Assembly (NCBI GenBank): GCA_964035545.1
Contig: OZ037766.1
Coordinates: 30,306,573-30,370,572, forward strand
Source: Bugula neritina
Taxonomy: Eukaryota > Animalia > Bryozoa
Length of the DNA stretch: 64,000 nucleotides
Direction: 5' to 3'
Within the stretch, counting starts at the first letter, position 1; every line of letters starts with the position of its first letter. A program made the translations under genes and the position numbers. Shown here in pieces: positions 1-64,000 of the stretch. The notes under the pieces are model-generated. The model saw only the letters and a list, made by a program, of their open reading frames with translations, did not search any database and was not told where the DNA came from.

Positions 1-1045
1 TCTGGCCATGCAGTTTCCAATTTATGGAGGCATTATTGCTATCTTTTGATGCCATTTCAGGCAGCTTTTGCTAGTCTGCATGGATGTCCTAAAACAAGAA
101 ATCAATGCTCATCTCAATGTTTATAGACAGAGTAGTTTTTAAAAAATGAACCGTTCAAAACATTTGCTTTCACCAAAATGAAGACCGCTGGTTTGCAAGC
201 TAGATTTCCATAACCATTGCACTATACGGGGTTACTGGGTAAGCTAAAAGCTACCATACTGTTTATTTTGGTAGATGTTTCACCATTATTAGAATTCATG
301 CTAAATTACCAGCTCACAAAATTTTGGTTTGTAAAAACCATCATTAACTGGTAGAAGATTATAGAAATGATATGTAGATCAGTCCTGCTGTGTTTTAATG
401 CCCAGATTATACTTGGTCTATTATATGAATATCAGCAATTATTACAACACATACATTAGAGTTATAAGCCTAATATTATTAACAGAATATAATTGCATAT
501 ACATTGCTATATAGTTAACTTTTACATTTCTGTTGACTACTAAAATGTTGTTACAAATACAACCAACACAACGGTAAATAAATAAGAAGGTATTTTTATC
601 TTACAATTTAAATGACATGCAATGTCTTTATTCGAAAGTGCTTGCAATGGAAATTTTGCTAAATATAGCTTTTGGGGAGAAAGTTTTGAAGTTTTAGCCA
701 TAGTTCCATTTTAAAGCGAAGAATGCCAGCTAGCCTTAATATAATCTATAGTGTTAAAGTTTGCTGTAGTTGGCAATCTTATATTTACTCATTTAATTCT
801 TAATTGGCATTTTGTCAATTTTATTTTAATTGATCCCTAAGCAGTGGCACGCGTCTGAAGAAAGAATCTAATCACTCAAAAATTTCAGAAGCGGACGTGG
901 CTGTCACATTAATCATAAAGTTTTCAAATTAATTTTCTTTTTGCATCAAGATTTTAATAACTTAAAGAAATTGATTTGGCAATCTTCACTGAAGTTGCTT
1001 CTAGTTAAAATTCCTTTAGGTAAAGACATATATCTTGGGTTTGCA

Positions 1046-1052
1046 TATAAAA
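1046..1052 (+). promoter_or_regulatory. TATA box of secreted peptide gene copy 1
   Basis: TATAAAA about 30 nt upstream of TTCAATT (1078-1084), followed by a GTGAGT donor at 1111 (non-coding exon 1). The same CATATAAAAG...GTTCAATT arrangement recurs at 19626-19662 in the paralog. Confidence 0.7.
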
Positions 1053-1304
1053 GGAATCTAGCAAACTGAAGACGCTGTTCAATTTGTATCAGCTGACTCG
1101 TACGTATCTTGTGAGTATACATGCAGATTCACCTAAACAAAAGCCGTTTTTAGCAAGCCAATTGTTTTGTACAACTTATGTTTAATTTTTTCCAAAACAT
1201 AATCATCCTTTATGAAGTTTAATAGCATTTTAACTTGTTACTGTTTTTATGTTGAACACTTTTAATTTATTCTTTAATGTTATTTTTACAGATTTTTATA
1301 CAAA

Positions 1305-2215
1305 ATGAAAGTCAGCGTTTTGGCAGCAGTACTGTTAGTGAGCCTGGTCGTAGTGCTCACTTCCGCTCAACAGCTTGTCCACCCATCTGAAGATGGTAAG
1401 TAAATACGTTAAAATATAATAATTCTTTGTTATAATAATAAGTTATCAGTGTTGTGAATTAAATTAGGATTATGAAAAACATTGAGTAAGAAATTAGATT
1501 ATTTAACTTTCCACAAAATAACAATTGATTGCTAATTATTTGTTTAATACAATGTTATTGAGCTTTACAATAAACACAAGATCAGAGTTATGAGTATGCC
1601 TATGCATGTATATAATATACACCAACATATAGAATAAGTGCTAAAACGGGAGTAAAAAGAAATTGAATTACCACATTGCTTATCGTAAATATAGTTACCA
1701 AAGCAAATAATTTCAATTACCTGTTTATTAATTGATAACATTTGAAAGTTATTAAAAGAAAAAACACATGATGGTACGGTATTGTGTTGTGCAAAATATT
1801 CACATTGTCAGTGCATACAAATAATGTATTATTTCTTATTGCATAATATGTAATTTGTATTTCAATTTAGCATTGTTTTGTAAACATTTTGCTCTTTACT
1901 TATTTATCAGGTCGAACGTGTCAGCAATGTCGTAGAATTGTGATAAACCGATGTCTGGGTTTTGGAACCCGACTTCGATCTAGATGTCAGGAGAAAGCAG
2001 ATCAACGATGTGCTATAGTTTGCCAAACAACCACGGCTTCACCAACCACAACTCCTATGATGACAACCTCAATGAAACCATTCTGTAAGTTTAGATGCGG
2101 AGGAAAATCTAAATTTGGTCGCAGAGGCGGGCGTAGAAGAGGAAGCTTCAGAAGAGGTCAAGGCAGCTTCAGAAGAGGATTCTCGGGCCGAAGAAATGGC
2201 GGAGCTCAACAATAA
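1305..2215 (+). CDS. Secreted Cys-rich, Arg/Gly-rich cationic peptide precursor (131 aa; exons 1305-1395, 1911-2215); candidate antimicrobial/defence peptide
   Basis: Exon MKVSVLAAVLLVSLVVVLTSAQQLVHPSED (signal-peptide-like) ends G|GTAAGT, phase 1. It joins TCAG|GT at 1911 in frame with the ORF ending 2215: C-x2-C-x7-C-x10-C-x7-C-x3-C, Thr-rich linker, C-x3-C, RRG-rich tail. Paralog at 19920-20846. Confidence 0.85.
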
Positions 2216-4645
2216 ATATATATTTATAGTTTTTCTTTAGTATTAGCTGGCACTTTTGTTTGTTGTGGAGAATGTTTCAATGTTATTGTTATTGTTTTTT
2301 GCTGTTGCTGTTTTTGTAGCTTTTTAAAGGTGTTTTTAAATAAGCAATGTTTTGGAAATAAACTAATGCACTTGAACTTTATTTAAACCACTCATTTTCT
2401 TTTAGTTTCATCAACTTAAAAAAATTGCTCATCTCAAATGCAAAAAATACTAAAATATAGTAATTTACTGATTCATGCATTCTAATATTTGTGCTGCAAG
2501 TGTTAAACAGAAGCATAGATGCTTTAGACAAAAAGTAATTGCAAAAGTAGGTACTGTTGCTTAAAAATCATATACTTGAATAGCTTGAATGTTCTAAGAA
2601 GCATGCAAGCAGCGTGAACATGCTGCCAAATTGTCACAAATATACATCTTAATATAGTTTGATTTGTTCACATACATTTTTTGGTGCAATGGTTAATAGA
2701 ATAATTCATATTTAATTGCATGTGGCAGTTTTTAATTTAAAAACTTAATGCAGTTATTTTGATAATTATTAAGCTGATTTACTATTTTATAGTTTGTGAT
2801 GAATCAATTTATTTCTCCTTGGTAATATGAATGGTCGTTGTTTGATTCAAGAACCAGAACAAATAATAAGTTCTCTCTATTTAATGGTGTCTAAACTAAT
2901 TTAATAAAACTAACAATATTAAAGTTTCCTGCTTTATAAGAGTATTAAGTTAAACAAAAGCTATTTCTATATTTTTTCAAAGTCTTGGAGTTTTAAATTT
3001 TTGAGGAGCTGATCATATATCTAACAAATCTGACATTTTTACACACAAAAAGAATATATTTAAAATACACGAAACCATAAATTAGCGCTTAATAAAAGTC
3101 TCAATTATATATATATAGGTATTATGTATATACTTAGATAATATTCAAATTAAAACGTTTGGCTGTTTATATGTTAAAGAATTTATCCATTTATTGAAAC
3201 TATTTTATAGAATGTAAATGCTGTGATTGCTATTAAACCTTCTATATAATCATATAGAAATATAAGAATATAATGATATTTCAATTAATTAAATTTTAGA
3301 CTGTGATTACTATAAAAATGCATAAGTTCATAAGTAAAATTATTAGGAGTTTAGTTTATATGTTGGTTTGCCATAGTTATAATATATAGAGAATGGCATT
3401 GGCATGTATCTCAAGCCCATTTCCATGCATGAGCTAAATTTCAAAGCTTTATTAAAATGTTTTTGTTGTTGAATGATATACATTTAAACTTAGCATTATC
3501 CAATTTTTTTATAGTTTTGATTTGTTTGAGGTTGATATATAAAAACTGAATATAGATCGTATTAGAATGTGCCAACAAAATAAGTAAGGCTTATGTTTTT
3601 GGGCAAATGTTATATATTCTATATTATAACTGCTATATTATATAGCTGCGCTGTTAAAAAATATACTAGCAGCTTATTGGACAATATTGCTGCAAGCCTA
3701 ATTTTAATAGACTGCCATTACAGGTGATCTTAAGATCATATAAAATATCTTCGTAAACCATAAATTAAAAGCAGGAAGCTAATGTATATTAAATTATGAG
3801 TAATTTATATTGGATTAAAAAGAAGGAAGCAGTTTTTCAACGTTAGTATTTCAAGTTAAAGCCACGCTGATTCAGCATATTCAGGTTTCAGTAAGACTGT
3901 CCATGTAAATTGATTGATATAGTGAATATTACAGTGGTTATTTTTTTTGGGTATCGACTGTAGGTTAAGTAGATTAGCATGTCTTACTAGATAACTCTTT
4001 TACAACTAAGGAAGACCACTAATTCCTATTAACCATCATGGAATCAAAATTCAGGAAGCAATGCATTACAAATACCTCAACTGTAAATGGTCGTACTTCA
4101 TAATTCTAATTAAACAAGCTATGGCACGCTTTCTAATACATTAAAGAGGACATGGATGTGGTAAATATATCTATTTATGTTCCGTAATCAATCATTTGGA
4201 AAGGAAACTTGCAACTGTATTACTAGTTTAAGCAATTTTCTGGTTGCATTTTGAGCATATGTGAAAATGTATTGACAGACTATAATTAATCCTAACCCAA
4301 CTTTCAGGTCATATATGTATATGTAGTTTTTGTGTAGACAGTTTATGTTACTCATCTTGTAAAATGTTTTCTAGCATTTTCTGCTGGTATTGCAGCCTCA
4401 ACTGCTGTTAAACTTTAATTATATATTACTTAAATTTTCACAAACCAGGAGAAATCAAATGTTTTGATGTTAAAAAGAGTTGAATGCTATCGGCTAACTT
4501 TATACATAGATAATAATTTTTGATACATGAAATATAATGTCTTTTTACGGACAAAGCTGTTTCTAAACATGAGATAAACACTACAAGCACTTCGGCCTAT
4601 CTTCTTTAAAATACAACTTAACTGGAAAACAGACCGGTTGCACTA

Positions 4646-4705
4646 TATTACATCACCCCTGTGTTGACATATGCATGCATATGTTAATACAGGGGTGATG
4701 TAATA
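4646..4705. repeat. 60-bp near-perfect palindrome
   Basis: TATTACATCACCCCTGTGTTGACATATGCA|TGCATATGTTAATACAGGGGTGATGTAATA; 30-bp arms with two mismatches and no spacer. Confidence 0.9.
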
Positions 4706-7700
4706 ATTATAGTAATTGATATCCTTTGAAAAGACTCCTAAACATAAAACGGGTATATTATCATCACTTATACGCTTTTATCTAACCACAAACAATAAGA
4801 AAACTGGCTCTTCTTTCCGCTGCTAACAAAGTTTTTTTAAAAATGGTTTTGCTTTATTTTCTGTTTGCAGCTTGGTGAGTTAATTTGTCAATTGAGATTA
4901 ACTTATATATAACTCGCAGAATGTCAAAAACTACAGAATTAGAATATTATTAGAGATAAAATAGTTGTGAAATTGAAGGCAGATATAAAGTTATACAGAT
5001 AATTTGGTCTGTATTACATACATTACAGGAACAACCAAAGATAATGTAAAGTGAGTGTATGCATGTTAATGCAGTAGCATATATTTTGCTATCATTTCGC
5101 TACATTTTGACTTCTTATCTTTTTTTCCCCAGCATTTATTGGGTGATTAATTTTATTGTGATGTAAATATTTTGCTTGTTTGTATACTCGATATTATTTG
5201 TTGGCCATACTTTGCTTATAACATGTATACAGCATATATATTTCCCTGCGCGGTTATAATCTTGTGAGCATTGTAGTTTAGTTGTAGAGCTTTCAATTGA
5301 AATTTGAATGACAATATTATATAGTATAATATAACTTTTTATCTTATATTTCTTCTTTTTCTGTAACATAAAACTGCAATCAAAAGCTTTGAAGTTATGG
5401 TTATAGAAGCACTGAATACACTATAATGGCTATATAAAGTATCTCACAAATCTAAAAATTATTTTTTTTATTTTCATGCTTATATGTGTGTTAAATTTAC
5501 AAAAAAATACTAAAAAGCAAATTAAAGCTGGATCGTGCAGTGTAATTATTTTCATACAATGTAGACAGTTGAAATTAAAAACTTTCTTGCATGTAAATTG
5601 TCAATTTCAAATGTAATATGTAATCTAATATAGTATGAAATACAACATATATAAGAAGCAATGCTTCAAATTTTATATTTTTGAGAAAATGCAATCACAC
5701 TTATAAAGAAAGCACTGAATATATATGAGATTGATAATTTAGCTCTGATGCAGATTGAAGGTCACAAAATTGATTCTTACAAAATGAAAGGTTTTGCACT
5801 GAGTGAAAGAAGGTGAGGAATTTACTCATAAATTACCCTTTTTCTTTTCCTAATTAAAGAATAATAAATTATAAACCACTTCCTAAACTCTAATCACAGT
5901 TTGCTATTAATTATCAACATATCTGAAGCCATATAATCAATCATTTATATAGATATATATAATTATTAGTACAGTAAAAGTTGTAAAATATTACATTCTA
6001 TAGAAAAGTTACTATATAATTTATCTGCAACAGTTTTATATATAGTAGATGAGAATATATACATGTTGTGCTATATTCACTTTAGTAGAGAACATTCAGA
6101 TTTATTGTTTGTAGTTTAAAACTTTATGGAGTATATATTTCACTTTGAAAACAAATCAAACTGAGAAAAATAATGAGAGGTAAATTGATCATGGTATCAC
6201 GTAATTGTATATTTGTTGTGTTTTAGTATATAGAAATATTTATTGTTGCAGGCTGAAAGAAAGTAGCAATGTGAAAAGCCTTTACATCATAAGTTATAAG
6301 TGAAGTTGCAAGTGGCAAATGTTATAGAGATAAGTGAAAATGCTGAGTTATTATGCTAGTCAAAAAGCTAGGTTAGCTATTGTGCAGTATTAATAATGAG
6401 TGTGGAAAAAGCATAATAATATAGCTGGTATTATAGCTGTATTGATACATGAAAAGCTATAATGAATTAGGGAAAAGCTTTCCCAGCTTATGCAATGTCC
6501 CAACTGCAGTATTTATTCTGCATTATACATTAAGCCATGATACATGCAGAGCACTTCCTGCAGACGAGCACTTTCTCAGTACAATTTCTTGTACTAGCAG
6601 TACAAGAACTTTTTTAAAAATAGACAAATAAAAAAGCTCCAGTCAAATTGATAGCTTTTATAGTTTATGTACTTTCATTCAGTAAGGATTTTATTTACAA
6701 ATTAACAAAAATAAATAGCTAGGAGAGGTTTAAAAAGATTGAACTTTTTGTTTTCTTATAGTATAATTAATATCTTTGCATTATCAATAATCAATAGTTG
6801 AAAAACAATATAATCAAAATACATATACTATTATAATAATTGTATAAATTAAAATTTATAATAATACAGTATGCCATGACTATTCACGTAACATTTGTAT
6901 ATGCAAGCATGTGTGTGTTCATGCAGTCTGTGTGTTACCTGTGTGATAATATATTTGTTTTTGTGCTGCTTTTAATTTTATACTTCATATATTATGTTGA
7001 AAAGCATCACTATATTCATCAAGGATTTTTAAAAAAAATTGCAAATATGTTTCAATAACATAGACCATCTCACCACATATAACATACATGTTAAACTATA
7101 TATAATAAGCTCTTTAGTGCTGTTTACTCTTGTTGCATTTATTTCATTACATTATCTGATGCTATAGTAAATTTTTATATTCAGAGCAGACACAAGCACT
7201 TAAAACTTTTAGACATCAGTTTTTGCAACACATTATTAAAGGTCAATATACATATAAAAGGTCAATATACATATGACAAGTTAAAGCAAGTTTTTGTCTG
7301 AAATTAGGATTTACCTACTCTTGCTTTCATTTAGTTATTCTGTTACAATAGTTGAATTGTTACAAATACTCTCATAATTCTATATTGCTGTATAATTGCA
7401 TTTTATTACTGAGCGTTTTAATTATTTCTCGATTGTGTGCTCATATGAAAAGTACTTGAAATGCAAAGTACAGCTAAGATAAGAATTATTCTAAAAATAG
7501 AGTTGTAATAATAAGTGGTGCCAAAAGTTATAAGAAGTTTTATTATTGTTGTGTGACAAGCTTTGTTTGAAATATTGCCATAACTTGCTGTTGGATTGTC
7601 AAAATTACATGTTCACTTGGAGTAGTCTATTTCTTTTAATATATAAACAATATCAAATTCAATTAACAAACAAATGACCGCTTATTGGTCTAATCTTTTT

Positions 7701-8045
7701 ATAATAATTTTTAATCAAATATAAAATATGAAGTTTAAAAATCACTATACACCATAAAAAATGAACAGTGAAGGAGCAGTGGCCAGAAAAGCTGTCTAAC
7801 ACTACACATTATGTAACTTAGTTAGTTTCAATGACATATCACTTTTACAATTCCACTACAGATTATATAATGAATGTTTTGTATTATATATGTTATGTAA
7901 TCAATTGATTTAGATATGAGTTCAAATTTATCTTAACTAGGTTTAGCTTTACTGACCACAAAAGCTATTAGTATAAAAGTTTCACAAATTTTAAATGAAA
8001 AATGATTAATATATTATATACTGTGTTGTGATCAGGTATCAAGCT

Positions 8046-11000
8046 TTAGTCTCTTGCTATTAGATCATTATATTTTCTTGAGCAAGATGTTAGTCCATAC
8101 GAAATAAGGAAGAGAATAAATTGGGCTATGGTATACACAAAAGCAATACCTAATACAAATACAGCTGCCAGCCCTGGAGTGTTTTCCCAATCGATAACTG
8201 GATAAACAACTGTTCCAGTAACCCTCCACAAAATAATTGTAAAAAAAGCGTAGGACAAACCAAATATTACTGGCTGGTAAAAGTGGAGAATACGAGTGTT
8301 TACAGAGCTAATGTATTGCTCAGTGACCATAAGGACAAAATTGACAACGTGTACTGTAATGTTGTTGTAGGTAATATCCTGGTCACTGTAGAACAGACCC
8401 CAGTAGGTAACTGTTACTAAACCAGAACTAGGCAGAGCAATGTTATAAAATAGCCATTGAATCTTCATAAACCAGGGTAAAGGAGTTTCTTCAATTCCAT
8501 GAGCAGTCTCAGAATTTCCCTAAAATATTTTTTAAGAAACTGTAACAATGAGCATAAACTTTTAACTTGGAAAATGATCTTTGACTGTGACAATAACAAA
8601 GTATTTTTAATGGGGCAAGATGTTTTTAATGTTTTTCATGAAATAAATTATTGATTTATAATAATTATAAAAAGACAAAACTGTAATTTCTTTAATCTTA
8701 TATACACTGCTATCATAAGCATGCATTATAGAGTTATTATTATATAGTTAAATTACTACATATTTTTTAAAATTCCTTACTGCAATGATGTTACCGCATG
8801 GTAGATTTGACATTTTGAAAAGTTTAAATTCATTTGTGTAGACGCATGTGTATAATAAACATATATTAAGCTTTAATTTATAATAAATACTTCTTCATAC
8901 ACAGAGCAGACCTAAACATTTGAAAACTAATGGCTAGTTTATATACATATATTATAGCATAACAACACAACTTTTCTTTAAAACCAGGAGTTGCATTCCT
9001 TCAGGTCCTGCTATCAATTTTATTAAATACAAAAAACTAATGCAAGTGTATATAGTCATCATCTCTGTGAAAAAACCCACCTCTTCCCAAATGGAAAAAG
9101 TTTATTTTACTCGGCACAGGAGCAAATGTGACTAGATATTCTTCCTAACATGCATCACCAATGACTTTTACTGGGGTTTGCTGTATAACCCGTAGTCCAC
9201 GGCTAAAAATTTTGCTGACCACTTTTTTTAAAAATGATATTTATGTTGTCTCAGTTTGTGTCATTGTACATTTGGCAGATTTTTCTACATATAATATATT
9301 CTTTTCTTATAGAATAGAAAAAAATGTTATTACATTCAGATTGCTATAGTGACCTCTCCTAATATATTGAGATTTGATTTTATTCTAAGTTATAATGAAT
9401 TTCTAGTTTCTAACGGTTACGGTGAACTTTATTTTAAAAATTATGTTTGAAATTTGTCTTGGTAGATCAAAAATTTATCACAATTATTTGCATCTATATT
9501 ACCACATCTGCACTACTACCATACTTTAAATAGTAGAAAAAACATGTAAAAGCATCTAAAGCATTGTGTTTCAACTTCTATAATAATACAACACTTTGCT
9601 ACGATATATTTTGGTTTTATTTATTTATAGAATTTTGTTGAAGTCTTTAGCCACAATATATTGTGTTGAAATATTGTGGTTTAAATTTTTAATTACAGCA
9701 ATATAGCTTACTGCGTATAATATTTTGGTAAACTGCTCAATCCTAATTAATAGCTTGTTTTACTATACCATTATTTAAATCCAAAACTGACAACAGCTAT
9801 ATTATGCAATATACAGCATAAATGTAGTAATATGCTTTTATTTCATAGAAAATGAATAGAAATGTATGAGTCATACCTGAGAGGCAGTTTCTGATGAGTC
9901 AGCAAGTTTTCTTCTTGCAGCACGTTGTGTACACAGATAATACACACTACAACAATGTTTAATACACTGGTGCACTATATATGCACAGATATATCATAAA
10001 TGAAGAAAAAAAGTCTTCTTTTCAAAACCTAATTTCTCACACTAAATCATACCATATTGTAATAAAATATTTTTCATGCAAACATATAAATTTAGCAACA
10101 AATTTAGCGACAGTTTTTATATGGGCTAAAAGATCAGACGACTCTTAACAATTTTAACAAAAACTCTTATTAGAAGGCTCATCATGAAGCACTTGTAGTG
10201 ATTTTAAATTTAATGAGCAAGCATTGAGTTAATTATATAGATAAAGACACTTTCTTAGCTTTATTAATTTATGCAGTGACTGTACATTCATGTAAAAGTG
10301 CTAACGCATAATATATAAGGACTTTTAAGGCAGATATGAAAATTATAAGCATTCTGTAATTAATAAGAGCTGTATAATTTAATTTGCCTGCGGATTGTAT
10401 TGAACAAATATGTCTATACCAGCTAATCTTTTCACTGCATATCTCTTCACAGTTTCACAGTAACAGTAACAGATTGTAATTACATAATAGCTTTACAGGT
10501 GTGAAGCAGTACAATCACAGGTGGTTACTTTAAACACTTGAGCAGTAAATGCTGCTTCAGGCCCTTAGCATTTAAATTAGGTAATTCAAAATTTCAAATT
10601 GCAAAATAAGTTTCAACTCCTTATCACAATGCATTAATACATTTTACCTAGCTGACCTCTACTCCTGAATGCATGTTTGACATCATATAGTACTACACAC
10701 AATGGAAAGCAAATATGTTTGTGTTAATCTGTTAAATACTCCGCAGTCGTAATAATAAAAGAAGAGAATGACTGAGTTTATGTGCCTCACTACTGAATCT
10801 ATGAAATCATGCATTAGCTTTTAATCTTGAAAAACAAGAGAAGCCATTGGCAAGCTTAACAATCATGGTTTTCATGCATTTTAATGGTGAGAAAACCAGG
10901 CTAATTGGGCTGCTTATGGCATATGTTGTACAATAGCAGTATAGGTTAGGTTGAAACTTTCTGCACTTTACAAATATTCATGGCGATCCAGCACTTTTTA

Positions 11001-12122
11001 TTATGCTTTATAAAATCCATATCTTTGAGATCTACATCTAAAATGGCGAAACGGCCTGCCACATAAAAAAAGTTTTCTCTTGTGCACAACCTTAGAAAAA
11101 GCAGCAAATTTAAGGTTTTGTGTACATATCATACGCTGTCAAAATGCAAAGGTGTTTCTAAGGTATTGTGATATAATTGACTGCGCATGGGCACTATTAT
11201 TAGTTACTCTAAATTTTTGCCTGTGACTTTAGGGTTTTAGAATTTTAATAACCTATAATTTACGCATGAGAATTTCCAAATAAAATAATTTATAGCATAT
11301 AGGCGGCAAATTCAGGCATGATTACAACCATGGGGTTTCAGTAATTATACTGTATGCAGCATGAAGCTTAATAGTAAAATTAACTTATAGTGCAGCTTCC
11401 TTTACAAAATATAGCTGCTTGGTGACTGCTTAAGATTGCATAAAATTAATCGACATTAATTTGTATTTTACGTGATTTTGTCTTTAACAGTTAATTAAAA
11501 CAATGTTGTCTATGACATGATTTTGTACATAAAAAATGTGTTATGTTTTGAAATACCTATGAAGGTATTTTTCTAGGCGAGATAAAAAGCACTTTGTATA
11601 TTATCGTACTTCTATAATTTTAAACTTTACCTTGAGATGGAAGCAAACAGGAAGTAGATGGTGATGCTCAAAAAGCTCCACGTTGTGAGGTAAATGTAGC
11701 TAAGGCCATAGGTATCAGCTGTAGCATCATCAACAATAGTTGTGATGAGAGTAAGGAGAAAGGCAGATACTCTGAACAAAGTGAGTCCCAACACCCAACC
11801 TTGGTGGCTGCAGAACTAAAAAAGGACAGACAACCTTATAGCACAAAGGCAGTGTTGATTATTAAAATGCTTGAAATGTGTTCTTGAAAAAATCAGTATG
11901 ATTGCATGAATACCCAGTGGTGACTATTCTAATCCTTCTTTAACAGAAGCTATAAATAGAAAAGAAAACAACATAATGCAATTATTTTAATAAATTTTGA
12001 AGCACAATTTATGCTTTAATTATTGTACTTACCCTAGGTGCTGACAACTCCCTTTGTGTGGCATCTTGAAAGAAAACTTTCCTTCTTGTAAATTCTGCTT
12101 TGAAAGCTTCCACACAGGCCAT
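8046..12122 (-). CDS. Protein rolling stone-like multi-pass membrane protein, copy A (272 aa; exons 12122-12033, 11815-11631, 9946-9877, 8519-8046)
   Basis: Four GT-AG exons in consistent phase (0,2,0), 819 nt. Hydrophobic helices with YLTTW, KIQWLFYNIA, YWGL, HVVN and YPVIDW motifs typical of rolling stone / FAR-17a-AIG1-like proteins. Confidence 0.85.
9052..9205 (-). mobile_element. Diverged SINE copy (same family as 22183-22380 and 31362-31555), in intron 3 of rolling stone-like A
   Basis: Shares GGCACAGGAGCAA-TG-GACT-GATATTCTTCCTAACAT--CACCAATG with the two better-preserved copies; tRNA head degraded. Confidence 0.6.
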
Positions 12123-12673
12123 ACTGTACTATAGTATGTTTAACTTATATATACTCTGTACTCTAACTAGTAAGTATAAGTATAACTGAGACACCAGAAC
12201 ACCCAACACAACTTTGCTGATTGTGGTTGGCAAGAGGATGAGGTGATTATATTCTGACCAGAAACTCATATAAACTACAACTGAAACTGCTTCTACATAT
12301 CATTTGAATAACAGCCCAGCCTCCTTATGGCTGCTTAGTAACTTAAAGCTCATTATAACATGTCCGCTGGGTCATTTGTCCACTCTCAATTGAGTTTTTG
12401 TCTAGTAGCTGATCATTCATAATAGCTTTTCAAACAAACATTATCATTATTGTAGTTGCCCTGATTGTAATCTAAAAACATGTATGATTGTGCAATGAAC
12501 GTATTACATCATTCAGTGAAATAAAAACTATCAATATGCTATTATTTAGCTATTTTGAAAGCATTTGTAGTCTTTTGTTCAAGTTGAATTAAACAACTTG
12601 TTTATGGAATTTCTACCGGACTACGGCTTGAAATGGTGAAATTTACAACAACAAATTGATATATATAATTTTT

Positions 12674-12714
12674 GCACAGCAGCTGTTTCGGGATTTGTCC
12701 CCTCATCAGCACAG
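12674..12714 (-). ncRNA. Degenerate minimal type I hammerhead ribozyme core (Penelope-like element remnant)
   Basis: Minus strand reads CTGATGAG-GGGA-CAAA-TCCC-GAAAC-AGCTG: intact core boxes, stem II and a palindromic mini stem III. The NUH triplet and stem I appear damaged. Confidence 0.55.
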
Positions 12715-13255
12715 AACAGAGTACCATGGCCCACACCTTCGCAATGGAAGAAACTTATAGATTTACTAAAGCATATTTAAAAAGTGTGTAAAACCAAGCC
12801 AGAAAACTCAAGTGACTCTAGGGGTCACCTATAGGAGTCACGAGCATTGCTAAATGCTAGCAGCTTGAGTTTGTGACCATATATGGCTAGAATTCTCAAT
12901 CACCTCATGTCATTGCTGAGCATCAAGTGTGAGCATAATATCTCAATATGTGTACATATATGTACATATATATATACATATACACATTTTATTTTACATT
13001 TGTTATTTTATTCATCATTCATCATAATTACATATCTTATTGCGCAGAGCAAGTACCAGTATATAAAGTGCACAAATAATGTACATGAGTTATACTACAT
13101 TGTATCATATAAAACACAATTTGTGTAGGTAGAAGCAATTACAATAAAAACACTAAAATGTGACCCCAGATGTAGAAAAACCACTGAGCACAAGAAAATA
13201 TGAAACAAAAAAATATAAATTCAGTTTGATTACAATGTCATATTAAGCCTCAAAA

Positions 13256-16200
13256 TCATGTTTCTACGCGTTCATATCTTTTTGCACAAACTGCCAGTCC
13301 ATAGGAAATAAAGAAGAGAAGAAATTGGGCTATAATATACATAGCAATTATACCAAGCACAATTCCAGTGGCCAGCCCGGGACTGCTTTCCCAATCTAGT
13401 ATAGGGTAAACAATGGTCCCCGTTGTACTCCACAAGATTACAGTTAAGAGAACATAGGCTGTACCAAAGATGGCTGTATGATAAGTATGAAGGATACGAG
13501 TGTTCACAGAGCTCATGTACTGCTCACTGAACATCAGTATAACATTAGCGGCATGAGTGGCAAAGTTGTTGAAGGTTACAGGCTGGCCATTGTAGAGCAG
13601 ACCCCAGTATACGATCGTTACTATACCAGAGCTAGGCAGAGCAATGTTATAAAATACCCATTGAATCTTCATAAACCAGGGTAAAGGAGTTTCTTTAATT
13701 TTTGGAGCAGTCTCATTATTTTCCTATAATATTGATAGCAGAATGCAATAATGTGCACATGTGATTTCATTTTGGATAATCATTTTTGAAAAAAATCATA
13801 TGCAATTTATTTCTATTATCATGACTAGAATGTAATTTAGAATAAAAGATTTTCAATTTTGACTAAAAATGTTTTTACAATAAAATTAGGCTAAGAAAAA
13901 TTATTTAAACAATTTTTGTTTTGGCAAATTTACTCTTTTGCTCAAGCACATAAAAATTTATTAGTTAAAACGTTGCAAATTGATTGCAACGAAAGCTGAT
14001 AGAGAAATTCACTGACAAGATCTATGTATTATAATGACTTTTTATGCTTCATAACACATTTGTTAAAATTTTGATTTATAGTATTAGGTTAGTTAAGAAA
14101 TATGAAAATATGTTGCTATGATAACATTTTTTGTAACATTTAGTTATAGTTTGACCTAATAATAGTTTATTTCAACAGTTTTCAGTTAAAACAATTGTTC
14201 ATATAATAATATTTGAGTATACTGCGTTTATAGCTGCAATACTTATAGTTATATAATGATTATGTCAACCGGAAAAACAACAGTTATTATACGCAATAAG
14301 CAAAATAAACTTGATAATTATTTTGTTTTACAGCAAAGTAGAAGTATTTGTATGAGTCATACCTGAGAGGCAGTTTCTGATGAGTCAGCATTAGCTTTTG
14401 AGTCAGCAAGCTTTCTTCTCATTGCGAGTTGTGTACACAAATAATACACACTACAATAATATTTTATAGCAATGCCAAATATTGTATATGAACACACAGT
14501 AGCTTTGTAATCTAGAGCAATTGCTTTACTATAGTATAGGACCTATACAATCTGATTTCTCACCTTTCTCCGCCATGTCCTTATCTGATTGAAATCATTA
14601 ATTTATTAAAAGCAACTTGGTTTTTATACATACAAGAATATGAGTTTGGTAATTTTTATGCATGGCAGCTTTCATGCTTACAAAACTTGACCATTATATA
14701 ATTGCTCAACAATAGAGAAGATAACTCCTGATAACCGAAGCTCAAAAATCAATAAAAGGTGCATAAGGAAGCATTATAATATCTTATATATGGTTCAAAA
14801 TTTTAATTTCTGAATTGTTGTATATATATATAAGCTCAATTATATATTGCTATATGTTATATCACATTATGACCACAATATAAGATGTAAGGCACCAGGT
14901 GTAATAATACATTTTGTTTTAACTGATTCAAATGCTATATATATACACATATGCGCCTATATTTAAAAATATAATTCTATATAGAGAAATTTTCAGTAAG
15001 ACTATATAGAAATCTTTACACATTTGCTATAATTGTAAACCATAGTGCATTAATAAATTTCGAAAATTGTATACAAAACCAAGGTAATTGCTAAAGAAGA
15101 GTTTTGAAACTTAACTATATGTGGCGGCTAATAAATAATAATGTATAGAAAGTAGTGTGTGCAGGACTCGATGTATATTGCTTACAGTATGGCTTGTTTA
15201 CCCTGCAACTAAGCTTCAGAGATACATAAAAAACGTGGCTATATAACTACTATAAGCACTAGGGGGCAAGTATCCACATTTGAATAGTCACAGGAATGTT
15301 TAGTAAACTATACAAAGAAATTGCTTTCAAAGGTGAACAATACATGGTACAAAAGTCAACTTGTTGTTTACAGAATCTAAATTAAGTTGTATCTTATTGG
15401 CTGAGCAAATATAGAAAGAATGACTTATAGGTTAAAGTTTTATTTATGAAGAGAAACCCTAAAGGCATGAACAATAGCAATGTAATTGAGAAGGTTCACA
15501 ATGTATGCCTTAAATGTTTGTATATCATATATTACAAGTCTTTTAAAATAAACATATGCTTTATTGAACAAAAATATCAGAGTATTAAAAAGCAGTTACC
15601 CTCACATGACTCTAAGCAGCTTTGCCTACTTATTCTAAATATGTAAATAGTTTTTTCCTCTAGTTATTGCAAGCATCAAACGCAGCAGCACCGCCATTTC
15701 GCCACATAATAAAACTACTGCCAAAGCAGGCTTCAATTCGTTATTAGCTTTTATCAATGTTAAAGCTACAGCTATTGGCTGAGCAGTAATAGCTTAACTG
15801 AACACAAAATACTAAGATTCACAATGAACATTATAGGTGATTAGAAGATGACAACACGTAGCTTAGATTACAACTTGTATCCTTTGTATTTTATATTATG
15901 CTTTGCTTAACATCCTTGAAGCAAATGCAAGCTATAGATAGACTAATGTTGCAGTTACCCTACACTGAAGTTCTTCAATTGGTTCTTGTGATATAGCTAC
16001 TAAATGAATGAAAGCTGTAACATGCATCTACAAGACACCTGAAAGCAACGGCCTTGTTATATGCCATGATATTCAAATTTCTTAACTCTAAATTATGTGA
16101 AGTACATTTTAAGCAATAGAATAAACTTCATAAACTTTACCTTGAGATTGATGCAAAAAGAAAATAAATCATGATGCAGAGGAAACACCATCTTGTAAAG

Positions 16201-17123
16201 TAAAAGTAGCTAAGCCCATAGGTATCTGCGGTAGCATCATCAACAATAATGGTGATAAGAGTAAAGAGAAAGGCGGACACTCTGTAGAAAGTGTGTCCCA
16301 ACACCCAACCTTGGTGACTGCAGAACTGAAGCACACAAACAAATAAACTAGGTAAGCTTGGTGTAAAGGCAGTAAGTTTATAGTCTATAATCTACATATT
16401 GACCTTCATTATAACCGAACAAACTTGCTATAACATTTGTAGTAGCCTATTAAAGAATCCTGACCTACTTCACTTATGCAGTATTAAAATATTTTTATAC
16501 ATTTTTGTGCAAGTATTGAAAATTTAAACTTTGAATTTTCAAATCATCTCTGTGATCAGGTTGTGCAGTGCAGCAGCTAAAAATAGCGTGCATAAGTTAG
16601 CTATAATTAGTATAAGTTTTATAGTTGGGGTGAAGTCAAAGCCAACTTGAAGAGACATCTATAAGCCATCAAAAATCCCACCAAATCATTTCAGCACACG
16701 CTCACACAAAATTCATTGTAAAACAAAATTGTTTAGGAATACAATCTTAAAACAGTATGTAAATGAAAAACAATATATATAATAATATTTTATTAATGTA
16801 TAAGTGAAGTGTGTCAGGGATTTTTTAAGTTTAACCAGAGATCCAGTGGTGTATTTGTTAGCACGCCTGCTTGCAATTGGGAGGTCTTGGGTTTGAATTT
16901 CAGTGGGAGCAAAATTATTTTCTAGCATTAAATGTTTTAATTACTGTATGGTAATAGTTTCTGAGAAGAATTTACACATATTCAATAAAATTATGGTTAT
17001 TGTAAAAAAGAGTTCACACAAATTGATATTTACCCTGGGTGCAGACAACTCCTTCTGTGTTGCATCTTGAAAGAAGACTTTCCTTCTTGTAAATTCTGCT
17101 TTGAAAGCTTTTACACAGGCCAT
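13256..17123 (-). CDS. Protein rolling stone-like multi-pass membrane protein, copy B (276 aa; exons 17123-17034, 16325-16141, 14450-14363, 13723-13256)
   Basis: Same four-exon structure and phases as copy A, 831 nt open. Motifs YFTRW, KIQWVFYNIA, YWGL, HAAN, YPILDW. Confidence 0.85.
16840..16911 (+). mobile_element. tRNA-derived SINE head fragment / tRNA pseudogene in intron 1 of rolling stone-like B
   Basis: A-box-like TGGTGTATTTGTTAG and B-box-like GGTTTGAATT at tRNA spacing; no intact cloverleaf. Confidence 0.4.
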
Positions 17124-17834
17124 GCTGTACTATAGTATGTTTAACTTATATATACTCTGTACTCTAACTAGTAGGTATAAGTATAACTGAGACACTAGAA
17201 CACCCAACACAACTTAGCTGATTGTGGTTAGCAACGTAGGAAGAAGTGATTATATATTCTAACCAGAAACTTATATAAACTACAACTGAAACTGCTTCTA
17301 CACATCATTTGAATGACTGTCCAGCCTCCTTATGGCTGCTTAGTAACTTAAGGCTCACTATATATAATATGTCAATTCTATTAGTTGTCAGCTTTCAAAA
17401 AGGCATTGTTCATTCGTTGTTCACACATAATAGCTTTTCCAATAATGATCATATTATTGCACTTTTTTATCTGATTGGATGTAAAAACATCCATGCTTAA
17501 GTAATGAATGTATTATATAAGCTCAATCCCGTTGCATAAATACTTTTCCAGTTTAAAGTTTATTCTATAAATTTTTGTATTTTAAAATAAAAAAGACAAA
17601 ATGTATTCCATGGAGTAAATTATTTGCAGAAAATATGCAGTGACATTATAGCTATAAAAGTTGAATAAAATCTGCGATAGCGTTTATTAAATTCCTAGCT
17701 TGACAAAATTAGAAAATAAAATTGTTTGGAAAATAACAAAACTGAGAAACAAACAGGACGAAGCATGAGCTTAGGCAACTTAATGAATGGCTTTACTATT
17801 AAGGAATAAAAATCTCACGGAATATAAAAAAGGA

Positions 17835-19045
17835 TCAATACTTATTGAAAGATGGTAGGAGGGGTAGTCCATGTTGGGTAAGCGTCTCTTACTCAGAAAG
17901 ATCCCAATTGATATTTGTAGAACTTCAACTACATACTGAACTGATTCTAACAGAAGCAACAGTATGCTGTTAAAATAACACTGGTAACTGCTGCCAGTAC
18001 TACAAGTACTACTACAATACTACTACAAGTGCTACTAGCAAGGCCAATTGATATTGTTAGCATAGTTAGGCGTAGATAATAATATATCAGAGCTCAATTG
18101 GTCTTGTTCTATTTAATTTGCAGAGCTATCCAATATCATCCAGTGTGAGTTATTTTTGTTGATCATGAATGCAGTGTTTTAACAAAGGAGTTATCCTACC
18201 TAATCTTGCATGTCATGTACTCTGAATGACAACCAACTGCACTACTGTAGGAGCAGATAATCCCAGAAGAATGTGTACAGGTTTAGATGGGTCACTATTC
18301 AGATTTCCAGCAACCTAAAACATAGCAAGCAGTGGCTAAATTGTGTCAAGAGGTAATAGCACTAAGTTTTGCACTCAACTAGCCACGCTTTGGTATTATA
18401 TAATAGAATGTTTGACCCAATACACGGCATTGGTAGAATTCATCTTGTTAATACTATTATATGAACAAGAAATACCCAAGCTTTGATTAATAGTTTATGG
18501 AATTACACAGTTCATAAAGATTACAGTGAATTAATATCTAATTATTCATTATTCAGCTTGATTGAACAGCTGTAACTAATGATTTGTACCAATTACCACT
18601 ACCTGGCCATGTACCCACACACACCCACACACTTGCAGCTCGCACAGAGTAAAAACATGTTAAATACTTTAAAAGCATCAATTTCTCTGGTAACAGCATC
18701 TGCTATATAATAAATTATTCTAAGTATAGTTGATATTCTGTCTTCAAAATCACTCTTGAAATTATCAAAAGCAAATTATGCTGCTATTTATAGATTTTAA
18801 ATCTGGGCTACACAGTTTTCTGGTAATAAACAATCTCAGCAGAATAAATTAGAAAAACTACAAAAGTAAAAGTTAGTAGAAAAGTGTACAAACAGCTGTG
18901 ATATTTTATGAATACATGCAAACATGCAGTAGCCTACTGAAATCATAACTCACAGAATGGTGTGCAAGCAGCTGCGCAGTTGAAGGTTTGTAAAATATAG
19001 CAGATCCATCTGGTCCAATATTGTCATCAGACATCAGATAAGCCT
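17835..19045 (-). pseudogene. Nocturnin pseudogene (three exon remnants)
   Basis: 17840-17946 copies the last exon (YPSDH changed to YPSYH, C-terminus scrambled). About 18200-18315 copies the GDLN/YTTCKIR exon with a deletion. About 18950-19045 copies the GPDGSAIFY exon. The intervening and 5' exons are absent. Confidence 0.85.
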
Positions 19046-19627
19046 ATAAAAGATAATTTTAAAGAAACTGGCTTGTTAATTTTTAAACTTTGGTTGGCTG
19101 CTGAAAGTTTTTCCTGTAAATAAAATTAGTACAATGATACTATGATAAATAAAAAAAATTGTCACTTGATTTAGTGTATACTTGTAATACTTTTTTTTCA
19201 GCGTATGCTTTCGTAATAAAAGTTTTTGCTAATAGACATTACATGCACATATAGCCTAATTTGAGGAAAAAGATTTGAAAAATTCTGCTACAATATCGAT
19301 CGAGTTAGAAATGTTAGCTCTGATACAACTCACGGTGTTAATACCCGCTATGGTTGACAGTTCTATTTATTTCCTTATTTTTTGATTACCATCACGTCAA
19401 TTTTACTTTAATTGATCTGTGTAAGCAGTGGCAGGTGTCTGGAGAAAGAATTAAACTATTGGAAGTTTTATAAGTGTAGACATGAATGTCATATTATTTA
19501 TTAATCTGTCAAAATTTTCTCTTTTTTTGCATCAATTTTAAGGATAAGAAGAAATTGATTGGACAAGTTTAATTGAACTTACTCAGTTGAAATTCTTTTA
19601 GACAAATTTTGTATCTCTTGGTTTTCA

Positions 19628-19634
19628 TATAAAA
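19628..19634 (+). promoter_or_regulatory. TATA box of secreted peptide gene copy 2
   Basis: TATAAAA within a ~250-bp upstream block alignable to 812-1085. Confidence 0.65.
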
Positions 19635-19919
19635 GCAAAAAAATTAAAGGCGGTGTTCAATTAGGCTCGTGCAGTTATAACTTCGTATTTGTTAGCAGGT
19701 ATGCAATTTGGCTATTATAGCAACACTTTTAACTCTAATTTTTAAGTTCAAAATGCTTTTAGCTGACTAATTGTTTTGTACAAATTATGTTCAAACCTTT
19801 TCAAAGATAAAACACTCATTTATATAATTTAATGATGACTTGCACTAAATTTTTATTGGTTTTTTTATTTCTTTAGCAATTTTTTTATTCTATGCATGCT
19901 TACAGATATTTGTATAACA

Positions 19920-20846
19920 ATGAGGGTCAGCATTTTGTCAGTGGTTCTGGTAATGAGTCTGGTGGTGGTGGTTATTTCTGCTCAGCATCGGATTCACCCA
20001 GCTGAAGGTGGTAAGTGAAATATTTATACATATATATATATATATATATTATATATACTAACTCTGATGAAATCAAAACAAATAATCAGTATTTTATAAG
20101 TTAAATTGAGTGAAAAATTAACTTACTTATCGAAATTGTTGCAAAACAACAACTGGTTGTAATTATCATTTTGTACCAATTTAAAAATATGATAAAACTA
20201 ATTAGGTACATGATTTTATGTAAACCAAAACCCAAAAAATTCATAGTAAAAAAATAAAAAACATTTAAAAGTGTTCTCGTATTTTTTTCAATATACCTGC
20301 CAAAATACATTATTTCTCTTTGTCGTGTAATCAATATTTTTAATAGAAAAGTATTTTGAATATCTCTTTTGTAAATAATAATTGAGAATAAAAACACAAA
20401 ATATAATATATTACTGCTGCATCTTGCAAATTAAACATTTGCATTGCAGCTCAATGCTAATATAGCATTATAATATTTTGCATGCTGTACCTATATTATT
20501 ATGTATTCTGTCCTTCTATTTAACATCATTTCTATAAACGTTTTAAAAAAATTTATTTACCAGGTAGAACTTGTCGGAATGTCGTCAAACGGTGATGCAC
20601 CGATGCCTGCATTTCGCACACAGGCCGCGACATATATGCCGAGAGAAATCGCATCATAGATGTGTCCGGGCTTGCCAAAAAACTACGGCCCCACCAGCCA
20701 CCACTAGTACTACGACTACTCCAGCGAAACCATTCTGTAATTTTAGCTGTGGCGGAAAACCACATTTTGGTGGACTTAGAAGAAGAAACTTTAGAAGAGG
20801 TCAAAAGCATTAAATTTTTAAAGCAAATAGAAGAGCTCAGCAATAA
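19920..20846 (+). pseudogene. Secreted Cys-rich peptide copy 2 (His-rich variant); frameshifted and prematurely stopped as assembled (exons 19920-20010, 20564-20846)
   Basis: Signal exon MRVSILSVVLVMSLVVVVISAQHRIHPAEG G|GTAAGT. After CAG|GT at 20564, TGT CGG AA TGT lacks 1 nt relative to copy 1. The shifted frame keeps the Cys spacing and ends at TAA 20811-20813, with the homologous NRRAQQ* still in frame to 20846. Confidence 0.75.
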
Positions 20847-22182
20847 TTATAGATGTAAACTTTTGGTGTTGATTTTATCTACATTTGATTTTCACTGCTG
20901 TTTGCGTTGCTGTTCTTGTAACATTTTAAATAATTTGAATAAATAATGCAAAATAAACTACTAGACTTAATTTTAATTGATCCCTTAGTTTTATATTATC
21001 ATAAACTCAAATAGCCAACTCAAAAACAAAAACTTATACATGTAAATCATTCACTTGATCACATGAGAAGCAGAGGATATGCATTGTAATTGTTAGCATA
21101 TATAATGGTAAATGAGAAAAAATATTGCAGACTGTCCAGAATCTAGTACAGTAGCCTGTTTTAATAAATTAAAAAGAAAAGTTAATTTTTTTGTTTTGAA
21201 GCATTATAAGACTTGTTTAATAACAACAGCTAAAATATATTGCAAAGTTATAGCCAACACAGCTTTTTTGAATTTGTTGATGCTATAGCATTATTAAAAT
21301 TGCTATATAGCTAAATAGCTATATAATTATTAAAATATTTCAAAGTTTATTGCACATATTGCAATATTGACTTTGATAATTTAATGCTACTTTTTCAATT
21401 AAAAAAATAATTTGTTTTTTATATTGTTATAGAAACTTGAAGTTTGATATTTTTTCAATATATATAAATAGCTATTATTATTTAATTAAAAAGCAATGAC
21501 ATATTCTATTTGTATCTTGAAACTAATAATTTTATTGTTTTGTCAGGTTTCACAATTTTTAAAAAAGTGTATACCACATTTAGCTAATATGAAAAAAGAA
21601 ATAATATTTTTATAAAATTTGAAAGCATATATTATAGTTAGGGTATTATAGCTAAAGTAAGGCATTTGCTTTATATGTTTAGAGTTTATTTTGTTTATGG
21701 AAAGTATTTTAATTAAACATAATTATAGATCTTTTAGATAATACATTTTCTGGCCATATATAATAAATCAAGAACATGCTTTGTAAATGATCAACTTTTT
21801 AATTTGTGGTTAATATGAAATGGTACGTTTCTTACTTTCAAATTTTGAATACAATTTATATATCTTTCATAGCTGATTGAAATAGGAAAAATGACAGTGA
21901 CATATTATATGTAACGCTATAGCACAATTTATGACCTGTATAATACCAAGTTTATTTTATTTTTATATTTTCAAAGAACCTGTATTTAAAATTCCCATTA
22001 TCCAAGTGCTCCTTGTAGGTTTTCTATATAATCTTGATTTATATTAGAATTTCACATCCTAAGGTAAGACTGAAATAACTTTACAGTTAAAGAGATGATG
22101 TTTTGCAGGTGTTGTTTTATTGAGCAGATGTTTTATATTTCATATACATACTTGTTATAAAAACTCATTCACTAAAGTTTAT

Positions 22183-22380
22183 AGTCGCTATCTCTGTGAG
22201 AGACCTCTGATGGAAGGGTTTTTTGTTGTAAAGCAGGCTAAAGACTTATTCAGATGGGGCACAGGAGCAATTATGACTGGATATTCTGCCTAACATCATC
22301 AATGGCCTTTGTCTGGGCTCGGACCCATGTGACCTCATGTTTACTAGACAGCAGCTCTAACCCCTAAACTATGGCTGCTC
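22183..22380 (-). mobile_element. tRNA(Thr)-derived SINE
   Basis: Minus strand begins GCAGCCATAGTTTAGGGGTTAGAGCTGCTGTCTAGTAAACATGAGG...GGGTCCGAGCCC: A box, tRNA-Thr(AGT)-like anticodon arm CTGTCTAGTAAACA and B box. It aligns over ~190 bp with 31362-31555. Confidence 0.75.
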
Positions 22381-24248
22381 CCTCATACTCGTTATAGCTG
22401 TCGTCATAAATATACCGGCAGCTAGCACCTTGAACATATAGTTCTGCAAGTCTGCATTGAATTGACTGCCATTAAAAGTAATCAAAGTTATATAGAATAT
22501 TTTTGTAAGTTATATAAGCGTAAATTAGAGGCAGGCAGCTAACGTATATTGAGTTATGAATCATTTATATGGATTAAAAAGAAGGAAGCAGTTTTTCAAT
22601 GCTAATAGCTTGATTTATAGCTGCAATAATTCATCATAGAGAGCAACACTGCCCAAAGCACTATTTACAGCCTGATATAGTAAGTATTAAAGTAAGATTT
22701 AGTGGTCAGTGCTTTGGCATTTACTGCGTAGGCTTAGTACCTTAAGAAGTCTTTCCAACAACTTCTACGCAACAAAGTGGGACTACCCCACAAACTTCGA
22801 GATTAAGTTTCAGGATGCAATGCATTACAAATGCTTCAACAGTAAATTGTTATTCTCCATCCTTTGAACTTCGACAGAAAATTTAATGCGATTATAAAGT
22901 AAGGATGTGGTGAAAATAATATCTATTTACGTTTCCTATAATTTTAATATAGTTATATATAGTTACTTATATAAGCAACTTATTATATATGGCACGCTTT
23001 TAATACTATTGCAAAAACAAGAATGTGGTAAATAAATTATCTATTTATGTTCTGCAATTAATTATTTGGAAAGAAAACTTGCCTTTATATATATATTAGA
23101 TGTTCTGATTGTTTCTTGAATATGTAGAAGGATGCATTAATATACTATGTATATGAATAATTTTTATAACCCAAAGAGACAACTTTCAACTTTGCTTGTG
23201 TAAAGACATGCCTACGCATGTAGCTAAGTTTTATTCATCTTGCAATTAGAGAAGCTGTTTTACAAATTGCTGCCTAAACTGATGTTGCTGCTGCCTTAAT
23301 TAAGCTTGATTGCTGCCAGTTCTTACTAACCGGGGAAAATCAGAGTTTCCAATTCACACTTGTTGTATAAACTATTTAGGGTATAAACTCCCCTTTAATC
23401 TCTTTTAGTCAAAAATGTAGATAAAAACAAAACATTAAAGCAATAGATGCACTGCTGCTTTACTTTATTTTAAAGTAGTTTAGCTGAAAAACCCCATGCT
23501 TATTGATGGTTTATTTATGAAAGACTCAAAAGTAGGTCAGAGTCTTAATGCGTTTAAGTTTAGTGTAAAATCATTATAATCTAAAAAGTATATTAATAAA
23601 AATACAACTTTGTTTGATTAGAGAATACAATTAATGGTAACAGAATTAGGTTGGAATTTTCATGCTAAAGTATGTTAATTATATTGATGTTGACATACGT
23701 AGGTATTTTTGTAAAAAAAAGTTGACTTGAGGAAAATATATTTCTTCAGCAAAATATTGTTATGCTATAATACAGTAGTTGTACCATATTGTATTTTATG
23801 CGTGTTCTATTATACATATCATAGCATTTAATTCTGCAGTAAATATAGTAAACTAAAATTATTAAAAAAAAATTTGGATGACAAAAAACGCAATGAAATA
23901 GCTACAGAAATATGTTTTCTTTGATCATCATATTTTGTTATAATAGTACTATATGTAAAGTACAATGAAATATCTTTATTTAAAAAACACACTGATTACA
24001 GCAAACACATCTTTAAGATTGACAACATATACAATTAGTGTGTCTACCATATTGGCCACACTGGTTGCTTGCAAAACCACAAGAATAAAGACTATATAGG
24101 ACATAAAGGAAAACAGCACAATTATAATATTGTAAATTTACAAAACAGCTTACATGACTGCATGATGTAATGTCAGGCACATTACATATTTTAGGCTTTA
24201 AAATATGTTCCTCATATACATGTCAATTTACTTCTCTTTGAAACATTC

Positions 24249-24675
24249 TTATATAGCCAGTGTATGTAAAATAAAGAAGAGAAGAAATTGGGCTATAATA
24301 TACATAGTAATAATACCAAACATGACTCCAGTAGCCAGTCCAGGGCTGGTTTTCCATGTTAGTATAGGGTAAATAATGGTCCCTGTTGTACTCCACAAGA
24401 TTACAGTTAACAAAACATAGGCTGTACCAAAGATGGCTGTATGATAAGTATGAAGGATCTGAGTGTTCACAGAGCTCATGTACTGCTCACTGATCATCAG
24501 TATAACATTGACGACGTAAAAGGTGAATTAAATGTTAAAGAAAAGAAGAAAAATGTGATTAATGGCATAAAGAGTTTACCTACATTGATACTTCACCCTA
24601 GGTGCTGACAACTCCCTAGGTGCTGACAGACTTCCTTCGTGTGAATTCATGTGTGAAAGCCTCTACACAAGCCAT
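24249..24675 (-). pseudogene. Rolling stone-like copy C, collapsed pseudogene
   Basis: Exon 1 remnant (ATG at 24675, MACVEAFTHEFTRRK then deletion/frameshift and a duplicated CCCTAGGTGCTGACA) lies ~90 bp from the 3' half of exon 4 (24249-24510), which closely matches copy B. Exons 2-3 are missing. Confidence 0.85.
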
Positions 24676-25343
24676 ACTGTACTATATGTTTAACTTGTTA
24701 TATATAATATACTCTGTACTCCAACTAGTATAGGTAGTCTAATTGAGTCGCTATAATCCTAACATAACTTAGCTGATTTTGGTTAGCAACAGGAAGAGAT
24801 GATTGCATCCTGACAAGAATTTCGGAAACAACAACTGAGACTACTTCTACACGTTATTTGATTAAATTCCACCCTCTGTATAACTGCTTAGTAAATTGAG
24901 GCTCGTTGCAATAATATAATGCCAATTCTAGTTTTTGTTCACTCCCAATAAAAGCATTGTTCAGCAGCTGTTCTAATGATTGTATTATTGTGTTTTTATT
25001 TCAGTGTGATATAAAAGCATACATGTTCAAGTAATGGATATATTATATTATTCTATGAAACTGAAGCTTAACTCTGCCATGTAAAAACTTGTATTAAAGT
25101 TTCAGGATTTTTTTTTGAAATCTCTTGTATTTTACAATGGAAAGAAAATATTACAAAATATATCATAAAATCAATTGTCTGTAGAAAGACAATAGTAATA
25201 AAGAGTTGAGCAAAGTTTACTATGGCTTGTCAAAATAATAAAAATTGAAGAAACGGTTAAAAAACAATGAAAATGGCGGACAAAATGTAGTTGGAATAAA
25301 CGTAGGCAACTGATGGATGGATTTACAAGTCTCGTTAAAAATT

Positions 25344-25535
25344 TCATTGAATCGCAAAGTCAGTTACCATTGAAAGATGGTCGGAGGGGTAGTCCATGTT
25401 AGGTAGACGTCCCTCACCTAGACAGATCTCATTTGGGATTTGTAGAACTCTGGCTACACTGAACTGATTCTATAACAAGAAGCAACAATATATTGTAATG
25501 ATACTGGCCATGGCAGCTACTGCCAATATTACTAG

Positions 25536-25578
<43 letters not shown>

Positions 25579-28500
25579 ACTACTACTACCACCAAATCAA
25601 ATGAACTATTGCTGTAAATAGGCAACTTTTAATGACAAAAACTTTACCTTTTTCTTGAGATTTTTATAGTAGATATAATCTTCAGTCTTTTTCTGCAGAG
25701 TTTCTACTCCATCCACCATCCTAGGAGAGTGAACAGATGAGAATGAGAAGTTATTTGCTAATGAATATGAAATCAGACATCATTACATAAGACAGGCTGT
25801 ACATGGTAGAAGAAAGTAAGAATAAATTATCCTATATAAATGACAATCAGTAAACTATCATAGATCTATCACAGGGAGTTTTATTCATTTATTAGGCCTT
25901 CATCAAATTCAACACATTCCATTGAAAGGGAGTTGTCATACTTAGTACTATACATGTAAAGTGCTCAACAAGGATGGAGCTGCACATCAGATGTTACGCT
26001 AATGTGGTCCATACTATTGTCTAACACAAAAAATATCATCCAAGTACTTTTCATGACTAAGTTGTAACTCTGTTATAGGTTTTTGCAACTTAATGACTTT
26101 AAAACTGAGTGGCATGTACCGAAAATGTAACCCAAGTGGAATACAAAGTTGAGACTCTAAAACCTGCTATTTTAAGCAAATAAAACTGTGATCTTATAAA
26201 TTGTAAAGCATGTAATAGCGTATAGAGAATATTATAAGGCTTTAGGTGTTTTTGGCTCTCAGTAATGCAATTTGTCTGAAGAATGAAGGTATACATTAGT
26301 ATGAACTAAAACCTACACTAACACTGAAGCAAATATTATAAGGCAGGCTAATATCAGTTAAACTATAAGAAAAGTCTAAGAGTAACAGCTGATAAATGTA
26401 AAATATCATTACAACTAGTATTTGTGATAGTTGTAATAAGTATTGGAGTCGAATTCACTTTGAGAACAGAAAGTTAACAGCTGGTCAGTTCGATTTTACA
26501 CCACTACTTGCTAACAATATAAATTGGCCGAGCTGTATTTAATATTTTAATATCATCCAGTGAGTTATTTTTGCTAATTGTGAATGCAGTGTTTCAACAA
26601 AGGAGTTATCCTACCTAATCTTGCACGTTGTGTACTCCGAATGACAACCAACTGCACTACTGTAGGAGCAGATAAACCCAGAAGATTCCAGAAGAGTGTG
26701 TACGGGTTCAGATGGGTCACTATTCAGATCTCCAGCAACCTAAGACATGGTAAACAGTGGGTGAACTGTGTCAAGAAGAGCCATGCTTTGTTATCATAAA
26801 ATTTGGGGAGAGTATAATAGAATGCTTCAGCATGGAGTCAGTAGAAGTACTCTTATCACTATAAACAAAGGATAAACAACTCTAGTTTAAATATAACAAT
26901 CTGTAACATCAAATAGTTCATAGAGGTTTATTGAATTCATGTATAACTATTCAGTATCTCAGTGTCCATAGGTGATAATGATTGTAATCAATAGAGACTA
27001 AGACATAATTAGTATAACACAAACACACACGCACACGAACACACACAGAGTTAGAACACTGTTAAACGTGTTGAAAACATAAATTCACAGTATTTACTAA
27101 TAGGTCAACTAAAGCTATTGATATTCATCAAATAGAAGTTTTAGCAATCTTGTAGAATATTTCAACTAACTACTGTGAATTAGAATTGTATACTTCATCA
27201 AACAGATTGAGACATGTTACAGCTCCCTTGTAAATAAAATAAAGACATAGTAACTCGACTACGAAGTGATACGTACTATGACAGTGTCGCATTCATCAGA
27301 GTTAGTTTCTATGTATTTGAGAATTGCCCTCCCCTGCTTTTCTCTCAGCTGACTATGGGGACTCTTAGCCTTGAGGTGAACACAGACTACGAGCAGCTTA
27401 ACGCCAGCACTTAGCTTTAGGTGAGCAGCCAGTAACACCTGACCAGTTGCCTTCCCATCAGCCTCTATCACTTCCTGTTTATAACAAGCACTGATATTGC
27501 ATAGCAACTGGTGCCAGCAGAGGACTTGAAATTGTACAGCAATTACAAGATGCCAGGTTATTAAATCCACTTGAGCAGTTGAAGTTGATCGTGCAATAAA
27601 AGCAGGTACAATAAACTTCATCCCTCTCTAAGATATGAGTTGTGATGCACAAAGCTAACGCCTACTGCAAAATATTTCCTCAGTGTTACTGAGTCACACT
27701 ATCCAATAAAACATGACAGCACCTAGCAAAAGCACCAAACAATTGCGACATTCTCAAAGCGATATTGATATTTATTCCGATATATTCACAATGCGCAGAC
27801 AATATGATTGATACTATTAGCGCATCATCATGAGGAGGTAGCACTGTAAAAAATAAGGTACAACTGCAAGCCATCTTACTCAATTTATTCAAGCATACTG
27901 TTTTCAAAATCCTCTTATCTTTGACTAACCATCAATATGCTACATCAGAACTTAAAGCCGCGGCACAACATTTTATAATAATAAACATTTTCCGCAGGAA
28001 GAATTTGTGTAAATAAATTACAAGAGTAAAAGTTAGCAGAAATTGCACAAACAGCTGTGATATTTCGTGAGTACATGCAAACATGCAGTAGCCTACTGAA
28101 ATCATAACTCACAGAATGGTGTGCAAGCAGCTGGGTAGTTGAAGGTTTGTAAAATATAGCAGATCCATCTGGTCCAATATTTCCATCAGACATCAGGCAC
28201 GGTGACGTAGGCTTCGGCACCCACAATCCTTTGTAGTCTGCAACAGTTACCGTCAGACTTGAAACTTATTACCAGCAGATGTCTATTAATTCAACAAGTT
28301 TATAATAAACATGGGTTGTTCATCAAAATTGTTGATGTTAAGTCAGCTCCATTGCTGTACTACCTGACTTTGCAAGAAGCCACAATTGCCGGGCTTTTTA
28401 TTACAATGCAGTTTTATAGTAAGAAAGTATTATTAAGTGCAGATAGATTTTCTAAAATACTGAGATATGTGGACTTAAACTTCAACTCTTCAATGCTGGT

Positions 28501-29475
28501 GTGTTTAAATCAAAGGTTTTACAAACCTGAAAGCTTCTCCTTCAACTGCTCAAACATGTCTACTTCCTGCAAACAAATGACGTCTGCTGAATAACGGGTC
28601 AACTCGGTCACAATCTCACCCAATCTTCTGTCAAACTGCAACGCTTCTGGAGGACATCTAATAAATGAGTCAGAAGACAACCCTAAAAAGGCAACTTCTA
28701 TCAATTCTAGCAAAACTTGGATCAGACCCATGAGGAAAAAAGAAGCAGTTGGGAATTTGTATCATGAAGAAATGATTTCAACTGTTTAATAAAATAAGCT
28801 TACCCTGAGCCAAAACGTTGAAAGACATGACCCTGAACGTGCACTTCTGCTGACTCGCTGCATTTGGATTCTGTATAGAATACATATTTATTAAATAGAC
28901 ACAGGAGAACATTGATATTTGGTGGTGAAGGTAACTACTGAAAATATCGTGACCCACATTGATCATGTCAATACGATGACTGCAGTTACATTGTTGATGA
29001 ATTGATGTAAACGCCATTTTTAGTTTAAAATTTTCAGGGCGACTCTATGTATAATGTGAAAAGACGGTGATTGTCATGAAAAGCCAAATAACAATGCTGC
29101 AAGTGAAATTATATGAATATAATGGCAATCGAGAAATCTGTAAGTGAAAAAATATGCAATGAACCAAAAACAATATATTATATATTATCACAAACAATTA
29201 ATTAATTTTAATTACTATTAATATTAATATCAGTAGCACACTGGTGGTGATAGCGGCGGCGGCGGCAGCAGCGGCAGCAGCAGCAGTAGTAGTAGTAGTA
29301 GCAGTAGTAATATTACTAATACTACTATTGCTACTACTGCCACTGCTACTACTACTGCTACTGCTACTGCTACTGCTACTGCTACTGCTACTGCTACTGC
29401 TACTGCTACTGTGCTACTACTACTAGTGTGCTATTACTAATACTTTTAGTAATAGCACACTAGTAGTAATAGCAC

Positions 29476-29525
<50 letters not shown>

Positions 29526-29699
29526 CAGTAGCAGTAGCAGTAGCAGTAGCAGTAATAATAATCATAATCATAATGCGATGATATTGATTGTCAGTATCAA
29601 TACCAATACGCCATATGAATACTGATACGGCAATACGGATACCTCACTATTCTTTTTATCACTTGGCTTAGGAGTGAAACTGCGATGGTTAGAAATCAT
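25344..29699 (-). CDS. NOCT: Nocturnin (CCR4/EEP-family NADP(H) phosphatase), ~308 aa; exons 29699-29643, 28870-28804, 28682-28527, 28237-28113, 27474-27277, 26739-26615, 25720-25648, 25469-25344
   Basis: Eight GT-AG exons, 927 nt in frame. Motifs RVMSFNVLAQGLS, DVICLQEVD, PKPTSPC, GPDGSAIFY, VHLKAK, GDLN, YTTCKIR, DYIYY, YPSDH. The first exon is the least certain. Confidence 0.9.
25530..25592. repeat. (CTA)n/(CTG)n microsatellite in last nocturnin intron
   Basis: TACTACTACTACTGCTGCTGCT...ACTACTAC run; a degenerate counterpart lies near 17990-18040 in the pseudogene. Confidence 0.9.
29250..29575. repeat. Compound microsatellite with inverted (fold-back) arrangement in nocturnin intron 1
   Basis: (GCA)n(GTA)n, then (CTACTG)n, a 35-bp inverted repeat at 29406-29480, then (GTA)n(GTAGCA)n. 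Confidence 0.9.
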
Positions 29700-31182
29700 G
29701 GTTGTTATTTCTTAAAATGATCACCAGTAGTTCCAACGGCAACTATCAGTTACTAGTTTAGTGTAACCAATTAACTACAAATGCAACTAGCATTCGGGAG
29801 TCGACCGTAGCAACCATATTCGAAAACGGAAACTGTCGTTGTCGCATTATTGGACTCGGTATAAGGCCCCCCCCCCCCCGATGCCAAGCTTCTAGTCCTG
29901 AAGTTATTACTAACACTAACAGTAACTACCGAGTACGGTAATATTTATTTTATTTATGTTAACATTTCTCATTAGACTTAGTATAATATTAATTATTATA
30001 CTACAAGTACAAGTATATGTATTTTATTAGGTTTGCGGATAATTCAAATATTGTTTATGCTTATGCTTTTGATACTCATACTGATACTCACACCGTATTA
30101 CTAAATATTGAATTGATATACAGTTTCATTTTGACTTATGCAAGTATTGTAAATGTAATATGAAATTGAATGTTAATATGAATATGGTACATGTTGAACT
30201 TGATGTAGACATCAGTCACAGTCATACTTATAGTTGTTGATTATAAATTATTATTAAATATAATAGTTACAATAAGTATAACTTATAAGTGTACTATTAA
30301 GAAATTAAAACGTAGTTGAATTTTAGTGTTTGAAATTGATTATCAAAGTCAAAGTGAATTATTGAAAATCATAATGATAATCACTTTAGAATTATTAATT
30401 TACAAGAATGGGATAACTAAAAGCAATGCTATAACATAACAATTATAAACATATCAGTATGATAATAATGTTTACCAATGAGCATGACTGTATATCGTAT
30501 ACTGAGTAAGTATAGCATCAAATTGAACTTGAAGTAAGTAATTAAAATATTTTTTAATTTTATCAAATCGTCCTATTAGCATTACACTTATGTTATTGTT
30601 TACCCAACTCTAAAAGGGTTCAAACTTCAGGTCACTGCTCTCATAGCTAGCAGCGTAAGTGTATCTTGTACTGATGAAAATTGAGTATTTTCAGCTACTC
30701 AATAACTGCTCAGTAACTTACTAATAGGCATTAGTTCACTCTGATTCTCTATTCACTGCTTCCACTTTGACATAACTATTGGCAACGACATATGTATTTT
30801 ATAAATATATATTCCTAAATATCTCGTTTTATCAGACTTGAGGTATTTTACTGTACAAAATCAAATAAATGATATTGTCGGACTTGAATTAGTGGTATCT
30901 GGGAGTTTTCGTTTTTTAAACTCAATAACATTAACATATTTTCTTTTTAAAACAACTAATCACTGTTAGTGCCTGATACATTATACAGCACAAGATATTA
31001 GTTTACTGTTCAAAGTTTACCTCAATTCTAGTTGAAATAAAATTTTATTCCAATACATTTGGAAACATGTTTCAATTTGTCAAGTGTCTTTGGTAGATGG
31101 ATAGCTGTCTTCAACATATATTTGTTAAATTTTAATGATAAACTACTCAACTTTTATGTTTTAGAATACATTGACATCAATA

Positions 31183-33633
31183 ATGGCGGGTCTTGCTCTA
31201 TTAAAAGATTTAAACAGTAAGTACACACTTATTAGTTATAATCATTTCTTATTCACATTTAAAATATCTCGGTAGGCCTAAGTTTTCCTGAAAAAGTGAG
31301 TCTACTAAGGATAGTTTCATTTTTGCAATGCAACTGCCACTCATATAACTCACACCAGTTTATAGTCGCCATCCCCGTGAGAAACCCCTGATGGAAGGGC
31401 TTTTTGTTGAATTGGGCTAAGGACTTTTTCAGATGAGGCACAGGAGCAATTATAACTGGATGCTCTTCCTAACATCACCAATAGCCTTTGTCAGGGCTCG
31501 AACCCATAACTTCGTGCTTACTAAACAAATGTTCTAACCCCTAGACTACGGCAGCTTTCTTTTACCTGCTCTCCCTCTTACAATTACTCCAACCCTGCTA
31601 TTTGTGCAGCTCTCGGCCACTCTTATGTTGTAGTCAATTTATATCATTACTAATTCAAATTCAAAGCTGACTTCCATTGTAAATACTTTGTATTGTTTTT
31701 GCTGATATTTAAACTTTAGCCTTTTTGAATAAAAACTAGCCATTTCTCCAAACTGGTTGGAATATTGACTACAATTAACTGCAATTGGTCATGAGTCAAC
31801 AGATTTAACGTTCGAAATAACCCTTTACTTCAAATTTAGCTGCTTGCGCTGTACTAGTAACTATAGTTGAGGTGCTCTACATTTGATTCATAGATGCTAC
31901 AGATCCTGTGAATGAACGCATTATCTGGTTGGACCTAGAAATGTCTGGACTGGAAATTGAGAAGGAAAGAATTATTGAAATTGCAGTTGCTGTAACTGAT
32001 GGAAATCTGAGAGAGATTGCAAAGGTTAGAGGTGGATCTTGTAAATGTGTTCAATATCCTGCGTAAACTAATAACCAGTTATGTTGGTTGAATTGTAAGT
32101 CAGTAAAGAAATTAAACTTGCCTTGGGTACAACTTACTTTGCATTTGATTTATTTTTATTTAAATTCCAGTATTTGAGTTCCATGAATGTGTTTTTGATA
32201 TTTTTTCACTTTATCTTATGCATAGGGCATTCTGGTACTTGCCATATGATACCTACACAGGCCTAACTGTTTCCTGCCATCATTCTTTCTAGTTTAGAAA
32301 GAATATAAGTTTTGCACATTCTCTCTCTGATTCTAGATATTCATAGTTAGTATTGTTGTTCTTGTTATAGGCTGTCTCAATGCTAATGTTTCGAAATACA
32401 GAGCATTATGTTAAACGACTGTACATTAAATTTGAGAGTTTATCAGTGATGCATAGCAACATGAAATATAAAGTGCCCTTATGGTAGAGGAGGATTGTTT
32501 GCTTTTAGATAAGAAATATATGCCATTTGAGTTTGTATATTTTACCGGCAATGGTGATAAAATAAGGTGTTCTAAACATTGCAGGGACCAAACTTGATAA
32601 TTCATCAGGATGACGCCCTAATGGAGGCAATGGACCCCTGGTGCATTGAGCACCACGGGGCGTCTGGTCTAACCCAGGCCGTTAAAGATAGTAAGATCAC
32701 TGAGGCTATGGCCGAAGAGCAAGTATTAAGCTTCGTCAGAAAATATACTAATAAGGGTTAGTACTGCTCAGTTATTGTGACCACCCAATACGTGATCAGC
32801 CATTAATGAAAATTGCTGATTATTGGTCTATTCTATCATACATTTGTCATTTTTAAGAAATAACTTTGAACATATGAATAATGATTTTAAAAAAGTTGCT
32901 AATATGGATATTAAATTAACTGTAGTAGCATAGAGTATTTTTTACCAACTTTTTTTTAAATTTCATCCTTTTGAATTGACATTTTTTTAAGTGACAAACT
33001 TTGGGCTTGTTGTTTTACTGTAACTTATTGAAGCTAAAGTGAAGTTAGACATTAAACATGGTGTACCACTGTCTGCCTTGCCAACCTAGTGTATGCAGAT
33101 TAGGAACTTAGTGGAGTTGGCTGAGGAATGGAAATGAAAAACACATGTACTGTAGTGTATACCATTGTTATTGTCATATTTTAAGATGGTTTGAATGCCC
33201 AAGTTGTAATGCACTCAGCAACTTCCGGTTAATTTTTAATTTTTTAAGGAAAATTAGCTGCTAAATTTAGCTGGCTTAAGCTACTTCACATTTTGCTGCA
33301 TGTGCATTTGTAAAGGTATATATATTAATTTTGTATTTTTGTCATTTGTACAAAGAAAACAATTGAATTGTATTGGCAGGTAAATGCGCTCTAGCAGGTA
33401 ACTCTATATACATGGACAAGATGTTTCTAATGAAGTACATGCCAAGGTTTGTGGAACATCTTCACTACAGACTTATAGATGTCAGCACGTTGAAAGAGTT
33501 GGGCAAAAGATGGATGCCTAATGTCATGGCCAAGGCACCTAAAAAAAATGACAAACACAGAGCACTAGATGATATTTTAGACAGTATCGCTGAGCTTCGT
33601 TTTTATAAGGAAGCAATGCTGATTTCTCATTAG
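31183..33633 (+). CDS. REXO2: Oligoribonuclease (DEDDh 3'-5' exonuclease), ~196 aa; exons 31183-31216, 31894-32024, 32585-32756, 33380-33633
   Basis: Spliced 591 nt in frame. Exo[24 protein letters not shown], Exo[28 protein letters not shown], ExoIII HRALDDI. The first coding exon is less certain. Confidence 0.92.
31362..31555 (-). mobile_element. tRNA(Thr)-derived SINE in REXO2 intron
   Basis: Minus strand GCTGCCGTAGTCTAGGGGTTAGAAC...TTTAGTAAGC...GGGTTCGAGCCC (A and B boxes); body matches 22183-22380. Confidence 0.75.
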
Positions 33634-35564
33634 ACACAGCGTTTTCTTAGTGTTTATTGGTTCAATTGCCACAGAAAACTTCTGCCTACTAGATTTTTCA
33701 CTACCTGTTATAACCCAGCGAAAATTAACTAGGACTATATAGGATCTAATGCTTTGTTTACCAGGTTAATCTTAACTATAAATTGTACCTATAGCTTCTT
33801 TTACAAAATTAATAGAATGTTCCTCTTTGAAAAGTGCCCCAAGGGAGAAACCTTTAGCTTGGAAACTATTGAAATTAAAAGGTTTGCATGCGCAATAACC
33901 GAGTATATCAATTCTTCTAAACCTACAGCTTCTAAATAAGTTACTTTCCCTGGTTTAATTCTAGTATTTTCCTGGCTTGGAATTTGAATCAGCGGGAGAT
34001 GAAGTATTTTGTAGACTTTGCAGTTAGAATGCTCTGAAGCACCCAAATGGTTATTCGAGTAGTACAATTGAGCCACAATATTTTTTGCATTAATTTTACT
34101 TTTTTGGCAGTTTTTATCATTTTATTGTAAAAATGTTTTTATTGCTGTTGAATTTGTAACATCAAACTTGGAGGAGGGTAAAAGAATGTTAAATTTAGCA
34201 CAGCTGATCAAACTTATGTTATATGTAAATTCAAGAAAATTGACTTTTATCAGCTCAAAAGAAGAGCTGAGTGTCTCAAACTCTAGTGAGCTACAATCTA
34301 GATATTTTTACAGCTGAAATTAACTATAACAAGCCTGTAAAATGCTTCCAAATATTCCACTAAAATTGGTTCAATTTATAAATTAGCTGATATTTTGAAG
34401 ACATGAAGTGACATTGAAGTAAAATTTATTAAGCTTAGTATTAGCCAATTTCTCACTTACGGATTGTAATATTGTAGAACTGTGCTTTTACTTTGTTTCA
34501 ATTATTCTGTAATATGTTGTAACTCTTTAGAAATTATCAGGACAATAAACTTGGAAGGTATTTTGTAATGCTGAACAGATGATTTTAAGCTTGTATTTTT
34601 GTTGAAATTTCATAGATGCCATCTCTATTCTAGTGGTACAAAAACACCTAATAGTTTATCGTAGAAATAAAACATACACCATATATGAATTAAATAAAGC
34701 TATTGTTTTTTTAGTTTTACTTCTTTAAAACAATAGAATGCATACATCTACTTGCACTGACACTGACAGCTGAAATTGATCATCGATCATTTTATTTCCA
34801 ATCAAACTAGAAAGAAGGTACATAATTGTAGCAAATTCAAACAAAGCACAATCAATGCAAAATATTATAATGTAGTGAAACTTATTTTTTTAGTAAGATA
34901 ATAAAATTCATTACAAGGCACTCTAAAATAACTGGTTACTCTAATATAATATCTCGTTACCAAAAGTTGGTGATAAATATAATTCAAGCATAAACAATCT
35001 TCATTATAAAAATATGCAAAATTATGACAGCAAAAATATTTTAATTTTCAATAAAAAAAAAGGTGTGCACTAGCTGCAAAAACTATTACTACTATGATAG
35101 AAGTTTTGTGTTAAAATCTTGCTCAAAAATAATCCCAAGAACCACCACACGGTACATAAATATAAAGCATTTCTGTTTTGCTGATCAACCACAATAGTTT
35201 TGATTTGTGCTCTTTGAAAAAATTAATGTGGTGTTAAAAATAAAGCCATGAATGAAAGATGTATAACCAAATATAGCCGGTCTATTGTGAAGCGAGATGA
35301 TGCAAGTGACATATGAGAATGCTATAGACTTGCAAGGTTCTTATCTAATACTGGTATTATCTATGGAACATTCAAATAGGGATCGGAATGTTACTAGGAA
35401 TAGTATTACAAATATTACAAAGCATAGTGCGTAAGCCAAAGTTTAGCCTTCTAATGAAAATTAATGCAAATAGTTAGTATTATTCAGTGTGCAACCTGAG
35501 TTAGGCAGTTGCTGAGAGAGTCGTGTCAAAATGTAGAAGTTAGTTCTTTAAAAACATTTTGAAT

Positions 35565-38500
35565 TCAATCACTTTCAGCTGGGATGCCGTAAGGTGGAAT
35601 CTAAAATAGAATACAACTTAATTTGGCAGACTGAAAACTGGAAACTCAATTGCAAATGAAAGGTTAAAATGTAAGGGAACAGTAACGAGCAGGTGTAAAA
35701 AGAGCAACCAATTTAGCGGCGTATAAGTACAGTACATCCTGTCTAGACTCTAGCACAAAGGTCAAGTCAAAGTATTTAATAAAATAATAATGTAAGACTA
35801 TTCAAAACAAGAGTTTTAAAAACAAATACTATTCACATTAAAGGTTTCTAAATTCAAATTGTTCATCTAATATTTAGCAGGGTATAACTTTGGATTCAAC
35901 CATATGTATGTGGGTCATTAGCTTTTACTCTTTATTTTCACCAAAGATCACAAGAATATCAGCTATTTATCAACAGGTTGTATTAATAAATGTTATAAGC
36001 TTGAAACTCAATTTAATGCTGTACAATAAAATATCTTACATACAAATTAATTCAGAGAATAGAGATGCGCGATTTACCATTCTTAAGGCCTGGAATTTCA
36101 ATATTGGGACTATTTTAATTGATGAAATATACTTTTTATAACCCAAACTCTCATTGTCAACATAAATACAGACATGTTGATGTTGAGCAACATGCCAACA
36201 AAGAGGATACTTTGCACAAACCTCTGTGTGTGATGCTATGATCTCATCAAATATTTGGAATTTCTCTGTGGAATCAGTAGGCTGGTCAGAATGAGTTTCA
36301 TTTTTCCATGACTCTGTGAGCGACTCTAGATACTTATAGAGGTCGTCTTGCTGAGTAAGCAGCTTGGAATCATCCCCAGCGTCACTGAAATGTGCAGTGA
36401 AGAAGATTTACACCAGATGTGAAACATATTGCGGCTCTGCTGAACCTAGTCAGCAGATTGTTTCGAGCAATAATGATTTTTTAGACAGGAATTCTAAGAG
36501 AAAAACACTTACTAATTCAAAAAAGCAGAAAAACCTGGTCATAGAGTAAAGCTAACTGCAGTGTAAAATATTACTGGTTAAAGAAAAAATTGTATGAACA
36601 ACAAAACAGAACAGATATAAAAAGCTATGTCAGTGAGTTTCATTGCTTGTGTACTTTAAATTACATCATGTAAAGACAATATCTAGGTATGTTAGTTACT
36701 AACCTCTGAGCATTCTTGTAAGAACAATAGTACTTGTCCAAGCTTCTGTAGAGCCGCTCAAACTTGTGATTATCAAGTTCAGGATGACTCTTATCCGACC
36801 CATTCTTTAAGGAAAGCCCAAGTTGTTGCATAGCCTTAAGAATGTATTTAACAGCTTCACCAGACTTGCCACAGTCGGATAGAAACTTGGCGTAGTACCT
36901 AACAAATAATAAACCCTGTAGATGTCTGTTTGAGAGGATCGGGCAGAAACAAACTTGCTCACAACACTAACTGGCATCTGTTAGAGAAAATGACTTCCAA
37001 ACTAACATAATAGGAAAAATTATGTCTTATTTATTCTTCCATTATTCTACGCTTCTCCCATGTACCTAAGGAGCTACACTCTCCATAGTTGAATACAAAC
37101 AATACAATAAAGAAATGGTACTACTATTAAAGCGCAAAACACAATCTTTTAAAAAAATATGATAACAATAAATATCTTTTTTTACAAGTATAGTATAATA
37201 TACAGAGAATAGTATAGTATACAGGGTATAGTATAATATACAAAGAACAGTATAGTATACAGGGTATTGTAGTACAGTATACAGAGAATAGTAAAGTATA
37301 CAGGGTATTATAGTATAATATACAGAGAATGGTATAGTATACAGGGTATAGTATACAGGGTATAGTATACAGGGTATAGTATACAGAGAATAGTATAGTA
37401 TACAGGGTATAAACAATAGCATCAGTGACAACTTTTATTAATTGAAATTAAGCGTGGAGATCTTTAAAAAATATGGCAAAAACACACTAACCAGTATAAA
37501 TCGATGAAAAGAGGCCACCATTGTTATACCACACTTTTTAAGAACACACAGGAAACTAGTTTTTAGCTAACAATATTAAGTGACAAAAAATAGCCTAAAG
37601 ACAAAATCTCATCTAGCTGAAGAACCCATTATCTGTTAGGATAGGATACTCGAATACCTGTAACAATAACAGAGGGCGCTATTTTTGAACACTTGCTTCT
37701 TGGCTAGTTCTTCCACTTGTGTCAGCAACTGCTCTCCGCTGGCAAAATGCTGCTCCTGATTAGCTGGTTCTAGCTGATACAGTTTACCTGTAATAAGATA
37801 ATCAAGTCTCATCCATATATTATTCATGGCAGTCGTAGAATTGTCATTTCAGCTTGTGGATTATTAGTTTCTATGTATACTGTATGCAGTAATTTATGCC
37901 ACAACAGCTTTAGGACTAGTGGCCAACGCTAAGTTGGATGAGCATAGTCTATGAATTTTACAGCTCTGCAAGCAAGCAGCATATCCTACATGCAACATCA
38001 ACGGAAAATGTATATTGAATAAATAACTAATTTGAAAAAATAATGATGATTAAAAAATTAAAAGCAATTACAATCAAAGCAATATTGAATACTGAAAAAA
38101 GATGCCCGTTAAATATATTCTGCCATCAAATAATTTGTTATTAAAAGTCGTACCATAGCAGTTGATTTTCCATTCAGCACAAATCATCCTGTGGTAGTCA
38201 TCATATTTCAGGTCTGATCTCATCAGCCCTGCTTCATACGCATATCTTTTAACATCATCCTCACCAACATTGGACAATTCTAAAAGAAGTATTCTACTTT
38301 AATCACTGTCACCACATATTCATATACCAACTCATCATATGACATGATAAAGTTGATACTAATACAACCGGTAGATTGACTGGTCAGAATTCCGAGACAC
38401 AAAAAGTGTTGCAAACAGATGTTACCATCCAGTTGGTCTTTAATAGAGTGGAGTTTATCAGAAGAATCTTCTTGATCAATCGCCATGGCCAACCTTTCTC

Positions 38501-41500
38501 TATCAGTGATGAGACCAGCCAACAGGAAAACACCATTTTCTTCACACAACTTTCTGGAAACTTCCAAAGCAGCTTCTGACTGCCGTATACACTCATCTAC
38601 TTCTTGAGTGTCTGCAAGTGAACAGGTAATGCACGTCTATAAGCCATGATAATAACACAATTACACTTAAAATACACATTTATATATATAAGATACAAAT
38701 GATGATAAATTGTTTGAAAAAAAACTGGGCATATCACAGCATTCTCTCACTGTTAAGTGCAAAGGATAAAACAAGTGGCATTTATTGAGAAATATATCAT
38801 TTTCATTGCTTGGCACTGAGTTACTTTGACAATGTTTAAGTATGCATAATACATCGGGATAAGTAAGAATGGTGACACTTTCCAACCTCTATATGAAATA
38901 TATTTTATTGAAACCTAACTCAAAATTCAGACCTTAGAATGTATTCAAAGCAAATACAACAAAATTGAAAAAAGTAATACTAATCCAAGTAAAGTGATGC
39001 ACTCACAGCTATGAGTCTTGGACCACACGCAGAATATTTGCATCAAAAGTTCAGCCATGGCAACTTGAACCATAGTATCTTTGTCTAGAATTGTGTCTAT
39101 TCCCTTTTCACTGCCTCTTTCTTTAAATAATTCCAGCTTCCTATCAAATGATCATAGCAGACAAGTTTTAAAGTTAGTATTTTATGTTAAAAAATTATGT
39201 AAAGAGTATAGTAAAAACTATATTTTCTGAATAATAAAAAGAATATACTAACTGCTATCATATTTAAAAGAAGACTGTTAGTAGAATAGCACACCATTAG
39301 TAACACATTCCAGTCATAGATTTAATATGACAATGCTCAACGTATCTTTACAATCCTAAACTAAAATGGTACTGTAATATCTTGCATCCATAGCACACAA
39401 CGACTAGTTTCACTGTGACAGTCTATATTTGAACAACTAGAATTCCAATGATATCAGAAATTCCCTTATTCAGCACTCCAATAAGTTGGATCAATATTTA
39501 AACTGGTGAAATACTAAACTATTTCTCATATATTAGCCTAGCACTCATATTGGCAGTAACTTAGCAATGGACATTTGTAACAGAACCAAAACGAATGCTT
39601 ACTACTAGCAAATTCAGCGATACATGTAATTACGGCTACTTCATTGTTGACAAAACTAACACCGATTAATTAGGCTACATTAAAGTTTCAGGAACACTTA
39701 CTCTCTGGTTAAATGGCCATTCACAAGGTCTTTGTCTTCACAGACATTCAGCATGTTTTTCAAATCTTTTTTAGTCAGCCGGTGGTATTGAGGCAACTCA
39801 TCAATGAAAACTCTGTACTCTTTATCTTGTATTAGGGAGTGTTGTATACCAGTTTCATACAGAATACATGCCACCTCTTTGTGTCTCTGAGAGCCATCCA
39901 CATTACTAAATACCACAAAGTACACTGTCATTACATGCAATAAACAGTTGACTATTACAGCAGCTACAGCACTGTGAAAAACTTCAAAGTAACACACATA
40001 CCTTTAAAAATATCTAGACAGAAATAAATTAGGTTGTACCTTTGTTCCTTTAACAGACGATCATAACTATACCCGCCTCCCTTAACCAGCTCACAATATT
40101 TGTCTCTTGCTCCCTGAAAATATTCCTTTCCCTCTGTGGAGCCACTTGACTGGGACAACAAGCAGTAACCAATCCCAACCAGTAAGTTGCAATGCAGAAA
40201 CTGAAATATTCACTCTAATATAATTAGTTAACCGAAACACACCATTGTGGTGACAGTGCGGACATTGCTGAATGAATATACAGTATTTAGGATGACTATA
40301 GAAATCTATCAACAAAAATACCTTTGTGAAAGGTTTCACACTGCCCTTCTTAACAGTCTTATCAAGGGCAATTCCATGCTTAGCATAAAATTCCAAGAAT
40401 CGAGCTTCATGCTTACGACCATCTTTGGGAAGAATCCGGTTGATTCCAATCAAAGCTTTTCTGTAACCATAACACATTTATACAATATAACGATAACATA
40501 AGATACTTATATAATATAACGCTGACCAGTGAAACTGACGAAATCACCCAACCAGCTGGTAGTTTTATTTTAACCAATGAATGACAAGACAAATTAATTT
40601 GACGTAAAACAATATTGAAGCAACAGATCAAAAACAAATACTACCTACAACTCAAATATATATATATATATGTATTTCTTTCTAGCAGTCACCCTAAAGC
40701 TTTTACTTGTATATTACTTTTCCATAAATCATCAATAATATTGTCATAGAAAACCGAAAAAAGGTCACGTTTTATATAAATTACAAGAAGCTAGTCGAAT
40801 TGCTGTGATGTCATACTTTTTTGTGAAGATTATGCTTGATTACTAAAAACAATTTACAACTTGAGATAAAGTTGAAATAAGAACTAAGAAGAAAATAATT
40901 TGATTTACGTCAATATCTCTATTTTCTCCTCTTCCTTTTTACAGAACAGTTTCAACGACTGCTTCACAAGTTTATGCAGACTCAACAATCTGCTTTTGTT
41001 CTCAGTTCTCATCACACAGATTCCTCGCTCACATAACCGATTACTTACTAATCTGGTAACTTCTGTAGCCTAAAACACAACAAGTATTAATCAAGAGAAT
41101 TGGAATCACATCGTAATGAAAAGGGTGAAGACATTTTTCTCTAAAAAAGGGTAAACTTTACATATGCAATCTATGCATTGTGAGAATTTATACAAAATCT
41201 CACCAGACCATCAGTATTTGAAACAGTTTCCGCACAAGACACTATCAATTCCCGAGGCAGATCCCTTTCACTGAAGAAAGACAGAACTTTAAGCAACTGC
41301 ATTGACTCCTCAGGATAGGGTAGATCCCTTACTAGCCGATCTATAGCTATCTTTATGGCTACGAGTGCACTTTGTTCACGAGCTTCAATTTCACCAACCC
41401 TACCTTCTTCAATCAAAGACTTGGTTTGTGATTCTATATGTTCCAGATAACGGTTTAAAAAATCTTCACCATCGTCGGCCTTAAAAAAATAATGTGAAAA

Positions 41501-43011
41501 AAATTACAAAAATTTCTTTTTAAAAAAATGTTTCTAGTATAACAATAACAGACTACCACCATACCATATCAATAGCAGAGTACCATCACACCATACCAAG
41601 TATGAACACATTCGGAAGCATTTGTACTATACCATCATTTAAATCTCCCATTTAAATAAATACAACCCAATTTCAACAAATGCAACATTAGGCACACATG
41701 TGTAACCTAGTAGACTTAGGAATCAAACCTTGAATGAAAAAAAAACAGAAATTATTGACTAAAAATTTAAAGAGTTTATTTAGAGAAAAGGTGTTTAGAA
41801 AGCTTGATGGACCAACCATAGACTAGCTAGCTAACTTGTCTATACTTGGAAACAAACTTTAAATTAATACACAACACAAATATAATGAAGAAAAATAATT
41901 CAGATCGTTTATAGTTGAAAGAATTCACCTGCTCGGACTCAAAACTTTTCAAAAATATTCGCAAAGCTAGAGCCATTCCACCAAGTTTATCCACAAGCTT
42001 TTCTAAAGAATCATCATCCAAACGTGTGAACTTGAAAAGTATCTTGGCTTCCTCTAAAGTGAAGGGAGACACTTGAATAAAACCATCTTTACCAATGTGC
42101 TGATATACAGCTGGTCTCGGGACACTCTTCATGCTAGTAACAAACATTGTCCAAGTAACCAGATCAGGGACTTTAGTAGCAGAAGTTTGTTGAGAAGATT
42201 TCATCTCCCTGGCAATGTGATCCAACATGATTAGCAACTCTTCAAGTTTTTCAACATCATCAAAGATAAAGATTTTGTGATGGTCAGGGTAATGGGAATT
42301 TAAAGTTTCGAAAAAGGTAGTGATAATATGCCAAGTTTTTGGCCTATCATCTGAGACTGCTCCAACAGGTATGTCTAGGTCTGTAAAAAGCTGGTGAAGG
42401 TCGTTGTAGAGTGCCTCAATACTGGTGCAATCAAATTTACGATAAAGCCTTTTGCCACTTTCTTTCAAATTATCCCAAACCTTTGCAGATTTATGTCCAG
42501 CAATATATGACTTTCCCCGACCAGGAGCACCTATAAAAATATCTTGGTATCAATAATTAATAATGAAAAACATTACAAAGCAAACAAATACGTGATATGC
42601 TGAAAAACAAAATCATTCGTTTTGCCTTATATGATACTCTTGGTACTTGTTGTTGAAAAAAATAATAATATTTTTGTAGCCATAGTTCATTATAAACAAC
42701 GCCACAAAGCAGACAATAGCACAAATGGATAGCAAAACATGCTACAGAACAAATTTGGAAAAATAAATATCATTTAAAGAAATATTTATCTTCAATCACT
42801 CACCCAGCTATATTTATACTATGATAACAATGGTGTCATCATTGAACAAAAAAGCGCTCTATCTATTCACATTTTGAAAATACTGATCAAATAATTAAGC
42901 AACTATACCAGTTAGAACTATGATGGAGGACCCTGGAACTTCCAAAACTTTATCAACATCTTTGGCAGCTTCTGTTTCAACAAAATCATGGTTGTATATT
43001 GGTGTATTCAT
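35565..43011 (-). CDS. STAND P-loop NTPase (NB-ARC-like) with alpha-helical/TPR-like C-terminus, ~871 aa; exons 43011-42909, 42530-41929, 41479-41204, 41069-40909, 40460-40322, 40200-40040, 39905-39702, 39140-39007, 38611-38426, 38279-38154, 37787-37658, 36898-36704, 36384-36222, 35600-35565
   Basis: Fourteen GT-AG exons give 2616 nt with no internal stop. Walker A IIVLTGAPGRGKS, Walker B KIFIFDDVE, sensor-1 MFVTS, SPFTLEEAKILF, GxP-position LGGMALAL, MHD-position LSLHKLV, TPR-like YAKFLSDCGKSGEAVKYILKAM. Confidence 0.82.
37188..37410. repeat. Intronic minisatellite (TATAGTATACAGGG / TACAGAGAATAG units)
   Basis: Visible tandem reiteration of 14-19 bp units; explains the spurious ORF 37066-37431. 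Confidence 0.9.
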
Positions 43012-43593
43012 GTTGTCTACTCAGCTTCTCTCCAGGGAAGATGCCTTTCTGAGTAGAAACATATAAATATATCCATAATGACACATAAAACACGTCATGC
43101 ACTTGCTATGAGAAATTAAAATATGCATCTTTCAGAATTGAAATTCCTGTAAAATGCAGCTACTAATACTATTACTTACCGCCATCGACAATTTCACGAT
43201 CACAGCAATAAATTATTATATTTATTACTCTTACACTTACAGTTATTGTAACTATATGAATAATCTTAAAATTACGAGCATAAAAGTTAAAAACTAATAT
43301 TTTCAATAACAATTATCTGAGAAACTATTTGTTTAGTGTTATTGGTATTCCAATAATCATGATGATAATGATGATCATAATCTGATAATGATAATTATAA
43401 TCTTAAAGTCAAACTGAAAGCAAAAGTTGCATATATTTTACTTTAAATTATTTTAATTCTCATTATCAATATTAATTAAATTATTATTACATTGCTTATT
43501 AGTTATTACTTTCAGTATTACTCAACTATTAGTAAGTATTAGTAATTTAGTATTACTAAATTAGTATTAGTATTACTAAATTAGTATTAGTAT

Positions 43594-44004
43594 TGTTGTA
43601 GATTCGCGCAAATATACCATGTCCTTTTTTTTATTTAGAGTTATATTCCCTCGCACTCGTTTTCTTTTTTTTATTATTATTATATGTAAACCGAGACTCG
43701 TGCGAAGTCGGAGGCCGAAGACACGATATCGGAGGGGCCTGCCCGAGATCGGGCAGGTCTTCCTCCGATGTCGGTCGGCGGAACTCCGACGTTCGCACGA
43801 GTTTCGGTCTCTCATTAAGTGGCGGGAATTCCCCCCTATATAAGTGCGAAGTTTTTCCAAAGCAATTCATTCTTGTACTGGAGCTCGAAGCAGTCAGAAG
43901 TAATAAATACTCATAGATTCATTTTAATCAAGACTCTTTATTTCTATCACAATAACTGGCATGCAGACTACTAGTCTATTCTTATAATCCACAAAATCAC
44001 AACA
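43594..44004 (+). repeat. 5' LTR of element 1
   Basis: TG...CA ends; TATATAA 43837-43843, Inr-like TCATTC 43867-43872, AATAAA 43902-43907; direct repeat of 51048-51458. Confidence 0.97.
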
Positions 44005-44005
44005 T

Positions 44006-44023
44006 TGGTGGCAGCGGTGGGAT
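44006..44023 (+). other. Primer binding site complementary to tRNA-Leu 3' end
   Basis: TGGTGGCAGCGGTGGGAT is the reverse complement of ATCCCACCGCTGCCA-CCA, the 3' end of metazoan tRNA-Leu(AAG/TAG). Confidence 0.9.
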
Positions 44024-44076
44024 TAGAATAGACTAGTACGACAAGCAGCCATTAGAGAGAAAGAAAGAACAGCACA

Positions 44077-45000
44077 ATGGGGGACGAAGAAGAAGAAGTC
44101 ATGGTAGAAGGAGAAGAAGAAGGAGAAGGGGACCGTCTCACCATGGAGACGCTCATCACGGCTCTCCGAGAGGTCGGAAAGACCGCACAGGCAGCACCTG
44201 GAGACAGGTATCGCCTGAGGCCTCCGATTTTCGGAGGCGAGGGAGATATCGAACAATTCATCAGAGAGTTTGAGGAGGTAGCCACCCTCGCCGAATGGCC
44301 GGCACCGGTGCGCCTCCTCCACCTCCGTACCTGTCTGACAGGTCAGGCAAAGAGTTATGCTCTGGGACCCAATACAGCGCACATCTTTCAGGCCCTCAGG
44401 TCGCGTTTCGGGCTAACCGCCCGCGCCGCCAGGGACAGATTGCGCACCATACGCCGAGACCGGAAGACCTCACTCCAAGACCATGCAAACGCTATTGAGG
44501 CACTAGTACCAGTAGCCCATAGCGACGACACACCGGCAGCACAAAGAGGTGCTGTGTATGAAGCCTTCTTCCACACAATCAATAACCCTGGACTACAGCG
44601 TTATTACTTGGCAGCCAAGGTCACCACTATAGAGGAAGCCTTAGCCCTGGGCAAGGCTTACTACCAAGTAGAGGGACCTCAGTGTGCGGATTTCACCGCT
44701 TGTCAGATTGAGGAACGACCCGAAGTCGCTAAGCCGGATCAGCCAAACCCACAGGCCGTGGCGGCTGCTACTACTTCGTCACCTGACCAGATGACCATGC
44801 TGATGGACATGGTAAAGGGATTGCAGGCAGAGATGAAACAGATGCAGAGAGAACAGGCTGATAAACGAAACCCCCGACCCTGGGGTGAACCAGCCGGTAC
44901 TACCCACCTCACCTGCTGGGGGTGTGGTGCCAGGGGACATGTACGAAGGCAATGCCCTCACGAAAGAAGGATGCCTTTTAACACCCGGGGCTCGCGGTAA
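44077..45000 (+). CDS. gag: Gag (307 aa) with CCHC zinc knuckle
   Basis: Capsid-like PPIFGG...FIREFE...W...L.G.A; knuckle CWGCGARGHVRRQC. Confidence 0.93.
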   Translation: MGDEEEEVMVEGEEEGEGDRLTMETLITALREVGKTAQAAPGDRYRLRPPIFGGEGDIEQFIREFEEVATLAEWPAPVRLLHLRTCLTGQAKSYALGPNTAHIFQALRSRFGLTARAARDRLRTIRRDRKTSLQDHANAIEALVPVAHSDDTPAAQRGAVYEAFFHTINNPGLQRYYLAAKVTTIEEALALGKAYYQVEGPQCADFTACQIEERPEVAKPDQPNPQAVAAATTSSPDQMTMLMDMVKGLQAEMKQMQREQADKRNPRPWGEPAGTTHLTCWGCGARGHVRRQCPHERRMPFNTRGSR

Positions 45001-48000
45001 CCTCCGCCAACCGTGAGCCACCAGCCAACCCCATCCAGGAAGAAATGACCCAAGGAGCCTTTTCCAGGCCAGCCGAGGCTGCGTGGAGACGTCGGAGACC
45101 CCAAGGTCTGCCCGACTCTCCAACCCAGCCACCTACGACCCGGATGGGACTCCTAGATGCAGGATGGCAGGCACCTCGGAGATCTCGGAGACCGCAAGGT
45201 TTACCCGATCCTCCGGCCTGGCCACTCCAAAACCGGTTCGCGGGGTTGCCCGAAGAGGCTGTGGAGGAAGATTCAGCTTACTCGCGAGAGTATCCAAAGC
45301 TACCCTCCCAGCCTCAGAAAACCCCCGTTGTCTGTAGGACGAAGAGGAGGCCCGCTGTAAGGACCCAAGAGGTGTCCCCACCAGAGACTGACCGACCCAG
45401 GAGCACCCAGCCGTATGGAAGCAGCTACTTCCTGCCCGGAAAGATTTCGGGCAAAGCTGCCACCTTCCTGCTGGACACAGGGTGCACTACAAACCTGCTA
45501 AGTCGGCGTCTCTTCGACACCCTTGGCGCCCGAGAGCGGGCGAGCCTCGAGCCATACGAAGGAGCACACGGTACGTTGGCGGACGGATCGTGTATCCCCT
45601 TCTACGGCATTATCACACTACCTGGACGAGTCCGTGATCAAGTAATTCACGAGACGTTCATTGTCAGCCACCTGAAGGAAGACGCCATTCTGGGAATGCC
45701 CTTTCTGGAGAAACACCAGTGTCACATGGGTTTCCAGAAGTCGGCGGTGGTGATGGCTGGGAAGGAACTTGCATGTGTGGACAAGTTTGGTAGGCCCTTG
45801 GTGGGCGGAGTGCAGGTAGTGCAGGACTGCACGATTCCAGGGAGATCCCAGGCTACTCTCCGATGCAGGGTCAACTGCAAGGAGATCGCCGCACTGGGGG
45901 TGGTGGAGGGAACGCACGGAGCAATTCGACTGGCAAACAGCCTAAATCGGCTGGACTGTCGAAGGGAGCTCCTCGTGCAATGCATCAACCCCTTTGCGGA
46001 ATCGGTCCGATTATCGGCTGGTGCACTGGTGGGGAAGTACCACTCCATCCATGAGGCGGATGTGGGTCCGGCACTGGAAACAGTGAGCGACACCCAGGGA
46101 AACCCCCCTCACAACCACCGAGAAGCAGTCCCGGAGCATGTGGCTGGCTTGTACAGTGGAGCGTGTGGAAACTGTACGAGTAGTACCGAACGCCAAACAC
46201 TGGCTCAACTACTCGCGGAGTACAGTGATGTCTTCAGTCGTGGTGATGAAGATATGGGGCTGACTAAGGTTATCTCCCACGAGATACCCCTGGCAGCTGG
46301 CACCACTCCCATCAGGCAGCCAACCCGACGTCTGGGCCCGGAGAAGGAGAAGGAGGTGAGCTGGCAGGTGCAAGATCTTCTCGACCGGGATCTGATTGAG
46401 CCTGCCCACGGTGCGTGGAGCTCTCCAGTAGTCCTGGTCAAGAAGAAGGATGGTAGCTGGAGGTTCTGTGTGGACTACCGCAGACTCAACAGCGTTACCA
46501 TCCAGGACGCTTACCCCCTCCCGCGGATAGATGAGTCTCTGGATGCCCTCGCGGGTAGTAAGTACTTCAGTACTCTGGACCTGCTTAGCGGGTACTGGCA
46601 AGTACCCCTCAGTCCTGATGCTCAGGACAAAGCAGCATTCATTACCCGCGATGGGCTCTGGAAGTGGAAAGTACTGCCGTTTGGACTTACGTCCGCCCCG
46701 GCAACTTTCCAAAGACTCATGGAGCAGGTCCTCAGTGGGTTACACTGGAAGACCCTCCTAATCTATCTGGATGACGTCATTGTCATCTCCCCAGACTTTA
46801 CGACTCATGTCAGTCGTCTGCGGGAGGTCTTTGACCGACTCCGGGCTGCTGGACTGAAGTTGAAGCCCTCCAAGTGTGCACTCCTACAGCAAGAAGTCAC
46901 GTACCTGGGCCATGTGGTTGGCCGTGACGGGGTCGCTACCGACCCGGAGAAGGTACAGGCTGTGAAGGAGTGGGCCGTCCCCCGGGACCTCTCTGAATTG
47001 CGGGCATTCCTGGGCCTGGTAGGGTACTACAGGCAGTACGTACCCGGGTTTGCAGGGGTGGCTCAGCCTTTGAATCGGCTAACCGCCAAGGGAGTCCGGT
47101 GGCAGTGGACACAGGAGGAGCAGCAGGCATTCGACCACCTCAAACAACGGCTAATGGAGGCGCCGATTCTGGCGTTTCCTGATCCAGCCAAAGAGTACAT
47201 CCTGGACACCGACGCCAGCGACCACAGTGTGGGAGCTGTTCTGTCTCAAGTCCAGGGTGGAAGTGAGGTGGTCGTGGCTTACTACAGCAAGACTCTCGCG
47301 GCTGCCGAGAAAAACTACTGCACCACTAGGAAGGAACTCCTAGCAGTAGTCAAGGCGGTCAAGCACTTTCGGCCATATCTGTATGGAAGAACGTTCCGGT
47401 TGCGAACAGACCATGCATCACTGATATGGTTGTGTAAACGTGCAGAGCCCTCGAGTCAGGTGGCCCGTTGGCTAGAGATTCTTGCTGAGTTTTCCTACCG
47501 GATAGAGCACCGTGCCGGCAAGAAACACGGGAACGCTGATGGCATGAGTCGCCGACCGGTAGAGAACTGCAAGCAATGCCTACACATCGAGAGGCGTGAT
47601 GGGGGACCTGCCCGCCTTGACGTCGAGGCACAGTTGGGAGACGGCAACGTCTATCGTTGGGAGCACGGCCATCTTCGGCCTGAAACCCACTCAGACGACG
47701 TCCAGGCACTCCGTGCTAACCCCACACTGTACCAGAACGTCAAGGAGCTGTGTCGACTGCAAGAAACACTCCCTGGATCAGTAGCTGACATCTTCCGAGC
47801 CAAGAAAGAAGGCAGACGACCCTCGAAGGAACAGCAACGGCAGGGAGACGCTGAGTTTCAGTTCTTCTGCCGCCGCTGGAATTCTCTCCAGATTCGTTTA
47901 GACGGCCTCCTGACGATGACACTCGCAGCAGACAACCGGCAACAAGAAAGGGATCGCGTCATATGCCCACGCGCTCTCCGTCGGGAAATCATCTGGGACA

Positions 48001-50171
48001 CCCACAAACAGGCCCATGCGGGAGCCAGTCGGGTCATCAGATTCCTGCAGATGCGATGGTATTGGCCCGGGATGACCAGGGATGTGCGACTGAGAATTCG
48101 GCACTGTGAAGTCTGTCAGGCCAGCAAACACGGACGCCCCACCGAAACCACGGGTCGGCGCCGGCTATACGCCGGCCGGCCTTGGCAGGTCGTGGCGGTA
48201 GATCTCGTGGGACCCATGCCCACGACCGAAAGGGGAAACTCTTGGATCTTGGTCCTTACAGACCACTTCACACGATGGGCGGATGCCCTGGCTATCCCCG
48301 ACGCATCGGCACCCACAGTAGCCCGAGTCCTGGACCAGCATGTGTTCTGTTACTTCGGCCTACCGGAACAGATACACACCGACCAGGGCGCTCAATTCCA
48401 ATCACAATTAATGAAAGACCTCTGCCAAGTATGGGGGGTGAACCAGAGCCGGACCACCCCGTATCACCCCCAAGGAAATGGGGTAGTTGAAAGAAACAAC
48501 CGGATGTTGGGTGATGCTCTCCGGAGCCTCTTGTTGGGAAGGAGTCAAGAGGAGTGGGACGTCATGCTACCACAGATTATGCGAGCCTATCGAAGCACCC
48601 CCCACTCCAGCACACAGGAAACACCGAATCTGATGATGTTGGGCCGAGAAACCAGGGTACCAGAACACCTCGCGTACCACATTCCTAACCCAGAATTCCC
48701 AGTACATGAGTACGTGGGAAAGTTAGTCGAAACCATGAAGAAAGCTCATGACGCACTGAGAGAGAAACAGTGGCTGGTACGAACAGAAGATTCCGAGGAG
48801 CCGCCTCTGTATCGCGAAGGGGACTGGGTGTGGATGGTCAGCTACCGCAGGCGGCGCGGACAATCGGCTAAATTACAGCCTAAGTTCGTCGGGCCCTACT
48901 GCGTGGTAGAGGTTTTACCAAACCATACATATCGTGTGGAACGCTCGGGACAGATATCTGTTCAGAACGAGCAGCGGTTGAAACCTTACCACGGAAGCCC
49001 GGAAGCCGCGGGACAGGCACCACCACTGCTGGAACCAGCACGACAGCCCATCTCCCGTGGGAGGAGGAATCAACCCCGAGAGTGGGAAATAATTGTTCGT
49101 GATCCCAGGGAAGTCCAAGACACCTCCGACGCCCCCCCACGGAGCCTGCCACCCGCTCTACACACCCATGATTTACCCAGCCAGACCAACCAACCAGAGA
49201 CACCCACCTCGCTAACACCGGCCCCAGAGGACCTCCCCTTGCCGCCGACGCCTGTCCCAGACGATATACCGCCTCCACCAGACACCCCACATCAACCAAG
49301 CAACCCTACCAACCTCACTCTGGGGAGAGGAAAAAGAGACAAGAAACCGCCGGGTTATTTGGCTGATTATCACGTGGGGTGCATGACTGAACTTCACCCT
49401 TCGAATCATTACACCCAACTGGACTCGAATTCAGACTGTCACCTCAGATCAACCATAAACACACTGACTACCCAAGAAAATCAAGACCGAAATTCGGAGG
49501 CGGCCCGACACCCGGAGTTGTCTAATTTAATTGACCACTTGACCAGTCACGTGATCGGCGATCGCACGAGTTTTAAAATTAAAAATCAAAACTCGGCCAT
49601 TTGCACTTCAACTTTGAACGATACAGCACGCTATTTTAAACTCAATTTGAAAAATTTGACAAATATGGAGCCTGTGACAAGTAAACAAACCCAGCTCGCT
49701 ACGATATCAGGTATTTCTAGCTTACTAAAACCTCCCTTCACGGAGTGTAGTAGCTCTCTAGACTCATTTTCACCCGACTATCAGTGGGAAAATGAGCTGT
49801 TCTTTGATCACAAAGGTCAGGACGATTTAGAAGAGTCCCCAGTCCACGACTACCTGCTAGACCAGGAGGTTGGACGGGTGTCTCTTCGGCTATCACCTGA
49901 CCTACCCATGTGTCAAAGAGTGCCTTACAAGGAGATGCCGAAATTCGGCACTCTTACGGCCAGGTCACCAAGCTCTCTGTTTTCTATTGCAGAAGCCATG
50001 GAATGTGAGGAGGTCGGGTCGAGTCGTATCGACTCCCCGGCCACCACAGTTCCCGACCCGGCTGTTACCAGCCCGCCCGAGGTTCCAGCACCAGAGCCTA
50101 CGCTCACCACCCAGCCGGAAGCAGGTACCCCCCCTCCAGCCGACGGCTCCCCGTCCGGTGAGGCCCCTTAG
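44982..50171 (+). CDS. pol: Pol polyprotein (protease, RT, RNase H, integrase) in -1 frame to gag, with long C-terminal extension
   Basis: Frame open from 44982 (first ATG 45045). LLDTGC protease, YLDD RT, DTDAS RNase H, HHCC (HKQAH...CEVC), DLVG / DQGAQF / VERNNR DDE integrase, PKFVGPY GPY/F motif. Confidence 0.96.
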   Translation, partial: HPGLAVTSANREPPANPIQEEMTQGAFSRPAEAAWRRRRPQGLPDSPTQPPTTRMGLLDAGWQAPRRSRRPQGLPDPPAWPLQNRFAGLPEEAVEEDSAYSREYPKLPSQPQKTPVVCRTKRRPAVRTQEVSPPETDRPRSTQPYGSSYFLPGKISGKAATFLLDTGCTTNLLSRRLFDTLGARERASLEPYEGAHGTLADGSCIPFYGIITLPGRVRDQVIHETFIVSHLKEDAILGMPFLEKHQCHMGFQKSAVVMAGKELACVDKFGRPLVGGVQVVQDCTIPGRSQATLRCRVNCKEIAALGVVEGTHGAIRLANSLNRLDCRRELLVQCINPFAESVRLSAGALVGKYHSIHEADVGPALETVSDTQGNPPHNHREAVPEHVAGLYSGACGNCTSSTERQTLAQLLAEYSDVFSRGDEDMGLTKVISHEIPLAAGTTPIRQPTRRLGPEKEKEVSWQVQDLLDRDLIEPAHGAWSSPVVLVKKKDGSWRFCVDYRRLNSVTIQDAYPLPRIDESLDALAGSKYFSTLDLLSGYWQVPLSPDAQDKAAFITRDGLWKWKVLPFGLTSAPATFQRLMEQVLSGLHWKTLLIYLDDVIVISPDFTTHVSRLREVFDRLRAAGLKLKPSKCALLQQEVTYLGHVVGRDGVATDPEKVQAVKEWAVPRDLSELRAFLGLVGYYRQYVPGFAGVAQPLNRLTAKGVRWQWTQEEQQAFDHLKQRLMEAPILAFPDPAKEYILDTDASDHSVGAVLSQVQGGSEVVVAYYSKTLAAAEKNYCTTRKELLAVVKAVKHFRPYLYGRTFRLRTDHASLIWLCKRAEPSSQVARWLEILAEFSYRIEHRAGKKHGNADGMSRRPVENCKQCLHIERRDGGPARLDVEAQLGDGNVYRWEHGHLRPETHSDDVQALRANPTLYQNVKELCRLQETLPGSVADIFRAKKEGRRPSKEQQRQGDAEFQFFCRRWNSLQIRLDGLLTMTLAADNRQQERDRVICPRALRREIIWDTHKQAHAGASRVIRFLQMRWYWPGMTRDVRLRIRHCEVCQASKHGRPTETTGRRRLYAGRPWQVVAVDLVGPMPTTERGNSWILVLTDHFTRWADALAIPDASAPTVARVLDQHVFCYFGLPEQIHTDQGAQFQSQLMKDLCQVWGVNQSRTTPYHPQGNGVVERNNRMLGDALRSLLLGRSQEEWDVMLPQIMRAYRSTPHSSTQETPNLMMLGRETRVPEHLAYHIPNPEFPVHEYVGKLVETMKKAHDALREKQWLVRTEDSEEPPLYREGDWVWMVSYRRRRGQSAKLQPKFVGPYCVVEVLPNHTYRVERSGQISVQNEQRLKPYHGSPEAAGQAPPLLEPARQPISRGRRNQPREWEIIVRDPREVQDTSDAPPRSLPPALHTHDLPSQTNQPETPTSLTPAPEDLPLPPTPVPDDIPPPPDTPHQPSNPTNLTLGRGKRDKKPPGYLADYHVGCMTELHPSNHYTQLDSNSDCHLRSTINTLTTQENQDRNSEAARHPELSNLIDHLTSHVIGDRTSFKIKNQNSAICTSTLNDTARYFKLNLKNLTNMEPVTSKQTQLATISGISSLLKPPFTECSSSLDSFSPDYQWENELFFDHKGQDDLEESPVHDYLLDQEVGRVSLRLSPDLPMCQRVPYKEMPKFGTLTARSPSSLFSIAEAMECEEVGSSRIDSPATTVPDPAVTSPPEVPAPEPTLTTQPEAGTPPPADGSPSGEAP

Positions 50172-50879
50172 TTGAAGGACGAGCCTCCTTACCAGCAGCT
50201 AGCTCTCCCCCACATTTTGACGGAGCGCCTCCACTGGACCACGGCAGAGACCCGTGCTAGGATAGAGCAGGACTGTGGAGAGGCCGGCAACTGCAAGTGC
50301 CGCCAGTGTAGTAAAAGGTTTACTACTACCAGGCGACTGCGGGTGCACGTGCCCCAACATTATGCCAACGTCTTCTGCCCGTGTGGCGAATTCTCTTTTC
50401 AAAGAGATTACGTGCTGAGGCACCAGCGCATAGCCCGCTGCCACACGGGTCAGGTGTTTGTTGTCGACGAGGTGACATTTCCCGAATTCCGGGACTTGAT
50501 TCTCCCTCACATCGGTGACCCCCATAAACGGGCGACACTCGCCCAGGGATTTCCGGCATGCCGCCCAACACAGGATGCTACTGACGACGAGGCACCACCC
50601 GCGGCCCAGCCAGCTGTCACCCGACCTCTCCGGGTTGTGTTGGCTAGGGTCGACGGGAATGGAGAGAGAGCCCAGCAGGTAGCCGGCCACAAGAGACGGA
50701 GGCGCCAGGACCCTAGGATCCCGGGTTCCACCCCTACCCCAGCAGTGCCAGCACGATGCCCCCATGAGACTGAGGTTCTCCGGCTGCGCCGGCAGGTACG
50801 CCGGCTGGAGGATGACCTCCACGCTGTTCGCCGCCGCCTGGACAGGCTCGAGGGCCGCAGAGGTGACCGTCGCAACTGA
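49998..50879 (+). CDS. ORF3: tandem zinc-finger, Arg-rich, coiled-coil accessory protein (in pol frame; interrupted by TAG at 50169-50171)
   Basis: Acceptor-like CTCTCTGTTTTCTATTGCAG (AG 49991-49992), then GCCATGG. Contains C-x2-C-x12-H-x3-H, C-x-C-x12-H-x5-CH, HKRRRR and C-terminal heptads. Homolog at 63297-64000. Confidence 0.75.
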
Positions 50880-51035
50880 AAGGCTACTCTACCACTACTC
50901 ATGACAATCAGCCTGCTCAAACCTGTACTACCTTTATATTTTCTTTATTTTTCTTTGTAAACTGTGCACCCCTAGATATTGTTTTTTTTATATTGTATAT
51001 TTGTTTTTTTTTGTATCGGAAAGAGATACTTTCCA

Positions 51036-51047
51036 ATAGGGGGTGTG
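51036..51047 (+). other. Polypurine tract of element 1
   Basis: AATAGGGGGTGTG immediately 5' of the 3' LTR. Confidence 0.75.
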
Positions 51048-51458
51048 TGTTGTAGATTCGCGCAAATATACCATGTCCTTTTTTTTATTTAGAGTTATAT
51101 TCCCTCGCACTCGTTTTCTTTTTTTTATTATTATTATATGTAAACCGAGACTCGTGCGAAGTCGGAGGCCGAAGACACGATATCAGAGGGGCCTGCCCGA
51201 GATCGGGCAGGTCTTCCTCCGATGTCGGTCGGCGGAACTCCGACGTTCGCACGAGTTTCGGTCTCTCATTAAGTGGCGGGAATTCCCCCCTATATAAGTG
51301 CGAAGTTTTTCCAAAGCAATTCATTCTTGTACTGGAGCTCGAAGCAGTCAGAAGTAATAAATACTCATAGATTCATTTTAATCAAGACTCTTTATTTCTA
51401 TCACAATAACTGGCATGCAGACTACTAGTCTATTCTTATAATCCACAAAATCACAACA
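51048..51458 (+). repeat. 3' LTR of element 1
   Basis: 411 bp; the only difference I found from the 5' LTR is G43731 vs A51185. Confidence 0.97.
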
Positions 51459-52465
51459 GTATTACTAAATAAAATAAAAAAATCAAAATAATTACCACCC
51501 ATAATTATACACACTGTCCACACTGTAAATGTCTAAAACGAATAGCTAATGGGCCTGAGGAACTTCTATAACCTTTACCTTGAATGTTTGCAAGGGCAGG
51601 TGTTCCATGTCTTTTAAGGCACTATTAGTATTGCTATTACTATTAGTATTACAAATATATCAATTACAATATGAATATTATTAATTATTAAGATTATCAC
51701 CATCACATGTTGATGTTTATGTATTAAATTTAATATTACTATTATGAGTATTAGTATTGGTATTACTATTAGTATTACTATTAGTAATTAAAATTACAAT
51801 TTGAATTTACCTTAAACTTACTCTTACTCTGACAATAACTCTTAGTCTTAGTCATGTTTACAATCATAATGATAATGATAATGTTTGCCGCTTAGACCTA
51901 TAAATATAATACTAGTCTAATACTAATACTAATAGTAATACTAATAGACATAGTAATAGTAATATTTATACTTAATCTTAATCTTAATCTTATACTTATA
52001 GTTATACTTATAGTTATAGTAATGCTAATTTTATAAATTATAGCTGAACTCATCAGTCAATGTCATCAACTTCAAGTGCTCATGATGAAGAAGATGGTTA
52101 TGATCAGCATCATTTATGATTATACATTATGATTATGATTATCGTCATCACCATTGAGTTTGACCATCGTCATGAAGCTCAGACTGACAAAATGAAAATG
52201 AAAATGAACACGATTAAACATTTAGCAATAAATATTTAAACAAGTTTAACTTGCACCCAGCGGTTGCTGCACTGTCTGTTGTAGCTATCAGCATTACTAT
52301 TAGCATTGTACTGATAATAAACAGTAAATTATCATTTTCATTTTATGATTATAATTTATGCGACAGCCTGCAGGAGGCTAAGCACATAACGAAACTGACA
52401 GCCGGAACCGGGGCTCCGATGTCCGTCGCATGTACACGACTCGGAAAATGAAGACATGGAAGCTT

Positions 52466-52510
52466 GTTTATAGAGTTATCCCACTAAAAGATGAAGATAA
52501 CTCTATAAAC
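52466..52510. repeat. Perfect 15-bp inverted repeat with 15-bp spacer
   Basis: GTTTATAGAGTTATC-N15-GATAACTCTATAAAC. Confidence 0.85.
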
Positions 52511-55500
52511 CAACTATAAGGTTACGTTGCGAAAACCGATCAACTTCGCAGCAATGCAAGTTGGTTCTAATGTGGACGTACAGTATTTATTAGGTTCTAC
52601 CATAATGGTTTTGCTGGTGATTTGGGTTAAATGCATTAATCACCTACTACGATATTCTCATGGCAGCAAAATAGAGGACTGCAAAAACAAGCAACTAAAT
52701 GCAATCTTATAATACACAAGCCTCAATTATAAAGGGTAATGGTGTATAGTCTGTGAAGTTATTATTGTATGTTCTGCCCATTACACAAAATATGTAAAAT
52801 TATATGTTACCTAATCCTTTACAGTAACCAGTAAGCTTCATTTGGCCTATACTGCACCTCCAGTAAGTTTAATCTCTTGTAATACACCTGCAGCACTCAA
52901 GTCATCACATCTTGTGACCTAGCTCTATTAATTTGTAGTTTAATTATGAAGGCACACCTTCGTTTCTTTTTGAATACCTGATAATATATACATGCATGTA
53001 CATGTCTAATTCTATGTGCGGTTTAGAACTGCAGATTTATTGTATTTCAGAGACATAGCGTAACATGTTTAACAAATATACATTTTATGCTAGCTGCTAA
53101 TAGTATGCTACAAGAAAAGGAAATTATTGTTAATGACTTGTAAAATTAACCTCTCTCAATGCATATTTTGCAATGAATAGCCATTATAATATATTATAAG
53201 TCAACATGCAACACAACGGGCTTTTACATTTTGTTGCTATATATTGAAACTGAGATAAAATTGTTGTGCTGAATATCTGGATACAAGCTGTCTACAATTT
53301 AGCACTTTGGGATATGAACTAGTAGCAGTTTAGCAACCAGTTGTCAAAAATAACACAAATTAACGTGTTTTAACCTTTAACTTTTAACAAGTTAATCTAG
53401 ATAGTACAGGTGTCCCTTGTTTAATTCTGTCAAACAAGCAATTAGTAATTAGTAATTAGCTTTTATAAATTTTTATCAACGGTTGAAGAAAATTATAAAA
53501 AAGTATTTTCATACCGTAATCAAATTTATTTAAAAACTTTTAGTAATAAAGCATAATATATAATTACTATATTGAAACATATCAAGTGTAATAAAATTAT
53601 TTAAATGATTTTGGTCTTAGAATCATATCCTGTAAAAAACTACATTTCATATAAATCATATTATCAGCGCAAATTAAAAATTATTTCTGTATAATTTATG
53701 ATAAACATCAGGTGTATAGCATTCTATAAAAATAGTAAGCTAGTGCAAATTATTAAAAGTAGCGTTATAAAAAATGTTACATGATTGGTCAGAGATAATA
53801 GAAATAATTTATATATAATGAAAGCAAATAAAAAGGATGAAATTATAGCGAACAAATTTAAGGAGTTAAATATAAATATTCAAACCACATATTTATAGTA
53901 AAATCAAAAGAACTGGTCCCCCTGGGACAACTTTGTCAGATCAGAGAATACACAGTACTTTATATTTTTGCAAAGTAGATACTGCACAGCAACTTGATGT
54001 ATTTACAGAATGATATGCTAATAGTGGTTATGATTGGAACTAATGGTTTGAATATATGTGCATAGCTTAAAAGTTTTAGTAAAGCAGTGGAAAAGAAACT
54101 CAAACTTTATCATAGCCTTGCAAAATTTTACTAGGGTAGACTCCAGCATGGCTTTGCAAAATAATTTACCAGGTATATAGAAATAGTTTTCTACGTAGCA
54201 AATACTTATTTTTATTGACAAAAAAGGAAACAATACAACGGATGCACCCTCATTAGGAGGTTTGCATCCTTATAAGGACCAACATCAAGATAGGAAAAAA
54301 ATGTTTATTTTATGAGATCGGAAATGTTAAGGCAGTTGCATCTTCATTAAGACCTACATTAAGACTGAAAAATTATTTGCTAATGTACATAATAGAAATA
54401 TCAAATAGCCTCATTGCTATGAAGCTTGCAAGAGCTGTGGGAATATTTTCACTAAAGTTAGAAGTAGAATTTCTATTAGTTATGTCATAAGTTGTTAAGC
54501 TGAAGTGTTAATATATATATGTATCATTATTTTCAGAAAATTCTTTAAAAAAAAGCTATATCCTTGATGGAAGGCATGATTATACATATACTGTCCTTTG
54601 TGTTTAATTCTTACTTCTGTACTTTACAAGTTATGAGATATTCTGTCAGCTCGCTAGGATATGGCTTTGGCGATGCTAAGGTTTGTTTGAGATTTCCAGT
54701 AAGATGGCTGTTGCAACAGGTTGATGCAATTATAAATTCTTCTATCTGCTCCACCACGGTATGTAGACTACAGTTTATCTACAACATTCAAGAAAGAATA
54801 TAAAGTACATTCAAAAGTTATATGATGCATGAGGCCCAGTAATTGAGTGAAGTTAAAAGTTCAAATGTACAAGTTTTGAGTAAGTTAAATATTTGGTCTT
54901 GCATAGAAATTGCTTGATGCATTAATTAATATATATGATACATGGTTTTATAGCTTCTTTTAGATAGTGCAAATAGTATTATTTAGTAGTGTGGCTTTTA
55001 GATAAATAATTGTGTTAGGATAGCACCACATGCCATGATCACGTGTTGAAATTTGTAATATTTACTTAAAGTAAAACATTAATTGATGAACAAATGGAGA
55101 TGAATAAAAAAGCTGAAACATATGACAGATGCTGTTCATAAATAGAGATACACATATGTATATGTGTAAATATTTGTTTACACCAACATATAGATGATAT
55201 AATGTTTTAAATGCTTAATAAATTATTTGACATTGATCAGCCCGTTACAAAGGTCAACACGTGAGCATCGGGTGATACATTTTATCATATTAAAGTTTTA
55301 AATGTTATTCTTTAGATTAAGAATTACTGTACAATCAATGATGATATAAGCCTACAACATACAAGAAATGAGCCAACAATAATAGATCCTTCTTACGTCA
55401 ATCCCTATCTTAAGCTGTAAAGCTGCCAACATACCTGGCCAAGTTCTACGTCAGTCTGCCACCGGTTTTTATTGGCCAGTTATTGTCGGTATCCGTAAAA

Positions 55501-55944
55501 TCTGAACCATTGCCAAGAAGATTTAGTATAAAAGGAGCCGAATTTCTGAAAATAGAAGAGAAGGATGAAAAATGGAGAAGATATGGATGGAAATTGGAGG
55601 AAGTATTGGATGAAGATATTATAGAAGATAAAGGCAGCTAAGGACAATCGGAGCATAGGAAATATAGTAGCAGTAATAATTATATTAAGTGTTAGAAGGA
55701 GCGACAGGAAAAAGCTGACTGACTAATACAAACACTAACAAATATATTGGTTGCAGTAAGTAATATTACAACTTCATGCTTAAGGGTATCGTAACTTCTT
55801 TATTATTTGAACTAATAAGTGTATTAATTTTTCTTTTGAAAGCAGCACAAACTTGTTGAAGAAATTTTGTTTGAATTGATCTATTAATTTCTTTTAAGCA
55901 GCATAAATTGTTTGACGAGAAACTGTTGATTTGATTTATTGATT

Positions 55945-56240
55945 TTTGAAACAGCATAAATTTATATTTAAATTGAGGAATTTATTTCTAGTTTACACAA
56001 ATCTATATTTGAAAAATATTTGGATTAAGAAAGTATTTGAATTTTTTAAAAAAAAAAACTGCATAAATTTATATTTGAATTAAGAAATTTGTTTCTAGTC
56101 TGCACAAATTTACATTGAAAAAATATTTGAATTTTAAAGTTGCACAAATTTATACTTGAGAAAATATTTGGATTGAGAAAATATTTGAATTCTAAAGCTG
56201 CACTAATTTATATTGAAGAATTTATTTCAAGGCTGTATGA
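55945..56240. repeat. Degenerate tandem repeat (GCAYAAATTTATATTTGAA...AAATATTTGRATT units)
   Basis: At least five related ~40-60 bp units are visible. Confidence 0.75.
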
Positions 56241-57659
56241 GTTTATGTTAAAGCATATATTTTGATATTGATGTTCTAATTACAATTTTCATTGTGCATT
56301 TAATTTTGTATAAGCCTTTTCTATCCCAATTGTCAAACTTAGCTATTTATGTTGCTAGTATAACACAGCAAGATTTCAAAGGGTCGCTAGGACAATCTTT
56401 GTTTTGGTTCATTCTTGTAATATATTTTGCTGTTGTGATTTGCTTGCTTTGTCATTATCATTAAATAGATATATTATATATATTATACAACACGCACATA
56501 CATTATAATTTCAATTCTTCTGGGGGAGCAAATCCCAAATTTGTCTCACAGAATATTAGCCTGAGTGCTAACCATTACACAATATACATAAAACCGCATA
56601 TACACATTACTACATGATTTCCAAACCATAATATTCGTCGAGCAAAGATAACTCTTATCTTTAAATAATTAACTGCAAAATTATATAGAAATTTTGAAAC
56701 TAAAAGCTAATGAATAACTTCGCTTCATTGTAACTGACCAGTCTGACTAAATTAGAAGTTCAATTTTAATCGATTCAAAATTAATAATTTAGCTACAAAT
56801 TACAAATTTTACCCAAAATTTATAAAATTTAATTTATTTTAAATTTTTGTTCGACAACTTGAATCAATAAAAGCCTGATCCCTTATTAAAGCAGGGAACC
56901 TTTCAATTAGCACTCATCACATGGCTGTGATTTAAGTCAGTGGTAAATACTTGATACTTAAGTTTCTTAAATATATTTAAATACATTTGTTACTAATATA
57001 ATTTGCAATGCAGCTGACTGTTATCCAGAGTATTATTAACTAGACATTATATCAACAGCATGATTCAAAATTAACAAAAAGGAATCCACACTTATAGTGT
57101 GATGTAATGACAGACTCGTAAACAATAAACAGATGGAATCCATGACATAATACCAAACTGCTAGTCATGTTGGCTATCACCCTAAAAAGTAGCAGCATAC
57201 AATAAAACATGAGCCATATTGTGGTGGCCAGTGAAGTGTACTCGTGTGCACGTGCTACCCAGCCAATAAGGTGGGATCACGTAAGAGCCCCCCCCCCCCC
57301 CGGCGAAGCAGGGGAACGGAAGAGGCGAGTCAGTTAGTTAGAGTGTAACGAAGTAAACCCATGTGATTACGAGTTGTATTTTGTACTTGATACTGGATGT
57401 ATCTTTCTTGTAAATAAACTATATTGGTATGCTTTATCTGGCGGAGTATTGCTTAGGAGTAAATAGATCTTCTTAGTGCATAACAACAGAACCCACTCAC
57501 ATTATAATTGCAAAATTATAACAGTGGTGGCAGCGGTGGGATTTCTGACTTGTGGCAATGCAAAGATCTGAACAGCGCTAACATCATGCACCATAGCAGA
57601 AGGACCAGCTCAACACATAGAAGGTAAGCTAGACATTGCTGTAGCCCCTGAGGCTCCCG

Positions 57660-58510
57660 TATTACAAGAGGAAGAGGCCTACAGGTACCGCCTGAAGGCC
57701 CCTGGTTTCACTGGCTTGGAAGACGTGGGACAGTTTATCCAAGCGTTCAGTGAGGTTATCGACATCAGTCAATGGCCACCCCGGGTAGCCTTGATCCAGT
57801 TATGGATGGCACTAACAGAACAGACCAAACCGTACGGACTGGGAACCAGCGTAGACGGGATCTTCGCTGCGCTGCGAGCCCGTTTCCGCATCTCCGTTGT
57901 GGATGCCAGGGCCTGTCTCCAAGGGTTGCGCCGCGAAGCGCGCCCCCCCCCTCTTCAAGACCACGCTACGATGGTGAAAAGGCTGGCACAGATTGCGTAT
58001 AGCGACTTGCCAGAGGTACACCGAGAGCGTTATACTTATGACGCCTTTGTGCAATCTCTCGATGATTTGGGTCTCCACCATCAGCTACAAGCAAGAGGGG
58101 TGACTACAATAGAGGACGCCCTGCGCGAAGGCAAGGCATATCTGCTGGTCAAGCAGCTACATAGAGCTCACTTGAGCTCTCAAGAAGTCACTGTAGAACC
58201 TAAGGAAAATCACCACAAGCCAGGCCACTTAACCCAAGTGGCTACCACCACCACCCACTCCCCCTTAGAGGCAAAGGTAGACTGCATGGCAGACATGTTG
58301 GAGAAGCTGGTGGCGGTCCTAGCCCGTTCAAACCCAACGGAGCTCGCTTGAAGACCTTTGCGGTCGAAGGTGAATCCCTCAAGGTTGACTGCCCTGTGCT
58401 GGGGATGCGGCGGCCGAGGACATCTCCGCACAAGCTGTCCGCAATATAACAAGGGGTTAAACTTCCATGGCCCGCGGACGCCCTCAAACCCCGCGGGCCA
58501 AAAATGAAGG
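57660..58510 (+). pseudogene. gag: Element 2 gag (disrupted)
   Basis: YRYRLKAPGF...FIQAFSEV aligns to element 1 Gag. TGA at 58349-58351 precedes the in-frame knuckle CWGCGGRGHLRTSC. Confidence 0.85.
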
Positions 58511-61500
58511 ATTCCAATGGCGGGAAACGCAGGTCGTCCAAACGGACATTGCAGTATACCCCTCAGGAGTGGCAGGCACCCCGTCGGATCAGTCGACCAG
58601 AACGGCGACCGGACACGTTTGCCCTGCCACTCACCAACCGCTTTGACCGGCTACCTGAAGTGGAGCCAGCTGGCGGGGTCCATCAAGACATGGGAGGAGA
58701 GCAACTCCTCCTCGCCATAGGAAGCCACGCGAACCGCGGGCTGAACGAGCACTGCCCTACCTGGCCGGGACTGAGCACACAGGGGGAGTGAGGGTAGAGC
58801 CTCACGGAGATAGCTACTTCCTGCCAGGTAAGGTGGCCGGCAGGACCGTTACCTTCCTGCTAGACTTGGGGTGTACCACGAACCTCCTCAGCCGTCGTGT
58901 CTTTTATGCCCTTCCCTTCAAGGAAAGGAGGGAGAAAGAGCCGTATACCGGGGAACATGGCACACTAGCAGATGGGTCATGCATTCCCTTCTACGGTATC
59001 ATTGAGCTAACTGGACGCGTCCACGACCAGGTGATCCAGGAGACCTTTGTCATCAGTCAACTGGAAGAAGACGCTATGCTCGGGATGCCATTCCTGAAGC
59101 GACACGGGTGCCGCATCGACTTTAGTAAGTCCGCCATGCTGATGGCAGGCAAGGAACTCACCTGCGTCGACAAGTCTGGTCGTCCTCTAGTGGGAGGCGT
59201 GCAGGTAATACGGAACTGTACGATACCAGGCCGCTCACGGGCTACCATTCACTGTAGGGTGAACAGTAGCCAGATCTCTGGGTTGGGGGTGGTGGAAGGC
59301 GCGCACAAAAGAATCCAACTCGCCAGCAGTTTAAACCGGCTGACTGAACGAAGAAAGATTTTAGTGCAGTGTGTCAACCCCTTCACGGAGTCGGTAAAAC
59401 TACCGGCAGGGTCCATGCTGGGCCGCTTTCATTCAGTCCAGGAAGAAGATGTGGGACCGTCTTTGGGAGACGCGACGGAGGATCCCCGGCAGCGCCAGTC
59501 TAAAAGGCGGGCGACCGTCCCACCACACGTCAAAGAGTTGTACGAGACAGCCTGTGATGGCTGCGCGAGCAACGGAGAACGCCAGGCTATGGCAAAGTTG
59601 CTGCGGGAGTACAACGACATGTTCAGCAGTGGGGACCATGACGTGGGCCTGACCAGAGCTGTCCGTCATGAGATACTGCTGGCTGCGGGGACTATTCCCA
59701 TCCGGCAACCCACGCGTAGGTTGGGGCCGGAGAAGGAGGTCAGCTGACAAGTCTGGGATCTTCTGGACCGTGGCCTTATAGAGCCAGCCCATAGTGCATG
59801 GAGCTCGCCAGTCGTCTTCGTTCGGAAGAAAGATGGCAGTTGGCGGTTCTGTGTGGATTACCGCAAACTAAATAGCGTGACCATACAGGACGCCTACCCT
59901 TTACCCCGGATTGACGAATCCCTGGATGCCTTGGCCGGCAGCAAGTACTTTAGTACTCTAGACTTGGTGAGCGGGTACTGGCAAGGTCTTCTGAGTCCCG
60001 ACGCCCAAGAGAAGGCGGCGTTCATCACACGGAACGGACTATGGAAGTGGAAAGTGCTGCGATTGGGTTGACCTATGCCCCGGCCACCTTCCAGGGGCTC
60101 ATGGAAGACACTGCTGATCTACCTCGATGACGTCATCATGATCTCCCCAGACTTCAAGACGCACGTCAGCCGTCTGAGGGAGGTTTTCGAACAACTCAGA
60201 ATTGCCGGTCTGAAGCTGAAACCTTTCAAGTGCGCTCTCTTGCAGCCGGAGATTAAGTATCTGGGGCACGCCGTCGGCCGCAACGGCGTGGCAACTGATC
60301 CTGAAAAAGTACGGGCTATAGAAGACTGGGTTACCCCCCAGGATTTGACCGAACTCCGGCATTCCTGCGACTGGTAGGGTATTACAGGCAATACATACCA
60401 GACTTTGCAAGGATAGCACAGCCATTAAATCGGCTCACTGCAAAGGGGGTAAAGTGGCAGTGGTCTCCAGTCGAACAAAGGGCGTTCGACCGTCTCAAGG
60501 GTTGCCTGCTGGAGGCGCCCGTCTTGGCGTACCCAGACCCCACTCTGGAGTATATCCTTGACACGGACGCCAGTGACCAGAACCTTGGCGCTGTGCTGTC
60601 ACAAGTGCAGGAAGGCCAAGAAGTAGTAGTAGCTTACTACAGCAAGTCTCTCTCACCCACTGAACGCAATTACTGCACTACCCGCAAGGAATTGCTGGCA
60701 GTAATCAAGTCGGTGAAGCATTTCAGACCTTATCTATACGGCAGACAGTTCCGGCTGCGTATGGATCACGCCTTCTTGATTTGGTTATGTAAGAGAGCAG
60801 AACCGTTTAGTCAGGTCACCAGGTGGCTCGAGATCCTATCCGAGTTCTCTTACCGGATCGAACACCGACCTAGTAAGAAGCACGGCAACGCAGATGGACT
60901 GAGCCGACGACCAGACGGGGGATGTAAACAGTGTCTCAACATCATGAGGAGGGACGGAGGCTCTCCACGGTCAGAATTGGAGGCGCTGGACCCTCCCGGG
61001 GTTGAGTATGACTGGGATCAGGGTCAACTCCAACAGAAGGCTGATACGCCTCCGGAGGTAGTACAAAACCTCGGCGTTAATCCCGTTTTGGCCGGTAATG
61101 TCCAAGAGCTGAGGAGGCTCCAAGAAAACCTGCTTGGGGTGGTAGCCGACGTGTACCGGGCCAAAAAGGAATGGCGGCGACCCAGTGAAGAATAACTGAG
61201 ACAGGAGTGCGCCGAGTTACGGCTATACTGTCAACATTGGGACTCGCTGTGGATCGGGCAGGATGGTCTGCTGACCATGACTTTAGCCGCAAACAGCAGA
61301 CACCCGGAGAGAAGAAGGGTGGTCTGCCCAGCTGCCATCCGCCGAGAGTTGATATGGGACGCCCACAAGCAGGCTCATGCAGGGGTCCAGAGGATGCTCG
61401 CCAAATTACAACTCCGGTGGTATTGGCCCAGGATGGGGCGTGACGTAAGCCTCAGAGTAAGACAGTGCGAAAACTGCCAGGCCAGTAAGCATGGCCGTCT

Positions 61501-62700
61501 CTCTGGTGAAGCGGGACGGCGGAGGTTATATGCTGGAAGGCCGTGGCAAGTGGTAGCTGTTGAACTGGTTGGACCCGTGCCCACAACCCCCAAAGGAAAC
61601 AGTTGGATCCTAGTATTAACCGACCACTTCACTAGGTGGGCGGACGCTCTAGCTATTCCAGATGCGTCAGCCCCAACGGTGGCCAGGGTGCTGGATCAAC
61701 ATGTATTCTGCTATTTTGGCTTGCCAGAACAGATACATTCGGACCAGGGGGCTCAATTCCAGTCTCAGCTGATGAGTGACCTCTGCCGCCTCTGGGGAGT
61801 AAACCAAAGTAGGACCACTCCATACCACCCACATGGAAACGGAGTGGTGGAATGCAACAACCGGATGCTAGGTGAGGCACTCTGCAGTCTTCTCCTCGGG
61901 CGGAGTCAGGAGGAATGGAATACGGTGCTACCGCAAGTCATGCGGGCCTATCGTAGTACACCACACACCAGTACTGGTGAGACACCAAACCTACTGATGC
62001 TTGGCCGAGAGACTCGGGTGGCTGACCACCTCACCTACCACGTTCCTGAGCAGGACTACCCTGTCCATGAGTATGCCAGCGAATTGGTAGAGCAGATAAA
62101 GGGCGCACACGAAATACTGCTGGAGAAGCAGTGGCAGGTGCGAAAAGAAGACTCCGAAGAACCACCCCTCTACCAAGTTGGAGACTGGGTGTGGATGATC
62201 AACTATCGTAAGCTTCGGGGATAGGCGGCTAAGTTACAGCCTAAGTTTGTAGGACCCTACGCAGTAGTTGAGGTGATGCCCAACCACACGTACAAGCTAG
62301 AGCGCTCAGGACAGGTGTCTATCCAGAATGAGACTCGCTTGAAACCGTATTGGGCCAGCCCGGATGCAGTGGGAAAAGCCCTCCCCCCTGTTGTTGGAGA
62401 GATGAAAGACCACTTCCATTAACAGAAGTGCGTCTGTCACCTCCAACGCCAGACCTAACGCCATCACTTCCGGAACCTGGAACGGGTCCGGAAGTGCAAA
62501 CCCCCCCCCCCCCGGGGAGGGGCTCCATCCGGAGAAATTAGGGAAGAACAAGACAAGGAAACACCAGTCACTAACAGGCCGGTAACACCACCCGTGGAAC
62601 TTATTAGGCCACCAGTGAGTACACCGCCTTCCCTGGAACGACAGCTTACTAGACAACCCCCAGCATATCTAAAAGACTTCATATGTGACTGCGTCGAAAG
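58456..62700 (+). pseudogene. pol: Element 2 pol (multiple frameshifts and stops)
   Basis: Fragments 58788-59747 (PR), 59853-60377 (RT, YLDD), 60524-61195 (RNase H) and 61277-62224 (IN) each align to element 1 Pol but are separated by stops and indels. Confidence 0.92.
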
Positions 62701-63296
62701 CGGCAATTATGAAAGTCCAGCAGGGTACCGTACGGAGAGACTGGCAACAAAACGTGGGAGTTGGGAACACCAGGGAAAAACCAACTTTTGCCCAGGCGGA
62801 ACAACAAATAAGATTCATCCGCAGGAAGCACAGTGCCGTAGTCACGCTTCACAAACACATTGCCCAGCCTTTTCTTATGCTGATGCAGTCAAGAGCAGGC
62901 GTGCCAGTAGTCATAAATAATAACCATTCAATAAGCATTCCATATGTCTTACTATACCGGATCGAAGGGTGAATTAATTATACTTTCTGGTACGGAAACT
63001 AGACTGCATCAATCAGCCCTAACTCTACTAGTTAAGCGAGCTGGAGATTAACTGATGAAACCTAGTGGTGAAAACACATAGTGACTTAGAGATTCCAGAA
63101 ATCTACCATTGCAGTGTGTGTTCTCAATCAACTATTCATTAGTCTAAATCTCACGAGTGTCTAACTGAATAGAGCACCTGTCTGGCTGTTTCATGCCGGC
63201 GGTACTTCAGTGTATAATTACTAACACTGTTGAACTCTTTCAGGGAATACTCGAGTGACCACCTTCTGGTCACAAGACCAGTTGGCTCCTCTACCA

Positions 63297-64000
63297 ATGG
63301 AAGAAGAACCGGAAACTGAGCAGGGACTGCCTGCGATACTCGGCCGATGACATCGGTGGGTGTCGCCGGCGACGGAGAGAAAGATAAAGGAAGCCTGGGG
63401 ACCTAGGGGACAATGCCAGATATGTCAAGTCTGTCAGGAGGAGCGTCCCTCACACCGCTCCCTACGACTACACGTAGATGCCCACTTCCTGCTGCATTTC
63501 TGCTTTTGTGGATTCCACGACGTGTATCCCTATCCCGTAATTGTACATAAGATGAATTGCTTTGCCGGGGAAGGCCACGTAGTAGATGAAGATACCTTCC
63601 CACAATATCTAAACACCATCCGGCCGGTGATAAAGAAAGCTCTGACGCTCGCTGCTATCACGTCTGGGTTTCAGACCATATTAACATTTGCCCGCCGGCA
63701 GTCCCCGATGGTCACGACCCCGTCTATTCCCGCTCTCGTCTCTAAAGACGCCACCATAGCTTACGAGGTGGTAGTGTCCGTTACCTGAGAGACGATTCCA
63801 ACCTCACCTGAACCCAGCCGGCTAGCTACCATAGAAGAGCGGCTCCTACGGCTACAAGCAGATTTTACACAATTAGCATCAGATCTGCTCAGTACGACCA
63901 CAGGCTTATATCAGCTTAAGGACTCCGTGGGATGGATAAAACGAAGACTCCGTGCCCGCCAAGCTAGACATCGATCCCAGTCTCAATACCTGGATTCCCT
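63297..64000 (+). pseudogene. Element 2 ORF3 (zinc finger + coiled coil), with in-frame stops at 63348-63350 and 63786-63788
   Basis: Acceptor-like CTCTTTCAG (AG 63242-63243), ATG 63297. CQVC-x12-HVDAH, CFC-x12-HKMNC and VVDEDTFP match element 1 ORF3; heptad region RLATIEERLLRLQADFTQLASDL follows in frame. Confidence 0.8.

Follow-up and report, generated by a model that had tools for sequence, protein, structure and literature searches.

For their transcription, LTR retrotransposons are believed to rely on factors of the host, and regulators encoded by the element itself are a mark of complex retroviruses. Foamy viruses, for example, encode Tas, a DNA-binding activator made from an internal promoter, and papillomaviruses produce E8^E2, a short product of splicing in which DNA binding and pairing are retained and the E2 activation part is missing. 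A different use of accessory domains is found in chromoviruses, where integrase targeting relies on chromodomains. For animal Gypsy elements, the only tested element-encoded regulator that we found, in the parts of the literature available to us, is the export factor CERV. This protein of Cer1, a Ty3/Gypsy element of C. elegans, carries a leucine zipper, a KRKK signal and a Cys finger and acts in RNA export (PMC10309623). It is nuclear and is made from spliced RNA, and the available part of its description states no homology outside nematodes (PMC10309623). The Tor elements, as far as the accessible text describes them, use both third-ORF expression routes within one retroelement group (PMC4402516).

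Here we analyse a 64,000-nucleotide stretch of Bugula neritina DNA (the window, within which all positions are counted) carrying two elements, 1 and 2, with a third ORF (ORF3) downstream of pol. An earlier note had described ORF3 as a conserved non-env gene and proposed that it encodes a nuclear regulator (a transactivator, RNA export factor or anti-silencing factor). The results below support a conserved non-env gene that is under selection and has the layout of such a regulator. Judging from sequence and structural models, ORF3 likely specifies a transcription-factor-like zinc-finger protein that regulates its own carrier element.

Results

Element 1 is a Ty3/Gypsy LTR retrotransposon, with LTRs, target duplication, primer site, gag and a pol ordered PR-RT-RH-IN (Table 1). 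Its two LTRs, 411 nt each, differ by a single base and are flanked by a 4-bp target duplication, and ORF3 sits downstream of the integrase, ahead of the 3′ LTR (51048-51458). A motif look-up in published supplements for the Mag, CsRN1, Gmr1, MolGy, PolGy and errantivirus groups gave no match that would assign a clade. The LTR of element 2 had been called unrelated to that of element 1, which is correct overall, except that the LTR end and primer site are alike. As had also been proposed, element 2 keeps ORF3 in the same place, with 33% identity over 107 aa (E 2e-15).

Table 1. Features of elements 1 and 2 in the window.
Feature	Position	Strand	Remarks
5′ LTR, element 1	43594..44004	+	411 nt, TG..CA; target duplication GTAT
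Primer-binding site, element 1	44006..44023	+	identical in element 2 (57525-57542)
gag, element 1	44077..45000	+	CCHC knuckle; Pfam E 0.0026, below cut-off
pol, element 1	44982..49370	+	protease, RT, RNase H, integrase, SH3-like region, Pro-rich tail
pol tail motif RxxR..PPxYLxDY, element 1	49326-49370	+	end of Pro-rich tail
Spacer, element 1	49371..49664	+	open in pol/ORF3 frame; protein poorly conserved
Candidate internal promoter	49498..49617	+	putative; DNA block kept in divergent copies
ORF3 acidic-aromatic N-terminal part	49665..49997	+	from first conserved ATG; DxLLD and [VA]PYK motifs
Candidate local phase-1 donor CAG/GTATTT, element 1	49708..49717 (49710/49711)	+	putative; 282 nt above acceptor
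Pyrimidine tract and CAG, putative splice acceptor, phase 1, element 1	49968..49992	+	conserved acceptor compatibility
Second conserved ATG (GCCATGG) and Pro-rich linker	49998..50168	+	follows the acceptor
In-frame stop TAG, element 1	50169..50171	+	private to the element 1 copy as far as seen
Conserved core, 113 aa	50220..50558	+	helix, C2H2 finger, CxC-x12-H-x5-C finger, strand, two helices
Basic patch HKRRRR	50688..50705	+	possible nuclear localisation signal
Predicted coiled coil (long helix, heptad pattern)	50760..50879	+	stop at 50877-50879
3′ LTR, element 1	51048..51458	+	long imperfect hairpin at 51144-51262
Donor-like site AAG/GTAAGC, element 2	57620..57629 (57623/57624)	+	strong; near gag start, phase 1 in gag frame
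ATG 62944 and candidate local phase-1 donor AGG/GTGAAT, element 2	62944..62975 (62968/62969)	+	275 nt above acceptor
Acceptor region, element 2	63219..63243	+	TACTAAC branch-point match, pyrimidine tract, CAG
ORF3, element 2, decayed	63244..64000	+	ATG 63297; separate from pol; cut by window end

The third ORF of both elements is a real gene that is broken by stop codons in both window copies. The gene had been taken to begin at an ATG near the splice acceptor. That ATG (49998) is conserved, but the start lies 333 nt (111 codons) further upstream, at ATG 49665; the acidic third of the protein and the continuity with pol had been missed. From this first ATG (AATATGG), a Met in 7/7 proteins running through the position, ORF3 comprises 404 codons in three parts: an acidic-aromatic N-terminus, a two-finger core and a coiled-coil tail. 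In element 1 the TAG at 50169-50171 separates the fingers from ATG 49998, and 50172-50879 contains no Met codon, and element 2 carries two in-frame TGA codons (63348-63350 and 63786-63788); neither copy in the window is thus able to make the protein that the earlier note described. The TAG is missing from relatives and from the three contigs of run X1 that span its position. Programmed read-through of this stop was considered and dropped, because relatives have no stop there.

A family search found 22 ORF3 proteins among 1852 candidates, and a profile retrieved 329 representatives at E<=1e-3 and 150, bryozoan genes included, at E<=1e-10. Over 104 core codons, elements 1 and 2 are 46, 58 and 26% identical at codon positions 1, 2 and 3. 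The ligands are kept while just 1/16 four-fold sites are the same. Identity between element 1 and the relative P0027 follows the domains: the core reaches 84%, the acidic part 59%, the coil 62% and the linkers 45-51%. These two comparisons show ORF3 to be under purifying selection. Among the differences listed, 13/27 are synonymous in the acidic part (30% expected, p 0.03) and 2/13 in the spacer, a test that covers 40 of 126 differences. Scans with the ORF3 alignment for DNA of related elements confirmed 0/179 metagenome, 0/76 viral and 0/44 genome pattern matches, and integrase scans yielded either none or three distant integrases (26-28% identity) without ORF3.

The same data bear on the idea that ORF3 is a fragment captured from a host zinc-finger gene, hitch-hiking without use to the element. 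Speaking for it, both window copies are broken, and annotated bryozoan genes carry the same module. The bryozoan genes stand at two places in the tree, with a single origin neither established nor rejected (p-AU 0.13). For XP_067940964.1, XP_067944745.1 and KAF6040922.1/KAF6040923.1 the alternatives are domestication, mis-annotated elements and a host source. However, synonymous sites are saturated while ligands are conserved, conservation is domain-wise, there are hundreds of divergent representatives with conserved acceptor and start codons, and the X1 contigs mentioned above do not have the TAG of element 1. We regard hitch-hiking as largely refuted, with very little probability left to it.

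The motifs of the core and tail (CRQC..HVPQH, CPC-x12-H, VVDEVTFP, HKRRRR at 50688-50705 and the heptad C-terminus) lie where they had been reported. Finger 1 has the classical C2H2 pattern CxxC-x12-H-x3-H in both elements and finger 2 is of the CxC-x12-H type. Equal ligand spacing in the two elements had been claimed and is found for all ligands but the last of finger 2, which is H-x5-C in element 1 versus H-x3-C in element 2. A W, four Cys and two His are invariant in 27 diverse rows, and a fourth Cys or His of finger 2 is present in 99 of 100. With a linker of five residues and a CxC in the second finger, the pair does not constitute an array of canonical fingers with TGEKP-type linkers. 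Structure prediction, a check that had been proposed, gave a confident core model (pLDDT 94.5, pTM 0.84) with two tandem fingers within a compact domain. In the VIA structure comparison, the top 16 of 50 rows were tandem C2H2 proteins solved on DNA, superposing with the modelled core at rmsd 2.2-4.1 Å over 50-57 residues with Z at most 4.3; VIA on the long ORF3 model returned generic coiled coils only. Profile matches to C2H2 structures reached down to E 3.6e-8. Foldseek searches of the PDB and the viral library found nothing at E<=0.001, and Atlas searches returned only generic C2H2 or unnamed clusters. No ORF3 stretch of the window reaches the Pfam cut-off (zf-C2H2_4 only E 0.048), and among 56 relatives one (P0050) reaches zf-C2H2_4.

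ORF3 could also be an anti-silencing or host-manipulating adaptor, whose fingers and coil have host chromatin or small-RNA proteins as their targets rather than a DNA sequence. ORF3 has diverged between elements 1 and 2 as fast as gag (33% and 36% identical), with pol 65-68% identical, and finger 2 is atypical and, in the model, packed in a larger domain. Non-env ORF3s of rotifer elements have likewise been interpreted as tools against the host, according to the available part of their description (PMC5408684). However, rapid divergence would also follow from fingers that track fast-changing LTRs, and we consider this reading improbable.

Outside the core, the acidic part is open and alignable in relatives, with DxLLD and [VA]PYK common to groups whose cores are about 37-39% alike. 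An acidic-aromatic window of 39 residues occurs in 24/31 long N-terminal parts versus 1/37 long C-terminal parts, by a rule for activation-like windows that is our own setting; acidic disordered regions are common. The PYK motif was also considered as a TATA box and dropped, element 1 having no TATAA there. The basic patch is found in 28/61 long tails, a count with no control set. The heptad score is reached in 30/54 tails versus 0.6 in shuffles, and the predicted coiled-coil tail is conserved. That ORF3 is not env and has no transmembrane segment, as had been stated, agrees with its highest 19-residue Kyte-Doolittle mean of 0.66 in element 1, where hydropathy windows revealed neither a signal peptide nor a transmembrane anchor. 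A value of 1.8 is reached in 3/105 ORF3 relatives, in one of them within a frameshifted tail.

ORF3 of element 1 shares the pol frame, which is open from 44982 to 50168. There are 0 stops in this frame over 49332-49664, versus 9 and 7 in the other two, and 0 versus 14 and 14 over 49332-49997. An open frame across 49332-49997 was reached in 1/20000 simulated sequences (0.0096 for 49332-49664 alone), and the spacer at 49371..49664 has 33% protein identity to P0027. It is conceivable that the module is mainly a C-terminal Pol extension, with fingers that anchor the integrase complex on particular DNA or chromatin. Element 1 had not been selected for the open frame, and 6/155 core-bearing proteins (P0027, P0174, P0061, P0133, P0138 and P0153, all partial) have the integrase-tail motif and the core within one ORF and belong to both main tree branches; because only 11/117 core proteins reach 250 residues upstream, few are able to show this motif. 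Nevertheless, the motif pattern was composed after the sequences were seen, and a weak search found no protein with both integrase domain and core among 4 matches of 435-2000 aa. Furthermore, pol of element 2, a decayed copy, stops at 62920 and the next 323 nt are closed in all three frames, and the two conserved ATGs and the conserved acceptor within the frame point to separate expression. A role chiefly as a Pol extension seems unlikely.

The acceptors at 49992 and 63243 had been said to share the same phase, and both are phase 1. The conserved acceptor position lies inside the longer ORF3 coding region and is followed by the second conserved ATG. Compatibility with YAG/G at the DNA level, as read back from related protein sequences, is found in 15/15 of them despite six and four residue types at the two columns. 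This is the sole site at 90% or more among 104 variable column pairs (mean 18%), so the earlier call of a splice acceptor at 49992 is supported by these comparisons. In element 2, a perfect TACTAAC lies 19 nt above the acceptor AG. Runs X2 and X3 align to the block at 49498-49617 and not to its flanks. This candidate promoter contains GTCACGTGAT at 49546-49555, which we take to be an E-box, and GGCCATTT at 49595-49602, presumably YY1-like; neither motif occurs in the corresponding region of element 2. Three expression routes are possible, of which env-like splicing from the 5′ leader is one.

An element with such an acceptor must export intron-containing RNA, as Cer1 does with CERV according to the available part of its description (PMC10309623), and ORF3 might be a Rev/CERV-like factor made from spliced RNA that binds unspliced genomic RNA and exports it from the nucleus. 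The long hairpin in the 3′ LTR of element 1 (folding z -11.9) is a possible response element for such a factor, but the LTR of element 2 has no hairpin of this kind (z -0.14), for which reason a lineage-wide response element was dropped. The acidic-aromatic N-terminus and tandem-finger geometry better match DNA-binding regulators, and the gag-shared exons and H, M and G domains of CERV are not seen in ORF3. We find the export-factor reading rather unlikely.

Discussion

Our preferred reading, on sequence and model evidence and with a probability that we place midway, is that ORF3 is an element-encoded DNA-binding regulator made in a long form with the acidic part and a short, spliced form. RNA from an internal promoter, placed within 49498-49617, would start above ATG 49665 and hence give a 404-residue form with the acidic part. 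Splicing into 49993, from a donor that is local or near the gag start, would remove the acidic part, and the shorter form would keep fingers and coil. The protein would enter the nucleus, pair via the coil and bind DNA via the fingers; the long form would switch on the element's LTR or its internal promoter, and the short form would compete with or dampen the long one. In element-1-type lineages the same module would also be made as a Pol polyprotein tail, at the low level of Pol. Against this DNA-binding regulator stand the weak fold matches (Z at most 4.3) and the established fact that C2H2 fingers bind RNA and protein as well as DNA, and the pol-continuous frame in element 1 and six relatives fits a Pol extension at least equally well.

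If the regulator reading is true, "complex" regulation arose in env-less animal retrotransposons, and ORF3 would provide a direct route to testing element self-activation or silencing evasion. The family would be a selected one with an activator-like layout, uncatalogued by Pfam at its cut-off, and its core a new compact two-finger domain, maybe also adopted by hosts. Its in-frame link to pol makes the core a candidate for integration targeting as well. In a bolder version, unlikely as a whole, the env slot of a widespread animal Gypsy lineage would encode a sequence-specific transcription factor of the element's own, read in three ways: as a long activator from the internal promoter, as a short spliced brake without the acidic part, and as the tail of Pol, guiding integrase to the same DNA sites, with module copies kept as genes by bryozoan hosts.

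In the literature searched, we found no description of a zinc-finger ORF3 of this layout; the comparisons below follow the accessible parts of the cited sources. CERV is similar in being an element-encoded accessory protein with zipper, basic signal and Cys finger. However, it has exons common to gag, H/M/G domains and a possible C4 finger (PMC10309623), whereas ORF3 lies downstream of pol and combines an acidic N-terminus with tandem fingers of the C2H2 type. Unlike errantivirus and Tor env (PMC13524379, PMC4402516), ORF3 lacks a signal peptide and a transmembrane segment and shows no likeness to fusion proteins. LTR elements of bdelloid rotifers resemble it in carrying a lineage-specific non-env gene in the env slot, but their ORF3s are GDSL esterases, DEDDy exonucleases, coiled-coil or TM proteins, with no zinc-finger ORF3 seen in that account (PMC5408684). 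Extra ORFs in the Gypsy elements of plants and fungi (Grande, RIRE2 and Boty among them) are likewise conserved, lie after pol and before the 3′ LTR and are of unknown function, but as described they are mostly antisense or env-like, none with tandem C2H2 fingers (PMC7264820).

The tandem C2H2 domains of Kaiso/ZBTB33, SALL4, ZBTB20 and BCL11A are close in the predicted structure, two adjacent fingers superposing at 2.2-2.9 Å over about 50 residues. The ORF3 core differs from them in finger 2 (CxC-x12-H-x(3-12)-C/H), in a short linker without TGEKP and in its extra helices and strand, with Z at most 4.3. We claim no kinship of sequence or fold with Tas or with E2/E8^E2, which serve as a working analogy for the long and short forms that ORF3 may have.

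Results

This analysis concerns ORF3, the third ORF, which follows pol and precedes the 3′ LTR, where errantiviruses carry env. Element 1 is a young Ty3/Gypsy retrotransposon inserted in an AGTATT-rich tract. Element 2 matches it at 65-68% identity in pol and 36% in gag; apart from a common primer-binding site, the two LTRs are unrelated.

Features of the window, in window coordinates
Feature	Position	Remarks
Element 1	43594-51458	LTRs 411 nt, one base apart; target duplication GTAT
Imperfect palindrome, element 1 LTRs	43690-43808; 51144-51262	long; upstream of TATA-like site
Primer site, element 1	44006-44023	same 18 nt as in element 2
gag, element 1	44077-45000	
pol frame, element 1	from 44982	protease, RT, RNase H, integrase
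ORF3 N-terminal (acidic) part, element 1	49665-49997	
ORF3 stop, element 1	50169-50171	in frame; after ATG 49998, before fingers
ORF3 core, element 1	50220-50558	conserved finger domain
Element 2	start near 57100	continues past window end; gag-pol broken
Primer site, element 2	57525-57542	same 18 nt as in element 1
pol stop, element 2	62920	following gap closed in all frames (decayed copy)
ORF3 stops, element 2	63348-63350; 63786-63788	
Tandem host gene family	8046-8519 (-); 13256-13723 (-); about 24204-24503	three related exons; first copy passes the Pfam cut-offs of rolling stone (Rost) and FAR-17a/AIG1
Possible STAND-type NTPase exon	41827-42549 (-)	frame with GAPGRGKS P-loop; weak AAA_22/nSTAND3 matches
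CTA/GTA/GCA microsatellite arrays and 14-19-nt minisatellite	25508-25598; 29242-29575; 37170-37416; 51722-51973	

An earlier note had described ORF3 as a conserved non-env gene with zinc fingers, and its motifs, both acceptors and both ATGs lie at the positions named there. Element 2 does carry the same ORF: its core is a homologue of the one in element 1, with 33% identity across 107 aa (E 2e-15). The gene model stood in part: the ATG at 49998 is conserved, but the frame begins earlier, at ATG 49665 (AATATGG), from which it runs for 404 codons. The predicted structure of the 113-residue core is a confident two-finger fold (pLDDT 94.5, pTM 0.84). It opens with a helix, followed by a CxxC-x12-H-x3-H finger; five linker residues separate this finger from a CxC-x12-H one, after which come a strand and two helices. 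Finger 2 has an extra ligand in 99 of 100 members (Cys in 62, His in 37). The window ORF3 reached the cut-off of no Pfam family, and Foldseek with the core gave no match at E<=0.001; in a structure search the top 16 of 50 rows were tandem C2H2 proteins solved on DNA, all weak matches (Z at most 4.3). A long helix is predicted at the C-terminus. Among 54 long tails, 30 pass a heptad score, against 0.6 in shuffles, and 28 of 61 long tails have a basic patch, a count without a control set. No membrane segment was found in the protein.

A search with ORF3 alone gave 22 proteins from 1852 candidates. With the profile built from 16 sequences the number of representatives was 329 (E<=1e-3), of which 150 also passed <=1e-10 and 45 passed <=1e-30; the best 150 of the 329 were inspected, and the weaker remainder may include ordinary C2H2 proteins. 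Over 104 codons the two cores agree at 46/58/26% of codon positions 1/2/3, and only 1 of 16 four-fold sites is alike. Conservation follows the domains in the comparison of element 1 with the related protein P0027 (core 84%, coil 62%, N-terminal part 59%, linkers 45-51%, spacer after pol 33%). Judged by these patterns ORF3 is a selected gene in a large family, and that it is a useless passenger seems to us very improbable.

Neither copy of ORF3 in the window is intact, and in element 1 no Met occurs in the 235 codons downstream of the stop. This stop is absent from the three contigs of sequencing run X1 that cover the site, and 9 of 9 aligned relatives read through its position; the contigs are the better witness, because database proteins cannot contain stops. 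As far as seen, it is private to this copy.

Nearly all relatives come from animal-containing assemblies. Among 30 looked up, those with an assigned species belong to two bryozoans, Watersipora subatra (the two-core XP_067940964.1, and XP_067944745.1) and Bugula neritina (KAF6040922.1 and KAF6040923.1). The two Bugula genes bear consecutive accession numbers, and the contig given for each is equally long. One relative, P0173, has a frameshifted tail that enters sequence resembling the stretch of element 1 upstream of its 3′ LTR, so that a third element has ORF3 at this position. In a tree of 94 cores, built on only 117 columns, elements 1 and 2 fall within one 39-row branch (support 99/99); bryozoan rows occur at two places, and a constraint grouping them was not rejected. 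P0030/P0172, P0101, P0175 and P0176 are annotated bryozoan genes with one or two copies of the finger domain, and the last three have a common N-terminal motif not seen among element-borne proteins. Such genes could possibly reflect domestication or a host source. Two core copies each are also present in P0050 and P0125.

Two starts and a splice acceptor

The 111 codons upstream of ATG 49998 are open and alignable across relatives, and their DxLLD and [VA]PYK motifs are common to groups whose cores are merely 37-39% alike. Met stands at the first ATG in 7 of 7 proteins running through it and at the second in 13 of 14 spanning it. Among the 40 listed differences (of 126), synonymous changes account for 13 of 27 in the N-terminal part, where 30% would be expected (p 0.03), and for 2 of 13 in the spacer upstream (49371-49664). 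Of 38 long N-terminal parts, 35 have more D+E than K+R. An acidic-aromatic window (39 residues, net charge <= -7, >= 7 W/F/Y/L) is present in 24 of 31 N-terminal but 1 of 37 C-terminal parts; its thresholds were set in-house, modelled on the rules for acidic activation domains.

The acceptor chosen in the earlier note, before any compatibility test, is supported by related proteins. A phase-1 YAG/G site requires an NYA codon and then a G-starting codon, and all 15 rows (element 1 and 14 proteins of its type, related and thus non-independent) are compatible, despite six and four residue types at the two positions; P0029, P0173 and the P0018 group, unclearly aligned here, were excluded. Pairs of neighbouring columns that each show three or more residue types number 104; the acceptor pair alone reaches 90%, against a mean of 18%. 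Element 2 has TACTAAC 19 nt upstream of the acceptor AG. The acceptor is thus probably real. Candidate phase-1 donors lie 275-282 nt upstream of the acceptor, each preceded by an ATG (49710/49711 in element 1, 62968/62969 in element 2), phase agreement being a one-in-three chance.

A block just upstream of the N-terminal part (49498-49617) is matched by contigs of runs X2 and X3, its flanks being unmatched. It contains GTCACGTGAT and GGCCATTT, which we take to be E-box and YY1 sites, and may be an internal promoter; these motifs are absent from element 2.

ORF3 and pol occupy one frame in element 1, which contains no stop between 49332 and 49997, the other two frames having 14 each. Equally open sequences made up 1/20000 of simulations for this interval and 0.0096 for 49332-49664, a stretch that starts with 13 codons of an integrase-tail motif. 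That motif, a pattern composed after the sequences were seen, shares one ORF with the core in 6 of 155 core-bearing proteins, from both main tree branches. Judging by the open frame and these six proteins, some lineages probably also produce the module as a Pol tail; a weak search for the long form gave four matches, none with an integrase domain. That the module works mainly as a Pol tail is unlikely, and this reading is compatible with a regulatory role.

Discussion

An acidic-aromatic region, tandem fingers, a basic patch and a coiled coil, in this order, are the layout of dimeric DNA-binding activators. Both starts are conserved, and use of the acceptor would remove the acidic part and nothing else; the working model that is then simplest, rated at about even chances, has two forms. 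The long form would activate through its acidic part, whereas splicing into the acceptor would yield a short form retaining DNA binding and pairing; the target of both would be the LTR or internal promoter of the element itself. Alternatively, ORF3 may be an RNA export factor like Rev or like CERV of the C. elegans element Cer1, a precedent in the available text of PMC10309623. The LTR palindrome of element 1 would form a hairpin as RNA (z -11.9), but the LTR of element 2 has none, and we rate export a little below the Pol tail. An adaptor against host silencing is more doubtful still.

In the full-text literature searched, no zinc-finger third ORF of animal Gypsy elements was found; Repbase, Dfam, GyDB and subscription journals, outside this scope, may contain one. 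The words ORF and zinc are absent from the main text of mollusc and polychaete surveys (PMC6238403; PMC8556966), 'zinc finger', 'ORF3' and 'C2H2' from the available text of a metazoan errantivirus survey (PMC13524379), and a tubeworm survey, in the part available, mentions additional ORFs in general terms only (PMC8220671). As far as the accessible text goes, the ORF3s of rotifers (PMC5408684) and the additional ORFs of plants (PMC7264820) are of other kinds. Accessory third ORFs are a known kind. The present family appears undescribed, as do its layout and the three routes by which it may be expressed. The third ORF (env) of Tor elements, according to the portion of PMC4402516 available, is expressed both from internal promoters and by way of a gag-proximal donor, which is a non-canonical GA. 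Near the gag start of element 2 stands a strong phase-1 donor-like site (57623/57624), a candidate only; at that position element 1 has GA instead of GT.
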